Source: Candidatus Heimdallarchaeum aukensis (GTDB lineage Archaea; Asgardarchaeota; Heimdallarchaeia; Heimdallarchaeales; Heimdallarchaeaceae). Taken from it: a DNA stretch of 64,000 nucleotides. Positions within the stretch are counted from its first letter, which is position 1; each line of letters begins with the position of its first letter. Positions 1-64,000 of this stretch are shown here, in pieces. The stretch spans positions 3,008,001-3,072,000 of the forward strand of contig CP084166.1 in assembly GCA_021513695.1 (NCBI GenBank), given 5' to 3'. Both the position numbers and the translations under genes were made by a program. The notes below the pieces were generated by a model. It did no database searches. It saw only the letters and a list, made by a program, of their open reading frames with translations, and was not told the origin of the DNA.

Positions 1-233
1 AAAACGACTATTCCAATAATTAAATATACATACCATTCTGCCATTTTCTTTCTCCTCAGTTAGATTCAAGATGGATTTAGTAATACGCTTTTTTAAAGGT
101 ATTCAAATGAAAATCACACATGAGGTTAAAAAAATAGAAAATTTAGTTTTTCACCATTTGTTAAAATAGCTTTAATGTTTATATTTTTTAACTTGATTTT
201 ACTTTAGAAAGAAAGAAAAAAGAAAAATTAAAA

Positions 234-995
234 TTATAAACTATCTACCAGATAAGTGTTGTTTTTGAAAGCTACAATCCTTACTTTTTCTCCTTTCTTG
301 AATTTATCAAAAGGACTGAAAGTTTTAGCATGCAGTTTTGTTAAACCTATATTTTGCCCTAAATCAACGACAATTATTCCTCCTTTTACATCTACAGAAA
401 CGAAAACCTCACCTATCTCCCCAACAAGCTGTTCTCCTTTTGGAACAATAATTGAAGTAGTAGCAGAAAGTTTTCTCCATGTTTTAGATAAAATCCAAGC
501 TAAAAAGTAGGGAACAACAAAAACACTTACTATACGTACGATTCTTAAACTAAGATCATCAGAAGAAATTCGAAGTGTTGAAACCCCTAAAATACCAAAG
601 ATTAGGAAATAGGTAGACATTAATAGGAATAAAGGAGCTGAAGAACGAGTAATATCAATACTTTCAACTACGGCTTTCGAAACTTTATGAGGGGTAAGAT
701 CAGAGACGTCTCCACTTTCACTGCTGACTTCATGGTCACCTACATCATGATCTCCAATATCATGGCTCACATCATGTCCCCCTATGTCATGATCTCCTAC
801 ATCATGGCTTATGTCATGCCCTCCAATATCATGATCTCCTATATCATGGCTTACATCGTGTCCTCCAAAAGCCTCTGTAATATTTTCAATGTTGAGAACA
901 AATGAAAGAATTACTAACAATGCTCCACTAATTAATAAAGCTAAAGCTATATTCCATAGTATTGTTTCAAAATTAAGTAAAAATTCAGGATTCAA
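234..995 (-). CDS. NfeD-like membrane protein: N-terminal TM helices, a His/Asp-rich repeat linker and a C-terminal NfeD OB-fold domain
   Basis: The hydrophobic N-terminus is followed by the linker GGHDVSHDIGDHDIGGHDISHDVGDHDIGGHDV... and an NfeD-type C-terminal beta domain (GEQLVGEIGEVFVSVDVKGGIIVVDLG...VRIVAF). Confidence 0.55.
   Translation of the reverse strand: MNPEFLLNFETILWNIALALLISGALLVILSFVLNIENITEAFGGHDVSHDIGDHDIGGHDISHDVGDHDIGGHDVSHDIGDHDVGDHEVSSESGDVSDLTPHKVSKAVVESIDITRSSAPLFLLMSTYFLIFGILGVSTLRISSDDLSLRIVRIVSVFVVPYFLAWILSKTWRKLSATTSIIVPKGEQLVGEIGEVFVSVDVKGGIIVVDLGQNIGLTKLHAKTFSPFDKFKKGEKVRIVAFKNNTYLVDSL
687..905 (-). repeat. Imperfect 15-nt-period tandem repeat (about 9 units) inside the NfeD-like CDS, encoding HD(I/V)(G/S)(D/G) units
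   Basis: DNA units of the form catcatg(a/g)tctcc(t/a)a(t/c)at repeat in series and translate to a His-Asp pentapeptide repeat. Confidence 0.7.
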
Positions 996-1181
996 TTTCT
1001 TCTTCCTCTTTTTCCTTTTCGATTAAAAATAGGACATGGTGATTTAAAAATCTTGATAAATAAATTCTATTAAAAATTAAAAACTAGTTTTTGAAAATCT
1101 ACAAAATGTAATAAAATAAAAAGGTACATTTGATAAATACAAAAATTTATCTTTAGAAAATAAAAGTTGGACTTGAAATAA

Positions 1182-2573
1182 TTGCGTTCTCTAAGTGTGT
1201 GCACAAAAATTTTGGAAGAGCAAGGAATAAACTATTCTATATACGAACTTGATTCTAAGTCGTTTAGCATAATAGACCCAAGAGTAAAAAAAAGAATAGA
1301 ACAAGTGAAACAAATAGCTGAGAGCTTGAATTGTGTAGTAGGAATAGTTGGTGGATTTATTCGAGACTTGTTATTAAAAAAACCGAGTAAAGATGTTGAT
1401 TTTGTAGTTATTGAAGGTGATTTAGAAAAATTAACAGAAGAAATTGCAAAAAAACTAAAGGCAAAAAAGGCTATAATTCATAACCAAACCTTAACTACGC
1501 AAATACGCTTCGGAGAAGGAATAGTATTTGAGTTTAATGCACCTAGAGTGGAAAGTTATGAGCCTTTGTCTCGCGTCCCAAAGGTAAGAAGAGGAACAAT
1601 AATAGATGATTTAACAAGGAGAGATTTCACTATCAATTCTTTTATACTTTTTGAAAACAAATACTTAGACATTTTTAACAGTAAAAAAGATCTTCTTGAA
1701 GGGATCATTAGAACTACAAGAGAACCATCAATTGTTTTCTCTGAAGATTACTTAAGAATATTTAGAGCAATAAGATTCGCATGTTTACTGGATTTTAAGA
1801 TAGAAGAGAAAACAAAGAAAGGAATAATAGAGAATGCACATCAGCTTAGTTTTGTAGCTAAAGAAAGAATAATTGAAGAGATAAGATTGACAGCTAAAAA
1901 GGATATAGTTTGCTGTTTCAAATTAATGACAGAACTGGCAATTATTCATACTCTTTTTCCTGAATTGAAAAACGAAAAAATAAATGATACTTACATAGTT
2001 TCTTTAAAATATGAAAAAATAGAGAAAGAGCTAGAACTTGTCAAACAACAAAAAGGGATAAACTATTTCCTTTGTTTTTTTGCTTTAGTAATGAAAGAAC
2101 AATTTATTGAAAAGGAAAATTATCTGGCAAAAATCAAAAATGAATTAAAAAAATTCAAGTTTTCAAAAAAAGAGATAGAAAAAATTTTGCTTATTATTAA
2201 ATATTCAAATACTCTAATACACCACATTTTTTATCCTGTTTCAAAAAAAGAATTAGGATTATTGTTAAGAGAAATATTTGAAATTAGAGAAGAAGTTATA
2301 GCTATAAATATTGCAGAAAACAAACTCTTAAAGAAGAAAAATAAAAATTTAGAAAAAATAATAGGCGATTTAAGAGAATTAAGTAAAGATAAAGAACTAA
2401 TTTTTATAAAACCTGCAGTAAATGGTAATGAACTAATGGAATTGGGAATAAAAAAAATGGAAATAAATCAATGTAAAGAATTTTTAATACATGCCTTGAT
2501 GGATGAGCAGCTAGAAAACACAAAGGAAGAATGTATTAAATATGTTAAAAGATATTATCTCCAGAAACGATAG
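1182..2573 (+). CDS. Class II (PolA-head) nucleotidyltransferase, CCA-adding enzyme / poly(A) polymerase family
   Basis: The GGFIRDLLL motif followed by DVDFVV matches the GGxVRD...DxD pol-beta-like signature of class II tRNA nucleotidyltransferases. The rest is a long alpha-helical body. Confidence 0.55.
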   Translation: MRSLSVCTKILEEQGINYSIYELDSKSFSIIDPRVKKRIEQVKQIAESLNCVVGIVGGFIRDLLLKKPSKDVDFVVIEGDLEKLTEEIAKKLKAKKAIIHNQTLTTQIRFGEGIVFEFNAPRVESYEPLSRVPKVRRGTIIDDLTRRDFTINSFILFENKYLDIFNSKKDLLEGIIRTTREPSIVFSEDYLRIFRAIRFACLLDFKIEEKTKKGIIENAHQLSFVAKERIIEEIRLTAKKDIVCCFKLMTELAIIHTLFPELKNEKINDTYIVSLKYEKIEKELELVKQQKGINYFLCFFALVMKEQFIEKENYLAKIKNELKKFKFSKKEIEKILLIIKYSNTLIHHIFYPVSKKELGLLLREIFEIREEVIAINIAENKLLKKKNKNLEKIIGDLRELSKDKELIFIKPAVNGNELMELGIKKMEINQCKEFLIHALMDEQLENTKEECIKYVKRYYLQKR

Positions 2574-2636
2574 TCATATCACATAAAATTTGTTTTTTAT
2601 GAATTTTAAATTAGTACATTTAAGCTCTAATCAAAA

Positions 2637-4556
2637 ATGAGATTTTCTGTTTTAAGAAATCCGATAACTTTTAATAGAATAAATGGTTGGTTTAATAATA
2701 TGATTAAATATCAATATGATATTTCCAATTATTTGGCAATTGAAACAGCTGGAGGAGTTGATTGGCATCCAATTGAACGAAAACTAGTTTTTACTTATAA
2801 TGCTCCTGGTTTGTTTCAGATATTTGAAACCAGAGTAAAAGAAGGAGTAACTGGGAGTGTTATTCAATTATCATCTGATGAAAATCGTAGTACAGATCCT
2901 TGTTTCTTGAGTGATGGTTCAATAGTTTTTCATAGAGATTTTGGTGGGAATGAGAATTTCCAACTTTTTGTTCTTAACAATTCAAACAAGGAGCAGAAAA
3001 TAACTTCAGACTATAATGCTAAGCATATTGTTTTATTCACTTCAGAGTCATATTTGTATTATAGAGCTAATATCACAAACAAATCTAAATTTGAAATTTT
3101 TAGGCAAAAAATACCCGTTTTACATAATCCTCCTGAAAAGATTTTCTCTCCCGAGGAAGGATTGCCTACCTCTTTACTTACTAATGATGATAATTTGTGT
3201 GTTATAGTTATTTCCTACGGAAATACAAATGAGAAAGTTATACTTTATGATGTTAATTCAGGAGAAGTGACTAACTTAACAGAATCACTTAAAAACGGAG
3301 AAAAGGAAACTTACCGTTGGGAAACCATTCGCTGGATAGATGATTCGCATTTACTTGTCGCAACTGACTTTAACAGTGATATCATAAGACTAGGAGTCCT
3401 TGATATTAATGGAAATTTCAATGAAATTAGTAATTTAGAACAAAAATACGAATTTAATGTTGCTACTTACAGAAAGGGAAGTAAAAAAACTTATTTCTCC
3501 ATTAATAAAGAGGGGTTTGATGAGCTGTTTTGTTGTGAATTTACAACTAAAGAGGCCCAGAATATAGAAAAAGTAGATCTTCCTTCCAAAGGAGTAATAC
3601 TTTATGGTGATACAAGATCATTTTCTAAAGCTATGTCATTATCTTACGATGGAAAATTTCTAGCAATATCTTTTTCTTCATCAACAATCCCTTCATCTCC
3701 ATGGCTAATAGATCTGGAAACAAAAAAAGCCTGGCCTGCAATTGAAGTAAGAACTGCAGGGATACCAATACACTCATTCGTAGATTGTAAACTAGAAAGG
3801 TTTTCAAGTTTTGATCAATTGTCTGTTCCCTACTTTATTTATTATCCTAACATCGAAAAACCAAAAAATGGTTTTCCAGCTTTGATTCTCATTCATGGAG
3901 GACCAGAATCTCAAATCAGACCTTATTTTAACCCAGTTATTCAATTCTTTGTTGCTGCAGGGTACGTAGTAGTAACACCTAATATCAGAGGAAGTTCAGG
4001 ATATGGACGCAAGTATATGGACCTTGATAACGTAGAAAAAAGGTTGGATTCAATAAAAGATATCGCATTTCTTGCTGAGGAGCTTAAAAAGAATGAGCAA
4101 ATAGATCCTTCAAAACTGATTGTTTATGGAGCAAGCTATGGTGGATTTGCAGTCTTATCTTCTTTAACAGAATATCCTGATATATGGGCCGCAGGGGTTG
4201 ATATTGTAGGAATTTCTAATTTCGTTACTTTTCTGCAAAATACAGCTAGTTGGAGAAGAAAATTGCGAGAAGCAGAGTACGGTAGCCTAGAAAAAGATTT
4301 AGACGTGCTAAAGTCTATTAGCCCCATAAATAAAATTGAAAGAATTAAAGCCCCCCTGTTTATTGTCCATGGAGACAATGATGAACGTGTTCCTCTATCT
4401 GAAACGTTACAAATGTATGAAAAAATGAAACAAAAAGGACTAAATGTAGCTCTTCTTCGTTTCTCAGATGAAGGACATGGTATAACAAAATTACCTAATA
4501 AAATTAAAGCTTATACTAAAATCCTTGAATGGTTAAATACTCTTCTAAAAAATTAA
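2637..4556 (+). CDS. S9 family serine peptidase (prolyl oligopeptidase / acylaminoacyl peptidase-like) with an N-terminal beta-propeller
   Basis: The C-terminal alpha/beta hydrolase domain carries GGPESQ, the nucleophile motif GASYGGF, Asp in HGDNDERVP and His in SDEGHGI. The N-terminal ~350 aa look propeller-like. Confidence 0.75.
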   Translation: MRFSVLRNPITFNRINGWFNNMIKYQYDISNYLAIETAGGVDWHPIERKLVFTYNAPGLFQIFETRVKEGVTGSVIQLSSDENRSTDPCFLSDGSIVFHRDFGGNENFQLFVLNNSNKEQKITSDYNAKHIVLFTSESYLYYRANITNKSKFEIFRQKIPVLHNPPEKIFSPEEGLPTSLLTNDDNLCVIVISYGNTNEKVILYDVNSGEVTNLTESLKNGEKETYRWETIRWIDDSHLLVATDFNSDIIRLGVLDINGNFNEISNLEQKYEFNVATYRKGSKKTYFSINKEGFDELFCCEFTTKEAQNIEKVDLPSKGVILYGDTRSFSKAMSLSYDGKFLAISFSSSTIPSSPWLIDLETKKAWPAIEVRTAGIPIHSFVDCKLERFSSFDQLSVPYFIYYPNIEKPKNGFPALILIHGGPESQIRPYFNPVIQFFVAAGYVVVTPNIRGSSGYGRKYMDLDNVEKRLDSIKDIAFLAEELKKNEQIDPSKLIVYGASYGGFAVLSSLTEYPDIWAAGVDIVGISNFVTFLQNTASWRRKLREAEYGSLEKDLDVLKSISPINKIERIKAPLFIVHGDNDERVPLSETLQMYEKMKQKGLNVALLRFSDEGHGITKLPNKIKAYTKILEWLNTLLKN

Positions 4557-4926
4557 TCTTCTTTTTTCTTCTATTTTTTTGTGTTTTTTAGAAACTAATC
4601 AACTTTTATGCTTGAAGCGGAAGACTTAAATTTCTTTCGTTTTTATACATTGATGCTAATTGTTTGTTTTAGGCTCTTAAACTGGAAATTTCGACTTTCT
4701 CTATTTATTTTTTTAAAAACTTTTTCCGAAACATTTATATATTATAAACACAATTTAAAATACGGACACCTAAAGTGGTTATGGCAGATTGGTTCTCTAT
4801 TTTGGATAGAAGAAGAAAGTAAAGAAGAGGAAAGAATGTACTAGGGTAGAGGAAGGATTCAAACATTGAAAGAATAATATAGAGAATCACACAGAAGCTT
4901 TAGTGTTTAAATAGGTGATAGAAAGA

Positions 4927-5868
4927 ATGAGTCATGGTAATTCATCTAGAGGATATGAGGAAGAGCAAATTACATGTCCTGAGTGTGGAAGTACTGATGT
5001 AGTATTGGATCAAACAAGAGGAGAGCATATTTGTAGAGAGTGTGGAACAGTAGTTGAAGATAAGTTAATAGATGATGGACCTGAGTGGAGGGCATTTACT
5101 GCAGAAGAGCGTTCAAAACGTTCAAGAGTTGGTTCTCCAACAACAATTACAATTCACGATAAAGGTTTGAGTACACAAATTGGTTGGGAAGATAGAGACG
5201 TTTATGGTAAGAAATTATCTCCAAAACGAAGAGCTCAGATTTATCGTCTTCGTAAGTGGCAAATACGTACTAGGGTACATAGTTCAATCGATAGAAATCT
5301 TGCTTATGCCATGTCTGAACTAGATAGACTGGCTTCACAGTTAGGTCTTCCTAGAAGCGTAAATGAGACTGCTGCAAATATATACAGAAAGGCAATAGAA
5401 AAAAGGTTAATTCGAGGACGTTCAATCGAGGCTATGATTGGTGCTACAGCTTATGCTGGAGCAAGAATAAGACGTGTTCCCCGAACTTTGGACGAGATAG
5501 CTCGTCATTCCAGGATTTCAAAGAAGGAACTAGGAAGATGTTACAGATTAATTATTCGTGAGTTAAATATCAAGATACCATTAGCAAACCCAAGAGATTA
5601 CATTGTTCGTTTTGCTGCTGAATTAAGGTTGAGTGGTAAAACTTCTCAAAAAGCTGTTGAACTATTAGAACGAGCTAAAGAGCACAATTTAACAGCAGGA
5701 AAAGATCCTACTGGTTTGGCTGCTGCAGCGATATATATTGCAGGAATAACAGAAGGCGAAAGGAGAACCCAACGAGAAATAGCTGAAACAGCTACTGTAA
5801 CAGAGGTTACTGTAAGAAATAGGTATAAAGAACTTGTAAGAAAGTTGAACATAGAAGTAACGATATAG
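4927..5868 (+). CDS. tfb: Transcription initiation factor IIB (TFB)
   Basis: An N-terminal zinc ribbon (CPECG...CRECG) is followed by two cyclin-like repeats. The ORF track starts at a GTG at 4915; the ATG at 4927 preceded by aggtga (4913-4918) is the more likely start. Confidence 0.93.
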   Translation: MSHGNSSRGYEEEQITCPECGSTDVVLDQTRGEHICRECGTVVEDKLIDDGPEWRAFTAEERSKRSRVGSPTTITIHDKGLSTQIGWEDRDVYGKKLSPKRRAQIYRLRKWQIRTRVHSSIDRNLAYAMSELDRLASQLGLPRSVNETAANIYRKAIEKRLIRGRSIEAMIGATAYAGARIRRVPRTLDEIARHSRISKKELGRCYRLIIRELNIKIPLANPRDYIVRFAAELRLSGKTSQKAVELLERAKEHNLTAGKDPTGLAAAAIYIAGITEGERRTQREIAETATVTEVTVRNRYKELVRKLNIEVTI

Positions 5869-5955
5869 ATTATCCAAACATTCAGAATATGTATTTACTC
5901 TTTTTTTTCTCTCTCTTTTTTCAAAGAATTTAATAATATGATTGATTTTCTGTAA

Positions 5956-7506
5956 ATGAGCTCTATGACTGAAGAAAATAAAATAGAAAAAGTAATTGAT
6001 GTTTGTCTCCGTAGAGGTTTCGTTAACCAAACTGCAGAAATTTATGGTGGAGCTTCAGGTTTTTTTGATTTAGGGCCTTTGGGTACCCTAATGCGTCAAA
6101 AACTAGTTGATTTTTGGAGACAATTATTTGTACTTGATAATGATAACGTCTTTGAAATTGATGGTTCTTTGCTACTACCAGAAAGTGTCTTCAAAGCTTC
6201 AGGGCATCTAGATTCTTTTGAAGACCCTCTAATCCAATGTAAAAATTGTAAATCTATGTACCGAGCAGACCATATAATCTCTCAAAATACAGGTATAAGT
6301 GCAGAAGGTTTGTCATTAGAAGAACTTGATAAAATTGTAGAAGAAAATAAAATTGTCTGTCCAAGTTGTAAAGGAGAGCTTGACAAAGCAAGACAGTTTA
6401 ATCTAATGTTTAGCACTGGAATTGGCCCTGTTAGTGGAAATAAAGGTTATCTTAGACCTGAAACAGCACAAAATATTTTTGTTAACTTTAAACGCTATGC
6501 TTCTTTCATGAGGAATAAGCTTCCTTTTGGAATTGCACAAGTAGGTAAGTCATTTAGAAATGAAATCTCTCCTAGGAACTTTCTCATAAGAGTTAGAGAG
6601 TTTGAGCAGATGGAAATTGAAATGTTCTTTGATCCTGAGCAGGCAAATGATTTTTCTCTCTTTGATTTTGTTGAAGATGTTGAAATTAATGTGGTAACAA
6701 AAGAGATGCAAGAAAAAGAGTGGTCTAAACCTCTATTAATTAGTGTTAAGGAAGCAATAGAAAAGGGAATAATACCAAACCAAGTTATGGGTTACTTTAT
6801 TGCTATGGAGAGTGAAATGCTACAAGCTTTGGGTATTCCCAAAGATTCTTTCTGGTTTAGATACATGCTACCACATGAAACACCACACTATTCTGGTGGT
6901 AATCTAGACCTTGAAGTAAAATTGTCTATTGGCAAAGTAGAAATAATAGGAAATGCTTATAGAACAGATTACGATTTAAAGAAACATCAAAAAGCTTCTA
7001 AATCTACCTTTACAATTGTATCAAATAACAAGAAAGTTTTACCCCATGTCGTAGAACCATCAATGGGTGTAGGTAGAATACTTTACACAGTTTTGGAATA
7101 TTGTTATAGAGAAGATGAAAGTAGATCTTGGTCTTGGTTCAAATTCCCAGCATCAATAGCTCCGATAGAGATCGCTGTTTTTCCATTAATGAAAAAAGAT
7201 GGACTTGCGGAATATGCTCAAGATTTACATTTAGATCTAAAGGACGCTGGTTTTGTTTCCTTTTATGATGATACAGGGAAAATAGGAAAAAGATATGCAC
7301 GAGCAGACGAGATTGGAATATTATACTGTATAACTGTTGATTATGAAAGCTTAGAAAAAGATACAGTAACGATCAGAGATAGAGATTCAACTAAACAAAT
7401 AAGAGTGTCTATTGAAGACCTTGAAGATGTTTTGGATGCACTTTTAGAGGAAGAGTTAACCTTTGAAGAACTAATTGAAAATCAGAAATATTTAATAGAG
7501 CAATAA
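5956..7506 (+). CDS. glyS: Glycyl-tRNA synthetase, archaeal/eukaryotic dimeric class II type
   Basis: Contains IYGGASGFFDLGPLG, motif 2 FRNEISPRNFLIRVREFEQMEIE, and a C-terminal anticodon-binding domain. A CxxC...CxxC insertion lies at roughly aa 95-140. Confidence 0.85.
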   Translation: MSSMTEENKIEKVIDVCLRRGFVNQTAEIYGGASGFFDLGPLGTLMRQKLVDFWRQLFVLDNDNVFEIDGSLLLPESVFKASGHLDSFEDPLIQCKNCKSMYRADHIISQNTGISAEGLSLEELDKIVEENKIVCPSCKGELDKARQFNLMFSTGIGPVSGNKGYLRPETAQNIFVNFKRYASFMRNKLPFGIAQVGKSFRNEISPRNFLIRVREFEQMEIEMFFDPEQANDFSLFDFVEDVEINVVTKEMQEKEWSKPLLISVKEAIEKGIIPNQVMGYFIAMESEMLQALGIPKDSFWFRYMLPHETPHYSGGNLDLEVKLSIGKVEIIGNAYRTDYDLKKHQKASKSTFTIVSNNKKVLPHVVEPSMGVGRILYTVLEYCYREDESRSWSWFKFPASIAPIEIAVFPLMKKDGLAEYAQDLHLDLKDAGFVSFYDDTGKIGKRYARADEIGILYCITVDYESLEKDTVTIRDRDSTKQIRVSIEDLEDVLDALLEEELTFEELIENQKYLIEQ

Positions 7507-7564
7507 ACTTAAACCTTAAAAACAATGTAATAAATGTCAAAATGAATTATAGAAAGTGAGTAAA

Positions 7565-7711
7565 ATGACCAAATATATCTGCCAAAATTGTAAAACAGAA
7601 ATTACACCTAATGATTTAAGACTTCTTCCAGGTGTAAAGTGTCCTAAATGCAGTCATAGAATATTAATTAAGAAACGTTCTCTTATAGCAAAGCCAGTGA
7701 AGGCTCGATAA
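7565..7711 (+). CDS. rpoP: DNA-directed RNA polymerase subunit P (RpoP/Rpb12-like zinc ribbon, 48 aa). Missed by the ORF track because it is shorter than 60 aa
   Basis: The translation MTKYICQNCKTEITPNDLRLLPGVKCPKCSHRILIKKRSLIAKPVKAR matches the RpoP pattern YxCxxC...RCPxCGx+IL.K.R. Confidence 0.65.
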   Translation: MTKYICQNCKTEITPNDLRLLPGVKCPKCSHRILIKKRSLIAKPVKAR

Positions 7712-7752
7712 TCTTCTTTTTATCTATTTTTTATCTATTTTTATTTAATTAA

Positions 7753-9357
7753 TTATTGTAGAAGTTCAACAACTTCAGCTTTTACTAATTTATCTGAGAG
7801 AGCATCAGTTATTTTTACTCTAGCTACCCTTTTTAGTATATCACTTTCGAATTCAATACTTACAGCAGGACCTGCGTTAATGAAATATCCAATGTAAGTA
7901 TTCTTTCTTTTGAAATCTTTCTCTGCGATAATAACAGTTTCTGTTTTTCCAATTAATTCCTTCTTTTTCTCCTTATTGAATGAAATAATAGTCTGTTTCA
8001 ATTCTTCTCGCTTTTTATGTAAAAGATATCTTTCAGGAGGAGAAGAAACATTCATTTTAGTAAAAGGGCTGTTGGGAAGAGCTAAATATTTGTATACTGT
8101 AACTTTATCTGCAACGTTCCATAAGCGTTTTCTTATTACATCAGTTGTTTTTTCAAGGGCTGATACTGTTTCCCCTGGTAAGGAATGAATAAGATAAATT
8201 TGTGGTTTCAATCCTGCTTCTGTTAAGAGTTTAGCTGCTTTCATTGCTCTTTCAGGGGAAGAAGGTCTTCCTAATTTTCTACTTAATTCTTCATCAAAAG
8301 TCTCACAACCTATAGAAATGGGAGTACCTGGTAGGTATTTGCCTAGAATTTCAGCTACTTGTTTATTTATTAGAGTAGGTTTAACATTTTCAATTATAAT
8401 AGATCTATTGGGTTTCTCATCTCTTATTTCTGCTAGTTCAGAAAGTAGTTGTTCTATCGCTTGTATATTAGGTTCTGGATAAGATGGAGAAACAACTTGA
8501 CCATCTTTCCCTCTCATATAGTCCAAAAAACCAGGAGCAGAAAGAACTATCCTATTTACCCCTAGATCAAATAATTCTCTTATTTCTTTTACGATTAATT
8601 CATGAGGACGACTGATTGGAGCTCCGAAAGTTGTGGGGACACTGCAAAACCCACAACCTGGTGGAATATTAGCAGGACAGTCTATTAGCTCTACTTCTCT
8701 CTCTACTGAGTCAGTACAAAATCCGCAATCAGGGCATAAACCTTTATCTTGTACTAATTCTCCTCTTATAAAGTTTGAACATCCTCTGACAGTTTCCACA
8801 TAAACTCTAGCAAACCAATATTCTTCATAGTCAGTTATAACTTTAGTAGAGGGGTTGTAATTAAAAATATAATATCCTTTTGCCTTCTTCTCTTTTATAA
8901 GATAAGTTTTTCCTATTTTTTCTATCTCAAACTGTTCTCTGTTGTTTTCAATGAAACTTAGAATTTCGAATTTGTTCTCAATCAATTTGTCAAGAAATAA
9001 TTCTCCTTGTCCTTGAACAGCTGCTGTGACTTTTAATTGAGAAACGAAATCAACATCAGAAGTAACAGGTCCACCAACGAAGATTTTTGGTAGCATTACT
9101 TCTGTTTTTAACATTCTTACTATTTCTATTACAGCGATTTCGTCAACACTCATTCCACTAATTAAAAAAGCATCAAAGGAAGTTAAATCATAGTTGTGAT
9201 TTCTAGAGAGTAAATTTTCAGCTCTAATTACCTTAGAGTAAATGTTTTTGTATTCACATATACCAGCAAGTAATCTCGGTCCTACTCCAATTACATCTCT
9301 AGTAAATTTTCTTTTTCCATCATTTGAAGCAAGAGCATCAACAATTAGAATTTTCAC
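7753..9357 (-). CDS. Putative Fe-S/radical-SAM-like enzyme with a B12-binding-like N-terminus and a C-terminal TRAM domain, with a non-canonical Cys cluster
   Basis: N-terminus MKILIVDALAS...; Cys-rich segment RGCSNF...CPDCGFC...CPANIPPGCGFC; C-terminal TRAM-like OB domain (GKTETVIIAEK...VARVKITDA). MiaB/MTTase-like architecture but without the classical CxxxCxxC motif. Confidence 0.4.
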   Translation of the reverse strand: MKILIVDALASNDGKRKFTRDVIGVGPRLLAGICEYKNIYSKVIRAENLLSRNHNYDLTSFDAFLISGMSVDEIAVIEIVRMLKTEVMLPKIFVGGPVTSDVDFVSQLKVTAAVQGQGELFLDKLIENKFEILSFIENNREQFEIEKIGKTYLIKEKKAKGYYIFNYNPSTKVITDYEEYWFARVYVETVRGCSNFIRGELVQDKGLCPDCGFCTDSVEREVELIDCPANIPPGCGFCSVPTTFGAPISRPHELIVKEIRELFDLGVNRIVLSAPGFLDYMRGKDGQVVSPSYPEPNIQAIEQLLSELAEIRDEKPNRSIIIENVKPTLINKQVAEILGKYLPGTPISIGCETFDEELSRKLGRPSSPERAMKAAKLLTEAGLKPQIYLIHSLPGETVSALEKTTDVIRKRLWNVADKVTVYKYLALPNSPFTKMNVSSPPERYLLHKKREELKQTIISFNKEKKKELIGKTETVIIAEKDFKRKNTYIGYFINAGPAVSIEFESDILKRVARVKITDALSDKLVKAEVVELLQ

Positions 9358-9507
9358 AAAAGAATAGTTTTTTCACTTTTTAAAAAGATTAGTTTTGTTA
9401 AAATAATTCAGAAATTAGAATTGAATTGCTTTTAAAATATTCACACTGCTTTTAAAAAAATATATAGAAAAAAAATATTGTTTAATTGTTGTTTTTTTGT
9501 ATATTAT

Positions 9508-9614
9508 AGTACTTCCGCAATAAGTTGACTGATTTCTATAGGTTAAAATTATAGGAGTTCATACTATCATTGGCGTGTTCTCAATTCATACTTTTTGAGA
9601 TAATTCGGAAGTAC
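9508..9614. repeat. 107-bp element bounded by a perfect 11-bp inverted repeat (tagtacttccg / cggaagtacta); candidate structured sRNA or MITE-like element
   Basis: Exact reverse-complementary 11-mers at 9508-9518 and 9604-9614 lie in the intergenic region upstream of aSUI1. Confidence 0.3.
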
Positions 9615-9662
9615 TAATATTAACAAAAAAATATAAAAAGGATTGGAAGTAACTTTTTATGA

Positions 9663-9974
9663 ATGGAAGAAGATTTGTGTCCAGTATGTGGTTTACCTCA
9701 AGACCTTTGTGTCTGTGAGGGGTTAGCAAAAGAAGTGCAGATAATTAGAGTTTATTTAGAAAAAAGAAGATACGGCAAGAACTATACGTGCATATCAGGG
9801 ATTGATCCAAAAGAAGTCGACTTGGGAAATTTAGCGAAAAAACTTAAGACCCAACTTGCTTGTGGAGGAACGTACAAAGATGGAAGAATTGAGTTGCAAG
9901 GAGATCATAGATTTAAAATAAAAGATTTACTTGTAAACGCAGGTTTTCCCGCGGAAAATATAGAAGTGCAGTAA
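9663..9974 (+). CDS. Translation initiation factor SUI1/eIF1 homolog (aSUI1) with an N-terminal zinc knuckle
   Basis: CPVCGLPQDLCVCE followed by RRYGKNYTCISG and ACGGTYKDGRIELQGDHR, which is the archaeal aSUI1 signature. Confidence 0.9.
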   Translation: MEEDLCPVCGLPQDLCVCEGLAKEVQIIRVYLEKRRYGKNYTCISGIDPKEVDLGNLAKKLKTQLACGGTYKDGRIELQGDHRFKIKDLLVNAGFPAENIEVQ

Positions 9975-10057
9975 GAAAGCTTTTTCTATTTTTTTATATC
10001 TTTATTAAAACTCTTAACCCATATTCTTAAATTAGTCTAAATTTTATTTTCTTAATA

Positions 10058-10309
10058 ATGAAGAAAAAAAAGAAAGAGAAAAAAGAAAAGCCAATGCGAG
10101 ATAGAGTGGAAGTTTGTCCGATTTGTTTTTCAATTGTAAAAAGATCTCCCCAAATCTTTGATGTCAACAGTACTTTTCACTGTACTAATAGTGATTGTGG
10201 ATGGAGTGGTTCTTTTGCTGTGGAAGTAGATATTAACGAGTATAAGCAATTTGTTAAGGATAGACAAAACAAAAATGAAAGTGATAAGAATAGTAGAGAT
10301 GAACCATAA
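10058..10309 (+). CDS. Small zinc-ribbon protein with a Lys-rich N-terminus
   Basis: CPICF...HCTNSDCGW is a putative four-Cys ribbon. No recognisable family. Confidence 0.35.
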   Translation: MKKKKKEKKEKPMRDRVEVCPICFSIVKRSPQIFDVNSTFHCTNSDCGWSGSFAVEVDINEYKQFVKDRQNKNESDKNSRDEP

Positions 10310-10351
10310 ATTTATTTGATAATATTGTATAAAGAGAGTAGTGAGATAAAA

Positions 10352-11188
10352 ATGGAAATAGCAATTGTTACTGATACAAGTAGAGCACTACCTTCCCAAT
10401 TATATAAATTATACAATGTCTATCCTTTAGGTTATTATTTAGAGGATTCTAAAGGAACGATCTTTGCAGAAAGAGTTAGTGCTCAAGAAGTTCAAACAGA
10501 TAAACTTCTAACAATTGCTGAAAAAGATAAGAATGCCCAACTTTACTCTCCGACTGTAAAGGACTTTGTAGAGTTATACACCTTTTTAGAGGAAGATTTT
10601 GATCATATAATTAGCTTTCATTCTTCGTTATTTACTCCAACTGTTTTTGAAAATGCTATACTTGCAAAAAAGGTAGTTTCTGATATAACAGTTGATGTTC
10701 TGGATACTTATTCTTTTGAGTCTTCCTCAGGATTGATTTTAAATCAGCTAGCTAAAAAAATTCAAGATGCAGAATCAATCAATGAAATAAGAAAAGAAAG
10801 TTTTTCTCTTCATGGTAGAATACATAGTCAATTATTAACAAAAAATGACCAATTCAACAAAATAGGATTAAGAAGAGTTACATTCCTTTCAAATATAAAA
10901 TCAGCTTTTGTTCCTTGGAATCTTTATTTGTTTAAACAAAGTAACTGGGATCTAGTCAAAAATTCTCGTTCAATAAAGACTCTACAATCAGAAATGGAAA
11001 CAAGACTAATCTCTCTTGAAAAATCCAAAGATTTGAAATTTTGTTATTATTCATCTTCAAAAAGACTGAACAAAGAAGTAAAAGAACTTCTAGAAAAATT
11101 GGATAATTTATATGTTGAAGAAACTCCTCAAACTTTAGTCGCCTATTTTCTCACTTCAGAATACTCAATGAATATTTCTGTTCTTTAA
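10352..11188 (+). CDS. Divergent DegV-family (fatty-acid-binding, FakB-like) protein
   Basis: MEIAIVTDTSRALP...YPLGYY...SPTVKDFVELY...HIISFHSS follows the DegV N-terminal pattern. The ORF track's TTG start at 10316 is unlikely; the ATG at 10352 is preferred. Confidence 0.5.
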   Translation: MEIAIVTDTSRALPSQLYKLYNVYPLGYYLEDSKGTIFAERVSAQEVQTDKLLTIAEKDKNAQLYSPTVKDFVELYTFLEEDFDHIISFHSSLFTPTVFENAILAKKVVSDITVDVLDTYSFESSSGLILNQLAKKIQDAESINEIRKESFSLHGRIHSQLLTKNDQFNKIGLRRVTFLSNIKSAFVPWNLYLFKQSNWDLVKNSRSIKTLQSEMETRLISLEKSKDLKFCYYSSSKRLNKEVKELLEKLDNLYVEETPQTLVAYFLTSEYSMNISVL

Positions 11189-11982
11189 CTCTCTTCTTTT
11201 ACTGTTTTTATTCTATAAAAATTTGAAACATTTTCTGTTGTAATATCTGCCAGTTTTTTTACATCCACTTTAATTAATTCTGCAGCTTTTTTTGTTGATA
11301 TTGCTATGGCAGAAGGTTCGTTTTTTTCTCCTTTTCTTAAGCTATGATATGGACTATCAGTTTCAAACATTAACTGAGTTTCCGGAATCAAAGACAAGAT
11401 TTTTTGGAAATTTTTTCTGTAAACTAAACTTGTTGGGACTGTAACAAACCAACCATTATCAACTACTCTTTCAATCTCATTTTCTGTTCCTGTAAAACAG
11501 TGCATTAAAACGTTTTCTAGATTATATGATTCAAGAATATTGATTGCATCTGTTTCTGCAGCTCTCGAATGGATTACAATTGGTTTGTTATTTTTATTTG
11601 CGAGTTCAATAAGACGTCTGAAGAAAACTTTCTGTTCTTTTCTTTTTTCTTCTTCTTTAACCCAATAGTAATCTAATCCAATTTCACCTATAGCTACTAT
11701 AAATTCTGAATTTTTTAATAAAAATTCTTCAATTTTCTTGAAGTTTTCTTCTTCTACTTCTGTTGGTTGCATTCCAATGGTTAGATGAGTCCCATAGTTT
11801 TTTGTTAAAAATACTCCGAATTCAAAGTGATGAGGGCTTAAAATACTATTTATAATTATTTCAACGTTATTTGATCTAGCTCTTTGAACAATTTCTGGTA
11901 TACTTTTTTTTGAGAAAAAAGGAGGGTAAAGGTGACAATGAGCATCTGCAAAAATTATTTTCTGATTTGACATATAATTCAC
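11185..11982 (-). CDS. tatD: TatD-family metal-dependent hydrolase / DNase
   Basis: FADAHCHLY N-terminal motif and TIM-barrel hydrolase features. Overlaps the upstream ArsA stop by 1 nt. Confidence 0.85.
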   Translation of the reverse strand: MNYMSNQKIIFADAHCHLYPPFFSKKSIPEIVQRARSNNVEIIINSILSPHHFEFGVFLTKNYGTHLTIGMQPTEVEEENFKKIEEFLLKNSEFIVAIGEIGLDYYWVKEEEKRKEQKVFFRRLIELANKNNKPIVIHSRAAETDAINILESYNLENVLMHCFTGTENEIERVVDNGWFVTVPTSLVYRKNFQKILSLIPETQLMFETDSPYHSLRKGEKNEPSAIAISTKKAAELIKVDVKKLADITTENVSNFYRIKTVKEES

Positions 11983-12959
11983 TATTTACAAATTATATCT
12001 TTTAGCTTCTTGAGCATCTTTATTCCGCGAATTTCTTGGTTGAAAGCTTCAACAGTAGTTACATCATGGTTTGGAAAAGCTTGTTTGATGTACTCTAAAT
12101 TAGCTAAATGCTCTTTTCTTCTATTCATACAGTAAGGACAACTTTTATTTTCTGGATTAATTTGATTGACAACTATTTCTTTATTCGGAATATAATGTTC
12201 TTTTAATTCTTCAAATAGTCGTTCTGACTCAAAAATAGACATAAGTGTAGGAATTCCAACAATTATAAATTGTGTCTTTTCATCATCCATTAGTGTTTCT
12301 CTGGCTATAAGTATCTTCTCTTTTAATTTTTCTAAGTTCTCTATTGTTCTATCTTTTTCTACATTTCCGCCAAAAAGAGATTTAATCATTGCCATTGTAT
12401 TAGAAATGAAGGTTTTCATTTTCAACATTCTACCAATAAAAGAATCTAAAAATTCTGGAATGTTGAGTAATCTCAATGTATGTCCTGTGGGCGCAGTGTC
12501 AAGTACAATCGTGTCGAATTCTTCATTATCCGCATACTCAAGGATTTTAGCAAAAGATAGAGCTTCATCCATTCCTGGTGGAGGGATTGATTTTAGATCT
12601 TGATCTATTCCCTTCATTGCTTCCATTCCTGGAATAGACATCAAACTAGAGAATTGATCTGCATCAAAGGAATCTCCTAATGCTTTTGTTAGTTCATCTC
12701 CTGATGATTCTGGGTTGATTTCTAAAGCGTACAATTCTCCTTTTACACCTTTAACTTTAGTTACAGTTCCAGATGAAAAATCCAAATCAAAAGAATCTGA
12801 AATGCTGTGTGCAGGGTCTGTTGAAACAAGTAAAGTTTTTTTACCTTTTTCAGCTAAAGCAATAGAAATTGCAGAAGCTATAGAAGTTTTCCCTACTCCT
12901 CCTTTTCCCCCTACCAAAATGAACTTTAGGTCCTTCTCTAATAAATCCTTGATAGTCAT
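11982..12959 (-). CDS. ArsA/Get3-family ATPase (archaeal Get3/TRC40 homolog)
   Basis: P-loop GGKGGVGKT, STDPAHS switch region, and the Get3-type CxxC motif (CPYC). Confidence 0.85.
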   Translation of the reverse strand: MTIKDLLEKDLKFILVGGKGGVGKTSIASAISIALAEKGKKTLLVSTDPAHSISDSFDLDFSSGTVTKVKGVKGELYALEINPESSGDELTKALGDSFDADQFSSLMSIPGMEAMKGIDQDLKSIPPPGMDEALSFAKILEYADNEEFDTIVLDTAPTGHTLRLLNIPEFLDSFIGRMLKMKTFISNTMAMIKSLFGGNVEKDRTIENLEKLKEKILIARETLMDDEKTQFIIVGIPTLMSIFESERLFEELKEHYIPNKEIVVNQINPENKSCPYCMNRRKEHLANLEYIKQAFPNHDVTTVEAFNQEIRGIKMLKKLKDIICK

Positions 12960-13073
12960 TAATATAGAAAAAAATCGACTCTTATTTAAAGATAAATATT
13001 AGTGATTAATAGAACTTTTAAGTAAAATAAAAAAAACTCTCGAAAAATAAAAATAGATAAAGAAAACAAATTT

Positions 13074-13838
13074 TTACTTTCTACGTTTTCTTTTCTTAAT
13101 TTTTCTTTTTTGTTCTTGTTTTGTTTTATGTGGTTTTTTAACCAATGGGGAAATCTTTCTTGAACTTCTTCTTCGTTTATGAACTTTCTGTATAGCGAAT
13201 AAATCTACAATGATTATAGTAGTGAATACTCCAACGATACCCAAGACAAAATAGAATAAGTTTAACCATTTTTCCGAGTCTATAACTTCTACATTTTCAG
13301 GTAATACGACATTTAACGAGTATCTTTGAGAATAAGACTTGTACATAACACTATTTTCATCATAGTATTTTATCTCTGTGGCTTCTAAGGTAAAGTTTCC
13401 TTCAAGTAAAGGTTGGATGTAATAAGTATAAACGAAGCTAGCATTTATTTCAACTTGTATATACTTTTGCTCTGTCAAATTAAAAGTTGAAACTGCCCAC
13501 TCTTCAAAGCTTGGTTCTGTAATAGAAAGATTATACGCTGTTCTGTTTCCAATATTGGTTATATTTAGGTCAATTCTAATCCATTGCAAAGGCTCAAGTT
13601 CAGTAACGTTAATTACCTTCTTTATAGCTAAAAGTGGTCTGCTAGGTAATGTATCATTAGTGTCATTTAATGCTAAATATGGTCGATAGTAATTTCTCTC
13701 TGGTTCCTGAATTTTTTGAATCTGGTCATTGTTGTTTATTACACTGTTGGAACCACTAATAAATGATGAATTTACAGCTAAAACTAACATCACAACTAAT
13801 ACAAATCGTAAATACTTTCTTCCGGGCATATGTTTCAT
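13074..13838 (-). CDS. Secreted or membrane-anchored protein with many N-glycosylation sequons, a C-terminal TM helix and a Lys/Arg-rich tail
   Basis: Signal-peptide-like N-terminus, multiple NxS/T sequons (NDTNDT, NVT, NITNIGNRT, NLS, NLT, NAS, NFT), and a C-terminal TM followed by KRRRSSRK...KKRKRRK. Confidence 0.45.
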   Translation of the reverse strand: MKHMPGRKYLRFVLVVMLVLAVNSSFISGSNSVINNNDQIQKIQEPERNYYRPYLALNDTNDTLPSRPLLAIKKVINVTELEPLQWIRIDLNITNIGNRTAYNLSITEPSFEEWAVSTFNLTEQKYIQVEINASFVYTYYIQPLLEGNFTLEATEIKYYDENSVMYKSYSQRYSLNVVLPENVEVIDSEKWLNLFYFVLGIVGVFTTIIIVDLFAIQKVHKRRRSSRKISPLVKKPHKTKQEQKRKIKKRKRRK

Positions 13839-14036
13839 TATCCTTTTATTGCTTATGGAGCATGAAATAATCTCGTTTAAATATTTTGCTCTTGGAACTA
13901 GAAATAAGCTAGCGCTTTATTTACTTATCGCCTATTTTTTTCCTTATATTTAGATGTTATTTTAAGAATTCTAGGTAACAATATTTTATGGTAAAAGAAC
14001 ATAGTAACAATTATAAAAAGGTGGATTTGTTTTAAA

Positions 14037-14936
14037 TTGAGAGCAATGACTGTTAAAATTCTATGTGATACTAGTGCAGATTTGAATCTTCCCACTGATC
14101 AAACAATCTATGACAAATATAACATTGGAACTTTTCCCATGCATGTTATTTTTGGAACGAATGATTATAGAGAATTAGTTGACATAAAAACTTCTGAATT
14201 CAGGAAAAAGATCTATGAAACAGATGTTCATCCCACCACTTCTCAACCAACACAATTTGATATCTTAACACAATTTGAGAAGTTTGGAAAAGACTACGAT
14301 GAAATCATATCATTTCATATCTCATCAAAATTAAGTGGGAGCTATGCTAATGCAAAAATAGCTAAAAAAATGTATGAGAAATCAAATAAAGAACATGCTA
14401 AAGTGTATTTAGTTGATAGTTTATTAGCTAGTTCAGCTTTTGGACTTGTAGTTATTAAAGCCGCTAAGTTAGCAGAAGAAGGTCTGTCTGGACAAGAAAT
14501 AGTTGATAAAATAAACGATTGGAAAAAAAATAATATAGTTGTTTATTTCACTGTAGAGAACTTAGAGTGGCTTTATCGCGGAGGTAGATTAAGTAAAACT
14601 AAGTACTATTTAGGTAGCATGTTAAACAAAAAACCAGTTTTAACATTAGTTGATGGAGAAATTGTGAGTGCAAAGACTGTTACAGGAATAGAAAAAACTT
14701 TTGATACTATAATTGACCTTGCCTTTAAACGCTTTCCAGAAGTTGAGCAGGAGAGAATAATGTACAATATTATCGAATTTGATTACAAAGATGTAGTAGA
14801 TGATGTAATTCAGAAAACGAAAAACAAGTATCCTAATGCTAAAGAAGGAAAAGTGTTTGAAATGGGAGGAACAATTGCAGCTCATACTGGTCCAAAAACT
14901 CTAGGGTTTATTGTTACCAAAGATTTTGAATTTTAA
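14037..14936 (+). CDS. DegV family protein (fatty-acid-binding, FakB-like)
   Basis: VKILCDTSADL...TSQPT...ISFHISSKLSGSY... are the classic DegV motifs. Confidence 0.85.
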   Translation: MRAMTVKILCDTSADLNLPTDQTIYDKYNIGTFPMHVIFGTNDYRELVDIKTSEFRKKIYETDVHPTTSQPTQFDILTQFEKFGKDYDEIISFHISSKLSGSYANAKIAKKMYEKSNKEHAKVYLVDSLLASSAFGLVVIKAAKLAEEGLSGQEIVDKINDWKKNNIVVYFTVENLEWLYRGGRLSKTKYYLGSMLNKKPVLTLVDGEIVSAKTVTGIEKTFDTIIDLAFKRFPEVEQERIMYNIIEFDYKDVVDDVIQKTKNKYPNAKEGKVFEMGGTIAAHTGPKTLGFIVTKDFEF

Positions 14937-15003
14937 TTTCTTTTTTTTCTTTTCTTTTTTGGAAAAAGATTTATTCAACACATTTTAAGTTAGTTTGAAA
15001 TAG

Positions 15004-15912
15004 ATGACAATAAAGATTTTGTGTGATACTTCAGCTGATCTTGTCTTACATCCAAATAAGCCACTGTATGACTCGCTAGGTGTTGGAATTCTTCCCATGA
15101 AAGTTTTTTTTGATGAGAATGATGTTTTTTTAGAGCAAAAAAATATTAGTAACATACAGTTTTATGAGTTAATAAGACTCTCCCAGACCCAACCTAAAAC
15201 CTCTCCTCCTTCAGCAGATGATATATTTAAAGAATTTCAAAGATATGGAAGAGAATATGATGAACTAATTTCTTTACATATTTCTAAAGATTTAAGTCAT
15301 ACATATTTTAACGCTGTTGAAGCAAAGAAGAGATACTTGAAAACTGAATCAAATCCAGCCAAAATAAATATAATTCATAGTGGTGTTGCAAGTTTAGCTC
15401 TGGGAAAACTTGTATTGAAAGCTGTTGAACTTAAAAATAAAGGTTTTGAAACTTCTGAAATTATAAAACAACTTTATTCTTGGAAAGAAAATAATGTTAA
15501 AGCAGCTTTTACTGTTAGAGATTTAAATTGGTTATATGAAGGAGGAAGACTTACAAGGTCACAGAAAACAATAGGTACAATATTAAATAAAAAACCTGTT
15601 CTTACTTTTGATCATGGAAAAATCAATGTAATTGGTTATTCAACAGGATTGGAAAGAACATTGAGATTTATGGTTAAATATCTCTTATCACAGATGGAGG
15701 AGGAGAAAATAAACAAACTTACCTTGTCTTTTATCACAGCACAGAATTTTGGTTTAATAGATGACTTCTCAAGAGTAATAAAGAAAGAATTTCCGAAAAT
15801 TAATTTAGGTCCTAAATTTGAGCTAGGTGCAACAATTACTAGCCATACAGGAATGGAGACAATAGGTTTTGTAATTTCAAGTAATCTTAAAATAGATCCT
15901 TTAATAAAATAA
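15004..15912 (+). CDS. DegV family protein (paralog 2)
   Basis: MTIKILCDTSADL...TSPPS...ISLHISKDLSHTY. Confidence 0.8.
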   Translation: MTIKILCDTSADLVLHPNKPLYDSLGVGILPMKVFFDENDVFLEQKNISNIQFYELIRLSQTQPKTSPPSADDIFKEFQRYGREYDELISLHISKDLSHTYFNAVEAKKRYLKTESNPAKINIIHSGVASLALGKLVLKAVELKNKGFETSEIIKQLYSWKENNVKAAFTVRDLNWLYEGGRLTRSQKTIGTILNKKPVLTFDHGKINVIGYSTGLERTLRFMVKYLLSQMEEEKINKLTLSFITAQNFGLIDDFSRVIKKEFPKINLGPKFELGATITSHTGMETIGFVISSNLKIDPLIK

Positions 15913-16035
15913 TTAACTTAACTTTAATGTTTTCTTACGTGTTGGCTATATTTGCCACTATAAAACAAGAATCTTTAAAGATTTTTTTCTTAAAAAAGAT
16001 TTAAAAAAAAGCGTTTTATATACAATTGAACACAA

Positions 16036-16926
16036 ATGACAGTAAAAATAATGACCGATAGTGCAGCAGATATTCCCGAATATCTCCTAAAGGAGTATGA
16101 TATCTCTACAGTCCCCACAGTAATCAGATTTGGTGATGATGTCTATTATGAAAACAAAGATTTGACTTTGGATCAATACTATGAACTATTTCATTCTCAT
16201 CCAGAACCACCTCAAACAGCTAATCCTACTTTAGCTGATGACTTTGAATTATACAAAAAACTAGGAGAAGAAGCTGATGAAGTGATAAATATTGTTATTT
16301 CTAGCGGTATTTCTGGTTCATTCAACACTTCTAATGCTGCTTTGAAAATGTATGAAAAGAGAGTAAAAGATGGTGCAAAAGTATATGTCTTTGATTCACA
16401 TTTTGCTACAATGGGTATAGGTGTCCAAGCTTTAAAGGCTTCAGAGATGGCTAAAGAAGGACATAATGCAGCTGAAATATTGGCAATGTTAGAAGAATAC
16501 AGAGACAAATTAGCTGTTGCTTTCACAGTAGATAATTTAAAGTATCTCCATAGAGGAGGAAGATTGTCAAAATCTAAATTTTGGATAGCCAAACTAGCTG
16601 ACTTACATCCTGTGATTACTTTTATTGATGGAAAAATGGAAGTTGAAAAGACTTCTAGAGGTTATGATAATGCAATGGAAAAAGCTTTTGATCTATCTTG
16701 GGAAAAAACGAATAAAGCTAAGAAATTCAATGCCTATATCTGTTATGGAGAAAATAAAGAACACGCTCTATACATGAGAGATTATATCCAAGATAAAGTA
16801 GATGCAGAATTTAATATCGAGATATATCAAGTAGGAGCAACAATAATTACCCATACAGGTCCAGAAGTAAGTGGAATACTGCTTGATCCTTATAATGAAA
16901 AACTCTATAAAGCATCAGAAAAATAG
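16036..16926 (+). CDS. DegV family protein (paralog 3)
   Basis: MTVKIMTDSAADIP...VISSGISGSF... Confidence 0.85.
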   Translation: MTVKIMTDSAADIPEYLLKEYDISTVPTVIRFGDDVYYENKDLTLDQYYELFHSHPEPPQTANPTLADDFELYKKLGEEADEVINIVISSGISGSFNTSNAALKMYEKRVKDGAKVYVFDSHFATMGIGVQALKASEMAKEGHNAAEILAMLEEYRDKLAVAFTVDNLKYLHRGGRLSKSKFWIAKLADLHPVITFIDGKMEVEKTSRGYDNAMEKAFDLSWEKTNKAKKFNAYICYGENKEHALYMRDYIQDKVDAEFNIEIYQVGATIITHTGPEVSGILLDPYNEKLYKASEK

Positions 16927-16927
16927 G

Positions 16928-17665
16928 ATGGATTGTATGATATCCTTTGATGCTTTTTTCTTTGACTTAGATGGGACTTTAATAGACTTTAATCCCAATA
17001 ATTTTGTAAAAATCTATTTAGGAGCTGCTGCAAAGTATTTTAAGGATTTGATACCTGATAGTGACTATTTTATTCAATCAATATTAGATTCAACAAATGT
17101 AATGGAAATGGCTGAAACTCCAAAGAAACTAGCTTTATACGACTTTTTTGATGATTTTTGTCAAAAGTTCGATCCTGAATGTTCAACTATAATTCAGAGA
17201 TTTAGAAATTTCTATAATGAAGGTTTTAATGTAGTAGAGAAAATTATAAGACCTATTCCTTACGCTGAAACTGTTCTTTCATTTATTAGAGACAATTATC
17301 CAAAAAGCAAAATTGTTCTAGCAACAAATCCGGTTTTTCCAGAAGTAGCTATTATTAAAAGATTGAACTGGGGGGGATTGTCAGAAAATCTTTTTGATTA
17401 CATTACCCATGCTGAAAATAGCTATTATTGTAAAGGTTCTTTAAATTATTGGATAGACTTAGCAAAAAAACTTGATGTGAAACCTGAGAAAACATTGGTT
17501 GTAGGAAATGATGGAGAACGTGATATGATTGCCAAAAAAGCTGGTTTCAAGACATTCTTTTTGACACAAACTGCTGAAAATGAGCACTCCATAGAGAAAT
17601 ACAAACCGGACTACAAAGGGAGCTTGGAATCACTATTAAATTTATTAAATGAAAAGAAAGACTAA
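16928..17665 (+). CDS. HAD-superfamily hydrolase
   Basis: FFFDLDGTL motif I, plus the downstream ATNP and GNDGERD motifs. The ORF track start at 16871 overlaps the upstream DegV; the ATG at 16928 or 16937 is more likely. Confidence 0.7.
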   Translation: MDCMISFDAFFFDLDGTLIDFNPNNFVKIYLGAAAKYFKDLIPDSDYFIQSILDSTNVMEMAETPKKLALYDFFDDFCQKFDPECSTIIQRFRNFYNEGFNVVEKIIRPIPYAETVLSFIRDNYPKSKIVLATNPVFPEVAIIKRLNWGGLSENLFDYITHAENSYYCKGSLNYWIDLAKKLDVKPEKTLVVGNDGERDMIAKKAGFKTFFLTQTAENEHSIEKYKPDYKGSLESLLNLLNEKKD

Positions 17666-17710
17666 TAAGTTGTAAAAATAGCTTTTTCTTAGTTTATAAA
17701 ATTATGATTG

Positions 17711-17783
17711 CATTCGCCTATGATGATGCAACGGTCTGCGATTCGAAAGAAAATGAACGCTGATGGGCGGGCTGAGGCGAATT
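17711..17783 (+). ncRNA. Candidate C/D box sRNA (2'-O-methylation guide)
   Basis: A terminal stem ttcgcc (17713-17718) / ggcgaa (17776-17781) encloses box C atgatga (17720-17726) just inside the 5' arm and box D ctga (17772-17775) just inside the 3' arm. An internal tgatgg is a possible C' box. The element is a GC-rich island in AT-rich intergenic DNA. Confidence 0.5.
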
Positions 17784-17839
17784 AAATATTTTCTTTAATT
17801 AAAAAAAGAAAGTAAATTGATTTTGTAAAAGAAATTTTC

Positions 17840-19543
17840 TTATTCTTTTACTGCTTTAATAACTTCTTTGTATTTGTAGAAGGCTAGTCTTTTGTGGCCA
17901 TTTTCTGCTACTAAACCGTTTAAATTAGCAGTAATAGTTCTATCCATCAAAGGATCACATATGAAACCAGTTATCTTCTGGTTATTTACCACTATTTCCA
18001 GCTGTCTAGCTAGGGTTCCTGCTTGAATTCTTTCTCCATACATCATAGGTGAAAAACTTGTTGAACTAATCCACACAGTCTTATTAGCTTGTACAGTTAT
18101 ATTCAGGTATTCATCGAAATTGAGGTCTCTATCTTGATAAACATAAATGTTGATTATTGCTAAATCAATAGTCGTAGAATTCCATAAATTATCGAACAAT
18201 CCGCTATCAATATCATCTAAGGTTACAGAAACTGCAACTTTTGTTTTATTAGAAAGTGAATGAATTAAGTTAGCAGTATTATTTATTGCTTGTGTCCAAT
18301 CGTTATTTGTTATAGTTTCTTCAGGATTCATGAAATAAGTTTGAAAAACAATTGGTTGAGGATAGATTACAAGATAATCTGGTTCATAATTTTCAACTAT
18401 CATTTGAGCCTCCATTTCTATTGTATTACTGTAATTTGCAAATGACTCATAGGGATAGCTCCATGTAGCATTTCCATAGGCAAAAAGAGCAATTTTCAAT
18501 CCTTCTGATTTAAGAGCATTGAGCATATTACCAAAAGATGTTTGATTTGCTAGAATAATATCAGTTAACACATCAATAGATACTGTATCTACTCCTAATT
18601 CTCTTATAAGATCAAGTTCTAGTGAAAAAATTTCTTCATAGTTTGATGGTAAAAAGGTTTGAAAGCTTCCAGTTCTAAGTGAAACAGCAAAACTAAAGTC
18701 TTCTCTTTGTATGTATGTTGGTTGATAATTTTTAGCAGTATATTGACTTAAAGATGATAGCACTCCCACTCCAATCATGCTAAATATTATTAAGAACAGG
18801 ACAATAAAAACAAAAATACCTTTTACTCCATTACTAAGAAAAGTCCCTATTCCTCTTTTTTCTTTCTTTTCTTGTTCTTTTTCTATTCTTTCAAGAAAAA
18901 CAGTACTTTTCTTTCTTGAAACTTTTTCTCCTTTTTTTTCTTGAGAAACAGCTTTTTTAGAAATTTGCTTCTTTTCTTCATCTACACTTTTTATTTTTCC
19001 TTTTTCAAAAAGATCAATAGGTATTGCTATCGGAATCAATATAAATAGTGGATACCAATAAGCTGTTCCTCCTGTAAAGAACAGAGCTTGAAGTAATCCA
19101 TATGAGATAGAAGGAATTGTTAATATCCAATTTAGAAAACGAGGAAGGTTTAATACGGTATAAGAAGCAATTACGTTTAATAATATTAGCGTTGAATATA
19201 AAGCCATAAAACTGAAAATTATTCCTCCCATACGCTTTAGAAAATCTGTTTCACTCTTGAAAATATAGACAGTAGCGATAATGTTGTTTACGCACAAGAA
19301 AAGAAAGCCAAAAAATCCAAGAAAGCCTGTAGACGGTAAATATAATCTTATGAACCATATAAAAGAAGATAGAGTTCCGATTGAAATCAATGCAGATGAG
19401 ATTAATGACCAAATAAACTGTTTATCTCTTTTCTTTCTTGAAAGATTCTTGTAAAGTGTTTTTACTACTATTACCATATTAAAAATAAATGCGAGAAATA
19501 TTAATACTATCGCACCATTTGTCCCAAGTAAAGCTGCCATCAT
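17840..19543 (-). CDS. Polytopic membrane protein with a large sequon-rich extracytoplasmic C-terminal domain (possible TIM-barrel glycosidase-like fold)
   Basis: About 6 N-terminal TM helices, a Lys/Glu-rich linker, another TM, then a ~320-aa domain with many NxS/T sequons. No confident family assignment. Confidence 0.45.
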   Translation of the reverse strand: MMAALLGTNGAIVLIFLAFIFNMVIVVKTLYKNLSRKKRDKQFIWSLISSALISIGTLSSFIWFIRLYLPSTGFLGFFGFLFLCVNNIIATVYIFKSETDFLKRMGGIIFSFMALYSTLILLNVIASYTVLNLPRFLNWILTIPSISYGLLQALFFTGGTAYWYPLFILIPIAIPIDLFEKGKIKSVDEEKKQISKKAVSQEKKGEKVSRKKSTVFLERIEKEQEKKEKRGIGTFLSNGVKGIFVFIVLFLIIFSMIGVGVLSSLSQYTAKNYQPTYIQREDFSFAVSLRTGSFQTFLPSNYEEIFSLELDLIRELGVDTVSIDVLTDIILANQTSFGNMLNALKSEGLKIALFAYGNATWSYPYESFANYSNTIEMEAQMIVENYEPDYLVIYPQPIVFQTYFMNPEETITNNDWTQAINNTANLIHSLSNKTKVAVSVTLDDIDSGLFDNLWNSTTIDLAIINIYVYQDRDLNFDEYLNITVQANKTVWISSTSFSPMMYGERIQAGTLARQLEIVVNNQKITGFICDPLMDRTITANLNGLVAENGHKRLAFYKYKEVIKAVKE

Positions 19544-19647
19544 TTTGTTTTTTGGTGGATATCTATTAAAATGTTGGGTTTTGCTTCATATTTAGCTTTT
19601 CAGAAAATTTTGGTGTTTAAATAATATGGTGACAGAGTACACTGAAA

Positions 19648-20022
19648 GTGTTAACTATGTTCACTTATGAGCTAGAGGACGAATACTTAACATTCATCAA
19701 AGAGAGCATAAAGGAGCATATATTTCAGTTACTCGATGAAAATAATGGAAAAATATCGTTAATGAAATTATTTGAAAAAATGATACACATAAATAATCAT
19801 TATTTGGCACAGAAATTAAGAATAGATGCGGCATTACATGAATTAGAATTGCAAGGGATAATTGAAATAAAAAATAAGCAAATAAGAAGGTTATCAATGG
19901 GTGTATTTGATGAAACTGGCTTTAAAGAAGAATATGTAAAAAACTTTTACGAAAAGAGGAAAAAGGATGAAGAAATAAGGAGAATGATTAGAGCTCTTAG
20001 TCAAACTATACTTTCAGAATAA
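19648..20022 (+). CDS. Hypothetical protein, possible winged-helix domain
   Basis: An ORF only. The central segment ISLMKLFEKMIHINNHYLAQKLRIDAALHELELQGIIEI resembles a winged-helix HTH. Confidence 0.3.
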   Translation: MLTMFTYELEDEYLTFIKESIKEHIFQLLDENNGKISLMKLFEKMIHINNHYLAQKLRIDAALHELELQGIIEIKNKQIRRLSMGVFDETGFKEEYVKNFYEKRKKDEEIRRMIRALSQTILSE

Positions 20023-20071
20023 TTTTTACTAAAAGTTTTTATTTTGAAATCAGTAATAGTTCTATGATACT

Positions 20072-20950
20072 ATGTCCGAAACAAATATACCTCGAATTGT
20101 TCTGGGTTCTGTATTGTATCCCTATTTTGAGCGCATCCCACAGGATCACATACTAAGAAACAAAGAAGAACTTGTTAAGTTGGTTGAGCGGTGTTATCAT
20201 GCAGGAGCAAAAGCGTTTTTATTTTATCTTTATAACAAAGAAATTGTTGAAATAGCAAACAGTATTACTGAAAGTATTCCTGATATTTTGTCAATGTTTC
20301 TCATAAAGTTTGACAACATGGATTACATATTAAACCTTCTTAAAGAACTCAAGAAAAAGCCCTATATTCTATTTTTGTCTTCTGAAATAAGTGATCAGAG
20401 AGACTCAGAACTTATACAACGGTTTAGGAAAGCTTTGAGCAAACATGCTGAACATATAGGCATATATTCAAGAGAGCCAATAGGCACAGTTTCCCAGTTA
20501 ATTACAAGTAATGGGGATATTGAGCATTTTCTAATACCTTTTAATTTGTTAGGTTATGGTGTCCAAAATAGAGCTTTACTTGAGATGATTGTTAACTCTT
20601 CTGAAAATATTTACTATAGCTCTAATCCCGTAGCTGATGGTAAACTAAAAGTAAGGCAGGCTTTAGAATATATTTCGAATCATAATGTCAGAGGAATTTT
20701 AGTAGAATTAGAAGACGAAGAAGACATGTTAGAAACAATAAAGTACGGGAGATATTTCTTAGAAACAAAAGATTTCTTACAAATAACGCTTGAATTTGAA
20801 GATATTACAGATGTATGTGAGTATTGTGGAATAGGAATGGAAAGATATTATCCACCAAGCAAGAGTGGAGGAAGTTACTTCTACTGTCCTTCATGTGGAC
20901 ATACAAAACAAATAACAGAAGTAACATACCAAGAGGAAACAGAAAAATAA
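20072..20950 (+). CDS. Hypothetical protein with a C-terminal CxxC...CxxC zinc ribbon
   Basis: C-terminal CEYCG...CPSCGH. The rest is unassigned. Confidence 0.4.
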   Translation: MSETNIPRIVLGSVLYPYFERIPQDHILRNKEELVKLVERCYHAGAKAFLFYLYNKEIVEIANSITESIPDILSMFLIKFDNMDYILNLLKELKKKPYILFLSSEISDQRDSELIQRFRKALSKHAEHIGIYSREPIGTVSQLITSNGDIEHFLIPFNLLGYGVQNRALLEMIVNSSENIYYSSNPVADGKLKVRQALEYISNHNVRGILVELEDEEDMLETIKYGRYFLETKDFLQITLEFEDITDVCEYCGIGMERYYPPSKSGGSYFYCPSCGHTKQITEVTYQEETEK

Positions 20951-21192
20951 TTTCAATTGGAAAAAATAAAAACAAAGATAAAACTTGAGTTAAGAAATAG
21001 TAAAGTAACTTTTATTTAATTAGCAAAGATATCTATTCTTAAAGATAATATTACTGTTATCACTTTAAAATATATTTTTGTAATTTTCAAAAAAATAGAA
21101 ACGATTATCTATGTTATTAGCTGAACTTCAATATCTGACTAATTGATTATATTAATAAAGTACAGTGTTTTCTCTTTGTTAGATAGGAAAGA

Positions 21193-21792
21193 GTGTTGAT
21201 ACGTATGGCTAGATGTAAATATTGTAACAAAATAATTCCCGATGAAGCTGAATTTTGTCCTTACTGCGGAAAAAAGAAGCCTATAAGAAAAATTGTGGGT
21301 GAAATCGAAGACATAACAAAAAAAGTTAGAGAAAAAATCGAAAAAAGAATTCCCACTATAAGGAAACAAGCTTTAGAAATACTAGACAGATTGTCATCTA
21401 AAGCAAAACAAGCTTCTCTTCCAGATTTTGTGGATAGAACAAAGGTTATCTCAATTCTTAATGATTTGAAAGCTAAATTAGATACTGAAACTGATCAATC
21501 CAAGATACAAGAATACTCTGAATGGGCTAATTTGATTGAGCAGACGATTAGTGGAGAAAATTGTATAATTTGTTATCAACCATTTGATATTCATAAAGAT
21601 GGTCATTTAGACGTCTCTCTCTGCCCTTCATGTCATTATGCCGCTCACGTTAATCATTTTGAAGCTTGGTTAGACAAAAAAGCTGTATGTCCAATATGTA
21701 AGGCTTCAATATCTAAAAATCAACTAGTTCGAGGGTATATTCAACATAAAGAAGGTGAAATTGTTTTTACTTCTTCAGAAAAACAATTTTAA
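21193..21792 (+). CDS. Zinc-ribbon plus RING-like (RING-H2/PHD-like) zinc finger protein
   Basis: N-terminal CKYCNK...CPYCG. C-terminal CIICYQ-x16-CPSCHYAAHVNH-x13-CPICK gives 8 Cys/His ligands in a cross-brace-like spacing. Confidence 0.5.
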   Translation: MLIRMARCKYCNKIIPDEAEFCPYCGKKKPIRKIVGEIEDITKKVREKIEKRIPTIRKQALEILDRLSSKAKQASLPDFVDRTKVISILNDLKAKLDTETDQSKIQEYSEWANLIEQTISGENCIICYQPFDIHKDGHLDVSLCPSCHYAAHVNHFEAWLDKKAVCPICKASISKNQLVRGYIQHKEGEIVFTSSEKQF

Positions 21793-21815
21793 ATCCTCTT
21801 TTTTTTATAGTTTTA

Positions 21816-22421
21816 ATGATAGTTAATAAATCTGAACTTGCAAGGATTTTAGTTTCAAATAATATCCTCAAATTTGGCTCTTTTACATTAAAATCTGGGG
21901 CAAAAAGCTGGTTCTATGTTGATTTAAGACTCATTCCTTCCATTCCTGAAGTATTCAACTATGTTATTGAATCATATATTAAAAAAATAAATGAATTAGA
22001 CACAGTAGATGCTGTTGCAGGAATAGCTGTTGCAGGAATACCTTTTTCCTCTGTTATAGGTTATAAACTTAATTTGCCTTCTTTAATAGTAAGAAAACAA
22101 TCAAAAGATTATGGATTACAGAAAATGGTCGAAGGGAGAGCTAAAGAGAAAGCAATTATTTTACTTATTGATGATGTAATTACCACTGGAGGAAGTAAAA
22201 CCCCTGCTATTCTCGCTCTTCGAGAAAATAACTATGTGGTAAAGGATCTTTTAGTACTTATAGATAGAAGTGAAGGAAAAGCAGAAGAATTAAAGAAACA
22301 AGGGGTTACAGTCCATTCTGTAGCTAAGATAGAAGAAATTTTTGAAGAATGCTTGAATTTATCTGATGAAGACATATCTCCAAATATTAAAGAAATAATA
22401 AGAAATAATTTCAAAAACTAA
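21816..22421 (+). CDS. pyrE: Orotate phosphoribosyltransferase
   Basis: LKFGSFTLKSGAKSWFYVD and the PRPP-binding motif LLIDDVITTGGS. Confidence 0.85.
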   Translation: MIVNKSELARILVSNNILKFGSFTLKSGAKSWFYVDLRLIPSIPEVFNYVIESYIKKINELDTVDAVAGIAVAGIPFSSVIGYKLNLPSLIVRKQSKDYGLQKMVEGRAKEKAIILLIDDVITTGGSKTPAILALRENNYVVKDLLVLIDRSEGKAEELKKQGVTVHSVAKIEEIFEECLNLSDEDISPNIKEIIRNNFKN

Positions 22422-23221
22422 AATCTCACTCTTCTTCTTACTACTTCTTTCTGTTTTTCATTGAACATTTTTTGATACTTTTCAGCTTCTTTTTTAGGAT
22501 CTGAAGAATAAATAATTGCTCTACCTACATTAACCATAGTCTTAGCTCCAAAGTGGAAAAAGAGAGAATCAGCACTTCCACCTTGTGCTCCTACTCCAGG
22601 AACTAAAGCAATACATCTGTCACCTACCTTTTTTCTAATTAAAGCTACATCCTCTTTTGATACATGACCTGTAGCTCCAATCACACAACCATCAGAAGAA
22701 GCTTCTTTGATCTGATTGGCAATATAAAGATAAAGAGGATTGTTATCAATTGTTGCTTTTTTCTGGTATTCTGCTTCAGGATTAGACATAAGTGTAAGTA
22801 CAATTATTCCTAATCCATGTTTATGGGCTGTCTTTGTTGCTTCTTTTGTGTTTCCAGCAAAAGGAGAAAAAGTAAAAGCATCAAATCCCTCTTCTTTAAA
22901 CCAGTAAATAGCAGAATCATTAGTTGAACCTATATCTCCAAGTTTATGATCAATAATAGAAAGCATACCTAAAGAGTGAATAAGTTTGTTTATTTCTTTA
23001 ACCTCATCAATTGTCAATCCAATGATATATTGTCTATTAATTTTTATTACACTTGTATGTTTTTCTACTGCTTTGATTGTGTCTATCATAAACTCTAGTT
23101 TTGTCATCCCTTTAGGAATAGTATTTTTTTCTCTTTGATTTGGTATTGCAGGATCTAAGCCTACACACAAATAGCTTTTCTTGATTTTAGAATGTTCCAG
23201 ATACTTATCTACAAAATTCAT
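22418..23221 (-). CDS. pyrF: Orotidine 5'-phosphate decarboxylase (long type 2 form)
   Basis: YLCVGLDP N-terminal motif, ~267 aa with a TIM-barrel pattern. Confidence 0.8.
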   Translation of the reverse strand: MNFVDKYLEHSKIKKSYLCVGLDPAIPNQREKNTIPKGMTKLEFMIDTIKAVEKHTSVIKINRQYIIGLTIDEVKEINKLIHSLGMLSIIDHKLGDIGSTNDSAIYWFKEEGFDAFTFSPFAGNTKEATKTAHKHGLGIIVLTLMSNPEAEYQKKATIDNNPLYLYIANQIKEASSDGCVIGATGHVSKEDVALIRKKVGDRCIALVPGVGAQGGSADSLFFHFGAKTMVNVGRAIIYSSDPKKEAEKYQKMFNEKQKEVVRRRVRF

Positions 23222-23234
23222 TCTTTTATTCCTC

Positions 23235-24428
23235 TTATCTCTTCAACATTATCTTTCCATCTTTTATAACGTATTTGATGTTAGCATATAGTGGAAGATT
23301 TTCGAAAGCTGACCATTTAACTTTTGATTTTACCCAGTCTTTATCGATAAAAATGGCTTCTTTAAGGTCAGCAATAATTATATTTCCATCTTCTATACTC
23401 GCATTGTTTATATTAAGTAATTTAGAAGGAAAACTATGATATGCTTCTATTCCTCTATCCCACGTAATTTCTCCTCTTTTTACTAAACTGAAAACAGAAG
23501 GTAATAGCTCTTGCACTCCAGGCATACCACTTAACCTTTTTTCTTTCTTTTCTTCTATGGTGTGAGGAGAGTGATCAGAGCTTATCATCTCAATTTCACC
23601 AGTAGAAAAGGCATCTTTTATTTCTATTCTATCTCCTTCTAACCTCAGCGGAGGATTGACTTTCTTTTTCCATTCTTCAATTTCACTCTTTTCATCAAAA
23701 AAAATGTAACGAGGACAAGTGTCAACTGTTAGATTGTTTCTTTTTGTTACTCTAAGCACACGGAGGGCAAGATAGGATGAAAGGTGAGTAACGTGAAATT
23801 TTAGTTTTGGGTAAATAGAAGCCCAGATACTTATTTGTCTCACAGCTTCTCCTTCTGCTTCTGGAGGACGTTGTTCAAGATGACTTTTCTTGTTTTTGTT
23901 TTCATTTAGAATATCCGGGTCTTCAGCATGAAAAATAATCGGTTTGTCTGTTTCTATGTCTTCAAGAATTGAAAGAGCTTTTTCTATATTTTCTTTAGTT
24001 ATTGAAAGGTTTCCAAAAGATTCAGACATAAAAACTTTGTAAGCATCACATACTTCATCTATTTCTCTTAACTGGTTAATATTTGAGTTAGTTATTGCAG
24101 AGGCAACAAGTATATCGATTTGGCTTTTTTTCGCTAGTTCTTTCTTTAGAATGATATTCTTCACTGAATCAGTAATAGGATTAGTATTAGGCATGTCTAA
24201 GACTTTAACTACTCCACCATTTAGTGCAGCAATTGACCCTGAAACGAAGTCCTCTTTATGTTCATAACCTGGTTGACGAAAATGAACATGAATATCAATT
24301 CCTACGGGTAGACCAATTAATCGTGTTCCATCAATCTTTATATCTTCTTTAGATTCAATTTCTAAATCTTGAATGTAGAAATCTTTTGTTAAATTGTCCC
24401 AACTTTCTATATTTTCTATTTTTATCAA
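23235..24428 (-). CDS. pyrC: Dihydroorotase
   Basis: Amidohydrolase motifs GIDIHVHFRQPG... Confidence 0.8.
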   Translation of the reverse strand: MIKIENIESWDNLTKDFYIQDLEIESKEDIKIDGTRLIGLPVGIDIHVHFRQPGYEHKEDFVSGSIAALNGGVVKVLDMPNTNPITDSVKNIILKKELAKKSQIDILVASAITNSNINQLREIDEVCDAYKVFMSESFGNLSITKENIEKALSILEDIETDKPIIFHAEDPDILNENKNKKSHLEQRPPEAEGEAVRQISIWASIYPKLKFHVTHLSSYLALRVLRVTKRNNLTVDTCPRYIFFDEKSEIEEWKKKVNPPLRLEGDRIEIKDAFSTGEIEMISSDHSPHTIEEKKEKRLSGMPGVQELLPSVFSLVKRGEITWDRGIEAYHSFPSKLLNINNASIEDGNIIIADLKEAIFIDKDWVKSKVKWSAFENLPLYANIKYVIKDGKIMLKR

Positions 24429-25283
24429 TCAAATCTCCTCTTTTTTTCCACTTGGTAAACGAGAATAATTACCAAAATCATCCATTTTTTCTAATTGCTC
24501 TCTAGAAAAAACAGGACCGTCGACGCAGATTCTTAGTCCTTCTGGATCTACAACACAAGCACCACAAAGACCAAAGCCACAACGCATGTGTCTATCAGCT
24601 AAACTCATTTGTATGTCAATAATATGGTTATAATTTTTACAGATATCAAACAATATTTTCATCATTTTTTCTGGTCCTGCAGAATATATAACAACACTTT
24701 TCTCATTATCTTTATTTAAATACTCCTTTACCCCTTCAGTAGGAAAACCTTTTTTTCCATAACTTCCATCATCAGTAAATGGGAAAAAATCTATTTTTTT
24801 CTCTTTTTTCCATTTTTCTAGAAGTTCAACATAAAGCAGTTTTTCTTTTGTTCTTGCTCCTTCAAAAACAAAGATTTCATCTTGTTCAGTTCTTCCTTTA
24901 ATTATCTCTTCTATTAAGTACTTAAGAGGGGGCATGCCGTACCCTCCCCCAACAATAATATGTGTGATTGATTTTTTAATCCGGAAAGCTTTTCCAAAAA
25001 ATCCTCTTATCCCTACAAGATCTCCTTGTTCAAGTTCAAACAATGCTTTTGTTCCTTCTCCAACTTTGGCAACGCAAAGTTCTAGTATCTGGTCCTTAAT
25101 CCCTGCGACACCTATTGGAAATTCATCTATTCCAGGAACCCATAACATAACAAATTGTCCGGGTTTAGGTTTTTTTGGTGTAAAAGGAAGTTTAATAGAA
25201 AATGTTCGTGTATCTTCGTTTTCTTCCATTATTTTAATAATTTTACACATCTCTGGTTTAGAGTTGTGAAAATACTTAGTCAT
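24429..25283 (-). CDS. pyrK: Dihydroorotate dehydrogenase electron-transfer subunit
   Basis: FAD/NAD-binding ferredoxin-reductase-like fold with a C-terminal 2Fe-2S Cys cluster (CGFGLCGACVV). Confidence 0.85.
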   Translation of the reverse strand: MTKYFHNSKPEMCKIIKIMEENEDTRTFSIKLPFTPKKPKPGQFVMLWVPGIDEFPIGVAGIKDQILELCVAKVGEGTKALFELEQGDLVGIRGFFGKAFRIKKSITHIIVGGGYGMPPLKYLIEEIIKGRTEQDEIFVFEGARTKEKLLYVELLEKWKKEKKIDFFPFTDDGSYGKKGFPTEGVKEYLNKDNEKSVVIYSAGPEKMMKILFDICKNYNHIIDIQMSLADRHMRCGFGLCGACVVDPEGLRICVDGPVFSREQLEKMDDFGNYSRLPSGKKEEI

Positions 25284-26208
25284 TATGGGCTCCTCCTATT
25301 AATTCAGAAATAGACTCTACCTTTTGTTCATGCATGTATTTCTTTATTTGTTGGATAAATAAGTTAGTTTTATTCTCTGGATATTTTATTCCTATAGCTG
25401 TTCCAACTTCCACTGCAGATGCTCCAGCGAGTAAATATTCTATGACATCATATCCTGAATTTATTCCCCCCACACCTACAATGGGGATAGTTTCTCCAAA
25501 ACGTTCGAATAAGTCATAAACAAACCTAATCCCAATTGGTTTAATCGCTGCTCCAGATAACCCTCCTCTCTTAAAACCCAAAATAGGTTTTTTTGAATAT
25601 ATATCAATAATCATGGCTTTTAAAGTGTTGATTGCTACTAAAGCCGAAGCACCTCCTTTTATTGCAGCTTCTGCAATTTCAAAAATATCTGTGATGTTGG
25701 GAGTAAGTTTAACCCAAATTGGTTTAGAAGTTCTTTTTTGCATTTCTTTTGTAATTTCATAAACAAGTTGGGGGTCTGTTCCTACTGCTAGTCCTTCTTT
25801 TTCAGTATTGGGACAAGAAAGATTTAACTCGAAACAAAGAAAAGGTAAATCATCTAACCCTTCTAATACTTCACTAAATTCATCAATATTACCACCAAAT
25901 ATAGAAACAATGGTAGGGACCTCTTTTTCGATGAGAATCTTTAATTCTTCTCTGTATAGTTTGTAACCAGGGTTAGCTAGTCCAACAGAGTTAATTGCAC
26001 TCTTGATCTCATGTAGAAAAAAAACACTAGGATTAGGGTTTCCTTTTCTCTCATCAATTCCAATACTTTTTGTTATAACTGCTCCAAAACCTGAATTGTA
26101 AATTCTGTTTAGTGAAGAATAGGAAGAACCTAGAACTCCTGAAGCTAGAATCAAAGGGTTACGTAGTGTTATTTTTCCTATTTTTGTTTCAAGGTTCATC
26201 AAAAACAT
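25276..26208 (-). CDS. pyrD: Dihydroorotate dehydrogenase catalytic subunit (class 1B)
   Basis: Typical DHODH motifs (LRNPLILASG, NLSCPN, GGI). Overlaps pyrK by 8 nt. Confidence 0.9.
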   Translation of the reverse strand: MFLMNLETKIGKITLRNPLILASGVLGSSYSSLNRIYNSGFGAVITKSIGIDERKGNPNPSVFFLHEIKSAINSVGLANPGYKLYREELKILIEKEVPTIVSIFGGNIDEFSEVLEGLDDLPFLCFELNLSCPNTEKEGLAVGTDPQLVYEITKEMQKRTSKPIWVKLTPNITDIFEIAEAAIKGGASALVAINTLKAMIIDIYSKKPILGFKRGGLSGAAIKPIGIRFVYDLFERFGETIPIVGVGGINSGYDVIEYLLAGASAVEVGTAIGIKYPENKTNLFIQQIKKYMHEQKVESISELIGGAHND

Positions 26209-26394
26209 TTTGTTTAGCTATTATTAAAATTTTAGAAGAAACTATACAGATTTGAATTTTGTAAACTTTTTTAATAAAAGTTTAACTTTATTGTTTAACT
26301 TGACCTAAAGGAAGGAAAAAAGTATTTCTTATAATAATAAAACATTAATACTGAGATGTAAAAGTCCTTTATCTCTCAATTTATATTAAATCTG

Positions 26395-27105
26395 GTGAAA
26401 CAGTTGACACGCATAGCAATTATCTCTGATATTCACGGTAATATCTTCGGTCTTAAAGCATTCTTTGAGGATATAAAAACAAAAAAAATCGATGAAATTA
26501 TCTGTTTAGGAGATGTTGTAGGTTACTATCCCTATCCAAATGAAGTAATAGACCTTGTCAGAGAAAAATGCTCAATAACCATCTTAGGAAATCATGATGC
26601 TGGAGTGATAGGTGTTGAACCAGAATTCAATTTTAATAAGTATGCTTTAGAAGCTCTTAACTGGACAAAGGAACATATAAACGAAGAAAACCTTAACTGG
26701 TTAAAAACCCTAAAGAAAAGGGTTCAAATTGTAAGTGATAATAAAAATCTATATCTAGTTCATGGCTCACCTTATGATGTTTTTGATTATATTTATGTCT
26801 TTGATGAAAGAGATAAAAAGATGATTTTAGAAACTATAGAGTTTTTCAAAACTGATGTTTTGATGGTGGGACATACACATGTTCCAGTAAAAGTAGAATA
26901 TGATAACGGAAAGCTTTTTCTTAATCCTGGTTCCATCGGTCAACCTAGAAATGGACATAAGGGCGCATATTATGCCATTTTAGATACTGAAACTTTTACT
27001 ACAGAGTTTTACAGGCTTTTATACGACTTTAGTGAATTACAAGAAAAAGTGATAGAAGAGGGTTTACCCGAAATTCTTGCAACAAGGTTAGATGAAGGAA
27101 GATAA
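26395..27105 (+). CDS. Calcineurin-like metallophosphoesterase (YfcE/MJ0936 family)
   Basis: IAIISDIHGN, GDVVGY, GNHD and GHTH motifs. Confidence 0.8.
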   Translation: MKQLTRIAIISDIHGNIFGLKAFFEDIKTKKIDEIICLGDVVGYYPYPNEVIDLVREKCSITILGNHDAGVIGVEPEFNFNKYALEALNWTKEHINEENLNWLKTLKKRVQIVSDNKNLYLVHGSPYDVFDYIYVFDERDKKMILETIEFFKTDVLMVGHTHVPVKVEYDNGKLFLNPGSIGQPRNGHKGAYYAILDTETFTTEFYRLLYDFSELQEKVIEEGLPEILATRLDEGR

Positions 27106-27108
27106 TTT

Positions 27109-27510
27109 CTAATAATCATCAAAGTCGTAAGGTATTAAATCTTCTCCATACTCTTTTTCTAGTTCTCTAAGTTGTGCTTCTTCATTTTCGTGATATAAAT
27201 CATGAAGGATTACTAAAGCTACTCCTGGAGGAGCTCCAATTAAAACACTTAATTCTCTGTAATCTATTCCTGGATTTTCTGGAATAATATTAGTTTGAAC
27301 ATAACCTTTTAAATTTGCATAGTTAGCTATACTTCTTACAGCATCGATTAGATCGTTGATTTTTCCTTGAAAGCCTGGAAAATTTACATGGTTTAGTTTA
27401 TATTGCTTTATTTTCTCTCTAAGTTTTCTTTTTTCTTCTTCTCTTCTTTTCCTAAGTTCTTTTATTTTTCTACCCCTATCTTCATCAATGAAATGAGTTA
27501 AATCGACCAT
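27109..27510 (-). CDS. Hypothetical protein with a Lys/Arg/Glu-rich N-terminal region
   Basis: An ORF only, convergent with the phosphoesterase. Confidence 0.35.
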   Translation of the reverse strand: MVDLTHFIDEDRGRKIKELRKRREEEKRKLREKIKQYKLNHVNFPGFQGKINDLIDAVRSIANYANLKGYVQTNIIPENPGIDYRELSVLIGAPPGVALVILHDLYHENEEAQLRELEKEYGEDLIPYDFDDY

Positions 27511-27615
27511 TTTTTTACCCCAGCTATTTCCGACGCTCTAAGTTATAAATCGATAATAATAAAAAAAGTTATGTATTGAATTTTTTTCTGAAAGTGAAAC
27601 TTTTTCAGAATGTAA

Positions 27616-29115
27616 TCACTTAATCCAACTTTTACTCCTTTTTACGGCCTCGTGCCATTTTTCTAGCATCTTGTCTTTTTTGTCGGCATCTAGGTGAGGA
27701 GTGAATTCAATATCAATACTAAAATTCTTTTCGATATCTGTTAAATTCTCCCAATATTCGACTGCTAATCCAGCTAGGTAAGCAGCTCCTAGGGCTGTAG
27801 TCTCCTTCACTAGTGGGCGTTGAACAACAGTTTGAGAAATATCAGATTGGAACTGGAGAAGAGGATCGCAATTTGTTACTCCTCCATCGACTCGAAGAAC
27901 AGGAATATCTTTTCCAGAATCCTTCTTCATTGCGTCTATAACATCTTGAGATTGAAAAACAATTGATTCTAGTGCTGCACGTATAATGTGGTTGCTTGTA
28001 GTAGCTTGGGTTAAACCTATGATTATTCCTCTAGCAAATGAGTCCCAGTATGGAGCACCTAAACCAACAAAAGCAGGCACCAAATAAACTCCTTCAGTCG
28101 TCGGAGTTCGATTCATTACTTCTGTAGTTTGTTTTACATCTGGAAGAATACCTATTTTATTCTTTAACCAGTTTAATAGTGCACCAGTGATAAATACACT
28201 CCCTTCAAGAGCATAAGTAATATTGTCATTATCCAACTTCCATGCGATAGTTGACAATAATCCATTTTTTGAGAAAACTATATCTTCTCCTGTATTTTGT
28301 AGGAGAAAGTTACCTGTTCCATAAGTATTTTTAACAGAACCTGGTTGAAAACATGTTTGTCCAAAAAGTGCAGCTTGTTGGTCTCCAGCAGCACCAGAAA
28401 CAGGAATAGAAACAGAAAAAAGATCTTTTTTTGTTTCACCATAGGTATTCTTATCACTTGAAGGTTTAATATCTGGAAGAGCATAAATTATGTCTTCTGG
28501 TAAACCAATTGTTTCTATAAGCTCATCGTCCCAAGTCCCTTTGTGAATATTCATAAGTAAAGTTCTTGATGCATTAGAATAGTCTGTAACGTGATTTCCT
28601 GTTAGGTTATAAATTAACCAAGAGTCAATAGTTCCAATTTGTAGTTTTCCGCTGTTTAACTTATCTCTTACTTTAGGAACATTTTCAATCAACCATTTTA
28701 TTTTTGTTCCAGAGAAATATGGGTCTAGAACCAATCCAGTCTTCTCTTTAAACAATTCAGAATAGTCCTTCCTTAGGTCTTCACAAAAGTTAGCTGTTCT
28801 CCTACACTGCCAAACAATAGCATTGTACAAAGGCTTACCGTTTTCTTTATCCCAAACAACAATAGTTTCTCTCTGATTTGTTATTCCAATTGCAGAAATT
28901 TGAGAGAAATCTATTTTTTCCTTGTTTACTGCGTCTATAATTACCTTTAAAGAATTTTTTAAAATTTCTTCCGGATTGTGTTCAACCCAACCTTCATTCG
29001 GAAAAATCTGTTGATGCTCTAAATAGGAGTTAGAAACCTCCAAACCTTTCTTATTAAATATTATTGCTCTAGTTCCCGTTGTTCCTTGATCGATTGCTAA
29101 GATATAATTATTCAT
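27616..29115 (-). CDS. glpK: Glycerol kinase
   Basis: FGGY kinase N-terminus ILAIDQGTTGTRAIIF, with full-length conservation. Confidence 0.9.
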   Translation of the reverse strand: MNNYILAIDQGTTGTRAIIFNKKGLEVSNSYLEHQQIFPNEGWVEHNPEEILKNSLKVIIDAVNKEKIDFSQISAIGITNQRETIVVWDKENGKPLYNAIVWQCRRTANFCEDLRKDYSELFKEKTGLVLDPYFSGTKIKWLIENVPKVRDKLNSGKLQIGTIDSWLIYNLTGNHVTDYSNASRTLLMNIHKGTWDDELIETIGLPEDIIYALPDIKPSSDKNTYGETKKDLFSVSIPVSGAAGDQQAALFGQTCFQPGSVKNTYGTGNFLLQNTGEDIVFSKNGLLSTIAWKLDNDNITYALEGSVFITGALLNWLKNKIGILPDVKQTTEVMNRTPTTEGVYLVPAFVGLGAPYWDSFARGIIIGLTQATTSNHIIRAALESIVFQSQDVIDAMKKDSGKDIPVLRVDGGVTNCDPLLQFQSDISQTVVQRPLVKETTALGAAYLAGLAVEYWENLTDIEKNFSIDIEFTPHLDADKKDKMLEKWHEAVKRSKSWIK

Positions 29116-29154
29116 AGTTTTTTTTTTAAAAAAAGTATTAATATGTTTTTTGTG

Positions 29155-30387
29155 CTACTTTAAAACAACAACTACTTGTTCATCTATATCTTCATTTATG
29201 TTCTCTTCGTTTTGTTCGATTCCATTTTTCTCTTGATTACCTTTTTGTGTGTTGATGTATTGTCTGTTTTTCCATTGGATAGGTTTTCCTAGAATTCCTT
29301 GAACGATAGAAGTGATTATTATAAAAACTGTAATAGTCATTCCTAAAGGATGGAAAATGTAGAAAAATAAACTACCATCTCCTCTCTTGTGCCAATAACT
29401 GAAATAGCTTGCTGAAAAACCAAAGTACAATCCTAAATTGAATAAAAGATCTATTGACCAAGCTGGATTATCAACAATGGTTTGCACAACAAAATATGCT
29501 GAAATAAAACTATACACTATCCATAATACAATAAAGAAAATTCTCCAAACAGGAAAGTTAAGTAAACCTTCAAAAATTACCTTCCTAAAACCCTTATAAA
29601 AAGACAAAAAACTATCAGGATACATTCTGGTTGAAACAAGTTTGTTAGGTTCTAGAAAATAGATTTTTTGACCGAACTCTTTCACTCTTTTAGCGAGAGC
29701 AATATCTTCAATTATTGAGCCTTTTACAGCTTCATGTCCTCCAATGCTTTCATAACCTTTTCTTGTAAAAAGAAGATATTGACCAATTGCCATATATGCA
29801 CTTTTATTGTTTTTATCTATGATAGCCTTCATAGGCCCTCCAACAAAATAACTCAAAAAGAAGTAGTATCCCACCATATATTCATACCATTTTTTCGCCT
29901 TTTGGTAAGGGAGCATAGAAACAAGAGTAGATTCAGAACCTAAAAGTTGGAAAATATTTATTTTTAATGAGCGTTCTTCATGAAATGTATCAGCATCAGT
30001 GAATAATAAAATATCTCCTTTTGATTCTTTGTAACCTAAATAACATCCATAGCTTTTCCCTAACCACCCTCTGGGGACTTCAGAATCAACAATAACTACA
30101 TCTGCATACTCATTTGCAATTTGTACTGTGGCATCTTTTGATCCCCCATCAGATACAATAATTTCGATTTTTTCTTTTGGATAGTCCAAATTTTTTAAAC
30201 TTTCTAAACAATTTTTGATGTTTCTTTCTTCATTTAGTGTGGGAATAATTATGCTTACTTTAGGAAGATTGGCATCTGTTACAGGTTTAAGTTGCCAACC
30301 TATAGCGCTTCCCTTTTGAATCCAGATTAGATAAAGAAAACAAATAAGAACTAATAATAAATACAGTCCATTGTACAACAATTTCAT
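29155..30387 (-). CDS. Family 2 glycosyltransferase with a C-terminal multi-TM region
   Basis: VSIIIPTLNEE...SDGGSKD and a DAD motif, then ~4 TM helices. Confidence 0.75.
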   Translation of the reverse strand: MKLLYNGLYLLLVLICFLYLIWIQKGSAIGWQLKPVTDANLPKVSIIIPTLNEERNIKNCLESLKNLDYPKEKIEIIVSDGGSKDATVQIANEYADVVIVDSEVPRGWLGKSYGCYLGYKESKGDILLFTDADTFHEERSLKINIFQLLGSESTLVSMLPYQKAKKWYEYMVGYYFFLSYFVGGPMKAIIDKNNKSAYMAIGQYLLFTRKGYESIGGHEAVKGSIIEDIALAKRVKEFGQKIYFLEPNKLVSTRMYPDSFLSFYKGFRKVIFEGLLNFPVWRIFFIVLWIVYSFISAYFVVQTIVDNPAWSIDLLFNLGLYFGFSASYFSYWHKRGDGSLFFYIFHPLGMTITVFIIITSIVQGILGKPIQWKNRQYINTQKGNQEKNGIEQNEENINEDIDEQVVVVLK

Positions 30388-30441
30388 TTATTATCTTCCC
30401 GTTTCAAAGAAAATACAGTTGTATTTATTTTTTCCTACAAA

Positions 30442-31134
30442 ATGCATAAGTGCAGATATAAAAAAATTCAAATTTTGTGTTTAATTTTGAACATAATGCT
30501 AATAATTTTTGATTTAGATGGAACATTAGTTCAGAGTAATATTCTTTACTCTACAATAAAAAGTGAACTTAAAGACTTGCTAAAAAGTATAATTGGTGAA
30601 GAATTATATTCTGAATTTGTTTCAATTCCAAGGTCAATTTTAGAAATATTAACCTTTATCTCAAAACATGATAATTCTGGCTTTTACAGCAAAAAAGCAT
30701 GGGAGATAGTAGAAAAATACGAGATTAAAGGATATGAACATGCTACGATTCATGATGATGTTCTACCTACATTGAAGATTCTTAAAGAAAAGGGAGCAAC
30801 TATTGCTATTTTAACAAATAATTCAAAGAAATTAACAGACTTTGCGATGAAACAGTTTAATTTGAATAAGTACATTGATTATGTTGTAACTAGAGACGAT
30901 GTTGAAAAGGTTAAACCTGATCCTGAGGGCATTTATAAAATAATGAAAAAATTCAACAAAGATAAAGAAGAAACTCTTTTTATAGGCGACTCATGGTTAG
31001 ATGCTGAGTCTGCTTTTAATGCAGGAGTAAAGTTTGCTTACTTTGGAAAAGCAAATGAGGAGACAAGAGAAAAAAAGATACCAGCTAAAATTGAAATAAA
31101 CTCTATTAGTGAAGTCTTAAATTTAAGTTTTTGA
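30442..31134 (+). CDS. HAD-superfamily phosphatase
   Basis: IIFDLDGTLV motif I and the GDSWLD motif. Confidence 0.75.
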   Translation: MHKCRYKKIQILCLILNIMLIIFDLDGTLVQSNILYSTIKSELKDLLKSIIGEELYSEFVSIPRSILEILTFISKHDNSGFYSKKAWEIVEKYEIKGYEHATIHDDVLPTLKILKEKGATIAILTNNSKKLTDFAMKQFNLNKYIDYVVTRDDVEKVKPDPEGIYKIMKKFNKDKEETLFIGDSWLDAESAFNAGVKFAYFGKANEETREKKIPAKIEINSISEVLNLSF

Positions 31135-31183
31135 ACTTTTGACTATCCTTTTAAAAACAAATAAATAGTACTTTGAGATTAGT

Positions 31184-32992
31184 TTGTTGATTGAAATGAA
31201 ACTTAGATTAATGTTTAGAGGAATTCTAACACTTACATTTTTGTGGGGATTAGTATTCGGATTAGTTTTAGCTATTGAAGCAGTTGTATATCTTTCAACA
31301 GATGGTTCAGTTACAGCTGCAGTATTATTCACTTATCTCCCAGTTGTAATCACTCTAGGAATTGTTTTTCTGCAATTTTTACTTTCACCATTCTTTATGG
31401 ATTTGAACCTTCGTTGGTTATATAAAATGACTTGGATTAAGCCACAACAGCTTCCTCCCCATTTGGCCAAATTCATTGCTGAACAAGAAGCAAAACACGG
31501 TATATCAATCAAAAAGGTTGGAATGATTCATGACCAAAATCCCCAAGCTTTTACATATGGCCATTTCAAAAAGAATGCTCGTATAGTTCTTTCTGATGGA
31601 ATACTAAATCTTCTTACTCCAGAAGAACAAGTTGCAGTAGTTGGGCATGAACTTGGACATATTGCTCACATGGATTTCTTATTCATGACAATAGCTGCTG
31701 CTGCTCCTGTTATTCTCTACACTTTTTATGCTTTTTCAAGAGGAGTTCTAAGAACAATGCGATATACTTCTAAAAGTGGAGGAAAAGATTCAGGAAAAAC
31801 TGCTGCAGCTATAGGTCTCACAGCTTTTGTTTTTATGATTATAAGCTATTTGTTTTATATCATTAGTCAATTCTTAGTTCTCTTTTTAAGCAGAATACGT
31901 GAATACTATGCAGATAGTTTTTCCGCTGAAAACACTGAGAATCCTAAAGGTTTGTCGACAGCTTTAGTTAAAATAGCTTATGGAATGGTTCAAAGTCAAG
32001 CTGCCTATGCAGCACAAATGAATGACAAATCTGCTTCAATGAAGGGTAGAGTTAAAGCTTCTCAACGTTTTGGTTTTACAAACGCTGTTCGCAGTATGAA
32101 TATCTTTGATGTCAAAGCAGCTCAAGGTTTAGTCATGTCTGCTTATGCTCAAACAGCTACTGCTGAAATAGAACCTGAGATGGTTGTTCGTGCTGCAGCT
32201 TGGGATTTAGAAAGTCCATGGGCTACTTTTCTTGAACTTCAAAGTACACATCCACTTGCAGCTAAAAGGTTACTGGCATTGGACGACATTGCTGAAGAAA
32301 TGGGATTAAAACGCGCTTATCCAACTTTAGGAACTGATAAGATTCATGAAACTCTCTGGGATGAATTCTTAGTAGATGTATTTGTTTATTATGTTGTTCC
32401 TTCTTTATTGTTTATTCTTCCAGCATTAGGTTATCTAGTTATTATTGCTGAGATTAATCCACTTATTGGTGTAGGAGGAGGATTAGCTTTAGCTGCATTG
32501 TTGTGGTTATGGAGAATTAAAATTCGATATCCAAGAATCTCTCCTGATCTACTTCCAATTAACATTATGGATGCTGTTACAGATGTTTCCGATAATGGAT
32601 ATGCCGAGGCATCACCCGTCAGAGGAAAACCAATTAAACTTGAAGGTTTAATAATCGGAAGAGGACAAGCAGGTTACTACTTCAGTGAAGATATGGTTCT
32701 ACAAGATTCAACAGGAATTATTACTTTAGATTACAATCCGGTCTTCAATTTCATGAGATGGATAACAGCTTTGTTCCGTGTTGAAAAGTTGATTGGAACT
32801 AGAGTAGTAGTTTTAGGTTGGTACAGACGTTCACCAAAGCCATATGTGATGATAAAAAAGATGATCAAACCTGATGGAAGATCGATAGGTAGCAATTGGG
32901 ATATAGCTAACTGGATGCTTGTTTTTGCTCTCCTTATAGGTGCAGTAATTTTTGCAGTTTTTGGTTTTGGAATGCCAGTTTTAGGTTTATGA
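31184..32992 (+). CDS. Membrane-embedded M48-family zinc metalloprotease (HtpX/Ste24-like) with an extended C-terminal region
   Basis: HELGHIAH (HExxH) between TM helices, a downstream glutamate motif (YYADSF), and multiple TM segments. Confidence 0.65.
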   Translation: MLIEMKLRLMFRGILTLTFLWGLVFGLVLAIEAVVYLSTDGSVTAAVLFTYLPVVITLGIVFLQFLLSPFFMDLNLRWLYKMTWIKPQQLPPHLAKFIAEQEAKHGISIKKVGMIHDQNPQAFTYGHFKKNARIVLSDGILNLLTPEEQVAVVGHELGHIAHMDFLFMTIAAAAPVILYTFYAFSRGVLRTMRYTSKSGGKDSGKTAAAIGLTAFVFMIISYLFYIISQFLVLFLSRIREYYADSFSAENTENPKGLSTALVKIAYGMVQSQAAYAAQMNDKSASMKGRVKASQRFGFTNAVRSMNIFDVKAAQGLVMSAYAQTATAEIEPEMVVRAAAWDLESPWATFLELQSTHPLAAKRLLALDDIAEEMGLKRAYPTLGTDKIHETLWDEFLVDVFVYYVVPSLLFILPALGYLVIIAEINPLIGVGGGLALAALLWLWRIKIRYPRISPDLLPINIMDAVTDVSDNGYAEASPVRGKPIKLEGLIIGRGQAGYYFSEDMVLQDSTGIITLDYNPVFNFMRWITALFRVEKLIGTRVVVLGWYRRSPKPYVMIKKMIKPDGRSIGSNWDIANWMLVFALLIGAVIFAVFGFGMPVLGL

Positions 32993-33122
32993 ATAATATA
33001 ATCCTCTTTTTTTTTATTTTCTTTTTTTTGAAGTTTTTAAAGAATAATCAAATTAAGTTAGCACAAATAACAGCAAAGTTAAATATGACTACCTTTGAGA
33101 ATAAAGTAAGATTGGTGAGATT

Positions 33123-34079
33123 ATGTCTGAGGATGAACAAAAAACTCAAGTTGAAGAAGAGAAAACTGAGGTAAAAGAAGAAAAAGAAGAAACTCCCTTG
33201 GAAATGTACCAAAAAGCTGGAAAAGTAGCTCACGAAATTCTTCAAACACTTAAAGATATGGCTAAACCCGGAGTTAAAGCTCTAGATTTAAGTGAAAAAG
33301 CAGATGCAATGATAGCTGAAGCAGGAATGAAACCTGCATTTCCTCTAAATATAGCAATAAACAATCATGCTGCTCATTACACTTGTCCTTGGGAAGATGA
33401 TTTGATTCTTCAAGAGGGAGATGTAGTAAAAATTGATGTTGGTGTTCATTATAAAGGTTTTATTGCAGATACAGCTTTAACTGTTGCTTTTGATGATGTC
33501 CATAATGATTTAATTAAAGCAAGTAAAGAAGCAACTGAAACAGCCGTAAAAGTTATACGTGTAGGAAATTATACTGGTAAATTAGGAGATCTAATTGAAA
33601 ATATTATTGAAGGATACGGCTTCTCAACAGTAAAAGACTTGTCAGGCCATTTGCTTATGCCTTATCTTGTTCATGGTCCAAAAACTATTCCAAATGTAAG
33701 TGGAAGAAAAGGTAACTTGATTTTACAAGATGAAGCTTATGCTATTGAAACCTTCGCAACAACAGGTGCAGGAGAATCAAAACCAGATAAAACAAAGTTA
33801 TATATTGTAAGGTTAGCAGAAGGAAGATTTCCACTAAGAACAAGAGCTGCAAAAGATGTTAGAAATCTTCTAGATAGAGAATATCATAGAATGCCTGTAG
33901 CAACAAGATGGATATATAAGGCCCTTGGTCCTGCTAAGGCAAAAATGGGTATTAGAGAATTAATTAATGTGGGAGCTTTATATCAATATCATGTGCTTTC
34001 TGATACTTCTGGATCTTTTGTATCACAGCATGAGCATACAGTTTACATGACAGAAGAAGGGCCAGTACAAACTACATAA
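33123..34079 (+). CDS. map: Methionine aminopeptidase type 2 with an acidic/Lys-rich N-terminal extension (copy 1)
   Basis: Pita-bread fold motifs (HAAHYTCP, DVGVHYKGFIADTA, SGHLL, IETFATTGAG). N-terminal MSEDEQKTQVEEEKTEVKEEKEE extension. Confidence 0.9.
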   Translation: MSEDEQKTQVEEEKTEVKEEKEETPLEMYQKAGKVAHEILQTLKDMAKPGVKALDLSEKADAMIAEAGMKPAFPLNIAINNHAAHYTCPWEDDLILQEGDVVKIDVGVHYKGFIADTALTVAFDDVHNDLIKASKEATETAVKVIRVGNYTGKLGDLIENIIEGYGFSTVKDLSGHLLMPYLVHGPKTIPNVSGRKGNLILQDEAYAIETFATTGAGESKPDKTKLYIVRLAEGRFPLRTRAAKDVRNLLDREYHRMPVATRWIYKALGPAKAKMGIRELINVGALYQYHVLSDTSGSFVSQHEHTVYMTEEGPVQTT

Positions 34080-34209
34080 TCCTTTTTTTATTTTACTGTT
34101 TATTTTTTGTTTTGAGAATAGTAATTTTGTATTTTCATTTAAAAAAATCATTTTTTAAGAACAATAAATCTTTAATATTGAAAAGTTGTAAATGAATGTG
34201 TTGATATAA

Positions 34210-35432
34210 TTGACTTTACAGACAAGTGAATTCAAATTTATAATGTATGAACCATGTTTTAATAATTACGATATTGTGTATAACGAATATATGCTGGCTT
34301 ATGAAGAATTTAAGAAACTAGGAGAAGAGATGTCAATTTTCGCGTTCTCTCTTACTTCTATGAAGGAATGCTCTATCTTATTAATGGTGACAAATTCTTT
34401 TCTCAGAAGGAATACAAAAAAGCAAATGAAAACTATGAAGAAGCACAAAAATTAATTACTCGCTCTAGAGCATCAAGAGGAATTGAAAAAGATACTATCT
34501 GGCAAGAAATGGTTAAATGGATAGCATATTGCGAATCTTATACTAATCTTTCCAAGAGTTATTTAGTCAAAGATTTCTCAGAAAAAATTGAACTATTAAA
34601 GAAAAGCAAGGCAGCAATTAAAGATTTTGTAGAAAAAAGGAAATATGATGAAAACATCATCTTGGATATCTATGCAAAAGCTAAAGAAAATTATATCAAG
34701 TACATTTATTACATAAATTTAGCTCAAAAATATGAGAAAAACACAAGAATGCAGAAAAAAATACTCCTTAAAGCGAGAAGAAAGCTACTTTTAGCTCACT
34801 TTATTCTTAATCACTATGAAGAAGAAATAGATGATTTAGACTTTAAAATTGATGAGCTAACAAAGACACACATAGTTGAAAGAGCAGAAATGTACTGGAA
34901 CAAGGGAACTTTACTAATTTCTCAAAGTGACTTTATGAGTGCACACAAATATCTTCTTCTAGCTTCTCAGTACTATGAACGAGCAAGCAAAATATGTTCA
35001 GAATTTATTGAATTAAGATTATATTTAGCTCTTAGTAAAATAACAGAAAGTAGCGGTCTTGAAGCAAAAGCTAATGAACTTTACAGAAGGCAGGACAAGC
35101 CCCTAGAAGCCAGTAAACTGTTTGAAGAAGCATATGAAGTTGTAGACGAATCCCTCGGTTTACTAGCTACAATTCACAATGAAGTGTTAATAAACAATAT
35201 GACTGCACAAAGATCTTATTATGAAGCTTTAGCACTCGAAGCAAAAGGTATATCCCTCTTTGACGAAGAGAAATATAAAGAATCTATAGAAATTTTTGAA
35301 CAATCAATGCAAAAATTAGAAGAAACAGAACGCTTAGTAGTCGAAGGTAGTTCAGAGCATTTACAAGAGTACATTCGCTTAGCTAAGAATGAGATTGAAG
35401 GTTATTTATCTATGGCAAAAACTATGCTTTAG
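34210..35432 (+). pseudogene. Frameshifted copy of the 407-aa alpha-helical (TPR-like) protein gene. It is split into 81-aa and 354-aa ORFs by a 1-nt deletion near 34330
   Basis: Copy 2 (39065-40288) reads ggagaagagaatgtc. Copy 1 reads ggagaagagatgtc, which shifts the frame. Confidence 0.55.
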
Positions 35433-35490
35433 TATCAAATTTTTCTTCAATCAATAATCTTTATTTATCACAATATAAACAATAAATGCA

Positions 35491-36186
35491 ATGCTGTTTG
35501 ACGATTTTGAAATAAAGGAGTACTTGGAAAATTTTTTCTCAAAGAATCTATCTGCCAAAGATTATCCTGAACCCGACACTGATCTCGATCATAAATTAGT
35601 TTGGAATTACAGTGAAAATGGAGATGCTTTTTCAGTACTTCTTGATCCAATAAATGATGCTTACGAATACTTTGGAGTTACTGTAGGTGAGATATTTGCT
35701 CACCATCGATTCAAACCAATTGTTTGGCACTTGTATCTTTTTGGCAATAAAATAAAGAGCTTTGAATGGATTAAATTAAAAGATGGAACTGATTATCTTA
35801 TTAATGTTGGGACTTACTCTTTTATTTCTTATATCTACGATTTTAAAAGTGGGAAAAGGTTATACAGAAACCCAATAGAAGAGATAAAATCTCAAATATA
35901 TTCACTTAACCTCAAGTATGATATATCTGTAAATGATGTAAATGAATTTGTAGAATATTCTTTTATTGAAGACTACAGGTGGGGAGAAGTTTCGAGAAAC
36001 GCTATAATAGCTCTTATACTAGATAATTTCAATAAAGATAAAATAAATGTTAATGTTCTAGGATTAATTAATCGTGTTTTACACGAATATTCTAATTACG
36101 AATCAGACAAACAACTACTAGAAAGAGTGAAAAAAGGAGAATCACCTTTTGAACTAGGGACTATCTTTTATAACGATTTTATATAA
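35491..36186 (+). CDS. Hypothetical protein (231 aa), copy 1
   Basis: An ORF identical to 40347-41042. Confidence 0.45.
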   Translation: MLFDDFEIKEYLENFFSKNLSAKDYPEPDTDLDHKLVWNYSENGDAFSVLLDPINDAYEYFGVTVGEIFAHHRFKPIVWHLYLFGNKIKSFEWIKLKDGTDYLINVGTYSFISYIYDFKSGKRLYRNPIEEIKSQIYSLNLKYDISVNDVNEFVEYSFIEDYRWGEVSRNAIIALILDNFNKDKINVNVLGLINRVLHEYSNYESDKQLLERVKKGESPFELGTIFYNDFI

Positions 36187-36199
36187 AAAGAGAAAAAAT

Positions 36200-36499
36200 T
36201 TAACTCATTTTAAATTCTACACCGAATCCTCCATGAGGATAGTGCCAATCAACACTTCCGTGAGGACAAACAAGCCTACATGTTCCACATTCAACACAAG
36301 GTGCATAATCAAACGTTACAGGTACATCTCCATCTTCAACTAGTTTATAACATTCTGCAGGGCAACCATATACACAGTCATATGTCTTACATTTAGTTTT
36401 GCATATCTCCTCGTTTATGGTAATGTGAGCAAAATTTTTGTCTGTAACATACTTTGTTAATGCAAGTTTTTCTTCAATTTTTATTGGATTTTCTACCAT
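36200..36499 (-). CDS. fixX: Ferredoxin-like protein FixX (copy 1)
   Basis: CVECGTCRLVCPHGSV 4Fe-4S-like motif, ~99 aa, immediately downstream of fixC. Confidence 0.8.
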   Translation of the reverse strand: MVENPIKIEEKLALTKYVTDKNFAHITINEEICKTKCKTYDCVYGCPAECYKLVEDGDVPVTFDYAPCVECGTCRLVCPHGSVDWHYPHGGFGVEFKMS

Positions 36500-36511
36500 T
36501 CTTTTCTCCTC

Positions 36512-37825
36512 CTAAATAGATCTTAAAGCAGCAAAAGCATCTCCCATGAGCTTAAACAGCTTACCTTTCTTTAGGAAGTGCTTAATAGCTGTAGGAACAA
36601 TTCTTTTTCTAGGCTCTCCAGTGTTGTGTAAAAGTTGATACATCAAAGAATTAAGCAGTTCTGGATAAACATTGAAAATTCTCTCTCTCTCCAAGAACTT
36701 TGCAGCTCGTTTAAATCTCTTCAAATCTTGCAAAACAAAACTATCTCGCAATAATTTCAAATAAATCTTTGTTCCTTCTGCAGAATAATCATTTGTTGTT
36801 AAAGCTTCTTTTGCTGCTAACCCTGCTAGTCTTCCAGACTCTAAAGCAAAATTCATACCTTCTATGTACAAACCTGCGTTAAGAACCATACCAGCAGCAT
36901 CACCAGCAATCATCACACCGTTCCCATATAACTTAGGCATGTGTTTGTATCCCCCTTCAGGAATAGCGTGAGCAGAGTATTCAACCATTTTAGCATCTTT
37001 AAGGAGCTTTTGGATGTAGGGGTGTTTCTTAAAATCTTCAAAAGCATCAATCGCTCTGATCTTTTTTTGTATAAGTTTTTTCATGTTTAAGATCAATCCA
37101 AAAGAAAGTGTTTCTTTATTTGTATAGAAGAATCCTCCTCCTGGAATTCCATGAGTATAACCTAGAAACTCGTTACTTATTCCTTCATTTCCATTAAGAT
37201 GAAATCTCTCTTCAATTATTTCTTTCTTTAATTCATATGTTTCTTTCATTCCTACAGCGTAGTGTGAAGGTGAAGGCTTTTTAGCAAGTTTAGCTTTTTC
37301 TGCTAATAAAGTAACAGCTCCTTCAGCAATTATAGTGAGTTTAGCTTTTAATTCATCTTCTCCAGATTCTATTCCTATAATTTGATTATCCTTCCAAATG
37401 AAATCTTCAGCTACAGTGTTGTCGAGAATAAAAGCTCCTGCTTCTTCTGCTTTTTGGGCCAACCATCTGTCAAATTTTGGACGAATAACAGTTACACCAT
37501 TGTAAGGTGGTTCGGCAAAATCTTGTAAATCAATATCAATAGTCATTGCTCGCTTTTCAGACAAAAGAGTAATCTTTTTAGTTGTTAAATATCTCTCAAT
37601 AGCATCTTCTTCCCAATAGTTAGGAACGATTTTATTTAGTACTGGGCCGTAAAGAGCTCCTCCACTTACATTTTTTGCACCAGGATACTGTCCTCTTTCA
37701 ATAATAGCAACCTCTTTTCCTTCCTTTGCTAAAGTTAATGCTGCAGAAGAACCAGCTAGTCCAGCTCCAACTATAATTACATCAAAATCGTATTCTACAG
37801 TCATAAAAAAATGTTTGATTTTCAA
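36512..37825 (-). CDS. fixC: FAD-dependent oxidoreductase FixC (ETF-quinone oxidoreductase-like), copy 1
   Basis: DVIIVGAGLAGSSAAL Rossmann motif; ~437 aa, FixC-like. Confidence 0.85.
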   Translation of the reverse strand: MKIKHFFMTVEYDFDVIIVGAGLAGSSAALTLAKEGKEVAIIERGQYPGAKNVSGGALYGPVLNKIVPNYWEEDAIERYLTTKKITLLSEKRAMTIDIDLQDFAEPPYNGVTVIRPKFDRWLAQKAEEAGAFILDNTVAEDFIWKDNQIIGIESGEDELKAKLTIIAEGAVTLLAEKAKLAKKPSPSHYAVGMKETYELKKEIIEERFHLNGNEGISNEFLGYTHGIPGGGFFYTNKETLSFGLILNMKKLIQKKIRAIDAFEDFKKHPYIQKLLKDAKMVEYSAHAIPEGGYKHMPKLYGNGVMIAGDAAGMVLNAGLYIEGMNFALESGRLAGLAAKEALTTNDYSAEGTKIYLKLLRDSFVLQDLKRFKRAAKFLERERIFNVYPELLNSLMYQLLHNTGEPRKRIVPTAIKHFLKKGKLFKLMGDAFAALRSI

Positions 37826-37977
37826 TATAAAATGTTTATGTGAAAATATAAAAAAGAAAATAGAAAAGAATGAAAAATTATTTTATCTTTTTTAAAGAAT
37901 AATCAAATTAAGTTAGCACAAATAACAGCAAAGTTAAATATGACTACCTTTGAGAATAAAGTAAGATTGGTGAGATT

Positions 37978-38934
37978 ATGTCTGAGGATGAACAAAAAAC
38001 TCAAGTTGAAGAAGAGAAAACTGAGGTAAAAGAAGAAAAAGAAGAAACTCCCTTGGAAATGTACCAAAAAGCTGGAAAAGTAGCTCACGAAATTCTTCAA
38101 ACACTTAAAGATATGGCTAAACCCGGAGTTAAAGCTCTAGATTTAAGTGAAAAAGCAGATGCAATGATAGCTGAAGCAGGAATGAAACCTGCATTTCCTC
38201 TAAATATAGCAATAAACAATCATGCTGCTCATTACACTTGTCCTTGGGAAGATGATTTGATTCTTCAAGAGGGAGATGTAGTAAAAATTGATGTTGGTGT
38301 TCATTATAAAGGTTTTATTGCAGATACAGCTTTAACTGTTGCTTTTGATGATGTCCATAATGATTTAATTAAAGCAAGTAAAGAAGCAACTGAAACAGCC
38401 GTAAAAGTTATACGTGTAGGAAATTATACTGGTAAATTAGGAGATCTAATTGAAAATATTATTGAAGGATACGGCTTCTCAACAGTAAAAGACTTGTCAG
38501 GCCATTTGCTTATGCCTTATCTTGTTCATGGTCCAAAAACTATTCCAAATGTAAGTGGAAGAAAAGGTAACTTGATTTTACAAGATGAAGCTTATGCTAT
38601 TGAAACCTTCGCAACAACAGGTGCAGGAGAATCAAAACCAGATAAAACAAAGTTATATATTGTAAGGTTAGCAGAAGGAAGATTTCCACTAAGAACAAGA
38701 GCTGCAAAAGATGTTAGAAATCTTCTAGATAGAGAATATCATAGAATGCCTGTAGCAACAAGATGGATATATAAGGCCCTTGGTCCTGCTAAGGCAAAAA
38801 TGGGTATTAGAGAATTAATTAATGTGGGAGCTTTATATCAATATCATGTGCTTTCTGATACTTCTGGATCTTTTGTATCACAGCATGAGCATACAGTTTA
38901 CATGACAGAAGAAGGGCCAGTACAAACTACATAA
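37978..38934 (+). CDS. map: Methionine aminopeptidase type 2 (copy 2)
   Basis: Identical to 33123-34079. Confidence 0.9.
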   Translation: MSEDEQKTQVEEEKTEVKEEKEETPLEMYQKAGKVAHEILQTLKDMAKPGVKALDLSEKADAMIAEAGMKPAFPLNIAINNHAAHYTCPWEDDLILQEGDVVKIDVGVHYKGFIADTALTVAFDDVHNDLIKASKEATETAVKVIRVGNYTGKLGDLIENIIEGYGFSTVKDLSGHLLMPYLVHGPKTIPNVSGRKGNLILQDEAYAIETFATTGAGESKPDKTKLYIVRLAEGRFPLRTRAAKDVRNLLDREYHRMPVATRWIYKALGPAKAKMGIRELINVGALYQYHVLSDTSGSFVSQHEHTVYMTEEGPVQTT

Positions 38935-39064
38935 TCCTTTTTTTATTTTACTGTTTATTTTTTGTTTTGAGAATAGTAATTTTGTATTTTCATTTAAAAA
39001 AATCATTTTTTAAGAACAATAAATCTTTAATATTGAAAAGTTGTAAATGAATGTGTTGATATAA

Positions 39065-40288
39065 TTGACTTTACAGACAAGTGAATTCAAATTTATAATG
39101 TATGAACCATGTTTTAATAATTACGATATTGTGTATAACGAATATATGCTGGCTTATGAAGAATTTAAGAAACTAGGAGAAGAGAATGTCAATTTTCGCG
39201 TTCTCTCTTACTTCTATGAAGGAATGCTCTATCTTATTAATGGTGACAAATTCTTTTCTCAGAAGGAATACAAAAAAGCAAATGAAAACTATGAAGAAGC
39301 ACAAAAATTAATTACTCGCTCTAGAGCATCAAGAGGAATTGAAAAAGATACTATCTGGCAAGAAATGGTTAAATGGATAGCATATTGCGAATCTTATACT
39401 AATCTTTCCAAGAGTTATTTAGTCAAAGATTTCTCAGAAAAAATTGAACTATTAAAGAAAAGCAAGGCAGCAATTAAAGATTTTGTAGAAAAAAGGAAAT
39501 ATGATGAAAACATCATCTTGGATATCTATGCAAAAGCTAAAGAAAATTATATCAAGTACATTTATTACATAAATTTAGCTCAAAAATATGAGAAAAACAC
39601 AAGAATGCAGAAAAAAATACTCCTTAAAGCGAGAAGAAAGCTACTTTTAGCTCACTTTATTCTTAATCACTATGAAGAAGAAATAGATGATTTAGACTTT
39701 AAAATTGATGAGCTAACAAAGACACACATAGTTGAAAGAGCAGAAATGTACTGGAACAAGGGAACTTTACTAATTTCTCAAAGTGACTTTATGAGTGCAC
39801 ACAAATATCTTCTTCTAGCTTCTCAGTACTATGAACGAGCAAGCAAAATATGTTCAGAATTTATTGAATTAAGATTATATTTAGCTCTTAGTAAAATAAC
39901 AGAAAGTAGCGGTCTTGAAGCAAAAGCTAATGAACTTTACAGAAGGCAGGACAAGCCCCTAGAAGCCAGTAAACTGTTTGAAGAAGCATATGAAGTTGTA
40001 GACGAATCCCTCGGTTTACTAGCTACAATTCACAATGAAGTGTTAATAAACAATATGACTGCACAAAGATCTTATTATGAAGCTTTAGCACTCGAAGCAA
40101 AAGGTATATCCCTCTTTGACGAAGAGAAATATAAAGAATCTATAGAAATTTTTGAACAATCAATGCAAAAATTAGAAGAAACAGAACGCTTAGTAGTCGA
40201 AGGTAGTTCAGAGCATTTACAAGAGTACATTCGCTTAGCTAAGAATGAGATTGAAGGTTATTTATCTATGGCAAAAACTATGCTTTAG
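39065..40288 (+). CDS. Alpha-helical repeat (TPR-like) protein, 407 aa, intact copy
   Basis: Uninterrupted ORF; all-helical and Lys/Glu-rich. No family recognised. Confidence 0.5.
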   Translation: MTLQTSEFKFIMYEPCFNNYDIVYNEYMLAYEEFKKLGEENVNFRVLSYFYEGMLYLINGDKFFSQKEYKKANENYEEAQKLITRSRASRGIEKDTIWQEMVKWIAYCESYTNLSKSYLVKDFSEKIELLKKSKAAIKDFVEKRKYDENIILDIYAKAKENYIKYIYYINLAQKYEKNTRMQKKILLKARRKLLLAHFILNHYEEEIDDLDFKIDELTKTHIVERAEMYWNKGTLLISQSDFMSAHKYLLLASQYYERASKICSEFIELRLYLALSKITESSGLEAKANELYRRQDKPLEASKLFEEAYEVVDESLGLLATIHNEVLINNMTAQRSYYEALALEAKGISLFDEEKYKESIEIFEQSMQKLEETERLVVEGSSEHLQEYIRLAKNEIEGYLSMAKTML

Positions 40289-40346
40289 TATCAAATTTTT
40301 CTTCAATCAATAATCTTTATTTATCACAATATAAACAATAAATGCA

Positions 40347-41042
40347 ATGCTGTTTGACGATTTTGAAATAAAGGAGTACTTGGAAAATTTTTTCTCAAAG
40401 AATCTATCTGCCAAAGATTATCCTGAACCCGACACTGATCTCGATCATAAATTAGTTTGGAATTACAGTGAAAATGGAGATGCTTTTTCAGTACTTCTTG
40501 ATCCAATAAATGATGCTTACGAATACTTTGGAGTTACTGTAGGTGAGATATTTGCTCACCATCGATTCAAACCAATTGTTTGGCACTTGTATCTTTTTGG
40601 CAATAAAATAAAGAGCTTTGAATGGATTAAATTAAAAGATGGAACTGATTATCTTATTAATGTTGGGACTTACTCTTTTATTTCTTATATCTACGATTTT
40701 AAAAGTGGGAAAAGGTTATACAGAAACCCAATAGAAGAGATAAAATCTCAAATATATTCACTTAACCTCAAGTATGATATATCTGTAAATGATGTAAATG
40801 AATTTGTAGAATATTCTTTTATTGAAGACTACAGGTGGGGAGAAGTTTCGAGAAACGCTATAATAGCTCTTATACTAGATAATTTCAATAAAGATAAAAT
40901 AAATGTTAATGTTCTAGGATTAATTAATCGTGTTTTACACGAATATTCTAATTACGAATCAGACAAACAACTACTAGAAAGAGTGAAAAAAGGAGAATCA
41001 CCTTTTGAACTAGGGACTATCTTTTATAACGATTTTATATAA
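40347..41042 (+). CDS. Hypothetical protein (231 aa), copy 2
   Basis: Identical to copy 1. Confidence 0.45.
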   Translation: MLFDDFEIKEYLENFFSKNLSAKDYPEPDTDLDHKLVWNYSENGDAFSVLLDPINDAYEYFGVTVGEIFAHHRFKPIVWHLYLFGNKIKSFEWIKLKDGTDYLINVGTYSFISYIYDFKSGKRLYRNPIEEIKSQIYSLNLKYDISVNDVNEFVEYSFIEDYRWGEVSRNAIIALILDNFNKDKINVNVLGLINRVLHEYSNYESDKQLLERVKKGESPFELGTIFYNDFI

Positions 41043-41055
41043 AAAGAGAAAAAAT

Positions 41056-41355
41056 TTAACTCATTTTAAATTCTACACCGAATCCTCCATGAGGATAGTG
41101 CCAATCAACACTTCCGTGAGGACAAACAAGCCTACATGTTCCACATTCAACACAAGGTGCATAATCAAACGTTACAGGTACATCTCCATCTTCAACTAGT
41201 TTATAACATTCTGCAGGGCAACCATATACACAGTCATATGTCTTACATTTAGTTTTGCATATCTCCTCGTTTATGGTAATGTGAGCAAAATTTTTGTCTG
41301 TAACATACTTTGTTAATGCAAGTTTTTCTTCAATTTTTATTGGATTTTCTACCAT
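41056..41355 (-). CDS. fixX: Ferredoxin-like protein FixX (copy 2)
   Basis: Identical to copy 1. Adjacent to fixC and fixB. Confidence 0.8.
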   Translation of the reverse strand: MVENPIKIEEKLALTKYVTDKNFAHITINEEICKTKCKTYDCVYGCPAECYKLVEDGDVPVTFDYAPCVECGTCRLVCPHGSVDWHYPHGGFGVEFKMS

Positions 41356-41367
41356 TCTTTTCTCCTC

Positions 41368-42681
41368 CTAAATAGATCTTAAAGCAGCAAAAGCATCTCC
41401 CATGAGCTTAAACAGCTTACCTTTCTTTAGGAAGTGCTTAATAGCTGTAGGAACAATTCTTTTTCTAGGCTCTCCAGTGTTGTGTAAAAGTTGATACATC
41501 AAAGAATTAAGCAGTTCTGGATAAACATTGAAAATTCTCTCTCTCTCCAAGAACTTTGCAGCTCGTTTAAATCTCTTCAAATCTTGCAAAACAAAACTAT
41601 CTCGCAATAATTTCAAATAAATCTTTGTTCCTTCTGCAGAATAATCATTTGTTGTTAAAGCTTCTTTTGCTGCTAACCCTGCTAGTCTTCCAGACTCTAA
41701 AGCAAAATTCATACCTTCTATGTACAAACCTGCGTTAAGAACCATACCAGCAGCATCACCAGCAATCATCACACCGTTCCCATATAACTTAGGCATGTGT
41801 TTGTATCCCCCTTCAGGAATAGCGTGAGCAGAGTATTCAACCATTTTAGCATCTTTAAGGAGCTTTTGGATGTAGGGGTGTTTCTTAAAATCTTCAAAAG
41901 CATCAATCGCTCTGATCTTTTTTTGTATAAGTTTTTTCATGTTTAAGATCAATCCAAAAGAAAGTGTTTCTTTATTTGTATAGAAGAATCCTCCTCCTGG
42001 AATTCCATGAGTATAACCTAGAAACTCGTTACTTATTCCTTCATTTCCATTAAGATGAAATCTCTCTTCAATTATTTCTTTCTTTAATTCATATGTTTCT
42101 TTCATTCCTACAGCGTAGTGTGAAGGTGAAGGCTTTTTAGCAAGTTTAGCTTTTTCTGCTAATAAAGTAACAGCTCCTTCAGCAATTATAGTGAGTTTAG
42201 CTTTTAATTCATCTTCTCCAGATTCTATTCCTATAATTTGATTATCCTTCCAAATGAAATCTTCAGCTACAGTGTTGTCGAGAATAAAAGCTCCTGCTTC
42301 TTCTGCTTTTTGGGCCAACCATCTGTCAAATTTTGGACGAATAACAGTTACACCATTGTAAGGTGGTTCGGCAAAATCTTGTAAATCAATATCAATAGTC
42401 ATTGCTCGCTTTTCAGACAAAAGAGTAATCTTTTTAGTTGTTAAATATCTCTCAATAGCATCTTCTTCCCAATAGTTAGGAACGATTTTATTTAGTACTG
42501 GGCCGTAAAGAGCTCCTCCACTTACATTTTTTGCACCAGGATACTGTCCTCTTTCAATAATAGCAACCTCTTTTCCTTCCTTTGCTAAAGTTAATGCTGC
42601 AGAAGAACCAGCTAGTCCAGCTCCAACTATAATTACATCAAAATCGTATTCTACAGTCATAAAAAAATGTTTGATTTTCAA
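41368..42681 (-). CDS. fixC: FAD-dependent oxidoreductase FixC (copy 2)
   Basis: Identical to copy 1. Directly downstream of fixB. Confidence 0.85.
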   Translation of the reverse strand: MKIKHFFMTVEYDFDVIIVGAGLAGSSAALTLAKEGKEVAIIERGQYPGAKNVSGGALYGPVLNKIVPNYWEEDAIERYLTTKKITLLSEKRAMTIDIDLQDFAEPPYNGVTVIRPKFDRWLAQKAEEAGAFILDNTVAEDFIWKDNQIIGIESGEDELKAKLTIIAEGAVTLLAEKAKLAKKPSPSHYAVGMKETYELKKEIIEERFHLNGNEGISNEFLGYTHGIPGGGFFYTNKETLSFGLILNMKKLIQKKIRAIDAFEDFKKHPYIQKLLKDAKMVEYSAHAIPEGGYKHMPKLYGNGVMIAGDAAGMVLNAGLYIEGMNFALESGRLAGLAAKEALTTNDYSAEGTKIYLKLLRDSFVLQDLKRFKRAAKFLERERIFNVYPELLNSLMYQLLHNTGEPRKRIVPTAIKHFLKKGKLFKLMGDAFAALRSI

Positions 42682-42733
42682 TATAAAATGTTTATGTGAA
42701 AATATAAAAAAGAAAATAGAAAAGAATGAAAAA

Positions 42734-43708
42734 TTATTTTATCTTTTCTTTTAAAATAGGAAGAATTTGATGAAGATCTCCAACTATTCCATAATCACAA
42801 TATTTGAATATAGAAGCTCTTTCGTCAGTGTTTATTGCTATCAAGGTCTTGGCTTTAACTCCACAGATATGTTGAGGTGCACCACTAATTCCTGCGGCAA
42901 TATACAAATCAGGGGAAACTGACTGACCAGTTTGGCCTATTTCATAAGTTTCTTCTATCCAATGTAGATCTGTGCAGGCTCTTGTTGCACCCATTTCTCC
43001 TCCAAGCAAGTCAGCTAGTTCTTTAATAATAGCGAATTTGTCTTTTCCACCTACACCCCTTCCTCCAGCAACAATTATCTTTGCATCTTTAAGATTAACT
43101 GTCTTCTTCGCTTTAAGAATCTCTACACTTTTAACAATTCTATCTTTTTCATCGAATGAAACAGTTAATTTTTCTATTTCTGGTTCTTGTCCTTCTGGAT
43201 TCTCATCTATAAAGAAAGCTCCTGCACGAGTTGTGATGAATATTTTTTCTCCTTTAGATTTCATTTTTACCATAGCTTGGTCGTCTCTAACTGGAGTAAT
43301 AGCTATAAGATCATCACCCTCTAAAATCAAGTCAGTTACTCTTTCAAGACAAGTAGTGTTATAATGAACAGCTAATCTGGGAATGAGGTCTTCTACATTA
43401 ACTAGTCCTCCACCAATAACTACTTTAGGGTCAGCAGTTTTGATAATCTCTAACATAGCTTTTACATAAGCTCGAGAAAGGTAAGTGCTCAATTCAGGAG
43501 CTTCTACTACAAAGACTTTTTTAGCTCCGTGCTTACCTAAAGTGGAAATCCATTCATCTTTAGCTTGTTCACAGAGGAGAGCAGCAGAAACATCTCCTAA
43601 ACTAGTAAAGTTTTTGACTTTATTTAGAACTCCTAAAACGTTTTCTTCTATTTCTCCATCTCTGATTAAAGCAAAAACAAGTATTCCAGTCATTTTATGC
43701 ACCCCCAA
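42734..43708 (-). CDS. fixB: Electron transfer flavoprotein alpha subunit (FixB/EtfA)
   Basis: ETF alpha FAD-binding C-terminal domain motifs (IIVAGGRGV, YIAAGISGAPQH). Confidence 0.85.
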   Translation of the reverse strand: MGVHKMTGILVFALIRDGEIEENVLGVLNKVKNFTSLGDVSAALLCEQAKDEWISTLGKHGAKKVFVVEAPELSTYLSRAYVKAMLEIIKTADPKVVIGGGLVNVEDLIPRLAVHYNTTCLERVTDLILEGDDLIAITPVRDDQAMVKMKSKGEKIFITTRAGAFFIDENPEGQEPEIEKLTVSFDEKDRIVKSVEILKAKKTVNLKDAKIIVAGGRGVGGKDKFAIIKELADLLGGEMGATRACTDLHWIEETYEIGQTGQSVSPDLYIAAGISGAPQHICGVKAKTLIAINTDERASIFKYCDYGIVGDLHQILPILKEKIK

Positions 43709-44510
43709 GTTTAATACCGTCTTCTTTCATCTTCTCAAGAAGCTTGTCAACCATTTCCTCAGGTTCGCCTTCTGAAATAATGAAGCTTTCTTTCTCAATG
43801 ACAATATTCTCCAATGAAAGAACCTCTAGATCAGAGATGTCTTGTCCTACATCATTAGCAGAAAGACCTAAATCTTCAAGTGTCCATGCAGGTATTTGAG
43901 CTCTTTTCGACATCATAATTCCACGCATTGAGGTATAACGAGGAATAAAATACTCAGAGTCAGAAATACTGAACAAAGACTTACCTAAAGGAACTTGAAC
44001 AATCTCTTTTCCTCCTTCTAGCACTCTAGAAACAATAAAGGCATCATCCTTCTTTTCAAGTTTTTCAACATAAAGAACAGAAGGAATATCTAAAAGCTCT
44101 GCAAGTATAGGCGCTTCAGCGTAGGATGAAGTAGGCATTACTTGTCCACCAATCATAACTAAATCATACTCTCCAATTTTCTCAAGAACTTTATGGTAAA
44201 CTTTAGCCATAATAAGAGGGTCATGACTAAAAATGTCTTTAGAATTGACAACAATTCCAGAGTTACAACCCATGGCTATTGCTTCTCTAACTGCTTTCTC
44301 AGGCTTCAAATCTCCAACACAAACAGCAGTTACAGTTGCTCCTTCACTGTCTTTGAATTTTAAAGCTCCTTCAATGGCGTTCTTGTCAATAGGGTTGATT
44401 ATAAGATCATCAGCATTAATTTTTGATTCATCAAAATAGTCTATTCCCTCAAGATTGACCTGAGGATCAAGAATCTGACGTATAAACACAACGATATTCA
44501 TATTAATCAA
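43695..44510 (-). CDS. fixA: Electron transfer flavoprotein beta subunit (FixA/EtfB)
   Basis: ETF beta fold; overlaps fixB by 14 nt. Confidence 0.85.
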   Translation of the reverse strand: MINMNIVVFIRQILDPQVNLEGIDYFDESKINADDLIINPIDKNAIEGALKFKDSEGATVTAVCVGDLKPEKAVREAIAMGCNSGIVVNSKDIFSHDPLIMAKVYHKVLEKIGEYDLVMIGGQVMPTSSYAEAPILAELLDIPSVLYVEKLEKKDDAFIVSRVLEGGKEIVQVPLGKSLFSISDSEYFIPRYTSMRGIMMSKRAQIPAWTLEDLGLSANDVGQDISDLEVLSLENIVIEKESFIISEGEPEEMVDKLLEKMKEDGIKLGGA

Positions 44511-44737
44511 AAAATGAACAAATAAGAATTACAAAAATCTTTCTCTCCGTTAATTTCAGCAAAAGTGAAAAAAGTACCTTTATAAGCTGAAAAATCTTTT
44601 AAAACTAATAGAATAGAAGAGACAATAAATTTTCATTGTTTAAATTACAATTTTTTATAGCATTCTTTCTTTATTGTTCTTTGTTAAATATATTTAGTAA
44701 ATCTTTTTAAATTGAAAGAATAGTTCTCTTAGATTTT

Positions 44738-45793
44738 ATGAATATCGACAGAAATGAAATTATAAAGATGCAAGAAAAGCTAAGCAATCTTATTGGTTGC
44801 CCAGGGCATGAAGAAGAAGTTGCAGAATTCATATTATCACAATTAAATGATTGTGTAGATCGAGCTTGGATTGACCCTCTTGGTAACGTATTAGCTATTA
44901 AAAAAGGAACAGTAGAAAATGGTATGAAAATTCTTTTAGATGCTCACATGGATGAAGTAGGATTTATGATTTCGCACATTGAAGAAAAAGGTTTTCTAAG
45001 AATTGCTCCACTTGGTGGAATAGATAAAAGAGTTATGCTTGGCTCTTTACTTCAATTTCAGACAGATAACAATGAAAAAATAGTTGGGATAGTTGGCTCT
45101 CATCCTCCTCATATAACAAAAAGTGAAGAAAGAGAAAGAGTTCCTGAAATATCAGAAATGTTTGTTGACATTGGTTACCAATCGCGAGAAGAAGTACTAG
45201 CAAAAGGATTACATGTAGGAAGTGTTGGAACTTTCTATACCAAATTTGAACAATTAGATGATGAAACTGTAATAGGTAAAGCATTTGATGATAGAACAGC
45301 TTGTAATGTCTTGTTACAAGTTTTAAAAGCTCTTAAAGATGTCGAGCATCCCCATACAATTTTAGCAGTATTTGCAGTGCAAGAAGAAGTAGGAGGAAGA
45401 GGAGCGACAGTAGGAGCTTTTGAACTTCAACCTACAATGGCTTTAGCTTTAGAAAATACTATCGCAAGTGACGTGGTAGGAGTCCCCACTAACAAAGTAG
45501 TTACAAGTATTGGAAAGGGACCAGCAGTAACTGCTGCTGATAGATCACTAATAACACCAAAAAAAGTCCTAAATCGTATTAAACAAGCCGCAGAAAAAGA
45601 TGACATTAAAACACAGTATAAAATGCCCATTTTTGGAGGATCAGATGGAGGAAGAATAGCTATCACTCGATCTGGAGTACCAACAGGTGTGGTTAGTGTT
45701 CCCTGTCGATATATTCACGGGCCTGTAGCTATGTTAAAAATAAAAGATATAGAAGAAACTATAAAACTAGTTTACAACTTTTGCACAATTTAA
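44738..45793 (+). CDS. M42-family aminopeptidase (TET/FrvX-like)
   Basis: LLDAHMDEVGFMI, plus the conserved DDR and EEVG motifs. Confidence 0.85.
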   Translation: MNIDRNEIIKMQEKLSNLIGCPGHEEEVAEFILSQLNDCVDRAWIDPLGNVLAIKKGTVENGMKILLDAHMDEVGFMISHIEEKGFLRIAPLGGIDKRVMLGSLLQFQTDNNEKIVGIVGSHPPHITKSEERERVPEISEMFVDIGYQSREEVLAKGLHVGSVGTFYTKFEQLDDETVIGKAFDDRTACNVLLQVLKALKDVEHPHTILAVFAVQEEVGGRGATVGAFELQPTMALALENTIASDVVGVPTNKVVTSIGKGPAVTAADRSLITPKKVLNRIKQAAEKDDIKTQYKMPIFGGSDGGRIAITRSGVPTGVVSVPCRYIHGPVAMLKIKDIEETIKLVYNFCTI

Positions 45794-45825
45794 AGAAAAA
45801 GTAAAAATTTCTTTTTCTTTTTTTC

Positions 45826-46392
45826 TTATTTATACAATTCTAAATATTCATCAAACAGGATATCCATTAGAATTATGTCATAGTATTTGCCTTCATGAAA
45901 GCGAGCCTTTCTTCTTCTACCAATGTGTTTGAAACCTAATTTCTCATAAACGTGGACAGCTCGTTTATTAAACTCAAAAACCTCGAGTTCTATTCTGTTT
46001 AAGTTGAGAATAAGAAAACCAAATTTCAAAATACATTTTGTAGCATCAGAGCCATATCCTTTGTTATGATTAGCAGGATTGTGAATAGCTATTCCAAAAA
46101 CACAAGTCCTATTTATCCAGTCAATATTCATTAAAGAAACGCTACCAAGAAATTCATTTTTTTCCTTCTCGACAATAGCAAATGTGAAGGATGAACGACG
46201 ATTAGCATCACGATAAAGGCTTTGAATCCATTCTTCTTCTTGTGTTGAACTGTGTGGAATAGGATGACCAAGGTATTGCCTAGTTTCATAAGTATTCCAA
46301 TATTTCATTATGTCTTTAAGATCTGATTTTTCAACAGGTCGAAGTATAACTTTTTCACCTATGAATGGTGAACCAAAGTCTTTTGATGTCAT
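45826..46392 (-). CDS. GNAT-family N-acetyltransferase (RimJ/RimL-like)
   Basis: Acetyl-CoA binding motif region (GYGSDA) and a RimL-like N-terminal region. Confidence 0.8.
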   Translation of the reverse strand: MTSKDFGSPFIGEKVILRPVEKSDLKDIMKYWNTYETRQYLGHPIPHSSTQEEEWIQSLYRDANRRSSFTFAIVEKEKNEFLGSVSLMNIDWINRTCVFGIAIHNPANHNKGYGSDATKCILKFGFLILNLNRIELEVFEFNKRAVHVYEKLGFKHIGRRRKARFHEGKYYDIILMDILFDEYLELYK

Positions 46393-46529
46393 AATAGTCT
46401 GAAATTCTTCAAAGTTTAAAAATTTGTCTAATCAAACCTTATTTATAAACAATTACAGTTTAAAAAAAGAAAAAAAGAAAAAAAGTTATTTGATATGAGC
46501 TGGTCTATATCCAGCATGTGCAAGAATAC

Positions 46530-46880
46530 TTGTTGCTTTACCTATGATTTACTTTTTTACATAAAGTTTTTCGCACTCTGTCTTGCAAGAGAAAAAACTA
46601 AAGGAAGTTTAATCTCTTGAACTCAACCAAGCCATACAATGCCGTGAAGGGGTTGAGACAGACATCATACACGAATCGTGGGAATCATAAAGAAGAAAAG
46701 AGTTGTAAGTTCTTTTCTTCACTCCACGAGAGACAAAAAAGAAAGAATTACCCACTAAAAGAGAGAAGTAATTACTTTCCTTTTTGTCTACTGGGACTGC
46801 AACCAATGGCTGAGCCCTAGACAAACAGTGAAATGAGTGAGACTGTATTTCTGACCAGTGAGGTAATCGGTGATAGTATT
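46530..46880 (-). ncRNA. Putative omega-RNA (reRNA) of the TnpB element, overlapping the tnpB 3' end and extending downstream
   Basis: A conspicuously GC-rich, stop-codon-poor segment sits immediately 3' of tnpB on the minus strand. It explains the symmetric spurious ORFs on both strands at 46609-46824. Confidence 0.4.
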
Positions 46881-48245
46881 TCCTCGAGGACGGAAAAGTT
46901 CCCCAAGGAACTTACGCGCGATATTCATTGCTCCAGTGAGGTCAGAGTGGAAAGTGTAATTGCAAGAGGGACAATGGACTAAACCTCTAACGGGACGGAT
47001 AACTTTCCTTCCGCAACGAGTACAGTGAGAGGATGTTCCTTTTTCCTCTATCGTTAATATTCGGTGAGGTTCAAAACCTCTTAATATCAATGCTCGATGA
47101 AGAAGAGCAAGAACAAGAGAAAAGTTCCACTGATGAAGTTTTCTACGAAACTTACGAGTAATTTTTCTCTTTCCTTTCTCCTCTCGAATGTGTTTAGGAT
47201 AACCTACAACGACGAAAAGGTCATACCTTTGTGCATAAGTTTCTATCGTCTGCACGACATTGTTTATAAATTGGTGAATATAGACGCGTTTAACGTTTTT
47301 ATATCTTCTTCGGAGAAGGCCGAGAAAACGGTAAATTTGGTGTTTTTTACCAGATTGGTCGTTTAAAGCCGCTTTCCTCTGAAGACGGGAAAGTTTGAGT
47401 TTATATCGATGATTAACTCTATTCCACTGTTTGGTATACCAGAATTTTATCTCTTTGTTTGTTAATTTCTTTTTAGGGGTTAGAAGCACTCCTGCAGCAG
47501 GAATGTTTATACCTAGATCTATTCCCAGCACAGCTGGGGGAAGAGAAGAAGAATTCTCTTTTTCAGGAGAATAAAAAGAAGGAGGAGGAAGAACTTTTAG
47601 TTGGAAATACACCCACCACTCACGTGTAGAACGTTTATATCTTAGTTCTAAACTTTTCACTCTCCCTTTCTTTAACTCTTTCTGGTGGAAAGTGCTCATC
47701 TCTAAAGGTAACCATAGTTTCTGATGATAAGGTGTGTTTCTTCTCCACGTATCTAACGAGTCTCTTATCCCCACCCACCAACGAGTAAGTGTATTATTCT
47801 TCTCTTTTGGCAGATGCACGAGAACAAACCTCTTTGCATTAATTAGTTGTCTTCTTGCTCTCTTTATTGGAAGACGAGTAGGACTGGGTCTATACCCTTG
47901 CTCGTATAGTTGCACAGCTATATCTCTACATTCTTGGAATTCATTGTGAGAACAATAAGGGAACATTTTCTTGAAATCGTGAAGAACAGTCTCTCTCCTC
48001 TCTTCTACTCTCTTTAATCTTGATGTCGTTAGCGTCAGTTCATCTAGTTTTCCTCTGTGAACTCTTATTTTCCCATTTTTAGTTTTAGTACATATTTTTC
48101 TTCTGTTGTGATGTATAATTCTCACATACTTTTCTATTATCCTTGTGTCTCTCCCCGTTATTTTCCTTAACTTTTCCTTTTTTCTCGTCGTCAATACCTC
48201 ATTCTTTATCCTCACTTTCAAGGTTTTGACGACGTCCTCCACCAT
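46788..48245 (-). CDS. tnpB: TnpB-like RNA-guided endonuclease (IS200/IS605 OrfB family)
   Basis: RuvC-I GIDLGINIP, zinc finger CTRCG...CPSC, RuvC-III DLTGAMNIARK at the C-terminus. GC content is clearly higher than in flanking genes. No adjacent tnpA. Confidence 0.85.
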   Translation of the reverse strand: MVEDVVKTLKVRIKNEVLTTRKKEKLRKITGRDTRIIEKYVRIIHHNRRKICTKTKNGKIRVHRGKLDELTLTTSRLKRVEERRETVLHDFKKMFPYCSHNEFQECRDIAVQLYEQGYRPSPTRLPIKRARRQLINAKRFVLVHLPKEKNNTLTRWWVGIRDSLDTWRRNTPYHQKLWLPLEMSTFHQKELKKGRVKSLELRYKRSTREWWVYFQLKVLPPPSFYSPEKENSSSLPPAVLGIDLGINIPAAGVLLTPKKKLTNKEIKFWYTKQWNRVNHRYKLKLSRLQRKAALNDQSGKKHQIYRFLGLLRRRYKNVKRVYIHQFINNVVQTIETYAQRYDLFVVVGYPKHIREEKGKRKITRKFRRKLHQWNFSLVLALLHRALILRGFEPHRILTIEEKGTSSHCTRCGRKVIRPVRGLVHCPSCNYTFHSDLTGAMNIARKFLGELFRPRGNTITDYLTGQKYSLTHFTVCLGLSHWLQSQ

Positions 48246-48375
48246 TTTTTTCCTTCCTTCTTTTCTTTTTCTGTTTATTTTTTCTATTTTTTTTCTTCTT
48301 CTCTTTTTATTTTACTTTTTTTTCCTATAAAAACCCCTCTCCTTCCTCTCCTCTCTTCTCTTTCTTCCTCACTTT
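48246..48375 (+). repeat. ~130-nt polypyrimidine (C/T) tract on the plus strand, immediately upstream of the tnpB start
   Basis: The run tttttttccttccttcttttctttttctg...cctctccttcctctcctctcttctctttcttcctc is a near-pure pyrimidine strand. Confidence 0.7.
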
Positions 48376-48565
48376 GCTGTCAACAACTGTAAATTACGTA
48401 AAAAATAGACGCATGTGAATCGTCAATACTTAGTTTATATATTATTTAAATATTATTCCTCTTAAACTGCCATTATCCAGTAAAATATTTATATATTTTT
48501 GAGAAAAACATATTTTCTTAAAATTATATTTTTTGAATAAGGAAAAAGATAGTCCAAGACCAAAT

Positions 48566-49072
48566 TTAAGTAGATTCGTTTTTATCTTTTTCAAAATTAC
48601 TTATTATTTTTTCCAAAACTTGTTCTATCTCTGTTTTGGATTTAAGAGAAAGGAAATAATATTCAATATTGAATTTGTTTGCTATACTTGCCACTTCTTC
48701 TTCACTTATTTCATGATATGCTTCTAAGTCTTTTTTAGACCCAATAAAAATGATGTTAGGTATGAATTTCAAAGCTTCTGCTACTTCTTTTATCCACTTA
48801 TGAACATCTATAAACGAGCTCCTTCTAGTGAGATCAAAGACAACAAAAATCACATTACTGCCAACATAATATGACTTCCTTATTTCAGTAAATCTTTGTT
48901 GAGCTGGTAGGTCCCAAAGAGTTAAATTGTACTTTTCTCCTTTAATTTCGATAGAATAAGTAGCAATATTTTGGCCATATTCTTCTTTTCTTACTTCTGT
49001 GGTTAGCGTTCTTAGTAACTCTGTTTTACCTACTCCTGCCTCACCGACGATACAAATCTTTAGATTATGCAT
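48566..49072 (-). CDS. Ras/Rab-like small GTPase
   Basis: G1 GEAGVGKT, G3 WDLPAQ (DxxGQ-like), G4 GSKKD (NKxD-like), G5 LSLKS. 168 aa, a typical small GTPase size. Confidence 0.8.
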   Translation of the reverse strand: MHNLKICIVGEAGVGKTELLRTLTTEVRKEEYGQNIATYSIEIKGEKYNLTLWDLPAQQRFTEIRKSYYVGSNVIFVVFDLTRRSSFIDVHKWIKEVAEALKFIPNIIFIGSKKDLEAYHEISEEEVASIANKFNIEYYFLSLKSKTEIEQVLEKIISNFEKDKNEST

Positions 49073-49153
49073 TAATAGATACTTCTTTTTACTACAAAAA
49101 AAAGCTTTTGTATGAATTTTTGTTTTGTTAATTTATCACGTATTTGTTGTTTT

Positions 49154-49792
49154 TTACTTTCTTATTCCTTCAAATAGGATTGTAAGTATTTCTTTTATGT
49201 TTTCTTCAATTTCATTACTCTCAATTTTAAATCCTTCTTCTAAATAACCTGTCGCTCCTAAAGCTGGTCTAGAAGAAGATATGAAAAGAAAAGCTAGAGT
49301 TTTAGCTCTTACATCTTTTCTTATTTTTCCTTTTTCTTGACATTTTCTAAAAAACTCTGTAAGTTTCTCTAGGGCAATTGTAGATTGGGCAAGTTCTTCG
49401 AATATAGGTCTTAATTCAGGATTGTGAAATTCTTTATACAATATAAGTAAAATTTTCCTAAATTTCAAGGCAAAATTCCAAAATTCAAGACTAACTCTAT
49501 ATAGAGTTTCATAGGGATTTTCTGATAATTCATCAATTTTTTCTCCAAATTGTTTCCACATCTTGTTGGATAGTTCTATTCCTCTTTTAATTATGGTTTC
49601 AAAAATCTCTGTTTTATTTCTAAAATATTTGTAAACTAAAGCTTCTGAAACTCCTTCTTCTTCTGCTATATCTTTCATAGTTGTGTAGGCTACTCCTTTT
49701 TTAGAAAATAGTTCTATAGCTGTACGTAGAATTCTCTCTTTTCTTTCTTCTTTCTTAAGCCATTTATGCTCTTCTTTTTTGTTTTCACGCAT
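49154..49792 (-). CDS. TetR/AcrR-family transcriptional regulator
   Basis: N-terminal HTH (RILRTAIELFSKKGVAYTTMKDIAEEEGVSEALVYKYF). Divergent from the ABC transporter genes. Confidence 0.85.
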   Translation of the reverse strand: MRENKKEEHKWLKKEERKERILRTAIELFSKKGVAYTTMKDIAEEEGVSEALVYKYFRNKTEIFETIIKRGIELSNKMWKQFGEKIDELSENPYETLYRVSLEFWNFALKFRKILLILYKEFHNPELRPIFEELAQSTIALEKLTEFFRKCQEKGKIRKDVRAKTLAFLFISSSRPALGATGYLEEGFKIESNEIEENIKEILTILFEGIRK

Positions 49793-49894
49793 TTGATCAC
49801 AAAAGTGAGTATTTACTAACTTTTATATATTCTTTAATGAATATAAATTTAACTATAAATGAAATACAATTTTTGAATCAATAAAAGAGGAATA

Positions 49895-52800
49895 ATGATG
49901 GATTACATTAATAGCTTACTAACAAAAACATTTAGGCGCAGAATAGGAAAAAATGTAGGAACAATGATAGGTATTGCTCTTTCTGTGAGTTTAATGCTAG
50001 GAGTACAAATAACAATTACAAGTTTTTCAACAAAAGCTTTGGGCTTTTTTACTGAAGCTATTGGTGAAAATGATATCATTATTCAAAATTTTGGCTTTCC
50101 AATTGAAAATTACCAAGAGATAATAGAAAAAATAGATAATTCTTCGATTCCGTATGCCGCTATTAATTGGCGTGTTTCTCAAGATGTTGCTGTTTATAAC
50201 CTTGAGAAAGGATATCTGGAAAAAGGGGTAAGCTTTATAGGAGTCGAGCTGGATGAAGATCAAACTTTTGGTAGATTTTATCATCCTGATAGTGAAACAG
50301 AATATAGTAAAGAAGAATTAGAACAGATTTTTGCAGATAACACCAGTGTTCTAGTTGGAAAGTATTTATTTGATGATATGGAATTAAAAGTTAATCAAAC
50401 TATTAAGATTAGAATTGGAGAGTTACAAGGATTACAATTTAATTATAAAACATATGACCTAAAAATTGCTGGATTTATTGCAGACAAAGAAAAAGGAAAA
50501 GAGAGTGGGGGAAGGGTTTTATGGACCTCTATAGACAATATTCGTTCAATTATTGGTGTAAGTAACAATTCAGTTACAGAGATAAACATCTCTTTGAGTC
50601 CCAATCATGATGAACAACCCGTATCAAACGATTATGCTTATGAAGTTGAAGAACAGTTAAAAGAAATACTAGATGTAGAAAACACAGGATTACTTGTTAT
50701 TGCTTTTAGAGCTTTAGTATTAGACACAGCAGATAAAATAATTAAAGATGTGCTTATAGCTTTTAACTTGTTTGGTGCTTTAATTATCTTTTCTGGAGTA
50801 CTATTACTAGTAAATATCCAGTTAATTCAAGTAGAGGATAGAATGCAACAATTAGGAGTCTTAAGAGCTATAGGTTCAAAGAGAAAAGAAATTATTCGAA
50901 TGTTTCTCATGGAGTCAGCTATTTTAGGTTTTATAGGTTCACTCCTTGGTTTAGGCGGAGGATATGCGATGTCTATATTTCTAGTCTGGAGAATAGGAAT
51001 AACTTTCTTTAACACTACCGTCTTTCTCACTCCAATTGTAACAGGTTCTGCTGTGTTATACTCGTTTATTGTAGGTTTCACATTAGCTATCGGAGCAGGA
51101 TTGTTACCAGCAATAAGGGCAAGTAGAGTTGATCCTATAGAAGTGATTAGAGGAATTAAAAAAGTGAAAGAAAGGAGAATGGGAACTGGTATTTTAGTTC
51201 TCGGAATCTCTCTGATTGTTATCGGAATAACCACTTTTGCTACTCAACTAGCTGTTGGCGATAGTTTCTTTTCTAATCAAGGGTGGAATACTGCAAATGA
51301 GCAATGGACTTTTATGGGTGCTGTAGGAGGAATATTATTAGGTTTAAGTGTTCTAACAGCTTATCTTGTTTCGAGGAAAGTAATGGGGAATGCCATAGGT
51401 TTTTCTCTTATCACAATTGCCATCTCAATGTTACTATTCGCTCTCCCTCAACTAAAAGATGTGACTGACAATAATAAAATACTCATAACTTGTGTAGTGA
51501 TATTAGCTTTAGGAACAATTATCTTGGTTGGAGTAAATCTCAAATTTGTTACAAACTTGGTAAGAACGATTTTATATAAGACTAAAATAAAGAAAGGAGT
51601 ATCACTAATTTCAGCTAAATACATGACCTCAAAAACAATGAGAAGTACATTGACTTTTGGAATATTTACATTAGTGCTTACAATGAACATTTTTGCTTCA
51701 ATATACCAAGCAACTTTTTCGTATAACACCTTAGAATCAGTAGAATTTCTAAGTGGAGGAGCTTCAATATATGTTGAGTTAGATACTCCTATACAGAATG
51801 ATTCGTTAGTAGATGTAGAACGAGATTTACCTAAAATAGATCCCTCAATAGAATATGTAAAAGGAATAAACACGACAATTTCGCTCTTACAAGCAGATCC
51901 TTCTGCAAAATTGTCTATTCCCTCTGAAATATTTGCAGCTCAGATACAATTGATATATAATGATACATTCAAAAATGGTTCAGAATATGTCTTTGACTTT
52001 ATGATCGAACAAAGTATAGGAAAGTTAAACGAAGAATATAAACCTGCAGCTTCAGAAGAATATCAACGTAGATACAGTCACAAGATTTGGGACCTATTCT
52101 ACAATAGAACGAGATTTAATAAAGATGGAGAAAAAGATCCTAATGGATTACCCACCGTTATTTCTACAAATCCTATTCTTAAACCTGGAGATGTTTTTAA
52201 TATAACTGGTCTTTTCAAACCCCCAATTGAAGTTATTGTATTGGCAAATGTAAGGCAGTATCCTTTTTCTATAAGTTCAGGTTTTCCGATTCTGTTTGTT
52301 ACTCCTGACCTTTTACCATTCTTGAGTTATAATTTCGCTATATTTCCCAAATACACTAATTTTCTAGTGAAGACAAGTGAAGACTTTAGAAATGGTAGAA
52401 ATTCGGAGATAGCAAATAAAATTGAAACATTCTTTAATGGAAATGAATCCATATTAATAAAAAATAACGATTTTGTTGCTGCTTCAGCATATAATGTCTG
52501 GGAAGAAATGCTGGAACAAGTTGATTTTCAAGTTAGAACATTTGATTTTATGCAGATATTTGTAAGCTTTGGTTTAGTTGTCGGCGCGATAGGGATGATA
52601 ATTATTGCCATTCGTAACGTTTCGGAACGTAAAAGAGAAATAGGAATGATGAGAGCAATAGGTTATAAGAAATCACAAATAATTCTTTCAATTTCTCTAG
52701 AACTCTTTATTTTAGCAGGATTAGGGTTGTTTATGGGTTTAATCAACAGTATTGTTCTAGGAGCTACTTTTGCGCGGTTATATGATTGGTATCTCATAAT

Positions 52801-52924
52801 CCCAATAGGAAGAGTGTTGCTTTATACAGGTGTGATGATAGGGATTGCTTTTCTCGCTTCAATTATTCCAGGTATAAGATCTAGCAGGATTACTCCTGCT
52901 GAAGCTTTAAGGTATGTGGGGTGA
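49895..52924 (+). CDS. Large MacB/FtsX-type ABC transporter permease (1009 aa, two FtsX modules, each with an extracytoplasmic domain)
   Basis: Two repeats of the 4-TM FtsX domain with large intervening soluble domains; MacB/FtsX architecture. Confidence 0.8.
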   Translation: MMDYINSLLTKTFRRRIGKNVGTMIGIALSVSLMLGVQITITSFSTKALGFFTEAIGENDIIIQNFGFPIENYQEIIEKIDNSSIPYAAINWRVSQDVAVYNLEKGYLEKGVSFIGVELDEDQTFGRFYHPDSETEYSKEELEQIFADNTSVLVGKYLFDDMELKVNQTIKIRIGELQGLQFNYKTYDLKIAGFIADKEKGKESGGRVLWTSIDNIRSIIGVSNNSVTEINISLSPNHDEQPVSNDYAYEVEEQLKEILDVENTGLLVIAFRALVLDTADKIIKDVLIAFNLFGALIIFSGVLLLVNIQLIQVEDRMQQLGVLRAIGSKRKEIIRMFLMESAILGFIGSLLGLGGGYAMSIFLVWRIGITFFNTTVFLTPIVTGSAVLYSFIVGFTLAIGAGLLPAIRASRVDPIEVIRGIKKVKERRMGTGILVLGISLIVIGITTFATQLAVGDSFFSNQGWNTANEQWTFMGAVGGILLGLSVLTAYLVSRKVMGNAIGFSLITIAISMLLFALPQLKDVTDNNKILITCVVILALGTIILVGVNLKFVTNLVRTILYKTKIKKGVSLISAKYMTSKTMRSTLTFGIFTLVLTMNIFASIYQATFSYNTLESVEFLSGGASIYVELDTPIQNDSLVDVERDLPKIDPSIEYVKGINTTISLLQADPSAKLSIPSEIFAAQIQLIYNDTFKNGSEYVFDFMIEQSIGKLNEEYKPAASEEYQRRYSHKIWDLFYNRTRFNKDGEKDPNGLPTVISTNPILKPGDVFNITGLFKPPIEVIVLANVRQYPFSISSGFPILFVTPDLLPFLSYNFAIFPKYTNFLVKTSEDFRNGRNSEIANKIETFFNGNESILIKNNDFVAASAYNVWEEMLEQVDFQVRTFDFMQIFVSFGLVVGAIGMIIIAIRNVSERKREIGMMRAIGYKKSQIILSISLELFILAGLGLFMGLINSIVLGATFARLYDWYLIIPIGRVLLYTGVMIGIAFLASIIPGIRSSRITPAEALRYVG

Positions 52925-52929
52925 TATGA

Positions 52930-53631
52930 ATGAGTGATGAAATAATATTAAAAACTGAAAATCTGGGCAAAATTTATGCTGGAGGGACACCAATGGAAGT
53001 TCATGCTCTTCGAGGAATCAATCTAGAGATAAAGCGAGGAGAAATGGTAGCTATTATGGGTCCTTCAGGATGTGGAAAAACTACTCTGTTAAACCTTATT
53101 GGAGGAATAGATAAACCCACATACGGAAAAATTATAATTGAAGGAAAAGATATTTCGACACTTACAGATGAAGAAATGACAGAATTTAGGCTATTTAATA
53201 TAGGTTATATCTTTCAGCTGTTTAATCTTTTCGATTTCTTAACAGCTTTAGAAAATACAGTTTTACCTTTATTGTTAACTAATACTAGTAGGTTTGAAGC
53301 TGAAGAAGAAGCAAAAATGATGTTAAGACAAATGGGTTTAGGGGATAAACTTAATCATCTTCCCTCTGAACTTAGTGGAGGAGAGCAACAGAGAGTTGCA
53401 GTATCAAGAGCACTACTCATGAATCCTGCAATTATTCTAGGAGATGAACCTACTGGAGATCTCGATGAAATGACTTCAAAAGACATCATGGACCTCTTTA
53501 GAAGCATAAATGAAAATTTCAAACAGACTTTCATAGTGGTTACACATAGTAAATACATTGCTGAATTCTGTGATAGAACTATTCGTATAATAGACGGTCA
53601 GATCGTAGATGACGGGTATGGTGGAAAATAA
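52930..53631 (+). CDS. ABC transporter ATP-binding protein (MacB/LolD-like)
   Basis: Walker A GPSGCGKTT, signature LSGGEQQR, Walker B ILGDEPTGDLD. Confidence 0.9.
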   Translation: MSDEIILKTENLGKIYAGGTPMEVHALRGINLEIKRGEMVAIMGPSGCGKTTLLNLIGGIDKPTYGKIIIEGKDISTLTDEEMTEFRLFNIGYIFQLFNLFDFLTALENTVLPLLLTNTSRFEAEEEAKMMLRQMGLGDKLNHLPSELSGGEQQRVAVSRALLMNPAIILGDEPTGDLDEMTSKDIMDLFRSINENFKQTFIVVTHSKYIAEFCDRTIRIIDGQIVDDGYGGK

Positions 53632-55505
53632 TGAGTAAAGCAATAAACAAGCAAACTAATTCGATCTATGATGAAGAAGCCATATTCTCAGCAGGATTAT
53701 TAATAAATAAACTCGATAGAGACTCACTTAAGGATTTAACAAGATCTTTGAGAAGATTCATAGTTAGGAAATGTAAAGCAAAAGCATTTGAAATTAAAGA
53801 AGTTAATACATTCTTATTTGTTAATGCTTCTTTTCCTCCAAACTTAATTAGTGATACTGAAAGCCGTATTAAAATAGAAAATGGTGTCAAGAATATAATT
53901 ATTGATTATGCTTTAAAAGAAAATAACAAATTTTCCAAGCAAATTGCAAAAAATATTGAAATAAAAGACATTACACAAATTTTACTAGATCTGATAAATA
54001 ATTCTAATTCACCAAAAAAGAAACAACTGATTGAAACAGTAATAAGAAGAGGAAAAGAGATTCAACAACGTTCTATTGTTCATGTAACAAATGTCATTCT
54101 TAATTCATTCATTTTGTCATGGGATAAAGAAGATTATAGAATTATTTTCCCGGATGAACGTGTAGAAAGAAAAGAAAAAAGTGCAGATGCTTTTGGCACA
54201 TTTCAAAGTTTATTAGAAAATCTTTCAGTAATACAATATGCTCATATTTCAATGGAAAATCTCAGCTGGATAATTGGTTCATATGAATACGCTTTAGACA
54301 ATTTGTATGAGTTAATATCTAATCTTTCTAAAGAAATTAAGACTTCTCCTACAATCTCTAAATCTTTTTGGAGGGCTTTAAGAGTAATTTTTGGGTTGTT
54401 ATCAACAACTCAGCAAATCCTATCTGATTTGTTGAAGCAACTAAACAAATTTGTTGAGATAAAAGAAGAATTTAAGAAACAATGTAAACAGTTGGATTTT
54501 CACTCTCTTACTGACGTTTTGAAAAGATACAATATTGAAAATGAAACCGCTGATTTTATTGTTTGGATTAGTCAGTTACTTCAAAATACTAAGATGGCTT
54601 ATAGTCTACTTTTAGACTTGATTAATTGCTGTAAGACTTCAGATAGGCTGGAAATGGAAAATATAGAACTCATTATCTCAAATTTCGGATGGGTTCTTTC
54701 AGATATTCAAACAATGAAATTCTTTGCAGAAAAATTTAGAGACATAACTTTCTTTCAATCTTTTCCACCAGAAATAGTTGTAGAAACAAAGAAAGAAATG
54801 CGTTTGCCTGAAGATGTAGTAATTAAAGGAGTTAGTTTGTTCAAGACATATCGATTATTTGGTTCTACTGTCTATGCTTTAAGGGGAATAGATATAGAAG
54901 TGTGTAAAGGAGAAATGGTTGCTATTTTAGGTCCTTCTGGTAGCGGTAAAACCACTTTGTTAAATCTTTTAGCTGGGCTTGATTCACCTGATAATGGAGC
55001 AATTTTCTTTAAGGGCAAAAATATTCATTTATTGCCTGATTCTGTTTTCTCCATGTACAGAAGGAAAGATATGGGTTTTATCTTTCAGTACTATAATCTT
55101 ATTCCACAGTTAACAGTATTGGAAAATGTAATGTTGCCTGGATTGATGGTAGGAAGACCAGTGAAAGAGGTTAGACAAAAGGCCATTGAATTACTTGAAA
55201 TAGTAGGTATTGAGCGTTTTAAAAACCAGTTTCCAATCAAATTATCAGGGGGACAAATGCAAAGAGTAACTATAGCAAGATCAATGATAAATGATCCTGT
55301 GCTTCTTTTTGCAGATGAGCCTACAGGAGATTTAGATAACGCTACAGGAAAAATAGTAGTTGATCTTATTCATCGTTTTTCTAAAGAAAAAGGGACAGCT
55401 GTGATCTTTGTTACTCATGATGAAGAAATGGCAAGAAAATGTGATAGAATAATAAGAATTAGAGATGGAAGAATTCATTCGGAAGAAATAATTAAAAAGA
55501 ATTAA
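53631..55505 (+). CDS. ABC ATPase with a ~390-aa N-terminal alpha-helical domain of unknown function
   Basis: The C-terminal ~230 aa carry GPSGSGKTT, LSGGQMQR and LFADEPTGDLD. The N-terminal half matches no family. The start overlaps the upstream stop (taATGa). Confidence 0.8.
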   Translation: MSKAINKQTNSIYDEEAIFSAGLLINKLDRDSLKDLTRSLRRFIVRKCKAKAFEIKEVNTFLFVNASFPPNLISDTESRIKIENGVKNIIIDYALKENNKFSKQIAKNIEIKDITQILLDLINNSNSPKKKQLIETVIRRGKEIQQRSIVHVTNVILNSFILSWDKEDYRIIFPDERVERKEKSADAFGTFQSLLENLSVIQYAHISMENLSWIIGSYEYALDNLYELISNLSKEIKTSPTISKSFWRALRVIFGLLSTTQQILSDLLKQLNKFVEIKEEFKKQCKQLDFHSLTDVLKRYNIENETADFIVWISQLLQNTKMAYSLLLDLINCCKTSDRLEMENIELIISNFGWVLSDIQTMKFFAEKFRDITFFQSFPPEIVVETKKEMRLPEDVVIKGVSLFKTYRLFGSTVYALRGIDIEVCKGEMVAILGPSGSGKTTLLNLLAGLDSPDNGAIFFKGKNIHLLPDSVFSMYRRKDMGFIFQYYNLIPQLTVLENVMLPGLMVGRPVKEVRQKAIELLEIVGIERFKNQFPIKLSGGQMQRVTIARSMINDPVLLFADEPTGDLDNATGKIVVDLIHRFSKEKGTAVIFVTHDEEMARKCDRIIRIRDGRIHSEEIIKKN

Positions 55506-55519
55506 GTAACTACTATGTT

Positions 55520-55990
55520 ATGTCTGACACAGAACTAAAAACATACGTTAAAATAATAGAGCAGAGTTACGCTTCTTTTAGAGATTACCTAGAACATTTA
55601 CCAGAAGATGCTTTAGATTGGAAAATAAATGAATTTTCAGGTTCTCCACGTTGGATAATAAGCCATGTAATAAAAGATCAATATTTATTTACAGATTTTA
55701 TTGTAAAAGGAAAAACTTTCAGTTCTCAATTAGAAATAGAGGAAATAAAAGGAGATATAGACACTATTCTAAAAAAATTTGACAAAATGGTAAAAGAAAC
55801 AGTTGGATCTATCCAAACTCTAAGAAATGAAGATTTAGAAAGAATCAGAGAAATGAAAAATTATAAGATGACAGTAGAAGAATTGTTGTTTGAATTTATA
55901 TACCACATTAATCATCATAGTGGTCAATTAGCAATGATTTTAAGTTCATGGAAAAGATCTAGAAAAGCAAAATCTGATAAAAAAGACTAA
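55520..55990 (+). CDS. DinB/YfiT-like (DinB_2 superfamily) protein
   Basis: Four-helix-bundle-type His motif (HVIKD...HINHHSGQLAMIL). Confidence 0.5.
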   Translation: MSDTELKTYVKIIEQSYASFRDYLEHLPEDALDWKINEFSGSPRWIISHVIKDQYLFTDFIVKGKTFSSQLEIEEIKGDIDTILKKFDKMVKETVGSIQTLRNEDLERIREMKNYKMTVEELLFEFIYHINHHSGQLAMILSSWKRSRKAKSDKKD

Positions 55991-56047
55991 AAACAGTTTT
56001 CTGTTAACAAACTTTATCATTTTAATGTGTTTATCTAGAGTTATAGA

Positions 56048-57031
56048 ATGGATAACCATCAACTGATTAGGGATTGCATTAATAACATAAATGCATATGT
56101 TGTAATAGTTGGACTTGAAGGTAAAGTGATTTTTGCTAATGAGAGAACATTAAATCTTTTTTCTACAGATCAAGAATCAATTCGTGAAAAAAAGTTTTAC
56201 AATATGTTAAAGGATAGTGATACAAGTCAAAAAAATATTGAATTTTTTATTTCTTTTAAGAGACTTATTCAATTTCCTCAAAATAATACATTTTTAGAAA
56301 CAACTCATACAAAGAAACAAGGTTTTACAACAATATTATGGTCAGCTAAAAATGTTAATAATTATACTTACTTCACAGGATATGATGTTTCAATATTTAA
56401 AGCAATAGAGGAAGAACTGAGAACTAGCTTTGAAAAATACAAAATAATATTTAACAACACTCTAGATGCGATGTATCTAATTAAAATTACGGAAGAGTAC
56501 CCTGAAGGAATTTTTATTGATGTAAACAAGGCTGCCAGTGTGCAAACTGGTTATACTATTAGAGAACTTTTAGATTTTGATCCTAAGTTATTTTTCAAAG
56601 ATTTCTATAGTCAAATTTTTTCAATTAATACTATTGGACCATATACTTTTGTAAATAAGCTACAAAACAAAGAAGGAAAATCCTTTCCTATACGGGTTAT
56701 TACAAGAAAATTAAGGATTCAAGGGGAGTTTTTCATATTAGTTGTAGTTAAAGATATTACAAAGGAAAAGGAAGAAATAGACTTAATGCATGCTTTGATG
56801 AACAAACTGGAAGAGGAAATTTATCATTATTTAGTTTTAATTGATAAAATAAGAAATCCACTAACAGTTATTTCAGCTCTCGCTGATTTAGAAAATACAA
56901 AATATTCAGAAAAAATAATTAGTAAAGTAAATGACATAAATGATATTTTATTAGAAATAGATGATTCATTGATAAATACTGAAAAGTTAAGAAATAAGAT
57001 ACTAAAATATATTTCTAAATATCTTAAATAA
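56048..57031 (+). CDS. PAS-domain protein with two PAS-like segments and no obvious output domain
   Basis: PAS-like blocks (INAYVVIVGLEGKVIFANERTLNLF; IIFNNTLDAMYLIKI...). Confidence 0.45.
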   Translation: MDNHQLIRDCINNINAYVVIVGLEGKVIFANERTLNLFSTDQESIREKKFYNMLKDSDTSQKNIEFFISFKRLIQFPQNNTFLETTHTKKQGFTTILWSAKNVNNYTYFTGYDVSIFKAIEEELRTSFEKYKIIFNNTLDAMYLIKITEEYPEGIFIDVNKAASVQTGYTIRELLDFDPKLFFKDFYSQIFSINTIGPYTFVNKLQNKEGKSFPIRVITRKLRIQGEFFILVVVKDITKEKEEIDLMHALMNKLEEEIYHYLVLIDKIRNPLTVISALADLENTKYSEKIISKVNDINDILLEIDDSLINTEKLRNKILKYISKYLK

Positions 57032-57220
57032 AATTAACATCTTAAGGGAATAAAATCAATAAATTATATGGAAGTAATGTAATTAGCTAAATTTTGACCA
57101 TTTTTACAAATTTTTCCATTTTTACAATTCTTGTGATTTAAGCTTTGTTAGAATTATTTCTCTTTCTATTCTTTTTCTTATAAATTCTGCATTATCTGAC
57201 ATTTTTGCTTTTTAAAAACA

Positions 57221-58183
57221 TTAAATTTCTGTTATAAAATAGTTCTTTAAATCATTTACTGATTTGCATGCAATTAGTTCTCTTCTTATTTCTCTTCCTC
57301 CTGGCTCATTTTTGGTTAAATCTAAAGCAAATCTTTTTATTAGTTCTAAGTCGGTTGTTATTTCGTCGCAATCTTTGTACATCCTAATTGTATATTCTAT
57401 AAATTTATCTAACAATTCTACTTTTTCTTCCCAAGAAGCATTTTCTTTTCCCATAAAAATATAAGGTCTTCCTTTGGCCCATCTCCCTATTGCTACAGCA
57501 TAAGCTCCTCTTTTCATATACTCTTCTATGTCTTCAAAAGAGAAAACATCACCATTTGCAATTATTGGCAAATCTGTTTTGTTGGATATTTCATTTATAA
57601 CTTCTAGGTGTGCAGGAGTAGCAAAAGTTTCTGTTGCATATCTAGTATGAATAATAATCCAAGGATTACTGTATTCTTCAGCTATTTTGACTATTTCAGG
57701 TAAAACATTTCTATTCCATCCTATTCTAACTTTGAGAGTTATAGGTAAATTAGTTCCTTTTGAAAGACTGTTTACTAATTTTTCTACCAATTCAGGATGT
57801 CTTAGGAGTGCAGCTCCCATGTTTTGTTGACTAATTTTCTTTTTAGAACAGCCTAAATTAATGTTGATGAATTTGAATTTAGTTTTATCTTCGATTTCTG
57901 AACCAACTTCTTCAAATTCTTTTGGCTCATTACCAAAAATTTGTATTCCTACATTTTCTTCTTTTGAATCTGTATAAATCAATCTATATGTATTAAGGTT
58001 AAATTTCTTGCTGAAATGTGCAAGAAAAGACTTTATACTTACCATTTCTGTAATTGTTACACTTGCACCATATTCAGTAGCTAATACTCTGAAAGGATAT
58101 CGTGTATACTTAAAAAGAGGAGAAAGAATCAATGATCCTTTTTCAATCATTGACCAAACCATTCCTTTTTTATTTTCCGCCAC
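57221..58183 (-). CDS. tRNA-dihydrouridine synthase (Dus family)
   Basis: LSPLFKYTRYPFRVL...TEMV N-terminal motif; catalytic INLGCS; FMN-binding TIM barrel. Confidence 0.75.
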   Translation of the reverse strand: MAENKKGMVWSMIEKGSLILSPLFKYTRYPFRVLATEYGASVTITEMVSIKSFLAHFSKKFNLNTYRLIYTDSKEENVGIQIFGNEPKEFEEVGSEIEDKTKFKFININLGCSKKKISQQNMGAALLRHPELVEKLVNSLSKGTNLPITLKVRIGWNRNVLPEIVKIAEEYSNPWIIIHTRYATETFATPAHLEVINEISNKTDLPIIANGDVFSFEDIEEYMKRGAYAVAIGRWAKGRPYIFMGKENASWEEKVELLDKFIEYTIRMYKDCDEITTDLELIKRFALDLTKNEPGGREIRRELIACKSVNDLKNYFITEI

Positions 58184-59534
58184 TAACTTTGAGATTTTCG
58201 ATTAACATCCAAGGAGCTATTTGTCCTTTTCTGTTCTCTATTTCTTTTGAGAAATAAGTTATACTGTTCAGCAACTCAAAGATATTTCCGCCAATTACTG
58301 CATTTTTTACAGGGTGGACAATTTCTCCATCTTTCACATAAAATCCTTGATTTATTTGAGAAGAAATTGTTGGGCTATCTCCACTTGGATGAATACTTGA
58401 GCCTAGTAGGAAAATTCCCTCTTTCAACTCTTCGAGGAGAGAATCTTTACTTATCTCTCCTTCTTTTATTTGAAGGGCGTAAACTGAGGGAACAGGTCTT
58501 GAAGAAAATGTTCCTCTTGATGCATGACCTGTATTTTCTAATCCTACGAGTGGAGCGGTGTAAGAGTCTGTAACATATGTTTGAAGTATTCCATCTTTTA
58601 CTAGAACTGTTTTTTCTTGAGGAACTACTCCTTCGTCATCGAATCTAGTAGAGTTTGTTCCTCCTGGATAGAAGGGGTCATCGATAATAGTCAATTTTTC
58701 AGTGGCAATTTTGTCTCCTATTTTGTCTATGAAGAATGAGGTTTTATTAATAACATTGAAAGCATTTACTCCTTGAGCAATAATAGAACCTAACGTTCCG
58801 TAAGTGCTTTCAGGGTCTAAAAGTATGGGTAAGCTTTTTGTTTCTATTTTCTTTGCACCTAACATCTTTTTTGCTCTAATGCCTGCTTCTTTACCAATTT
58901 TTAGATAATCAAATTGCTTGAGAGTATTAGAGCTGTCATAATAATAAGCTACTCCTAAGTCATCTTCTTTCTCAATTTTTACTGAAAGATAACCTGAGAT
59001 GGATGTAGCTTTGCACCATCTTTCAATTCCTTGAGAGTTTAGAATCAATCTTTCTAATTTACCTAGTCCATAGTTTCCTCCAATAATAACATCTTTTTCT
59101 ATTTTTCCTTCTTCTACAGATTGAAGCATCAAATCTGTAAATTCTTCAACTGATAGGTTTTCTACTGCTTCATCGTATAAATCTTTAATATCTGGTATTG
59201 GTCTATCATCTGAAGGGAGAGATTGAAATTTAGGGTCAGGTTGACTGATTTTTGATAAAGAAAAAGCGTTTTTAACAGTTTTTTCGATGTTTTCTTTTGT
59301 GAATATAGTTGTTGAACTCATACCTACTGCTTTGTTCTTAAAAATCCTAACACCTATTCCAGAACCAGAAGTTTCAGAAAATCGAGAAATGGCTGATTTC
59401 TCTAGTTGTACTGTTCTACTAAATCCCTTTACTGCATATATTTCAATCTCTTCTGCTCCTAAACTAAGTCCATAATCGAGAGCATGTTTTGCTAGATCAA
59501 AAAATTCGTTATTCATCTTACTTTCCTCCAACAA
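58170..59534 (-). CDS. pmbA: TldE/PmbA-family protein, partner of TldD
   Basis: TldD/PmbA fold without an HExxxH motif. Adjacent to and overlapping tldD. Confidence 0.8.
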   Translation of the reverse strand: MLEESKMNNEFFDLAKHALDYGLSLGAEEIEIYAVKGFSRTVQLEKSAISRFSETSGSGIGVRIFKNKAVGMSSTTIFTKENIEKTVKNAFSLSKISQPDPKFQSLPSDDRPIPDIKDLYDEAVENLSVEEFTDLMLQSVEEGKIEKDVIIGGNYGLGKLERLILNSQGIERWCKATSISGYLSVKIEKEDDLGVAYYYDSSNTLKQFDYLKIGKEAGIRAKKMLGAKKIETKSLPILLDPESTYGTLGSIIAQGVNAFNVINKTSFFIDKIGDKIATEKLTIIDDPFYPGGTNSTRFDDEGVVPQEKTVLVKDGILQTYVTDSYTAPLVGLENTGHASRGTFSSRPVPSVYALQIKEGEISKDSLLEELKEGIFLLGSSIHPSGDSPTISSQINQGFYVKDGEIVHPVKNAVIGGNIFELLNSITYFSKEIENRKGQIAPWMLIENLKVSGGK

Positions 59535-61029
59535 CTAAATTAGAGACACCAATATTTGGTCCTCCTCCTGTAACAGGAACCCATTGTCCACCTTTTCCAC
59601 AAGTTCCAAGAAAAGCAGGTTTCCATTCTTTACTTATTCCATACGCATTATTCAAAACTTCTAAAGTCATTCCTGACATACCTACATTGCCAAAAAGTTC
59701 TCCTATCTCTCCATTTTCTATAATGTATCCATATTGACAAGTAAAGTAAAATTGTCCTTTAGTTGGATGAACATATCCACCATAAGAGTTCTTGAGGTAT
59801 ACTCCTTCTTTAGTCATTTCAGCTATTTCTTCTAAAGAAAGATCTCCAGAATCAACATAGGTATTTGCCATTCTCGGAATTGGTATAGAGTTGAAATCTT
59901 GAGCTCTTCCTGCTCCATTGGGTTTCATCTCCATCATTGTAGCAGTTTCTAATGTTTGGAAATATTCCTTCAAAATCCCTTTTTCTACAATTGTCCTTTT
60001 TTCAGATTTTGTTCCTTCTGAATCAAATACAAATGATCCTCTTAACCCTGGAATTGTAGGGTCATCATAAACACTTATTCCCTCAACACCTATTCTTTCG
60101 CCTATTTTACCTTCTAAAACAGAATTTTTGGCAAACACACCATCAGCTTCTGCTGCATGACCAAAAGCTTCGTGAATGAATACTCCTACTAGTGATTCAT
60201 CCATAATGACATTCATTTTACCACTTGGGGGGCTACGGGCGTCAAGCAATTTTTCTGCTTGTTCTGCACTTTTTCTCCCTTCTTCTTCGGGGTCCCAAGT
60301 CTCAAGTAGTTCCCATCCTCCTGTTCCTCCTATACTATCAAAAACACTTTGCATCTTTTCTCCTCTACGTGCTACAACGTCTTTCATTAGCCTTATAACA
60401 TGATACTCGTTTTCAACGTTGGTTCCTTTGTTATTAACAATATATTCTACCTTGTGCATCTCTTGATAGGTTGAAGAAGCTTGAGCTATGTTATCTGAGA
60501 ACTCTCTAGCCGATTTTTCTATAATCTTTATTTTTTCTAATTTCATCTCTTTATCAAGTTCTCGAGGGTCGATCTTAATTTCTGTTGCTCCTTTTCCCTC
60601 AAAAACCCATTCATCTGAAATTCTTCTTTCTTCCTTTGCATATTTAGAAGCTATCTTAGCCATACTAATGGCTTTTTTAACACTTTTCAGAATATCTTCA
60701 GTCTCTAATGATACAGTGGTAGTAAATCCCCAAGCGTTGTCAATTAGAGCTCGAACAGCAATTCCTCCAGAAGTACGATTTGAGATTGTATCGAATCTAC
60801 CATTTCGTACTGAAAAAGTCTCACTTTCACTTTGTGCATATCTGATATCTACAAAATCCTTACTTGAAAGTTCGACTTTATTTATGATTGCGTTTAATTT
60901 ATCTAACATAATCATAGTCCGAGAAAAAAAAAGAATTAAAAATGTATTCATATCTCTATTTTTAAATTGTTTAAATTCAATTGCGTCTAGAACGGTTTTT
61001 TTGAAAGAAAAACTTCTTAGACTATCCAA
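59518..61029 (-). CDS. tldD: TldD-family zinc metalloprotease
   Basis: HEAFGHAAEAD (HExxxH) motif and a Gly-rich C-terminus (GGGPNIGV). Confidence 0.85.
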   Translation of the reverse strand: MDSLRSFSFKKTVLDAIEFKQFKNRDMNTFLILFFSRTMIMLDKLNAIINKVELSSKDFVDIRYAQSESETFSVRNGRFDTISNRTSGGIAVRALIDNAWGFTTTVSLETEDILKSVKKAISMAKIASKYAKEERRISDEWVFEGKGATEIKIDPRELDKEMKLEKIKIIEKSAREFSDNIAQASSTYQEMHKVEYIVNNKGTNVENEYHVIRLMKDVVARRGEKMQSVFDSIGGTGGWELLETWDPEEEGRKSAEQAEKLLDARSPPSGKMNVIMDESLVGVFIHEAFGHAAEADGVFAKNSVLEGKIGERIGVEGISVYDDPTIPGLRGSFVFDSEGTKSEKRTIVEKGILKEYFQTLETATMMEMKPNGAGRAQDFNSIPIPRMANTYVDSGDLSLEEIAEMTKEGVYLKNSYGGYVHPTKGQFYFTCQYGYIIENGEIGELFGNVGMSGMTLEVLNNAYGISKEWKPAFLGTCGKGGQWVPVTGGGPNIGVSNLVVGGK

Positions 61030-61065
61030 AAAATAATAAAGAAAGAAGATTCTTGTTAATTAGGA

Positions 61066-61917
61066 ATGATTCATTTAGTAGCTTTTCAGAATCTTGACAG
61101 TGGTATAGGTTATCCTATTTACAGCGACGATACAATAAATGTCAGTTTAGAATTAATCTTTCCCATGATTAGTGCTTTGAACAACTTTGTAGAAGAATGT
61201 ACAAATGATGAACGAGGATTAGTCAATGCTGCTCTAGAAGATGTAAAGATTTTTTTGTATGCCCCTGAAGGCGAAGAGAACCCACTGAGATATGTTTTTT
61301 TTACAGATATATTCGATGATAATCTCTATTTAAGTTATAAGGCAGTAGAAATACACAAACATCTTTCTCCTTATATAAAATATGATTATTTTTCAATACC
61401 TGAGGAAAAAGCAAAGAAAATCACAGAAATTATCACCTTTACGCACGAATTCCCTAGAAAAGAATTATCCAATTATTTCTTGAGTGAGGTAGAGAATAAG
61501 ATAAAGAGTTATGAGAAAAATAAAGAAGTCTTCTTTGGAGATCTCTTTATTGGAGATCTGGACCAAGGGATTGTTTTGTCTTTCTTTGAGAATGATGAAA
61601 TTAAAGAGAAACCGAGTAAAGAGTTGTTTTCAGAATTAATTCAAACTTTCACCTTTCTTGAAAACGATTTATGGGCAAATTCTTCTATTAACGAAATAGA
61701 AAAAGATAAGCTTTCTAAATATGTAGAAAACCCTGATAAATTCAGAGAAGGCTGGTTTCTTTCTCAACTTGCTAGTTATAATAAGAGTGACTTTTGGTTA
61801 GTAGGTTATTTTGTCTACAGGACTGATATGGAACAAGAAGTAAAGGAGTTCTTATATTCACTATCAGAAAAAATTACTTCTATTATTTCTCCTTTTATAA
61901 CCAAAAGAAAATTCTAA
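61066..61917 (+). CDS. Hypothetical protein (283 aa)
   Basis: An ORF only; no family recognised. Confidence 0.35.
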   Translation: MIHLVAFQNLDSGIGYPIYSDDTINVSLELIFPMISALNNFVEECTNDERGLVNAALEDVKIFLYAPEGEENPLRYVFFTDIFDDNLYLSYKAVEIHKHLSPYIKYDYFSIPEEKAKKITEIITFTHEFPRKELSNYFLSEVENKIKSYEKNKEVFFGDLFIGDLDQGIVLSFFENDEIKEKPSKELFSELIQTFTFLENDLWANSSINEIEKDKLSKYVENPDKFREGWFLSQLASYNKSDFWLVGYFVYRTDMEQEVKEFLYSLSEKITSIISPFITKRKF

Positions 61918-62047
61918 ATGGATTTTTTTATTCCAATTATTTCATTTTTGTTCAAAAATAAAATGCTGTAAAACAATTATCTTTATTAATTCTTATATTT
62001 AGAGTGAATTATAGAGGTAAAGGTACTATTATTTTAAGTGAAGAATA

Positions 62048-64000
62048 ATGACTAAAGATAGAAAAGAGACCGACATTTCTAAATTCAATAATGATGATAC
62101 AAAAAATAAAAGTGGAAAGGAGCAAGTATTAGAAAAAGAAGAACCTCTTTTAGATATTTCATTCAATGATACTTCAGAAATATCTGTTCCTCCGAGACTA
62201 ATTGATCAAGTGATAGGTCAAGATGAAGCTGTTGAAATAATAAAAAAGGCTGCTTTGCAAAAAAGGCATGTCATGCTCATTGGGGATCCTGGAACAGGAA
62301 AGAGTATGTTAGGTCAAGCAATGGCAGAGCTTTTACCCAAAGAAGATCTTGTAGATATTCTTTGTTTACCTAATCCTAAATACCCAAATCAACCTAGAAT
62401 TGCTACTCTTCCAGCAGGGCATGGAACAAGAAAAGTTCAGATGGATACAGAGTTGGCTCGAAAGAAGGGTAATAAGAGATTTGTGGTTTCTTTATTCATT
62501 TTAATTGCTATAATTGGTTACGCTATTATTGCTACATCCTCTAGACCTGATTTACAACCTCAAACTCTTTTAATGGCAATGTTTGTAGGGTTCTTCATAT
62601 TCTTCATGCTCAATCAATCCAGATCAAGACCAGAAGCACTAATACCAAAATTATTAGTTGATAATAGTAATAGCAAAAGAGCACCATTCAATGATGCAAC
62701 AGGAAGCCACGCAGGAGCCTTACTTGGCGATGTACGTCACGATCCGTTTCAAAGCTTTTTAAGCGGAAATATTAAGATTTTTGAAGGAAATGGTCTGACT
62801 GAAGTCAACATTAAGGAATATGCAGATAAGCTATTTGAAAAGTATAGCAACAGGATTGTAAAAGACAAATCCAACAATTATGAAGCCATTTTTCTAGAAA
62901 AACCTATTAGAGTGATTGGTGAAGAAAAAGGACAATTAATTTCTGCTGATGTTTTATCTGTTAATAGGTATGAATATAGTGATTATGCAGTAGAAATAGA
63001 GATAGAAAATGGCAAAAAAGTAGCTGTTACACCTGAACATCGGATATTCGTACAAAATGAGAACGGATATATGATCGAAAAACCTGCAATGAAATTAAAA
63101 AAAGGAGAAAGAATAGTGTCTATTGATAATGAGATTATTATTGATGGAGAAGATATTGCATCTACATTTGGCGAAAATGATCTAAAACAGTATCTTCTCT
63201 ATAAAAGATTTTTAGAAGTTAGAAAACTTCATCCTACGTGGGGATATAAGCGAATTTCCAAGTTTTTAGGAGAAAAAAGCAGTAAAACAAGATGGTGGTA
63301 TGAAGAAAAGCATATACCTAAAGCTCAAAGAACTATAAATTGGCTTGAAAATAAAGGATTACTTCCATTAAAAATTAGTAATTCTAAATTACTTTTGATT
63401 GCCAAAGTTTTGGGTGCTTTATTTGGTGATGGAGGAATATTTGAAAACTTAAATGGCATATTTTTATCAAGTTCAGAATTAGAATCTGTCAAGGAATTTC
63501 AATCCGACATTGAGAAAATTTTTGATTTAGATGAAAATGAGTTTGGAAGGATTATTGAAGGTGGTGAAAAAGGTCATTCTTGGTGCTACCAAAACACTAA
63601 CCGAGCCATAGTTAGATTTTTTTTGGCACTTGGTGCTCCAAAGGGTAAAAAAACTGAACAACCTTTGTATGTTCCAGCTTGGATTTATACTGATGATGCA
63701 GTTGAAGAAGAGTTCTTTAGTTCATTTTTAGGAAGTGAGATAGGAGTACCCAAGGTACACATTTCTGGTATAAGGCTACAAACATTTGATCTAGCAATCA
63801 CTGGAAAAAAAGAACTGTCTAAGAACAGACTAGAATTTTTGAATCAAGTTATACAATTCTTGGAAAAAAGGGGCGTAAAATGCAATAATGTACGAGTCTA
63901 CGATACTCCCAACAAGAGGTATTACAAATACAGATTATTCATATCTACACAATTTTCAAATGTGTATCAGTTTTCTAAAGAAATTAAATTAAATTACTGT
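62048..64000 (+). CDS. lon: Archaeal membrane-bound Lon protease (LonB), 5' partial, interrupted by an intein; runs off the window end
   Basis: AAA+ Walker A LIGDPGTGKSMLGQA, a TM insertion (FVVSLFILIAIIGYAIIATS), and the conserved LGDVRHDPFQ segment after which the intein begins. There is no stop codon before 64000. Confidence 0.85.
   Translation, partial: MTKDRKETDISKFNNDDTKNKSGKEQVLEKEEPLLDISFNDTSEISVPPRLIDQVIGQDEAVEIIKKAALQKRHVMLIGDPGTGKSMLGQAMAELLPKEDLVDILCLPNPKYPNQPRIATLPAGHGTRKVQMDTELARKKGNKRFVVSLFILIAIIGYAIIATSSRPDLQPQTLLMAMFVGFFIFFMLNQSRSRPEALIPKLLVDNSNSKRAPFNDATGSHAGALLGDVRHDPFQSFLSGNIKIFEGNGLTEVNIKEYADKLFEKYSNRIVKDKSNNYEAIFLEKPIRVIGEEKGQLISADVLSVNRYEYSDYAVEIEIENGKKVAVTPEHRIFVQNENGYMIEKPAMKLKKGERIVSIDNEIIIDGEDIASTFGENDLKQYLLYKRFLEVRKLHPTWGYKRISKFLGEKSSKTRWWYEEKHIPKAQRTINWLENKGLLPLKISNSKLLLIAKVLGALFGDGGIFENLNGIFLSSSELESVKEFQSDIEKIFDLDENEFGRIIEGGEKGHSWCYQNTNRAIVRFFLALGAPKGKKTEQPLYVPAWIYTDDAVEEEFFSSFLGSEIGVPKVHISGIRLQTFDLAITGKKELSKNRLEFLNQVIQFLEKRGVKCNNVRVYDTPNKRYYKYRLFISTQFSNVYQFSKEIKLNYC
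62753..64000 (+). other. Intein (Hint domain with LAGLIDADG homing endonuclease) inserted in lonB after the DPFQ motif; its C-terminal end is outside the window
   Basis: Starts with Ser (SFLSGNIKIF, block A-like). Block B is VAVTPEHRIFV. LAGLIDADG-type block LLIAKVLGALFGDGGIFEN. Confidence 0.7.

Follow-up and report, generated by a model that had tools for sequence, protein, structure and literature searches.

Why would an archaeon that is expected to make isoprenoid lipids carry a cluster of genes for DegV proteins, the family that includes FakB, the fatty acid-binding partner of a bacterial kinase? The locus that raises this question lies in a 64-kb stretch of DNA (the window) and consists of three intact DegV/FakB-type genes in tandem (D1, D2, and D3), a HAD gene joined to the last of them, and a degenerate fourth DegV gene (D4) nearby (Table 1). 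Judging from the sequences, we consider it somewhat probable that D1 to D3 are functional FakB-type fatty acid binders that serve a Dak2-type kinase encoded elsewhere. The basis for this reading is the family and fold of the proteins, the conservation of their residues and of the locus, purifying selection, and residence in an archaeal genome.

Table 1. Features of the DegV locus and its surroundings (positions within the window)
Feature	Position	Strand	Length (aa)	Basis or remark
Small Lys-rich zinc-ribbon protein	10058..10309	+	83	CPIC...HC..C in sequence; upstream of D4
D4, DegV fold, very divergent	10352..11188	+	278	Pfam DegV 53.8 bits, N-terminal half only
TatD gene	11185-11982			
D1, DegV, Da clade, canonical FakB-like	14046..14936	+	296	Pfam DegV 226 bits, TIGR00762 240 bits
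D2, DegV, fast-evolving extra copy	15004..15912	+	302	Pfam DegV 172 bits, TIGR00762 187 bits
D3, DegV, Db clade	16036..16926	+	296	Pfam DegV 256 bits, TIGR00762 258 bits
HAD-superfamily phosphatase	16937..17665	+	242	Pfam Hydrolase 48.9 bits (above cutoff), HAD_2
Membrane protein, conserved neighbor	17840..19543	-	567	Hydropathy scan, ortholog synteny
Second HAD	30442-31134			Outside 10352-17665, 13 kb off; merely part of a larger synteny block

A preliminary description of this DNA had placed it in an archaeon and pointed to Asgard archaea, and this is correct: the source is a Heimdallarchaeum species, with genes that are 90 to 94% identical to their counterparts in Ca. Heimdallarchaeum endolithica, which has a closed chromosome (CP084167.1). 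The same description had reported four DegV paralogs, three of them in tandem, with HAD hydrolases. Its family assignment and the tandem paralogy were upheld, because D1, D2, and D3, which are adjacent, each cover the full Pfam DegV model (PF02645) and pass both its cutoff (27 bits) and that of NCBIfam TIGR00762 (99.7 bits). All four genes are DegV genes, the fourth with a degenerate carboxylate site. The tandem had been placed at 14037 to 16926, a span that does hold three genes; for the first of them, the ATG at 14046 is a likelier start than the TTG at 14037 because gene calls in related contigs give a product of 296 aa. As for the HAD hydrolases, one is tightly linked to D3, in a pairing that is conserved, but the other is distant (Table 1). 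A candidate HAD gene at 11185 to 11982 was rejected, as its product is TatD.

The DegV family is overwhelmingly bacterial, and in a related contig (L002) the HAD and membrane-protein genes are broken; both facts could suggest that the DegV genes came from bacterial contamination or a binning error, or that they were acquired recently by horizontal transfer and are now decaying. We regard this as refuted. The DegV genes are on a closed, 3.33-Mb Heimdallarchaeum chromosome, and their flanking genes are archaeal or eukaryote-like (SUI1, Get3/ArsA, TRAP-beta, and TFIIB). GC content is uniform, at ~30%. The locus is syntenic, with identical gene order, in 27 loci from 26 species-representative Heimdall assemblies. 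The nearest bacterial relatives of the Heimdall clades are just 29 to 35% identical to them, which excludes contamination and recent transfer, and dN/dS is 0.05 to 0.07. Compared to H. endolithica, dN/dS was 0.066 for D1, 0.056 for D2, and 0.051 for D3, and all four DegV genes and the HAD gene fell between 0.05 and 0.08 at dS values of 0.6 to 0.85. The best named bacterial matches to the Heimdall profile were DegVs of halophilic Bacillaceae; in a neighbor-joining tree, a single origin of the Heimdall clades among bacterial sequences was neither supported nor excluded. Each locus has one to three canonical DegV copies plus local re-duplications. This variation in copy number by local duplication is what is expected of a family that diversifies its substrates.

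D1 is 46 to 48% identical to the first DegV gene of other Heimdall genomes. D2 is 39% identical to D1 and, among the loci examined, was restricted to contigs of the Heimdallarchaeum type, namely the window, the H. endolithica locus, and near-identical contigs. By its sequence, D2 is derived from the Da lineage, with which it groups in the tree (bootstrap values of 72 for Da plus D2 and 100 for the D2 pair). D3 forms the core of the locus and is conserved more strongly than the other copies; its relatives are ~53 Heimdall protein clusters at 51 to 74% identity, followed by bacterial sequences at ≤31%. All three proteins align along their whole length with solved DegV structures, and the structures matched by D3 are fatty acid-bound crystal structures. 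None reached the cutoff (350 bits) of the NCBIfam FakB1 equivalog model NF038249, the scores being 148 (D1), 133 (D2), and 167 (D3) bits. Because this model is specific to staphylococcal-type FakB1, D1 to D3 are not FakB1 orthologs but may still belong to a wider FakB-like group. With D1 to D3, a known family gains members in an unusual lineage, and D4 is a new degenerate variant of it.

The residues on which FakB function depends have been defined (PMC8892158, PMC9136124, PMC10848957). Numbered as in Staphylococcus aureus FakB1, the carboxylate network is Thr62-Ser95-His270. T62, S95, and H270 were invariant in the Da (11/11), D2 (2/2), and Db (9/9) sequences, and R173, within a conserved GGR motif (G172-R173), was invariant in all 22 of them. 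In bacterial reference sequences, each of these four residues was kept in 27 to 29 of 29. The preliminary description had named loss of the pocket residues as an argument against lipid binding; T62, S95, G172-R173, and H270 are kept in each of D1 to D3, and the loss is confined to D4. D2 has two substitutions close by, G96 to H and S92 to K. A further residue, R205, corresponds to R202 of Streptococcus suis FakB2, which is required to bind both FakA_C and the membrane. D3 has R205, and D1 has T in its place. Across the clades, where the loop alignment is less certain, position 205 is R in eight and K in one of nine Db sequences, R in all seven D4 sequences, and T or S, with one K, in Da and D2.

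These residues also bear on the nature of the ligand. Instead of a straight-chain fatty acid, the ligand of the canonical copies might be a lipophilic carboxylate of archaeal origin, for example, an acid derived from isoprenoids, and the paralogs would then reflect turnover of archaeal lipids. Isoprenoid lipids are expected in this host, and at just 29 to 35% identity to any bacterial DegV, residues that line the tunnel could differ. We consider this improbable, however, since the head-group site is unchanged in the canonical Heimdall copies and all the ligand-bearing DegV structures matched in our PDB searches contain a fatty acid.

D4 must be viewed separately. It passed the Pfam cutoff but fell short of that of TIGR00762 (53.2 bits). 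In the seven orthologs examined, residue 62 is L or I, residue 95 is P (7/7), and H270 is absent; residue 173 is R in four, K in two, and G in one, and the Gly that precedes it is lost. Because T62, S95, and H270 are lost, D4 should not be counted as a binder of fatty acid carboxylates. An AF2 model of D4 had a pLDDT of 92.4 and matched FakB1 (5uto, 7scl) in Foldseek with TM scores of 0.80 to 0.82 over about 288 columns, values that may be biased because the input alignment included canonical DegVs; the TM score to FakA (7w7h_A) was just 0.50. Profile-profile comparison of D4 and Db gave a probability of homology of just 53%, over columns 1 to 214. D4 is restricted to Heimdallarchaeaceae and is under purifying selection (dN/dS of 0.055 versus H. 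endolithica); of 1.84 billion cluster representatives searched exhaustively, just four matched at E values of ≤1e-30, with the next at 2e-14. We rejected the possibility that D4 is an ortholog of FakA_C because it fits FakB better than FakA, has no PF13684 match, and has mostly R or K at position 173. With the fold but without the carboxylate site, D4 may be a noncatalytic partner or regulator, or it may bind a lipid that has no carboxylate.

The HAD gene likely starts at the ATG at 16937, not at the GTG at 16871, which puts its start 10 nt past the D3 stop codon, and the two genes are probably cotranscribed. The Db and HAD genes are always adjacent; HAD lies 3′ of Db in 26 of the 27 loci, and the contig of the remaining locus stops before that point. 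The HAD orthologs are 46 to 48% identical, and in 25 of them the motifs are invariant: motif I (FDLDGTL), T130-N-P, and G-N-D192-x-x-R-D196. Motifs I to IV of the superfamily are present, both Asp residues of DxDxT are retained, and K125 and K166, also invariant, are candidates for the Lys of motif III. No NCBIfam cutoff for a subfamily or equivalog was reached, the best matches being far below, and PDB matches were just 5e-4. We infer that the probable substrate of this D3-linked phosphatase is a phosphorylated intermediate in the fatty acid kinase route.

Two other neighbors are conserved. The zinc-ribbon protein has no Pfam match; all loci that extend over this region have an ortholog of it, placed between SUI1 and D4. 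The membrane protein has ~6 N-terminal transmembrane segments, a charged linker, one further transmembrane segment, and a C-terminal domain that weakly resembles a glycoside hydrolase TIM barrel (Glyco_hydro_cc or Glyco_hydro_42 matches in 5 of 20 orthologs, best E value of 0.0012). Its orthologs in loci L005 and L006 are 35 to 36% identical. The gene is inverted in the window, whereas in at least 20 other loci it is on the + strand, 43 to 57 nt after HAD. Whether the membrane protein is part of the DegV system is uncertain.

Is there a kinase for these proteins to serve? The preliminary description had seen no FakA/Dak2 gene, and our searches agree: across the 64-kb window there was no Dak2/FakA Pfam match among open reading frames of ≥110 aa, and phmmer with a validated FakA query found no match. 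Nor was there one in 634 kb from 26 related assemblies, a scan that reached at most 10 kb to either side of the locus and stopped short at contig ends. Bacterial fakA genes are usually not linked to fakB, and so the absence of a kinase gene near the locus carries little weight. A small FakA-like family (COG1461/K07030) has nine proteins among Asgard genomes (PMC10307638, supplementary file 6); in one reconciliation its presence was inferred for a Heimdallarchaeia ancestor, and in a second its copy number was ~0 in the Heimdall ancestors (PMC10307638). Because a FakA-like family has been published for Heimdallarchaeia, a partner encoded elsewhere in the genome is plausible but unproven.

Alternatively, D1 to D3 could bind fatty acids and need no kinase, acting as a cytosolic buffer or shuttle that rids an isoprenoid membrane of toxic free fatty acids or supplies them to an acyl-coenzyme A (acyl-CoA) synthetase and β-oxidation. 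This is possible, at well below the likelihood that we give to the kinase-dependent role. It agrees with the absence of a kinase gene near the locus in 26/26 assemblies, with the β-oxidation and fatty acid enzymes inferred for Asgard ancestors (PMC10307638, supplementary text), with the genes for electron transfer flavoprotein (ETF) alpha and beta and the two FixC/ETF-QO-like genes in the window, and with the loss of the FakA-binding R205 from the Da and D2 clades, at a loop where the alignment is less certain. However, R205 is retained in Db, and R173, which in FakB is not needed to bind fatty acids but is essential for phosphotransfer by FakA (PMC9136124), is invariant in all three canonical clades.

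If D1 to D3 do serve a kinase, each would draw a single molecule of free fatty acid (or of a comparable long-chain carboxylic acid) out of the membrane and enclose it in a buried tunnel, where the Thr-Ser-His hydrogen bond network would hold the carboxylate and present it at the surface beside the conserved Arg. A Dak2-type kinase from elsewhere in the genome would then phosphorylate the bound fatty acid to acyl-phosphate. Staphylococci, streptococci, and enterococci have two to four FakB isoforms, and, as an analogy, the three proteins would most likely differ in acyl chain preference. In this scheme we infer the ligand, the kinase partner, and the fate of the product, as well as the roles of the HAD protein and D4. 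The conserved locus suggests that Heimdallarchaeaceae handle free fatty acids.

A more extended scheme seems doubtful to us. The FakB-like proteins and a putative Dak2 kinase of Heimdallarchaeaceae would supply acyl-phosphate, the substrate of PlsY in bacteria, to a PlsY-type acyltransferase, and some ester-linked acyl-glycerol lipids would result. Glycerol-3-phosphate could come from a bona fide GlpK encoded 10 kb from the DegV locus, and D4 and the HAD protein would be lineage-specific additions. PlsX is absent from archaea, and PlsY is present in some Asgard archaea, including a Heimdall metagenome-assembled genome (MAG) (PMC6431249); a route of the Fak type would therefore close a recognized gap, which also speaks for the kinase-dependent role itself. 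If this were true, the route would supply a step that archaea without PlsX cannot otherwise perform, and ester-linked acyl-glycerol lipids would be among those made by an archaeal group closely related to eukaryotes. Cultured Lokiarchaeia showed only archaeal lipids (PMC13400652), and Wu et al. 2022 (PMC8813620) reported that PlsC is missing from both Heimdallarchaeum species; both reports also count against the kinase-dependent role. The step to mixed lipid metabolism in the preliminary description goes beyond these observations. The locus bears on the lipid divide but is not yet evidence about membrane lipids.

The closest characterized systems are FakB1 and FakB2 of S. aureus and FakB1 to FakB3 of Streptococcus pneumoniae and S. 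suis. These resemble D1 to D3 in Pfam family, length, and end-to-end alignment; the Thr-Ser-His network and the catalytic Arg are identical, and there are several paralogs per genome in both. At the column aligned with their Arg205, which serves to bind FakA and the membrane, Heimdall Db has mostly R and Da and D2 have mostly T or S, in a loop of less certain alignment. The Heimdall proteins differ in their archaeal host, in their identity of only ~27 to 31%, and in that no FakA gene was found around the locus. To our knowledge, no characterized FakB system is tightly linked to a HAD phosphatase gene; the single bacterial DegV-HAD neighbor pair that we found has a dehalogenase-type HAD unrelated to that of Heimdall. 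The best solved-structure matches to D3, over the full length, were the DegVs of Bacillus subtilis (3fys, 6e-37) and Thermus thermophilus (2dt8, 6e-33), both fatty acid bound and in the range of 29 to 35% identity to the Heimdall proteins; S. aureus FakB1, also full length, matched at ~3e-30.

Bacterial Dak2-FakA_M-DegV fusions of ~600 aa, which came next after ordinary DegVs in the exhaustive search with the D4 profile, are evidence that other arrangements of kinase and binder exist. The DegV domain of the fusions is canonical, and the named sources of the eight fusion clusters looked up were all bacterial (Spirochaetia, Marinimicrobia, Mcinerneyibacterium, and Fictibacillus). In contrast, the Heimdall DegVs are stand-alone proteins, with no Dak2 domain encoded in the related loci scanned. 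Finally, FakA_C (PF13684; PDB 6w6b, 7w7h) is a DegV-like domain that docks FakB and has no fatty acid site; it also lacks the conserved Arg (PMC10848957). D4 is like FakA_C in having a DegV-like fold that has lost residues of the site for the fatty acid head group.

Profile searches with Pfam PF02645 and NCBIfam TIGR00762 identified four DegV genes in the window, three of them in tandem (D1, D2, and D3) plus a divergent fourth (D4), and their scores confirmed what the preliminary description had claimed on this point. D1, D2, and D3 all surpassed the TIGR00762 cutoff. On the opposite strand, between D4 and the array, lie genes for TatD, a Get3/ArsA ATPase, and a homolog of TRAP-beta (translocon-associated protein beta). 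HAD hydrolases, in the plural, had also been placed beside the DegV genes. One such gene, here called HAD, directly follows D3, but the possible second one in that range is TatD. AT-rich, TATA-like boxes were seen 5′ of every DegV gene and an oligo-T tract 3′ of D1, which at 30% GC is weak evidence.

Positions of the DegV genes and other features in the window
Feature	Position	Strand	Description
CCA-adding-enzyme-like nucleotidyltransferase	1182-2573	+	Class II (bacterial/eukaryotic type); PolyA_pol head and RNA-binding domains
D4, DegV	10352-11188	+	53.8 bits; N-terminal half of PF02645 model only
Get3/ArsA-type ATPase	11982-12959	-	282 bits
TRAP-beta homolog	13074-13838	-	Adjoins Get3/ArsA
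D1, DegV	14046-14936	+	Full length, tandem; PF02645 226 bits, whole model; alternative TTG start at 14037
D2, DegV	15004-15912	+	Full length, tandem; PF02645 172 bits, whole model
D3, DegV	16036-16926	+	Full length, tandem; PF02645 256 bits, whole model
HAD-superfamily hydrolase (HAD)	16937-17665		242 aa; starts 10 nt past D3 stop codon
Membrane protein	17840-19543	-	~570 aa; no Pfam family
GlpK	27616-29115	-	TIGR01311 684 bits (cutoff 590); NF000756 720 bits
GT2 glycosyltransferase	29155-30387	-	Part of the same extended synteny block
Second HAD	30442-31134		Real HAD, away from D1-D3 array
Tandem repeat, ~4.86 kb	33023-37877 and 37878-42733		98-100% identity
ETF alpha/beta	42734-44510	-	Directly adjoin the repeat
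TnpB/Cas12f-like protein	46788-48245	-	TNB domain match
Ras-family small GTPase	48566-49072	-	114 bits; adjoins the TnpB/Cas12f-like gene

In FakB1, the fatty-acid-binding subunit of the Staphylococcus aureus fatty acid kinase, the carboxylate is held by Thr62, Ser95, and His270 (with Ser171); Arg173 is essential for phosphotransfer by the kinase subunit, FakA, and Arg205 (R202 in Streptococcus suis FakB2) mediates binding to FakA_C and to the membrane (PMC8892158, PMC9136124, PMC10848957). We checked these positions in a 59-sequence alignment that included 29 bacterial references and the clades of the first and last canonical DegVs of Heimdall genomes, Da (n = 11, with D1) and Db (n = 9, with D3), as well as D2 (n = 2). 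T62, S95, G172-R173, and H270 were invariant in Da (11/11), D2 (2/2), and Db (9/9), the same pattern as in the bacterial references. At position 205, in a loop that is less certainly aligned, Db has Arg (8/9; Lys in 1/9), and Da and D2 have Thr or Ser (one Lys). Over its full length, D3 also aligned with structures that contain a bound fatty acid (3fys, 6e-37; 2dt8, 6e-33; FakB1, ~3e-30). Given the conserved head-group residues and this alignment, D1 to D3 are, by sequence criteria, competent FakB-like proteins. All three missed the cutoff of the NCBIfam FakB1 equivalog, so they are not orthologs of the FakB1 isoform. Loss of the pocket residues, which the preliminary description had taken as grounds against lipid binding, was found in D4 alone. 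We consider a carboxylate other than a fatty acid to be an improbable ligand.

On balance, we lean toward a scheme in which D1 to D3 would bind free long-chain fatty acids, their putative ligands, and offer the carboxylate to an unlinked Dak2-type kinase for phosphorylation. By analogy with the FakB isoforms of Firmicutes, the paralogs may divide chain types among themselves. HAD would probably act on a phosphorylated intermediate, and D4 would be a noncanonical accessory. The catalytic motifs of HAD are all invariant; its sequence reached no subfamily, and an AF2 model made without an alignment had a pLDDT of 38. The earlier interpretation of fatty-acid handling is partly supported, by the sequence-level FakB competence of D1 to D3, but does not extend to D4, whose site is lost; mixed lipid metabolism would be a further, hypothetical step.

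The main rival reading is that D1 to D3 are kinase-independent carriers. As had been described, no FakA is in view: Pfam scans of ~55 window ORFs found no Dak2 or FakA domain in any ORF of at least 110 aa in the 64 kb. A phmmer search with Bacillus subtilis FakA (validated at 559 bits against S. suis FakA, PDB 7w7h_A) gave nothing below an E value of 0.03 across the window plus 38 related loci (634 kb), which together have 1,721 ORFs of at least 60 aa. Searches with the D4 profile also picked up ~600-aa Dak2-FakA_M-DegV fusions; as their named sources are bacterial, they were ruled out as Heimdall kinase candidates. Because bacterial fakA generally lies away from fakB, the absence of a kinase near the DegV locus tells little. 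With the phosphotransfer arginine invariant as well, we judge kinase-independent carriage to be the less likely reading, though a serious one.

The FakA-like COG1461/K07030 family is represented by nine proteins among Asgard genomes, and its reconstructed copy number in two Heimdallarchaeia ancestors is ~1.3 to 1.4 in one reconciliation and ~0 in the other (Eme et al. 2023 supplement, PMC10307638). This listing makes it plausible that a partner kinase for the proposed phosphorylation is encoded somewhere in the class Heimdallarchaeia; for H. aukensis itself it is a candidate at most. The terms DegV, Dak2, and PlsY are absent from the supplements of Wu et al. (2022).

D4 is a different case. 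In all seven orthologs examined (7/7), position 62 is Leu or Ile, position 95 is Pro, and the His270 stretch is absent. G-[LVSI]-[RK] takes the place of the GGR motif. A profile-profile comparison of D4 with the Db clade gave a weak match (53% probability, columns 1 to 214). The AF2 model of D4 (pLDDT 92.4; the canonical DegVs in its input alignment are a caveat) had TM scores of 0.80 to 0.82 to FakB1 versus 0.50 to FakA, and on this predicted structure a stand-alone FakA_C-like adaptor was ruled out. HMMER, run exhaustively against 1.84 billion cluster representatives, returned only four of the D4 type before matches fell to 2e-14, and the members that have names are Heimdallarchaeaceae. D4 thus has a DegV fold that is specific to this lineage and kept by selection but is without the canonical head-group site, and its clade offers a small, clean case of a lipid-binding fold redirected to another use.

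When each GTDB species was represented by a single genome, pattern scanning gave 27 loci in 26 assemblies, all labeled Heimdallarchaeota except for one "Thorarchaeota" and one "Promethearchaeati." With every ORF scored, all 27 loci had a single gene order: radical-SAM (-), SUI1, an 83-aa zinc-ribbon gene, D4, TatD (-), Get3 (-), TRAP-beta (-), Da, Db, HAD, a ~575-aa membrane protein, and the second HAD. D3 is the Db ortholog (57 to 59% identity) and D1 the Da ortholog (46 to 48%). D2, which is 39% identical to D1 and groups with Da at a neighbor-joining bootstrap of 72, is an extra copy from the Da lineage, found only in Heimdallarchaeum-type contigs among the loci examined. Some Heimdall genomes have Db without Da, and another Heimdall lineage has an independent segmental Da-Db duplication (L027, 7474-10876; L029, 3801-6893; L038, 3108-5460) in the order Da, a 95- to 113-aa Db remnant, Da′, and Db; the Da′ copy of L029 is split into two ORFs. 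The invariant core is D4, Db, and HAD, and Db and HAD adjoin in 26 of the 27 loci. Because the conserved block includes housekeeping genes, synteny by itself is no proof of a functional link, and the coupling of D3 to HAD is the sole tight one within it.

The Get3/ArsA and TRAP-beta pair, proteins of eukaryote-like membrane-protein targeting, is divergently transcribed relative to the DegV array and is kept in 27/27 related loci. The membrane-protein gene, with orthologs in L005, L006, L008, L011, and other loci, is 3′ of HAD and co-oriented with it in most genomes and is inverted in Heimdallarchaeum; the window and H. endolithica share this inversion and have an ~11-kb block between the array and the second HAD. 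Its C-terminal domain weakly matched glycoside-hydrolase TIM barrels in 5/20 orthologs (best E value, 0.0012).

Several observations place the DegV genes in an archaeal host, as had been supposed. The closed 3.33-Mb chromosome of "Ca. Heimdallarchaeum endolithica," where the gene order is the same, encodes a protein with 94% identity to D3. Synonymous divergence between the two genomes is 0.5 to 0.9, and dN/dS is 0.05 to 0.07 in each of the four DegV genes and 0.08 in HAD; together these values identify them as maintained genes of sister species. GC content is even across the window (~30%), and the neighboring genes (TFIIB, SUI1, Get3, TRAP-beta, and a Ras-family GTPase) have an archaeal or eukaryote-like character. 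Contamination was ruled out on these grounds. In a Logan contig (SRR15988958; L002, 958-3588), D3 is identical to that of the window, and HAD is split into two ORFs and the membrane-protein gene into three, which is either strain-variant pseudogenization or assembly error.

For both canonical clades, Heimdall metagenome bins supply ~50 protein clusters. The best bacterial relatives, at 29 to 35% identity, are from halophilic Bacillaceae, Clostridia, and Chloroflexota. Neighbor-joining bootstraps were 99 for Db, 100 for D4, and 100 for D2; the canonical clades plus P0054, a Db-like DegV, grouped at 43%, and at 27% with D4 added. These last two values are compatible with one acquisition or with several. 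The family is old in the Heimdall lineage, and recent transfer is excluded. Transfer of a DegV-HAD module from Firmicutes was also ruled out: the HAD neighbor in Virgibacillus is of the dehalogenase type (DxY motif) and has no significant similarity to the Heimdall HAD. P0054 (JGI 3300029812 contig, L009, 2099-2977) is 41% identical to D3 and joins Db at 96% bootstrap; its context differs, with an MFS transporter gene on one side, an alpha/beta-hydrolase gene on the other, and no HAD gene, and it may represent the family beyond Heimdallarchaeaceae.

One open question is how the archaeal ancestor of eukaryotes switched from isoprenoid-ether membranes to fatty-acyl-ester ones. Asgard surveys have covered GpsA, GlpK, PlsB/X/Y/C, and beta-oxidation genes. 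Archaea were found to have neither PlsX nor PlsB, but PlsY and PlsC occur in part of the Asgard bins, a Heimdall MAG among them; because PlsX is absent from archaea, the PlsY homologs are without an acyl-phosphate source (Coleman et al. 2019, PMC6431249). PlsC is missing in both Heimdallarchaeum species (Wu et al. 2022, PMC8813620). A 2026 study fed PlsY by means of FakA/FakB and showed that this enzyme accepts both glycerol-phosphate enantiomers, and a 2024 preprint argues that archaeal fatty-acid synthesis is widespread, with the relevant gene pairs abundant in Asgard genomes. We found no mention of DegV or FakB in Asgard archaea in the searchable literature. A family-wide, selectively maintained FakB-like set with a predicted intact phosphotransfer site is a concrete candidate for the missing acyl-phosphate step. 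Should D1 to D3 prove to work as carriers without a kinase, they would nonetheless give direct evidence of free-fatty-acid management by Heimdallarchaeia. The locus makes the lipid-divide question open to simple, cheap biochemistry.

The window also encodes a bona fide GlpK, whose product is sn-glycerol-3-phosphate (G3P); surveys report GlpK and other G3P routes as largely missing from Asgard archaea (PMC6431249, PMC13400652). The gene is ~10 kb from the DegV array and adjoins the second HAD and a GT2 glycosyltransferase, whose closest NCBIfam models, far under their cutoffs, are the lipid-directed HpnB (hopanoid-associated) and CruG (carotenoid 2′-O-glycosyltransferase). Each copy of the tandem repeat carries an M24 peptidase, a TPR protein, a 231-aa ORF, and a FixC/ETF-QO-like flavoprotein; the repeat may have arisen by duplication very recently, or it may be an artifact of assembly. 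The class II CCA-like gene agrees with a 2026 preprint on such enzymes in Asgard archaea, which mentions Heimdallarchaeum. In bacteria, heliorhodopsin genes have their strongest association with the DegV family (bioRxiv 10.1101/2021.02.16.431466); the window gave no rhodopsin domain hit.

Set against known systems, D1 to D3 are further members of the known DegV family in an unexpected, evolutionarily interesting lineage, and the D4 clade is a degenerate variant new to that family.

Follow-up and report, generated by a model that had tools for sequence, protein, structure and literature searches.

A Probable Assembly Artifact, or at Best a Minority Variant: the 4.86 kb Tandem Duplication in the Closed Genome of Candidatus Heimdallarchaeum aukensis

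Results

The window analyzed here is a 64,000-nucleotide stretch of the closed MAG of Candidatus Heimdallarchaeum aukensis. Self-BLAST of the whole window reveals one internal repeat only, a 4.86 kb unit that is present twice in head-to-tail orientation: positions 33034-37891 and 37889-42747 align over 4859 columns with 0 mismatches and 1 gap. A base-by-base walk fixes the limits of the repeat exactly, with its start at 33034 and its end at 42747. Copy 1 thus occupies 33034-37888 (4855 nt, without one A at 34331) and copy 2 occupies 37889-42747 (4859 nt, including a shared TTT). The original prediction of a near-perfect tandem duplication with a 1-nt indel is borne out by both analyses, and a repeat of this length and perfection cannot have arisen by chance. 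Scans of the whole window for tRNAs and Rfam families gave no matches.

The first gene of the unit, on the plus strand, encodes a type II methionine aminopeptidase (MetAP; 33123-34079 in copy 1, UJG40821.1; 37978-38934 in copy 2, UJG40826.1), which scores 278.9 bits against TIGR00501, above the curated cut-off of 222.65. It is followed on the same strand by the gene for a TPR protein, described below, and by that for a 231-aa protein without a family match (hyp231; 35491-36186 and 40347-41042). A FixX-like ferredoxin (36200-36499 and 41056-41355) and a FixC-like FAD oxidoreductase (36512-37825 and 41368-42681) are encoded on the minus strand. The gene callers place the start of the FixC-like protein at 37804 and 42660, which yields 430 aa. 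The best matches of FixC and FixX lie below the NCBIfam cut-offs (359.8 bits against 610 and 70.9 against 166, respectively), and the Pfam ETFQO_UQ-bd and Fer4_ETF_QO domains in these proteins score above their gathering thresholds. Single-copy genes for ETF alpha (FixB; 42734-43693) and ETF beta (FixA; 43695-44501) lie to the right on the minus strand; the unit reaches into the 3' end of the ETF-alpha gene, to which its final 14 nt belong, and takes in the stop codon of that gene (42734-42736). The family matches agree with the genes first named at this locus, namely, metAP2, two unknown genes, and fixC-fixX beside a single fixA-fixB.

The base-by-base walk places the sole difference between the copies at 34331, where copy 1 reads GAGAGA-TG and copy 2 reads GAGAGAATG. 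This 1-nt deletion (AA to A, 34330-34331) is not silent. It shifts the frame of the plus-strand TPR gene, which in copy 1 (34210-35432) is split into ORFs of 81 aa and 354 aa and in copy 2 (39065-40288) is an intact 407-aa ORF. The 354-aa ORF of the deletion allele is recorded only as GenBank entry UJG40822.1, from the deposited assembly; none of the independent contigs in the gene-position index encodes it.

At the unit-unit junction, the in-register microhomology is 3 nt long: copy 1 runs on through TTT (37889-37891) into copy 2, and this novel junction connects the unit end (...TTATTTTATCT) to the unit start (TTTTTAAAGAATAATC). The left parental breakpoint is abutted on its left by a T-rich tract (33005-33033; T9 A T4 C T8 GAAG) at a site that is hypervariable among strains, and the right parental breakpoint is spanned by an imperfect 20-nt inverted repeat (42708-42752; 85% complementary, 5-nt loop). 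A mobile element can be rejected: the genes of the unit are all either housekeeping genes or unknown, none encodes an integrase or transposase, and terminal repeats are limited to TTT.

The deposited genome was made by scaffolding metaSPAdes contigs of Illumina reads with Nanopore reads in LRScaf, followed by polishing with Pilon (PMC8813620). One DNA sample provided one Illumina paired-end run and two MinION runs (PMC8813620, Supplementary Table 6); both MinION runs used MDA-preamplified DNA, and one was also PCR-amplified (PMC8813620). LRScaf puts in Ns or merges contigs and does not fill gaps with read sequence, so both copies of the unit must be Illumina-contig sequence. None of the primers that the paper used in PCR and Sanger sequencing for end-joining and gap closure was located in the window, and the duplication is therefore neither the circularization join nor a Sanger-patched gap. 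No mention of the duplication was found in the literature searched.

We compared the window with the Logan assemblies of the project's runs, which are built from 31-mers, with singleton k-mers dropped, Minia3 simplification, and contigs of <150 bp unreported. Library types were assigned to SRR runs from error profiles and Supplementary Table 6 rather than from SRA metadata. The contigs of SRR15988954 (Illumina coverage ∼346×) are 100.000% identical to the window over 16.7 kb, which is Illumina-like, and they stop at graph branches, with neighbors overlapping by 30 nt. The contigs of SRR15988958 and SRR15988959 have 0 mismatches and 7, 7, and 1 single-base indels relative to the window; the positions of the indels were inspected in the two SRR15988958 contigs only, where almost all are in homopolymers, which is Nanopore-like.

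The two kinds of assembly represent the unit differently. In SRR15988954, an unbranched contig of 13,243 bp (L001) is identical to window positions 28494-33033, one unit, and 42748-46591 in succession (4540 + 4859 + 3844 = 13,243 bp). The Illumina-like graph thus has no surviving branch at the unit ends, although low-frequency junction k-mers would be cleaned away. In SRR15988958, one contig (L002) is exactly the 4859-nt maximal repeat, and copy 2 is identical both to this contig and to the single unit inside L001. The left-flank contig of SRR15988958 (L032) ends at 33063, the unit start plus 29, and so overlaps the unit by 30 nt (k-1). Searches of this run for a right-flank contig by way of ETF-alpha, ETF-beta, an M42 peptidase, and an acetyltransferase yielded none, a result probably due to disruption of those genes by homopolymer errors. 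Hence, the k-1 overlap is seen at the left end only, and the right end is given by the exact end of L002.

Because the SRR15988958 graph breaks exactly at both unit ends, sequenced molecules that bear the junction, amplified or native, must exist. Pure invention by the scaffolder, with the junction in no real molecule, can be eliminated on the same grounds. Nanopore miscalls in the T runs at the boundaries can likewise be rejected as the cause of the branches, since the unit contig remained unbroken at >130 other homopolymers (≥4 nt) within it. Homopolymer errors were also counted as an indirect measure of whether the unit has extra coverage in this run; 0 were observed against ∼2.8 expected, which is not significant (P ∼0.06, our own estimate).

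The original prediction had proposed a search for the same locus in related genomes, and the duplication does not recur there. Two strains with 98% identity (L027 and L028) and the sister species PR6 each have one copy of the unit. The window is ∼89% identical to PR6, in agreement with the published ANI of 88%, and in PR6 unrelated genes occupy the fixCX position. The exact 34-nt junction sequence had 0 matches among JGI metagenome contigs; related populations there are single-copy, but they come from other samples. A search of metagenome contigs anchored on MetAP returned only 6 loci, which are distant or short and hence uninformative.

Discussion

We conclude that assembly most likely produced the second copy of the unit in the deposited genome and that this copy is at best a minority variant. 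The unbranched passage of L001 from flank through unit to flank, when taken with the single-copy relatives, indicates that the predominant chromosome has one unit, in the order M48 peptidase, MetAP-TPR-hyp231-fixX-fixC, ETF-alpha-ETF-beta. L001, the closely matching strains, and PR6 together disfavor a fixed duplication. The first description of the locus as a recent, unpurged segmental duplication is thus unlikely to hold as a fixed genomic event, and the likelier readings are the artifact and the population variant that it listed as options. The dosage gain of fixCX and MetAP that it suggested is unsupported for the bulk population.

We place the probability at about one half that the predominant chromosome carries one unit and that the second copy is an assembly product derived from an MDA chimera. 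Template switching by phi29 would have generated same-strand chimeric molecules with a unit-end to unit-start junction, linking two T-rich sites 4.86 kb apart that have TTT in common, the right-hand site lying inside the hairpin. LRScaf may then have accepted the chimeric link and joined two contigs that each bore the unit. In this scenario, the base missing from copy 1 would be a residual or polishing error, shielded by the better alignment of short reads to the intact copy.

Several observations are consistent with this sequence of events. An independent assembly of the project's short reads gives one copy with contiguous flanks, and the scaffolding of short-read contigs with error-prone or chimeric long reads is a route able to create a false duplication (PMC8813620). 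The long-read template was phi29-amplified in both MinION runs. MDA chimeras include direct (same-strand) types, arise within a molecule at sites that are usually <10 kb apart and share a short overlap, and can be present in as many as 72-76% of long reads. The strand and the 4.86 kb spacing fit this description; however, the direct type is a minority, and at 3 nt the overlap falls short of the usual 5-8 nt. A lone random event would also be too rare to survive cleaning of the SRR15988958 graph, so a very early or recurrent origin is needed. Two Illumina-quality copies with exact boundaries imply, moreover, that the metaSPAdes graph itself branched at the unit ends, which suggests junction k-mers in the unamplified Illumina reads, whereas a pure MDA chimera predicts none. 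Finally, use of the same graph edge twice should give identical copies, yet a 1-nt difference is present.

It is possible, at what we judge to be clearly less than even odds, that the tandem duplication is genuine and sub-clonal, with ∼10-33% of cells in the ethane/sulfate enrichment carrying unit-unit and the junction real in native DNA. It would have arisen by microhomology-mediated illegitimate recombination or by replication template switching between T-rich intergenic sites, with one TPR copy frameshifted afterward and the minority structure promoted by the pipeline into the "complete" genome. Bacterial populations are well known to harbor unstable tandem duplications at low frequency, and the TTT microhomology and the breakpoint hairpin suit template switching in vivo equally well. 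A minority structure would account for the unit-bounded contigs in the metaSPAdes graph as well as for the junction in the Nanopore-run graph and offers a natural source of two alleles at 34331. Junction k-mers at 10-25% of unit coverage would be kept by metaSPAdes and removed by Minia as a low-coverage connection. The permitted frequency range is narrow, however, and amplification bias is still required for the junction to be kept in the Nanopore graph but not in the Illumina graph, where no branch survives. Neither the junction nor the deletion allele occurs in an independent contig.

Fixation of a genuine duplication in the sequenced population, which would double MetAP, hyp231, and fixCX and leave one TPR copy decaying, is in our view unlikely. 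The deposited, Pilon-polished closed genome does contain two head-to-tail copies, both annotated; a difference of one indel is as expected after a real event, and one run has the junction in its graph. Fixation predicts, however, that junction k-mers have half the depth of the unit, equal to the flanks. In the SRR15988954 graph, each end of the unit should then be a branch point, and a contig such as L001 (13,243 bp) would be impossible. This run otherwise matches the assembly perfectly and does break at real branches. The junction lacks support in these independent, unamplified data of the same organism, as judged from graph topology rather than from reads, and all relatives are single-copy.

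The least probable of the explanations is a 4.86 kb circle outside the chromosome, either excised from it or released from a rare duplication, which MDA would have turned into unit-unit concatemer reads by rolling-circle amplification. Such a circle would yield the same junction, MDA strongly favors small circles, and the unit is its own contig in SRR15988958. However, neither terminal repeats nor genes for an integrase, a transposase, or replication occur in the unit; 3-nt homology could not support site-specific or homologous excision; and the unit cuts through the 3' end of ETF-alpha, where an element would not naturally end.

The main value of these results is in quality control, as a caution on the GenBank record. 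One of the few closed Asgard genomes, which is widely used as a reference, probably holds a 4.86 kb false or non-consensus duplication. As a consequence, the record would contain five spurious genes (UJG40821-40823 versus UJG40826-40828 among them) and a truncated TPR protein that is likewise spurious; paralogue counts would be too high, and a second fixCX pair would seem to exist. The biological interest of the duplication itself is low, and tandem duplication at microhomology is a well-known prokaryotic process whichever reading holds. Were the minority variant true, it would offer a direct, if modest, glimpse of segmental duplication in progress in a Heimdallarchaeum population, with one TPR copy already inactivated, and this in an Asgard archaeon, a lineage whose gene duplications have a central place in ideas on the origin of eukaryotes.

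Comparison with Known Systems

The cargo of the unit resembles the FixABCX, or ETF plus ETF-quinone-oxidoreductase-like, electron-bifurcating module in that ETF-beta, ETF-alpha, FixC-like, and FixX-like genes stand in one minus-strand row, an arrangement that holds for copy 2 and for the single-copy contigs. This likeness concerns the cargo and not the duplication, and the FixC and FixX matches fall under the curated NCBIfam cut-offs.

The duplication itself invites three comparisons. False duplications in hybrid or scaffolded assemblies arise when repeat-bearing or overlapping contigs are joined end to end on long-read links. Our case shares with them the near-identical head-to-tail copies, a short-read assembly that is single-copy and unbranched, and the use of Illumina contigs with a long-read scaffolder. 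It differs in its clean join with a 3-nt overlap, without an N gap or an overlap of k-mer length, and in that the same boundaries are branch points in an independently built graph of a long-read run; the junction was therefore present in some sequenced molecules and is not the scaffolder's invention. The direct chimeras made by phi29 in MDA are matched by the MDA-preamplified long-read DNA, the same-strand arrangement, the 4.86 kb spacing (<10 kb), the short overlap, and the hairpin and T-tracts at the breakpoints. On the other hand, direct chimeras are the less frequent type, the overlap here is shorter than usual, and the junction is abundant enough to shape a graph. Spontaneous tandem duplications in prokaryotes are likewise head to tail, with a microhomology junction in intergenic AT-rich DNA and near-zero divergence, and the apparent presence of the junction in just part of the data is what a sub-clonal event would give; here, in contrast, the majority genotype is single-copy, and the case is known from graph topology rather than from reads or depth.

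Structure and Gene Content of the Repeat

The deposited 64 kb window contains only one internal repeat, for which self-BLAST aligns 33034-37891 with 37889-42747 over 4859 columns with 0 mismatches and 1 gap. In a base-by-base walk, identity begins at 33034 and stops at 42747, with copy 1 (33034-37888) extending 3 nt (TTT) into copy 2 (37889-42747); a separate repeat search gave copy offsets of 4855/4856 nt, in agreement with self-BLAST. The sole difference is an A absent at 34331, where copy 1 reads GAGAGA-TG and copy 2 reads GAGAGAATG. The two approaches therefore agree on two collinear copies, identical save one 1-nt indel, as the original prediction had described, and the self-comparison proposed there returns this repeat. 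The window (31.8% G+C) has 0 Ns, and in G+C content the unit (32.0%) does not stand apart from its flanks (32.7% and 33.3%). A DegV-family tandem array at 14037-16926, with three consecutive genes (299, 302, and 296 aa) of only 29-39% amino-acid identity, is old and diverged, unlike the perfect 4.86 kb repeat.

Each unit encodes a type II methionine aminopeptidase (MetAP; TIGR00501, score above the curated cutoff), a TPR protein, a 231-aa protein without a family match (hyp231), and, on the minus strand, FixX-like and FixC-like proteins with Pfam ETF-QO domains, whose top NCBIfam matches, FixX and FixC, both fall under the curated cutoffs. A single ETF-alpha/ETF-beta pair lies directly right of the unit, and the ETF-beta-ETF-alpha-fixC-fixX row is unbroken in copy 2. 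ORF and domain annotation confirms the anticipated cargo of MetAP, two unknown genes, and fixC-fixX beside a single fixA-fixB. The indel splits the copy 1 TPR gene into 81-aa and 354-aa ORFs; the copy 2 ORF is whole (407 aa). The GenBank record of Ca. H. aukensis (3,081,793 bp) annotates both copies, and exact protein look-up recovered MetAP (UJG40821.1 and UJG40826.1), the TPR protein (UJG40822.1, 354 aa and truncated, and UJG40827.1), and the 231-aa protein (UJG40823.1 and UJG40828.1).

The final 14 nt of the unit are the ETF-alpha 3' end, which places the right breakpoint within the last codons of that gene. An imperfect 20-nt inverted repeat (42708-42752) between ETF-alpha and fixC overlaps this breakpoint and is possibly an ETF-alpha terminator or an intercistronic hairpin. 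The left breakpoint is immediately preceded by a T9-A-T4-C-T8 tract. The intergenic stretch here (33026-33045) is hypervariable among strains otherwise 98-100% identical, reading GAAGTTTTTAAAG in the window versus AGATGTTATCGTAAT in L027 and L028, two JGI metagenome contigs of close strains.

Copy Number in Independent Assemblies

Window-identical sequence was found in the Logan assemblies of three runs from the sequencing project (SRR15988954, SRR15988958, and SRR15988959). Logan uses 31-mers with singletons removed and Minia3 graph simplification, holds each 31-mer once per accession, and leaves contigs <150 bp unreported. In SRR15988954, contig L045 matches 11816-28523 at 100.000% identity, gap-free, and overlaps its neighbor L001 by exactly 30 nt, so that the contigs of this run end at graph branches, not coverage gaps. 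L001 (13,243 bp) comprises 28494-33033, one unit with the intact TPR allele, and 42748-46591, and the segment lengths (4540 + 4859 + 3844) sum to 13,243 exactly. A de Bruijn graph is unable to display two copies of the unit. A junction at flank-like depth would give the last 30-mer of the unit two successors and its first 30-mer two predecessors; L001 would therefore be impossible. One copy is thus established as the majority genotype.

Contigs L032 and L048 (SRR15988958) and L049 (SRR15988959) show 0 mismatches and 7, 7, and 1 single-base indels, respectively; in L032 and L048, the two inspected, almost all indels lie within homopolymers and some disrupt genes, which is the Nanopore error signature. 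Together with Supplementary Table 6, the error profiles suggest, as the simplest assignment, that SRR15988954 is the Illumina run and the other two are MinION runs. Genes split in this way in long-read Logan contigs include an FGGY kinase and a HAD hydrolase, and proteins predicted from such assemblies are unreliable. In SRR15988958, L002 coincides exactly with the 4859-nt maximal repeat, and L032, the left-flank contig, stops at 33063, exactly 30 nt inside the unit. Breaks at both boundaries imply that, in the reads, the unit has one further predecessor and one further successor, that is, the unit-to-unit junction (37889-37891), whose expected contig of ~57 nt is under the Logan reporting length. 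Random Nanopore noise is ruled out as the cause, as >130 further homopolymer runs (at least 4 nt) within the unit leave the contig unbroken. The presence of junction-bearing molecules in the long-read data, which were MDA-amplified, is thereby established.

Comparison with Relatives

The original prediction had pointed to related genomes, and there the duplication is not seen: L027 and L028 (~98% identical) carry ETF-unit-M48 in single copy, and the sister species PR6 (Ca. H. endolithica) has MetAP-TPR-hyp231 in one copy. No genome in the species collection is closer than PR6, at ~89% DNA identity, in agreement with the published 88% ANI (PMC8813620). Remoter Heimdall-group MAGs have only HAD-M48-MetAP in common, and the junction 34-mer had no match in JGI metagenome contigs. 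A single copy is the ancestral and common state.

PR6 lacks fixX-fixC between hyp231 and ETF-alpha (36200-37825 versus 13418-15380 of its contig L003) and has there two unrelated plus-strand genes, for a 188-aa secreted-type and a 437-aa membrane-anchored protein. To either side, DNA identity to the window is 89-92%, a pattern that resembles exchange of a cassette at this spot between the two Heimdallarchaeum species. Contigs L029 and L030 end 37-50 nt into fixX (41318/36462) and L050 and L051 just past hyp231; these ends, from several independent metagenomes, suggest that the hyp231/fixX edge is a boundary that varies between strains in nature. In JGI strains L027, L044, and L046, the M48 peptidase gene left of the unit is interrupted around an 81-nt segment present in the window (31938-32019), and gene calling splits it into two shorter ones (248 and 333 aa).

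Origin of the Second Copy

The source paper (Wu et al. 2022, PMC8813620) describes a metaSPAdes assembly of Illumina PE150 reads, joined into scaffolds by two LRScaf rounds on Nanopore reads and Pilon-polished at 346x, with one DNA sample as the source of all data. Both MinION runs used DNA preamplified by MDA owing to its scarcity, the high-yield run additionally with a PCR library (PMC8813620). The primers of both PCR/Sanger checks in that study were searched for in the window and do not occur there. LRScaf turns positive gaps into Ns and negative gaps into contig merging and never uses read sequence as fill; therefore, both copies must be Illumina-contig sequence.

The deletion allele at 34331 was sought in independent contigs, and none carries it. 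A duplicated copy may truly carry this allele, or the deletion may be an error beyond the reach of polishing: correct short reads align better to the intact copy, so a faulty site is starved of coverage, as is known to happen in repeats when polishing places each read only once.

Although the deposited record does contain the repeat, the consensus genome of the organism most likely does not, the hybrid pipeline having most likely converted a junction into a second copy. We assign a probability of about one half to phi29 template switching as the source of the junction molecules; during MDA, it would yield a direct chimera (a same-strand join) carrying the unit-to-unit junction. MDA chimeras are intramolecular, join sites mostly <10 kb apart with short overlap, and can affect as many as 72-76% of long reads. 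The breakpoints in T-tracts and a hairpin count in favor of this origin; the direct type is, however, a minority, an overlap of 3 nt is short, and one chimera must be abundant. Most weightily, an MDA-only junction leaves the unit-bounded metaSPAdes Illumina contigs unaccounted for. A real sub-clonal tandem duplication, a credible though less favored source, would account for these boundaries and possibly for the second allele at 34331. Junction k-mers at ~10-25% of unit coverage in Illumina reads would probably be kept by metaSPAdes and removed by Minia as a weak connection at default thresholds.

Fixation of the duplication in the sequenced population is difficult to square with L001 and is improbable; of the three options first offered, a copy-number gain, if fixed, is argued against by this single-copy, unbranched contig, and a population variant or an assembly artifact remain the candidates. 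Least likely of all is an excised circle overamplified by MDA; it would give the same junction, but the unit lacks element-like features. A real duplication would leave the fixABCX row whole in copy 2, cut copy 1 fixCX off from the fixAB promoter with just 73 nt of intergenic sequence ahead of fixC, and double MetAP and hyp231, together with their upstream 89 nt, beside one truncated TPR copy. Nothing observed suggests selection for dosage, and the proposed dosage gain of fixC-fixX and MetAP is not borne out for the bulk population. Biologically the finding is of little interest; its practical use is as a warning about a reference genome for Asgard archaea.

Follow-up and report, generated by a model that had tools for sequence, protein, structure and literature searches.

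What kind of unit does a solitary tnpB gene form in the genome of an Asgard archaeon, where no transposase stands beside it, and how did it reach its position? The locus that raises this question is located on the minus strand of the window (the whole stretch of 64,000 nucleotides of Candidatus Heimdallarchaeum aukensis DNA analyzed here), and the original prediction described it as a domesticated or immobile, IS1341-like TnpB with a putative omegaRNA. Comparison with related genomes shows that the gene is part of a discrete, multi-copy mobile element of Heimdall-group Asgard archaea, and that the copy in the window is intact and recently inserted. Mobile elements with RNA-guided nucleases are a well-known kind; the inverted-repeat ends of this one and its insertion at CAT are outside the two classical TnpB families.

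Extent, copies and composition of the element

The element extends from 48415 to 46544 on the minus strand (1,872 bp). Its ends were fixed by a search for further copies, which found at least 11 at unrelated sites in Ca. Heimdallarchaeum endolithica (CP084167.1). In 11 loci of this genome the homology is confined to the stretch equivalent to 48415-46544 of the window, and it ends at the element ends; the closest pair of copies is 96.8% identical. The boundaries differ from those expected earlier, as the right end had been placed near 46500 and the element starts just outside the predicted left limit of 48400. Host genes are split precisely by four copies. Other MAGs contain more solo copies, with housekeeping genes around them. 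Moreover, a syntenic, 93%-identical relative (L092) has the orthologous site without the element. The unit has recently moved, and its description as acquired agrees with this empty site.

The copy number and the empty site already contradict a TnpB that is domesticated or immobile and fixed at the locus for a host function, for example as a TldR-like RNA-guided regulator. Such a role would be in keeping with the lack of an adjacent transposase, with an ORF that is intact and under purifying selection (see below), and with the distant relatives in Thorarchaeota, which adjoin the same large gene in 33 loci. It is nonetheless very improbable, as the copies within one genome have unrelated flanks and the sharp boundaries bear terminal inverted repeats (TIRs). 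In addition, the RuvC triad is intact and the genomic position variable, unlike in TldR.

The GC content of the element is 0.379 (0.393 for the ORF), compared to 0.318 ± 0.021 for the window, and in relative terms it is indeed above that of the host. The element is the highest-GC 1.87-kb stretch of the window (top 0.2% of windows), and tnpB has the highest GC among 46 long ORFs, with a GC3 of 0.352 against a median of 0.215. The peak (0.45) sits in the 3′ end of the tnpB ORF. The 3′ non-coding region, which had been described as GC-rich, reaches only 0.348.

A purine-rich stretch together with TTTTTATA (48333-48326) is located at 48326..48345 on the minus strand and is conserved across the copies. 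Upstream of tnpB, TTTTTATAG is invariant in all copies, and it is found upstream of the 42%-identity relatives L018-L020 as well. By its sequence, the segment at 48326..48345 may be an archaeal BRE/TATA-type promoter for tnpB. The polypurine 5′ leader (48246..48325, minus strand) is variable in length and has GGAAGGA directly before the ATG; its composition is conserved, unlike its sequence (identity 0.34-0.8). We consider it rather probable that the unit is a 1.87-kb non-autonomous insertion sequence specific to the Heimdallarchaeaceae, with its own promoter, tnpB and a 3′ omegaRNA scaffold.

The TnpB protein and the putative omegaRNA scaffold

The tnpB ORF (46788..48245, minus strand) encodes 485 residues, with the three RuvC motifs and the zinc finger that had been predicted. 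Motifs and alignment place the RuvC residues at D243 in GIDLG (codon 47519-47517), E401 in IEEKGTS (47045-47043) and D435 in HSDLTGAMNIARK (46943-46941), and the CxxC...CxxC zinc finger, an insert between RuvC-II and RuvC-III, is contributed by C408, C411, C425 and C428 (47024-46962), all on the minus strand. These seven residues are invariant in a family alignment of 37 sequences, down to 33% identity, and no RuvC residue is lost. The gene is shown to be under purifying selection (dN/dS 0.12-0.19), with an intact active site and the TnpB/Cas12f fold.

The Pfam TNB domain (PF07282) is matched with 36.7 bits (cut-off 26.3). A search of the Protein Data Bank with the family profile finds Cas12f and TnpB, with E values of about 1e-20; the RuvC motifs align with the D-E-D residues, and the overall WED-REC-RuvC fold is recognized. 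The family profile was needed because the search with a single sequence reached zinc-finger look-alikes only. The identity to solved TnpBs is 12-15%. The NCBIfam model guided_TnpB, which covers residues 147-445 only, gives 77.9 bits, below its cut-off of 100, and the Cas12f2 model gives 64.5 against a cut-off of 450. As judged by sequence comparison, the lineage is divergent from the curated TnpBs. The D-E-D triad and the C4 zinc finger are like those of the IS200/IS605 OMEGA systems, such as ISDra2 TnpB (8H1J) and ISFba1 TnpB (8IAZ), although the protein is longer, with 485 residues compared to about 400 for IS200/IS605 TnpBs. In contrast to type V-F Cas12f (AsCas12f, 8DZJ, 8J3R), there is no CRISPR array and there are no cas genes, and the gene lies within a transposon.

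The 244 nt downstream of the tnpB stop codon are conserved as far as the right end, where the homology drops sharply after ...AAGTAAATCAT in the comparison of the copies. Conservation, fold and covariation define a putative omegaRNA scaffold core of 185 nt (46544..46728, minus strand), which ends exactly at the right end of the element. The fold of the minus strand, which is the sense strand, has a z score of -5.0, compared to -3.35 for the antisense strand. In the scaffold alignment 98.8% of cells are paired, with 5 compensatory pairs, and the covariation score is 0.145, against at most 0.075 when the partners are slid. The identity of the conserved block is up to 0.93, compared to 0.77 at the third positions of the ORF. 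A home-built covariance model (R1) also detects this RNA behind L016, a relative with 51% identity (E about 6e-6); its single match in the window is the scaffold site. The covariance-model search suggested earlier succeeded with this model only: Rfam gave nothing meaningful in 45500-49500 (E-value scan) or in the whole window (gathering threshold). ARAGORN finds no tRNA.

The 3′ non-coding region is thus shown to be conserved, structured and strand-specific up to the right end, in line with the omega/reRNA-like region that had been proposed. The covariation is shallow: a single divergence of two subfamilies accounts for most compensatory changes, while each of helices 1, 3 and 4 is invariant or varies on one side only. 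Folding gives a weak signal in the 42% relatives (z scores of -1.3 and -2.0), and the RNA structure is weakly supported there. A possible local CGTGG/CCACG stem was not taken into the model of the RNA because subfamily B reads CCCCG at this position. Short ORFs are present on both strands (46609-46824), as the description of the region as open in several frames had implied; they are not conserved as ORFs, and they overlap the conserved structured non-coding region.

A hairpin spans the stop codon (46729..46792, minus strand), with a conserved stem of an A-tract and a T-tract and a hypervariable loop. The stem columns are conserved and paired in all 14 copies, and indels fill the loop. Within this hairpin, past the stop codon and ahead of the RNA core, there is a T6 tract (46740-46735, minus strand); as an archaeal terminator, it could stop transcription before the core is reached.

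The sequence of the 3′ region is likely that of an omega/reRNA scaffold with the flank as guide. Since the scaffold ends at the right boundary of the element, a 3′ guide would be read from the DNA adjoining the insertion. By analogy with characterized TnpB omegaRNAs, the predicted guide segment is AGGTAAAGCAACAAGTATTC (46524..46543, minus strand), directly 3′ of the scaffold. The flank 3′ of the right end is different in every copy. This organization, a structured RNA region from the gene to the right end and then a variable flank, is like that of the IS200/IS605 OMEGA systems. TnpB with its omegaRNA would cut DNA that matches the flank-derived guide beside a CAT-containing TAM, and such cutting would favor retention of the element through recombinational repair, as shown for the IS605 and IS607 TnpBs.

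Inverted-repeat ends, CAT junctions and the proposed mobilizing enzyme

The ends of the element are imperfect inverted repeats of 22-36 bp that reach the termini, with the end sequence CATGMTTYWMTTTTTKVCG... The left arm (CATGCGTCTATTTTTTACGTAATTTACAG...; 48386..48415, minus strand) begins where the homology among 11 copies starts, and the right arm (...ACTTTATGTAAAAAAGTAAATCAT; 46544..46573, minus strand) overlaps the 3′ end of the RNA scaffold. The TIR of the window copy is weak (z score of 2.1), its left end matching the reverse complement of its right end at 15 of 22 positions by a count made by eye. In subfamily B about 31 of 36 positions match (z score of about 10). The arms co-vary between three subfamilies: the left end of B scores 20.5 against the right end of B, compared to 8.1 for the left end of A against the right end of B. 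CATGA...CTCATG ends recur in L019-L021, relatives of 42% identity that have a TIR sequence of their own.

Each junction coincides with a CAT that is already present in L092. On the left, the junction CAT (48413..48415, minus strand) is followed by G at 48412 and is derived from the target; the homology to L092 continues through CATG and stops at 48412, at the ATG start codon of the L092 host gene. On the right, the junction CAT is at 46544..46546 (minus strand), and L092 has a CAT where the homology resumes, reading AACAT and then TGGTAAAGC. Of 18 copies, 17 have CATG at the left end and one, L118, has GATG. The right-junction CAT is present in every copy with a right end (14, and three more loci, among them L119, which represents one insertion with L013); in 10 of 14 copies a G follows it (p = 6e-6). 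The truncated copy L011 begins at an internal CATG.

The four split host ORFs (818, 588, 374 and 411 codons) regain their reading frames only when 0, 3 or 6 bases of the junction are retained, and not with 1, 2 or 4. Insertion is shown to be precise and oriented, at 5′-CAT-3′ (in many cases CATG), after which CAT is present on both sides. A target-site duplication (TSD) longer than CAT was not seen in any copy, and two observations exclude a 4-bp duplication of CATG, namely the frame test and the right-end flanks whose first base is A or T. The data are equally compatible with a duplication of CAT, a duplication of AT within a target CATG, and a recombination core common to element and target.

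Beside the right end, the last 19 codons and the stop codon of an SBP_bac_5 gene (259 aa) are left as a remnant (46486..46543, minus strand). The other 716 bp of this gene are missing, and it is intact in L092 and L093. The element ends may also provoke adjacent deletions that stop at other CAT sites; in the lineage of the window, one such deletion would have taken the 716 bp from the neighboring gene.

The original prediction noted the lack of a Y1 transposase (TnpA) partner, and none is found in the window by Pfam scans or beside any copy. The scan of 20 small ORFs of the window finds no Y1 transposase and no resolvase, and that of 31 large ORFs finds no transposase among the 25 listed of 48 matching families. 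For about 18 copies the neighboring 3-6 kb are free of transposases of every type, and no transposase in the loci examined shares these ends. The Heimdall loci have no recurrent neighbor gene, and no Y1 or resolvase-type gene near any copy. As no transposase is present in the window or beside any copy, we infer mobilization in trans, by an enzyme acting on double-stranded inverted-repeat ends.

Two neighboring genes were considered and rejected as partners. The 1,398-aa gene adjoining the Thor-type relatives has no detectable domain by which it could be taken for a transposase; it is also confined to Thorarchaeota, low in copy number and outside the DNA common to the tnpB copies. The IS3/IS481-type element near L010, L015 and L022 has TG..CA ends and is inserted into or near the tnpB copies.

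The most likely candidate for the mobilizing enzyme is a DDE-type transposase with a target duplication of 3 bp. ISL2 and IS1031 make target duplications of 2-3 bp, and the short flanking repeat is compatible with these. Against such an enzyme, CAT is non-palindromic, and duplications of this sort are unusual for a DDE transpososome with its two-fold symmetry.

The assignment as IS1341-like was not retained, because TIRs and TSDs are both lacking in the IS200/IS605 family, of which IS1341 is a member (PMC13565253), whereas this element has TIRs, and CAT at both junctions. It is quite unlikely that the element is a classical member of the tnpB-only IS1341 group, moved as single-stranded DNA by a distant Y1 HUH TnpA. 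The steps that this entails are just as doubtful, with insertion 3′ of CAT or CATG, the right-end CAT as the element's own cleavage site and the likeness of the ends as inverted repeats incidental. Oriented insertion beside a short motif is indeed like IS200/IS605, there is no duplication over three bases, and the orientation is set by a non-palindromic motif on one strand; the asymmetry between the nearly constant left CATG and the variable base after the right CAT is IS605-like as well. Many archaea have far more tnpB-only copies than tnpA (PMC3119063), and relatives of the gene are annotated in sources as IS605 OrfB. However, the ends match in inverted and not in direct orientation, right to the termini, and their arms co-vary, while an enzyme acting on a single strand needs like structures on the same strand; in our reading, no convincing direct-orientation subterminal hairpins are common to both ends. 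The absence of a Y1 gene from the window and from the surroundings of every copy also argues against this mechanism, which moreover gives no explanation for the CAT that the host sequence of L092 has at the endpoint of the right-side deletion.

Conservative site-specific recombination through a double-stranded circle, by a serine (IS607) or tyrosine (Cryptons) recombinase, is conceivable but unlikely. CAT, or the AT inside it, would be a crossover core common to the junction and the target, and excision and insertion would be scarless, for which the likelihood is similarly low. The termini carry an identical short sequence that is present once in the uninterrupted site, comparable to CryptonS, with TATGG at both termini, and to IS607, which ends in GG (PMC13565253). 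TnpB homing pays off when excision is scarless (PMC13565253), and the targets are often like the element junction TCATG, in keeping with the G after CAT in most copies. In addition, the ends of subfamily B each have two tandem 9-bp motifs, which we read as expected for multi-site binding by a recombinase. On the other hand, IS607 elements are without TIRs (PMC13565253), and here TIRs are present, the termini are CATG...CAT and not GG, and a serine or other recombinase gene is absent from the window and the surroundings of every copy. The TnpBs linked to tyrosine recombinases described so far are catalytically dead (PMC10691335), whereas this TnpB is intact, and deletions beside the element ends, as seen at three loci, are a more usual outcome of DDE intramolecular transposition.

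Relation to other TnpB systems

Close parallels are the DDE-linked TnpBs (IS630, ISL2 and IS1031 types; Altae-Tran et al. 2023, PMC10691335). These have inverted terminal repeats and a 3′ end within 250 bp of the transposon end (PMC10691335). The element is like them in its inverted terminal repeats and in its tnpB stop codon, 244 nt from the end, a likeness judged from ends and spacing. Solo TnpBs share ends with transposase-bearing copies (PMC10691335; PMC13565253), and the solo copies here are presumably mobilized in trans like the solo derivatives of that group. Unlike the DDE-linked TnpBs, no DDE gene is found with these ends, and the flanking repeat is CAT, not TA or TNA.

The aCas1-associated Asgard TnpBs (Cas1H-Asgard-1 and -2; PMC10691335) likewise form a TnpB lineage specific to Asgard archaea. 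In the relatives from Thorarchaeota (33-35% identity), the published GTTCACTCA motif is found near the 3′ end, and an inverted copy near the 5′ end. In contrast, GTTCACTCA is absent from 46400-48500 of the window, the termini differ, and there is no Cas1 near any copy examined. Viral contigs contain only generic TnpBs, 23-32% identical, with no exact match to the TIR or the RNA core.

As for Fanzors, the TnpB homologs of eukaryotes and viruses found in TIR, Crypton and IS607-type transposons, a TnpB-type nuclease is located inside a transposon with inverted-repeat ends. The presence of one short sequence at both termini is reminiscent of CryptonS (PMC13565253), and the host lineage is close to eukaryotes. 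The host is however an archaeon, and Fanzor2 ranks below Cas12f and TnpB among the PDB entries compared.

It is possible, if rather improbable, that the element represents an undescribed class of TnpB/omegaRNA transposons in Heimdallarchaeia, bounded by inverted repeats, inserted precisely at CAT and moved by an enzyme that is neither Y1 nor IS607-type, and maybe new. Such a class would be a prokaryotic counterpart to the eukaryotic Fanzors that ride in TIR- or Crypton-type transposons, in the archaeal lineage closest to eukaryotes. Its TAM would overlap the CAT target, with cleavage at VCAT but not at the TCAT of the element itself, and this would couple target choice and homing. If the mobilizer is an ordinary IS5-type DDE transposase, the element would be merely another member of a rare, already described association.

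Both Cas12 and Fanzor descend from TnpB elements, which also supply compact genome editors; the biology of these elements is known almost wholly from IS605 (Y1) and IS607 (serine recombinase), which excise scarlessly. An intact, selected, multi-copy family with inverted-repeat ends and a CAT signature of three bases lends itself well to the question of how carrying an RNA-guided nuclease is worthwhile in another type of transposon, and to that of which enzyme moves it. With exact ends, a predicted scaffold of 185-245 nt and a predicted guide position, the element is ready for a TAM screen. Its Asgard host makes it of interest for the route from TnpB to eukaryotic Fanzor.

Mobility and distribution of the element

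The tnpB element of the window (48415-46544, minus strand, 1,872 bp) is a discrete multi-copy mobile unit under selection. A scan of reference genomes finds at least 11 element loci in the chromosome of Candidatus Heimdallarchaeum endolithica. DNA homology between the window and all 11 of these loci is confined to 48415-46544, with unrelated flanks, and this comparison fixes the element ends at 48415 and 46544. The H. endolithica copies are 75–97% identical to one another, and in the closest pair (96.8%) homology ends at the element ends as well. The further copies in other MAGs are likewise solo and are located among housekeeping genes. The dN/dS ratios between the window copy and 11 other copies are 0.12–0.19. 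The original prediction had described a domesticated or immobile element, which is contradicted by the unrelated flanks of the 11 loci.

The closest homologues (82–90% identity) are found in H. endolithica, Ca. H. aukensis and Heimdallarchaeaceae MAGs, and the remoter ones (33–51% identity) in other Heimdall and Thor archaea. Two subfamilies of the element, A and B, differ in their end sequences. One H. endolithica copy (L004, the same as L117) is chimeric, with the left end of subfamily A and the right end of subfamily B, which indicates recombination between element subfamilies.

The GC content of the element is 0.379, compared with 0.318 ± 0.021 for the window, and this is the highest-GC 1.87-kb stretch there. 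The tnpB ORF has the top GC content, and a GC3 far above that of the other 45 long ORFs. The earlier description of the locus as GC-rich is thus upheld relative to the window, but not for the non-coding 3′ part (0.348).

Other features of the window are recorded here as well. A TRAP-beta (PF05753) homologue (13077-13838, minus strand) and a Ras-family small GTPase (48569-49072, minus strand), both eukaryotic signature proteins, agree with an Asgard (Heimdallarchaeaceae) origin of the window. A stretch of 4,859 bp occurs as a perfect tandem duplicate (33034-37891 and 37889-42747, 99.98% identity), with several genes per copy, including a 99-aa Fer4_ETF_QO ferredoxin-like gene and one for a 231-aa protein without a Pfam match. 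Either the segment was duplicated very recently, or the repeat is an artefact of the assembly. A repeat finder locates a tandem repeat at 709-866, with a 42-nt period and three overlapping 74-nt units (76% identical). A 113-bp MITE-like element (9507-9619), probably an IS630/Tc1-type derivative, lies between TA dinucleotides upstream of a SUI1/eIF1 gene. Its ends are perfect 11-bp inverted repeats (TAGTACTTCCG / CGGAAGTACTA), the flank of the H. endolithica locus L003 contains a copy with 97% identity, and one such end occurs just upstream of tnpB in the locus L015.

Element ends and target site

The insertion in the window can be compared with the orthologous site of L092 (GCA_054387635.1), a relative with about 93% nucleotide identity that is syntenic from FtsX-TetR-GTPase through GNAT-M42 peptidase-ETF. 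At the position of the element, L092 carries instead an intact 259-aa SBP_bac_5 gene. On the left, the homology reaches exactly to the final G of the left-end CATG, whose ATG is the start codon of this gene. On the right, it restarts exactly with the first base of the right-end CAT; L092 has AACAT followed by TGGTAAAGC there. Both breakpoints sit on a CAT that pre-existed in the host sequence. Beside the element, about 716 bp of L092 (the start of the SBP_bac_5 gene) are absent from the window, where the last 19 codons and the stop of this gene are found (46486-46543, minus strand). As L092 is intact here and these 716 bp are gone, the element arrived after the two lineages split, and adjoining host DNA was lost.

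The insertion at CAT is precise, and the ends of the element are inverted repeats. The left end is CATG, followed by an arm that is an imperfect reverse complement of the right end (...AAGTAAATCAT). The terminal inverted repeats (TIRs) match at about 31 of 36 positions in subfamily B (z about 10 against random internal segments), about 18 of 22 in subfamily A, and 15 of 22 in the window copy (counted by eye from aligned sequences; z 2.1). The arms are TTTTTTACGTAA in subfamily A and TTTTTGCGAA in subfamily B, while in relatives with 42% identity (L019-L021) they are TTTTCCCYAC, the elements starting with CATGA and finishing with CTCATG. Both arms change together from subfamily to subfamily, as would be expected of double-stranded ends that are both bound by one and the same protein.

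Nearly all copies have a CAT at each of their two junctions; L118, with GAT on the left, departs from this. Of 14 copies, 10 have a G directly 3′ of the right-end CAT (p = 6e-6), and T precedes the left CAT in none of 15 (p = 0.004). Four H. endolithica copies split host genes. Removal of the element with 0, 3 or 6 junction bases kept restores frames of 818, 588, 374 and 411 codons, and with 1, 2 or 4 bases kept it does not. These four genes and L092 are most simply explained by a target with a single CAT and, once the element is inserted, a CAT on each side of it.

Deletions from an element end to another CAT seem to recur, since the 5′-truncated copy L011 starts exactly at an internal CATG, and the right end in L119/L013 adjoins a PhzF-family gene of which only the C-terminal half is left. 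Deletions next to element ends are typical of DDE intramolecular transposition. Together with the TIRs and the precedent of DDE-linked TnpBs, they make us lean towards a DDE transposase as the mobilising enzyme. A recombinase with CAT or AT as the shared core would account for the junctions just as well, and would moreover give scarless excision, making homing by TnpB useful.

The TnpB protein and the putative ωRNA

The tnpB ORF (46788..48245, minus strand) encodes a 485-aa member of the TnpB/Cas12f superfamily. The protein passes the Pfam Cas12f1-like TNB model (36.7 bits), and residues 147-445 match NCBIfam guided_TnpB with 77.9 bits, under the model cut-off of 100. In an alignment of 37 homologues, with identity down to 33%, Asp243 (GIDLG), Glu401 (immediately N-terminal of the zinc finger), Asp435 (HSDLTGAMNIA) and the four zinc-finger cysteines are invariant. 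The profile of this alignment matches solved Cas12f and TnpB chains (E about 1e-20), and an AlphaFold model from the family alignment (pLDDT 82) can be superposed on solved structures of three classes. The protein had therefore been described correctly. As judged from its sequence, the nuclease catalytic site is intact and the gene is under selection.

In all copies, conservation extends over the 244 nt from the stop codon to the right end and halts sharply at ...AAATCAT. From the copy alignment, this region has a hairpin across the stop codon, with a conserved stem and a hypervariable loop (46792-46729, minus strand), and a putative 185-nt ωRNA core (46728-46544, minus strand). The minus-strand folding suggested with the original prediction gives −73.6 kcal/mol for the sense strand, with a z score of −5.0 compared to −3.35 for the antisense. 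RNAalifold with 14 copies predicts 51 pairs with compensatory changes in 5, most of these changes tracing to a single split between the two subfamilies; three helices are invariant or changed on one side only. Several G-U pairs of this structure are possible on the sense strand only. In a controlled count, 98.8% of the core cells are paired, compared to 38–53% with the partners slid, and the covariation score is 0.145 compared to at most 0.075. A covariance model of the core has a single site in the window, 3′ of tnpB, and also detects the RNA downstream of L016, a relative with 51% identity (E about 6e-6). Fold signals are weak in the 42%-identity relatives. The other suggested search, with known covariance models, was negative, as no Rfam family matches the 3′ region of the element or the window.

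The best-conserved non-coding block has an identity of 0.93, compared to 0.77 at third-codon positions of the ORF. Third positions toward the 3′ end of the ORF show no extra conservation, which makes a start of the RNA near the stop codon probable. Overall, we consider it likely that the 3′ non-coding region is an ωRNA. The predicted guide would begin at 46543 and extend for about 16–20 nt towards lower coordinates. As the 3′ end of the scaffold also forms part of the right inverted repeat, this segment is doubly constrained. A T6 tract at 46740-46735 could be an archaeal terminator.

Mobilisation and comparison with known systems

Transcription may begin from a conserved TTTTTATA box (48333-48326), about 80 nt 5′ of the ATG. 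The 3′ UTR would be used as, or processed into, the ωRNA, with a guide derived from the flank. Movement would depend on an enzyme that is supplied in trans and works on the inverted repeats, and our leaning is towards a DDE transposase. TnpB would then cleave the vacated or naive site beside a CAT-containing TAM. As the left CAT is never preceded by T and the element's own right end is TCAT, the data hint at a VCAT TAM, with which the occupied site would escape cleavage.

No transposase or recombinase was found in the 64-kb window, in its 20 small ORFs or its 31 large ORFs (among the 25 of 48 Pfam families listed), and the predicted lack of TnpA agrees with these Pfam scans. None was found within 3–6 kb of about 18 element copies, or in any element with common ends among the loci examined. 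Viral contigs contain no close relatives of the window TnpB element. An IS3/IS481-type insertion sequence (rve integrase, TG..CA ends) is located next to the tnpB copy in L010 (542-1554), and interrupts the ωRNA region of L015 (about 2736-3780) and the tnpB ORF of L022 (about 1751-2207); it is unrelated and was rejected as a partner. A 1,398-aa gene beside Thor-type relatives was also rejected, as it has no recognisable domain, is restricted to Thorarchaeota and is located outside the DNA common to tnpB copies.

A Thorarchaeota-restricted family of 1,400–1,700-aa proteins (L095:5489-9685, minus strand, and 32 other loci) has no Pfam, NCBIfam or PDB sequence match. In 33 of about 70 loci its gene is the divergent neighbour of a Thor-type tnpB relative, although DNA homology among these tnpB copies ends about 100 bp upstream of tnpB. 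Thor-type elements have inverted GGGAGTGAACTC / GAGGTTCACTCACC motifs near both ends (L095, about 9942-9965 and 11765-11788). Their 3′ motif is the GTTCACTCA motif known from aCas1-linked Asgard TnpBs, and no Cas1 gene lies beside them in the loci examined. The published Asgard aCas1 groups have a Cas1 neighbour and the GTTCACTCA motif, whereas the window element has neither.

According to a 2026 review (PMC13565253), neither IS200/IS605 nor IS607 has TIRs or TSDs, and the TnpBs that it describes as 'surrounded by TIRs' are associated with DDE transposases (ISL2, IS630, IS1031), tyrosine recombinases or Cas1. The window element has TIRs, unlike IS200/IS605 with its Y1 TnpA, and the label 'IS1341-like' is not supported. 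It also differs from IS607 (serine recombinase, GG ends, no TIRs), and its TnpB is no closer to Fanzor than to bacterial TnpB. Solo TnpBs can have the same ends as transposase-bearing copies, and the 3′ end of tnpB is usually less than 250 bp from the transposon end (PMC10691335), comparable to the 244 nt here. The element is similar to the rare TnpB transposons that are bounded by TIRs, and to solo derivatives of these, with no defining transposase seen at the loci examined.

In the Heimdallarchaeum genome paper, up to 27 copies are counted per transposase family; where its text treats transposases and transposons, neither TnpB nor guide RNAs are analysed (PMC8813620). To specialists there is nothing unusual in a solo TnpB with an ωRNA; the interest lies in the TIR and CAT architecture in Heimdallarchaeia, and in its mobiliser.

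Follow-up and report, generated by a model that had tools for sequence, protein, structure and literature searches.

A Rab-like small GTPase of Candidatus Heimdallarchaeum aukensis with a deletion in switch I and an alanine at the G3 glycine position

The GTPase gene and its neighbors

The window, i.e., the whole 64-kb stretch of DNA analyzed here, carries a gene for a small GTPase between a TnpB/Cas12f-like ORF and a TetR-family regulator. The features at the locus are as follows.

48566..49072, minus strand: CDS of the 168-amino-acid Rab-like small GTPase (ATG start, stop codon included in the coordinates)
46788..48245, same strand as the GTPase gene: TnpB/Cas12f-like ORF (Pfam TNB domain and PADLOC Cas12f models), 320 bp downstream of the GTPase gene
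49154..49792, minus strand: TetR-family regulator (Pfam TetR_N, E = 2.8e-15), 81 bp upstream of the GTPase gene on the same strand
49895..55505, plus strand: MacB-type ABC exporter operon (Pfam FtsX and ABC_tran), divergent from the TetR gene

The ORF at 48566..49072 is a real gene, far beyond chance, since it is matched by Pfam, NCBIfam, and PDB entries and differs from the strain variants on contigs L001 and L003 by 18 synonymous and no nonsynonymous substitutions. Its product consists of one G domain; it carries no fusion to another domain and lacks a C-terminal Cys. Residues 5–160 align with positions 1–160 of the 162 in the Pfam Ras profile PF00071 (E = 7.4e-33, 113.9 bits, cutoff 21.6), and the NCBIfam profile small_GTP (TIGR00231) is matched with E = 1.7e-20 (73.4 bits, cutoff 42.5). 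The thresholds of both curated Ras-superfamily profiles are passed across the whole G domain. An identical protein has been deposited at NCBI under the name 'GTP-binding protein [Ca. Heimdallarchaeum aukensis]'. The Asgard host that had been proposed from the sequence is thus correct, and the gene is already annotated; its orthologs are labeled 'Rab family GTPase'. In such a host, a small GTPase is to be expected and is not rare, as 74 to 133 are encoded per Asgard genome (PMC10933270, PMC4915359). The protein is a further Rab-like Asgard GTPase, one of dozens of paralogs. No paralogs were found within the 64-kb window by tblastn, and no Rfam match to known RNAs was obtained in the whole window at the gathering threshold. 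PADLOC gives merely generic P-loop noise on the GTPase (E of 8e-5 and 5e-4), so the GTPase is no recognized defense component.

The TnpB element directly next to the gene had been pointed out in the original prediction. The position of this ORF, downstream on the GTPase strand, could suggest that a TnpB/Cas12f-like mobile element carries the GTPase gene as cargo or is functionally linked with it. However, on the near-identical strain contig L003 (flanks 95–99% identical), homology breaks at about 46546 and 48394, and a different filler of 1.03 kb lies between the two points. H. endolithica and all other orthologous loci likewise lack the element; in L005, the GTPase and GNAT genes are just 90 bp apart. 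The GTPase gene occupies the same locus in all element-free lineages. Two metagenome contigs end at the edge of the element, as a multicopy repeat would give. The element (about 46547–48393) is a strain-specific insertion or replacement unrelated to the GTPase. The adjacency is real but incidental, and the comparison with L003, L005, L014, and other loci makes a linkage so improbable that it was rejected. When the TnpB-like ORF was searched against PDB sequences, only zinc-finger noise was obtained.

The ABC operon encodes an FtsX permease (1009 amino acids), an ABC ATPase (233 amino acids), and a 624-amino-acid protein with a C-terminal ABC ATPase; Pfam MacB_PCD is found in the ABC operons of orthologous loci. 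The operon adjoins the GTPase gene in every orthologous locus with upstream context (the window, L005, L008, L010/L016, L011, L013/L017, L014, and L019). The TetR gene is syntenic with the GTPase gene in most orthologous loci, and in most lineages the two are co-directional with gaps of about 40–185 bp. In the L013/L017/L019 lineage, the regulator has disappeared; without it, the GTPase gene stands head-to-head with the FtsX gene at 141 bp. These arrangements would suit an accessory or regulator of a TetR-controlled MacB-type ABC exporter, e.g., one coupling a cellular signal to the expression or activity of the pump. However, these genomes share synteny over the entire block (ABC, TetR, GTPase, GNAT, M42, and ETF), so that no specific link between the GTPase and the ABC genes follows from synteny, and the linkage is no stronger than shared ancestry in one archaeal family or order predicts. 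Furthermore, the GTPase gene in L008 is inverted relative to the TetR gene, so co-transcription of the two is not conserved, and no fused or interacting domain is evident in the GTPase. To our knowledge, coupling of a Rab-like protein to MacB has not been described. A role at the exporter is consequently considered improbable.

The locus on L013, where TetR, GNAT, and M42 are seemingly gone and the ABC genes are kept, had suggested a specific coupling. This candidate was downgraded, as the longer flank of L017, like L018, retains M42 and ETF no farther than about 7 kb from the GTPase gene. Neither Roadblock/LC7 or longin Pfam domains nor an MglB-like gene were found among the called genes within about 6–10 kb at any locus. 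In the 81-bp spacer between the TetR and GTPase genes, which was read by eye for an archaeal promoter or terminator, a run of eight T residues was seen between about −24 and −31 relative to the ATG; such a run is ambiguous in a genome of 32% GC.

Predicted fold and relationship to Rab proteins

The assignment as a Ras/Rab-like small GTPase holds, with Pfam Ras as the top match. A PDB sequence search gave 837 matches at E ≤ 1e-3, and the best 60 of the 837 are all Rabs. The structure modeling that had been proposed was carried out with AF2, and the resulting ligand-free model (pLDDT 90.2, pTM 0.87) has the canonical Ras fold of six strands and five helices in the order β1-α1-β2-β3-α2-β4-α3-β5-α4-β6-α5, with pLDDT of about 92 in the switch regions. 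In a Foldseek search, the model matches Rab1, Rab8, and Rab11 with a probability of 1.00 and TM scores of 0.85–0.89. Rabs account for 48 of the best 50 matches; the other two, Rap2A and MRAS, also belong to the Ras superfamily.

Weaker Pfam matches are Arf (33.9 bits), MMR_HSR1 (26 bits, E = 1e-5), and RsgA_GTPase. Going by the last two, the protein could be one of the common bacterial-type GTPases (MglA, Era, or another TRAFAC family) and not Ras/Rab-like, an outcome that the original prediction had set against its own. MglA-type GTPases are likewise small prokaryotic Ras-superfamily proteins without lipid anchors. However, the score is 114 bits with the Ras profile and 26 bits with MMR_HSR1, and both the sequence matches and the fold matches fall on Rabs as described above. 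In addition, MglA carries Thr at the position of the G3 Asp (TxxG; PMC3000849) and has the roadblock protein MglB as its partner, whereas the GTPase has an invariant Asp54 and no roadblock gene nearby. The chance of a bacterial-type placement is close to nil.

Eukaryotic Rabs (Rab1, Rab8, Rab11, Rab35, and Rab43) are the best solved-structure matches, with sequence E values of about 2e-21; the identity with Rab1A is about 28%. The RabF1–RabF5 strings of Rabs are IGVDF, KLQIW, RFrsiT, YYRGA, and LVYDIT. In the alignment with Rab1A, the corresponding strings in the GTPase are -GQNI (1/5 identical), NLTLW (2/5), RFTEIR (3/6), YYVGS (3/5), and VVFDLT (4/6), or about 13/27 in total. The identity is thus partial in RabF3–RabF5 (RF..I, YY.G, VV.D.T), whereas RabF1 is disrupted by a deletion and RabF1 and RabF2 are mostly unconserved. 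The GTPase also differs from the eukaryotic Rabs in that it lacks a C-terminal CC/CXC, the hypervariable tail, and the G2 Thr, and has Ala in place of the G3 Gly. The chain ends with ...EKDKNEST, and no tail Cys as needed for prenylation is present in any clade member. The RabF motifs are those of Pereira-Leal & Seabra 2000, as cited in PMC4915359 and PMC10933270.

Archaeal 'Rab-like' proteins in the sense of Surkont & Pereira-Leal 2016 (PMC4915359) are closer to Rab than to Ras, Rho, Ran, or Arf and have a short, Cys-less C-terminus, and both features are found in the GTPase. However, the archaeal Rab-like consensus conserves all RabF1 and RabF2 positions (PMC4915359), whereas 1/5 and 2/5 are conserved here, RabF1 being reduced to -GQNI. 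Judging from its sequence, the GTPase is a divergent member of the archaeal Rab-like GTPases at best. Asgard Rab-like GTPases (Thor-Rab, PDB 7EZB; Lokiarchaeum; PMC10933270, PMC4915359) likewise consist of a single G domain of ~170–185 amino acids with a Rab-like fold and a short Cys-less C-terminus. Outside the clade, they are the closest in sequence (30–38% identity, E of 1e-27 to 1e-17), and the FDLTRRSSF motif is common to the GTPase and the P0159-type Asgard group. Contrarily, these relatives keep the threonine of the switch I 'TIG' and the glycine of DxxGQ, and the GTPase does not. Rab-level GTPase activity has been measured for Thor-Rab.

G motifs, switch regions, and selection in the orthologous clade

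The G motifs and switch regions are positioned as follows; G1, G3, G4, and G5 were checked on the DNA.

49022..49045, minus strand: G1 (P-loop) GEAGVGKT, residues 10–17, canonical GxxxxGK[ST]
48965..48985, minus strand: switch I EEYGQNI, residues 30–36, clade-invariant, with no Thr/Ser at the G2 position
48899..48916, minus strand: G3 (switch II) WDLPAQ, residues 53–58, Asp54 and Gln58 kept
48728..48742, minus strand: G4 GSKKD, residues 111–115, [S/T/A]KxD form of NKxD
48641..48649, minus strand: G5 SLK, residues 142–144, a form of SAK

All four motifs quoted in the original prediction are thus present in the 168-amino-acid ORF. G1, G4 (SKKD), and G5 (SLK) are in place, whereas the G2 Thr is absent and G3 has the form DxxA. 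The GTPase is a Ras-superfamily homolog by profile and fold, but it is motif-incomplete. In the P-loop, Gly10, Gly13, Gly15, Lys16, and Thr17 are invariant in the clade.

Switch I holds a larger anomaly than G3, and one that the original prediction had missed: four residues are deleted relative to all other homologs, and no G2 Thr is left. The deletion is unique to the clade among about 120 Asgard homologs. In the phmmer alignments, 'EEY----GQNI' of the clade faces 'ENYimtiGSNF' of a homolog, and in the MAFFT L-INS-i alignment the gap faces Asp33–Ile36 of H-Ras and 'ISTI' of Rab1A. The residue opposite the G2 Thr is Glu31 in a second MAFFT run and Asn35 in the Rab43 alignment of the PDB search. 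The deletion and the loss of the G2 Thr are robust across three independent alignments, and the clade alignments have no conserved Ser/Thr anywhere in switch I. Tyr32 aligns with Tyr32 of Ras.

In G3, DLPAQ stands against DTAGQ. Ala57 is in the place of the invariant glycine (Ras Gly60), and Pro56 is in the place of Ala59; Gly is found at the DxxG position in 197/236 aligned G domains of the best matches. The original prediction had read the change as Pro for Ala/Gly and taken it as a sign of altered GTP hydrolysis. A conserved change does lie there, but what matters is the replacement of Gly by Ala, since sister orthologs with DLPGQ carry the Pro with a normal Gly. G4, which had also been called non-canonical, is ordinary, as T/S for N is the majority form among the nearest Asgard homologs, with TKLD in 85 of about 120. 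Lys113 of G4 is clade-invariant, and one orthologous branch has TKKN, in which the Asp is replaced by Asn. Ser142 of G5 is invariant in the DLPAQ clade; the orthologs have SA[LNI].

Both WDLPAQQRF and EEYGQNI are invariant in six cluster representatives (49–100% identity). Among the further cluster members, 12/13 have exactly these strings, and one has WDLPAQKRF with DLPAQ unchanged. Sister orthologs at the same locus, which have the M42 peptidase neighbor, possess the switch I deletion and yet keep DLPGQ, so that the changes came stepwise. As read from the sequences, the order of the losses is the switch I Thr, then the G3 Gly, and additionally the G4 Asp in one branch. The phylogenetic placement that had been proposed was attempted with an NJ tree, in which the orthologous clade is monophyletic with 100% bootstrap and the DLPAQ subclade has only 57%. 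No nearest outgroup of the clade emerged from this tree, which agrees with the view that placing archaeal Rab-like proteins takes more than a phylogeny (PMC4915359). The clade is a tiny, narrow, vertically inherited orthologous lineage confined to Heimdallarchaeota.

The GTPase gene is under strong purifying selection, with a dN/dS of 0.03 against H. endolithica. The stepwise loss of canonical residues (G2, G3, and then G4 in one branch) in a highly paralogous family might indicate a decaying paralog, i.e., a pseudogene in the making with motifs lost under relaxed constraint. However, in addition to this dN/dS and the purely synonymous differences between strains, the ORF is intact in all lineages compared, the variant motifs are themselves invariant, and the predicted fold is confident. 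Decay is thus extremely unlikely.

Predicted nucleotide binding and switching

The intact P-loop, Lys113, Asp115, and Ser142 suggest that nucleotide binding is retained. Guanine nucleotide and Mg2+ are most likely still bound, because the P-loop GxxxxGKT, Asp54 in G3, [S/T/A]KxD, and S[A/L]x are kept. On the other hand, both universal 'loaded-spring' contacts to the γ-phosphate are altered, as no threonine corresponding to Ras Thr35 is left in switch I after the deletion and the DxxG glycine (Ras Gly60) is Ala. Thr35 and Gly60 of H-Ras contact the γ-phosphate, and H-Ras T35S, G60A, and Y32F adopt state 1 with drastically impaired GTPase activity (PMC4867591). By analogy with these mutants, switching between the GTP and GDP forms would be weak or unconventional and intrinsic hydrolysis slow. 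Since the two residues by which GTP and GDP are normally told apart are lost, the GTPase is probably an atypical, slow, or non-cycling switch. The invariance of EEYGQNI and WDLPAQQRF and the retention of the catalytic Gln58 suggest a conserved partner-binding interface on the switch surface, and any hydrolysis may depend on the partner. A nucleotide-binding Rab-like protein with weakened γ-phosphate sensing and hydrolysis, like pseudoGTPases of class ii or iii, is the reading toward which we lean, with a confidence slightly above even.

G domains without one or more G motifs are termed pseudoGTPases of classes i–iii, Rnd and RGK being examples that bind nucleotide (PMC5593906). The GTPase has the G-domain fold without the G2 Thr and with the G3 Gly replaced, which agrees with this definition. 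Like Rnd (class ii) and RGK (class iii), it combines a Ras-superfamily fold, an intact P-loop, and base-binding motifs with degraded switch motifs, so that its behavior would be Rnd- or RGK-like rather than that of a classical timer switch. The resemblance concerns the expected mode of action only, as the lineages, being eukaryotic Rho and Ras branches, are unrelated to the clade. Rnd is degraded near switch II and RGK in several G motifs, whereas the substitutions in the GTPase are different and the catalytic Gln is kept.

The same two positions are changed in H-Ras T35S and G60A, which show an open switch I, impaired GTPase activity, and weak effector binding (PMC4867591). However, these are single engineered substitutions, whereas the loss in the clade is natural, combined (a deletion and Gly to Ala), ancient, and selected, and compensation is possible. 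Several points should be noted in this respect. The analogy is with point mutants, not with a natural protein that is co-adapted. Part of the contacts between Thr35 or Gly60 and the γ-phosphate are made by main-chain NH groups, which Ala57 could still supply. At Mg2+, the Thr side chain might be substituted by Glu31 or Asn35. As would be the case in an active enzyme, Gln58, Asp54, and the entire P-loop are invariant.

An ordinary, fully cycling Rab-like switch would accordingly have to rebuild its γ-phosphate and Mg2+ contacts with Glu30/Glu31, Tyr32, Asn35, and the main-chain NH of Ala57 and be served by a dedicated GEF and GAP. The invariant P-loop, Asp54, Gln58, Lys113, and Ser142, the alignment of Tyr32 with that of Ras, the strong purifying selection, the confidently modeled switch regions, and the Rab-level activity of Thor-Rab, a characterized Asgard Rab-like protein (PMC10933270), all fit such a switch. 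Contrarily, switch I lacks any conserved Ser/Thr, the DxxG Gly is near-universal among the aligned domains, and even the conservative T35S or G60A alone cripples switching and hydrolysis in H-Ras (PMC4867591). The loss of the G4 Asp in the TKKN branch is also hard to square with strict selection for canonical cycling. Normal cycling is therefore judged unlikely, though it deserves serious consideration.

The small GTPases of Asgard archaea are investigated as precursors of the switches in eukaryotic membrane trafficking, with attention almost entirely on canonical ones. The clade is a natural experiment, in which the switch I Thr is deleted, the DxxG Gly is replaced, and the G4 Asp is lost in one branch, all under strong purifying selection. 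If weakened sensing as favored above is correct and nucleotide is bound without cycling, Rab-like proteins would already have begun to diversify into non-switching adaptors in archaea (cf. Rnd, RGK, and CENP-M of eukaryotes), and the clade would offer a compact system for examining to what extent the loaded-spring mechanism can be taken apart. If cycling is normal, it would reveal an alternative way of sensing the γ-phosphate. The practical consequence is modest either way. Heimdallarchaeaceae are described as phylogenetically closest to eukaryotes (PMC8813620), and a literature search combining Asgard and pseudoGTPase found no paper. A far-reaching proposal, which we hold to be doubtful, is that this is the first recognized archaeal nucleotide-binding pseudoGTPase, a constitutive non-cycling adaptor that uses its invariant switch surface and may act on the co-inherited TetR/MacB-type ABC exporter module, and that Rab-like pseudo-switches preceded eukaryogenesis.

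The WDLPA string is also present in the first domain of P0040, a tandem 'ras and EF-hand domain-containing protein-like' from a chiton. Kinship with the clade was rejected, as the score is only 28 bits, and the shared string is ascribed to convergence.

The gene and its family

The GTPase gene is located at 48566–49072 on the minus strand, as originally predicted, with an ATG start and 168 codons plus a stop, and its translation begins MHNLKICIVGEAGVGKTELL. The four motifs quoted in that prediction were each verified in the DNA of this minus-strand gene.

Residues 10–17: G1, GEAGVGKT
Residues 53–58: G3, WDLPAQ
Residues 111–115: G4, GSKKD
Residues 142–144: G5, SLK

Long ORFs rarely arise by chance in the window, judging from its G+C content (31.8%). 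Inside the gene, the sole mostly internal plus-strand ORF of at least 50 aa is 64 aa long, and a 50-aa minus-strand ORF overlaps only its 3′ end. A Logan contig is 100% identical across the GTPase region. The identical NCBI entry is named 'MAG: GTP-binding protein [Candidatus Heimdallarchaeum aukensis]', and the Ca. H. endolithica chromosome encodes an ortholog with 95% identity, so the Asgard context guessed from the sequence is correct. Orthologs are annotated as Rab family GTPases. The presence of a small GTPase is unsurprising, since the host is an Asgard archaeon: small-GTPase-domain proteins number 133 in Lokiarchaeum (PMC4915359) and 74 in MKD1 (PMC10933270), and eight Asgard MAGs together have 291 (PMC8813620). 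No paralog of the GTPase was found across the 64-kb window.

Pfam Ras (PF00071) covers the protein end to end (E = 7.4e-33), with weaker Roc and Arf matches, and NCBIfam TIGR00231 (small_GTP) also matches (E = 1.7e-20). Rabs account for every one of the best 60 PDB sequence matches (Rab43, Rab35, Rab12, Rab1, Rab14, Rab11, and others; E ~2e-21 to 3e-18). The AlphaFold2 model, calculated from a six-sequence alignment of the clade, is a confident canonical G-domain fold of six strands and five helices in the canonical order (pLDDT 90.2, pTM 0.87). Its closest Foldseek matches in the PDB are Rab1, Rab8, and Rab11 (TM 0.85–0.89), with Rap2A and MRAS next. Profile and fold identify the protein as a Ras superfamily homolog nearest to Rab and archaeal Rab-like proteins, in agreement with the Ras/Rab-like family originally proposed. 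An MglA- or Era-like identity is rejected, judging from the scores for Ras (114 bits) and MMR_HSR1 (26 bits), the Rab best matches, and the G3 Asp, which is kept here, whereas MglA has Thr in its place (PMC3000849).

The protein nevertheless fails strict criteria for a eukaryotic Rab: agreement is limited to about 13 of the 27 RabF positions, with RabF1 disrupted, and the C-terminal Cys is absent. It also departs at RabF1 and RabF2 from the archaeal Rab-like consensus, which keeps both (PMC4915359).

A word-indexed search gave just five other cluster representatives (49–67% identity), and a profile search added two more sequences (43–44% identity, E ~1e-57). The next matches (E ≥ 1e-27) are generic Asgard 'Rab family GTPases' of Loki-, Thor-, Hermod-, Odin-, and Heimdallarchaeota. 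Scanning 1.84 billion representatives exhaustively with HMMER gave 35,391 relatives and left the close set unchanged besides multi-domain tandem GTPases. The signature peptides of the clade occur at only six loci among 185,579 species-representative genomes; three are under Heimdallarchaeum or Heimdallarchaeota names, and the other two lineages, named 'uncultured archaeon', share the syntenic block. In a neighbor-joining analysis of 199 sequences, the placement proposed originally, bootstrap support is 100% for monophyly of the clade and 57% for its DLPAQ subclade, but the nearest outgroup is ambiguous, the candidates being ordinary Rab-like proteins from Lokiarchaeota or metagenomes. This ambiguity agrees with the report that trees by themselves do not suffice to place archaeal Rab-like proteins (PMC4915359).

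Motifs and switch regions

G1 is canonical and G5, S[A/L]x, is inside the normal range. G4 had been pointed out as a noteworthy variant, which is not borne out: TKLD is the commonest form among the ~120 best Asgard homologs (85), followed by NKLD, and SKKD is unremarkable. Eukaryotic Rho-family proteins also have TKxD as G4. In one branch of the clade, represented by cluster P0005, G4 is TKKN (Asp to Asn) in all 13 cluster members.

The G3 motif is indeed non-canonical and conserved. WDLPAQQRF is invariant in the six clade representatives and in 12 of 13 further cluster members, the remaining one having WDLPAQKRF. The emphasis originally put on Pro does not hold. Pro sits at the position of Ras Ala59 and is common to the sister orthologs, which read DLPGQ, so the diagnostic change is Gly60 to Ala; the fourth position of G3 is Gly in 197 of 236 aligned G domains among the best matches.

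A larger anomaly than G3 is a deletion in switch I, which the original prediction overlooked. The clade has EEY----GQNIASK, whereas its nearest Asgard relatives have ENYimtiGSNFSTK. In a MAFFT L-INS-i alignment with H-Ras and Rab1A as rulers, a four-residue gap faces D33-P34-T35-I36 of H-Ras and I-S-T-I of Rab1A. The eight clade and sister sequences all share this gap, which is absent from every other aligned sequence. A second alignment moves the gap upstream and places Glu31 opposite the G2 Thr (Thr35 in Ras), and a pairwise alignment with Rab43 places Asn35 there. No alignment gives Thr or Ser at the G2 position, and the switch I segment contains no conserved Ser or Thr. EEYGQNI is invariant in the DLPAQ clade; the sister sequences have EFGHNI.

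A decaying gene is rejected. Two metagenomic strain variants (L001 and L003) show 18 synonymous and no nonsynonymous differences from the window gene, and comparison with the H. endolithica gene (9001–9507 of its locus, from CP084167.1) gives dS 0.68, dN 0.020, and dN/dS 0.03. None of the seven substitutions in the latter falls in a G motif; the eighth difference is a stop three codons earlier than in H. aukensis. These values indicate that the altered motifs are maintained features.

A separate case is found in a mollusc tandem Rab-like protein (XP_064600784.1, Liolophura sinensis), in which residues 7–156 form a degenerate first G domain with WDLPA and without the switch I Thr. WDLPA arose there independently: this eukaryotic pseudo-domain has decayed convergently at the two positions altered in the clade.

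Predicted nucleotide handling

Ras-like switches contact the γ-phosphate through the main-chain NH groups of Thr35 and Gly60, and coordinate Mg2+ through the side chain of Thr35; when these contacts are lost, the open 'state 1' results (PMC4867591). The H-Ras mutants Y32F, T35S, and G60A are predominantly in state 1, with drastically impaired intrinsic GTPase activity (PMC4867591). The Heimdall GTPase keeps the P-loop, Asp54, Gln58, Lys113, Asp115, and Ser142, from which we infer guanine nucleotide binding. By analogy with Ras, γ-phosphate sensing would be poor or unconventional and hydrolysis slow unless a partner assists, and the invariant switch surface may be the partner-binding site. A compensated enzyme that cycles normally is a serious rival to this slow-hydrolysis reading, though the less likely of the two.

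PseudoGTPases are G domains without one or more G motifs, and are divided into class i (nucleotide binding absent), class ii (binding without catalysis, as in Rnd), and class iii (divergent motifs with residual catalysis, as in RGK) (PMC5593906). With the fold present and the G motifs incomplete, the protein falls under the formal definition of a pseudoGTPase, and likeness to class ii or iii is predicted. A literature search combining 'Asgard' and 'pseudoGTPase' found no paper in the library searched. The protein kind and the category of atypical or pseudo-GTPases are already known; the novelty lies in recognizing a small Heimdallarchaeota lineage, under selection, from which both universal switch residues have disappeared. 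A role as a Rab-like pseudo-switch adaptor that arose in archaea before eukaryotes, with a possible connection to the ABC/TetR module, is a speculative and improbable extension.

Gene neighborhood

The genes around the GTPase are arranged in the following order.

ETF-beta, then M42 peptidase (plus strand)
GNAT (minus strand)
~46547–48393: TnpB/Cas12f-like element; ORF 46788–48245 (minus strand), 485 aa
GTPase (minus strand)
TetR regulator (minus strand)
Divergent operon, all plus strand: FtsX (1009 aa), ABC (233 aa), ABC (624 aa)

Pfam detects a Cas12f1-like TNB zinc ribbon in the TnpB-like ORF (E = 4.8e-9), and PADLOC Cas12f models match it as well (E = 2.5e-13); a PDB sequence search gave no match, and the 64-kb window contains no second copy of the element. 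The element lies next to the GTPase gene as originally described, but it is strain-specific and polymorphic between near-identical strains, so this proximity is incidental. In L003, with flanks 95–99% identical to the window, homology breaks at ~46546 and ~48394. In place of the element, L003 and H. endolithica have a filler of ~1.03 kb that differs from it (a 213-aa SBP_bac_5 fragment is called in L003), the GTPase–GNAT spacing in another locus (L005) is just 90 bp, and two metagenome contigs (L001 and L002) break off at the element boundary.

The order of ABC operon, TetR, GTPase, (GNAT), and M42 is kept across orthologous loci, with exceptions in the L013 lineage and L008, and M42 is also beside the GTPase in a sister-clade contig (L012). 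Vertical inheritance of the block in a single family-level group accounts for the synteny, and a functional tie of the GTPase to the exporter is only a slim possibility. In Heimdallarchaeota 18H4_34 (L013/L017) and 8H_bin2 (L019/L018), the same branch as G4 TKKN, TetR is missing and a 141-bp gap separates the GTPase from FtsX in head-to-head orientation, which taken alone suggests a specific link. The longer flanks (L017 and L018), however, still show M42 and ETF nearby, beyond ~7 kb of unrelated genes. In L008 (6001–6504, GCA_054001415.1), moreover, only the GTPase gene has its orientation reversed with respect to TetR and GNAT. A 465-aa ORF without a Pfam match lies between M42 and GNAT in this locus. 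No roadblock or longin gene was found among the genes called at the loci examined, which also speaks against an MglA-like identity.

The 624-aa ABC protein (53631–55505, plus strand) has an ABC ATPase in its C-terminal third and no Pfam match in its N-terminal ~400 aa; PADLOC mad3 matches (E = 2e-32) fall in the ATPase part. There is a one-base overlap between its start and the preceding ABC ATPase gene, and all lineages keep the protein together with the FtsX operon.

An Rfam scan of the whole 64 kb gave no family at gathering score, and thus detected no tRNA, rRNA, or known riboswitch. Elsewhere in the window, a 4,859-bp segment is duplicated in tandem almost perfectly (33034–37891 and 37889–42747; 99.98% identity with a single indel), which could be a very recent event or an assembly artefact; the genome assembly is Nanopore/MDA-scaffolded (PMC8813620). 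The copies encode an M24 peptidase, a TPR protein, a 231-aa protein without a Pfam match, and a FixC/ETF-QO-like flavoprotein, and the TPR protein has 354 and 407 aa in the two copies because of the indel.
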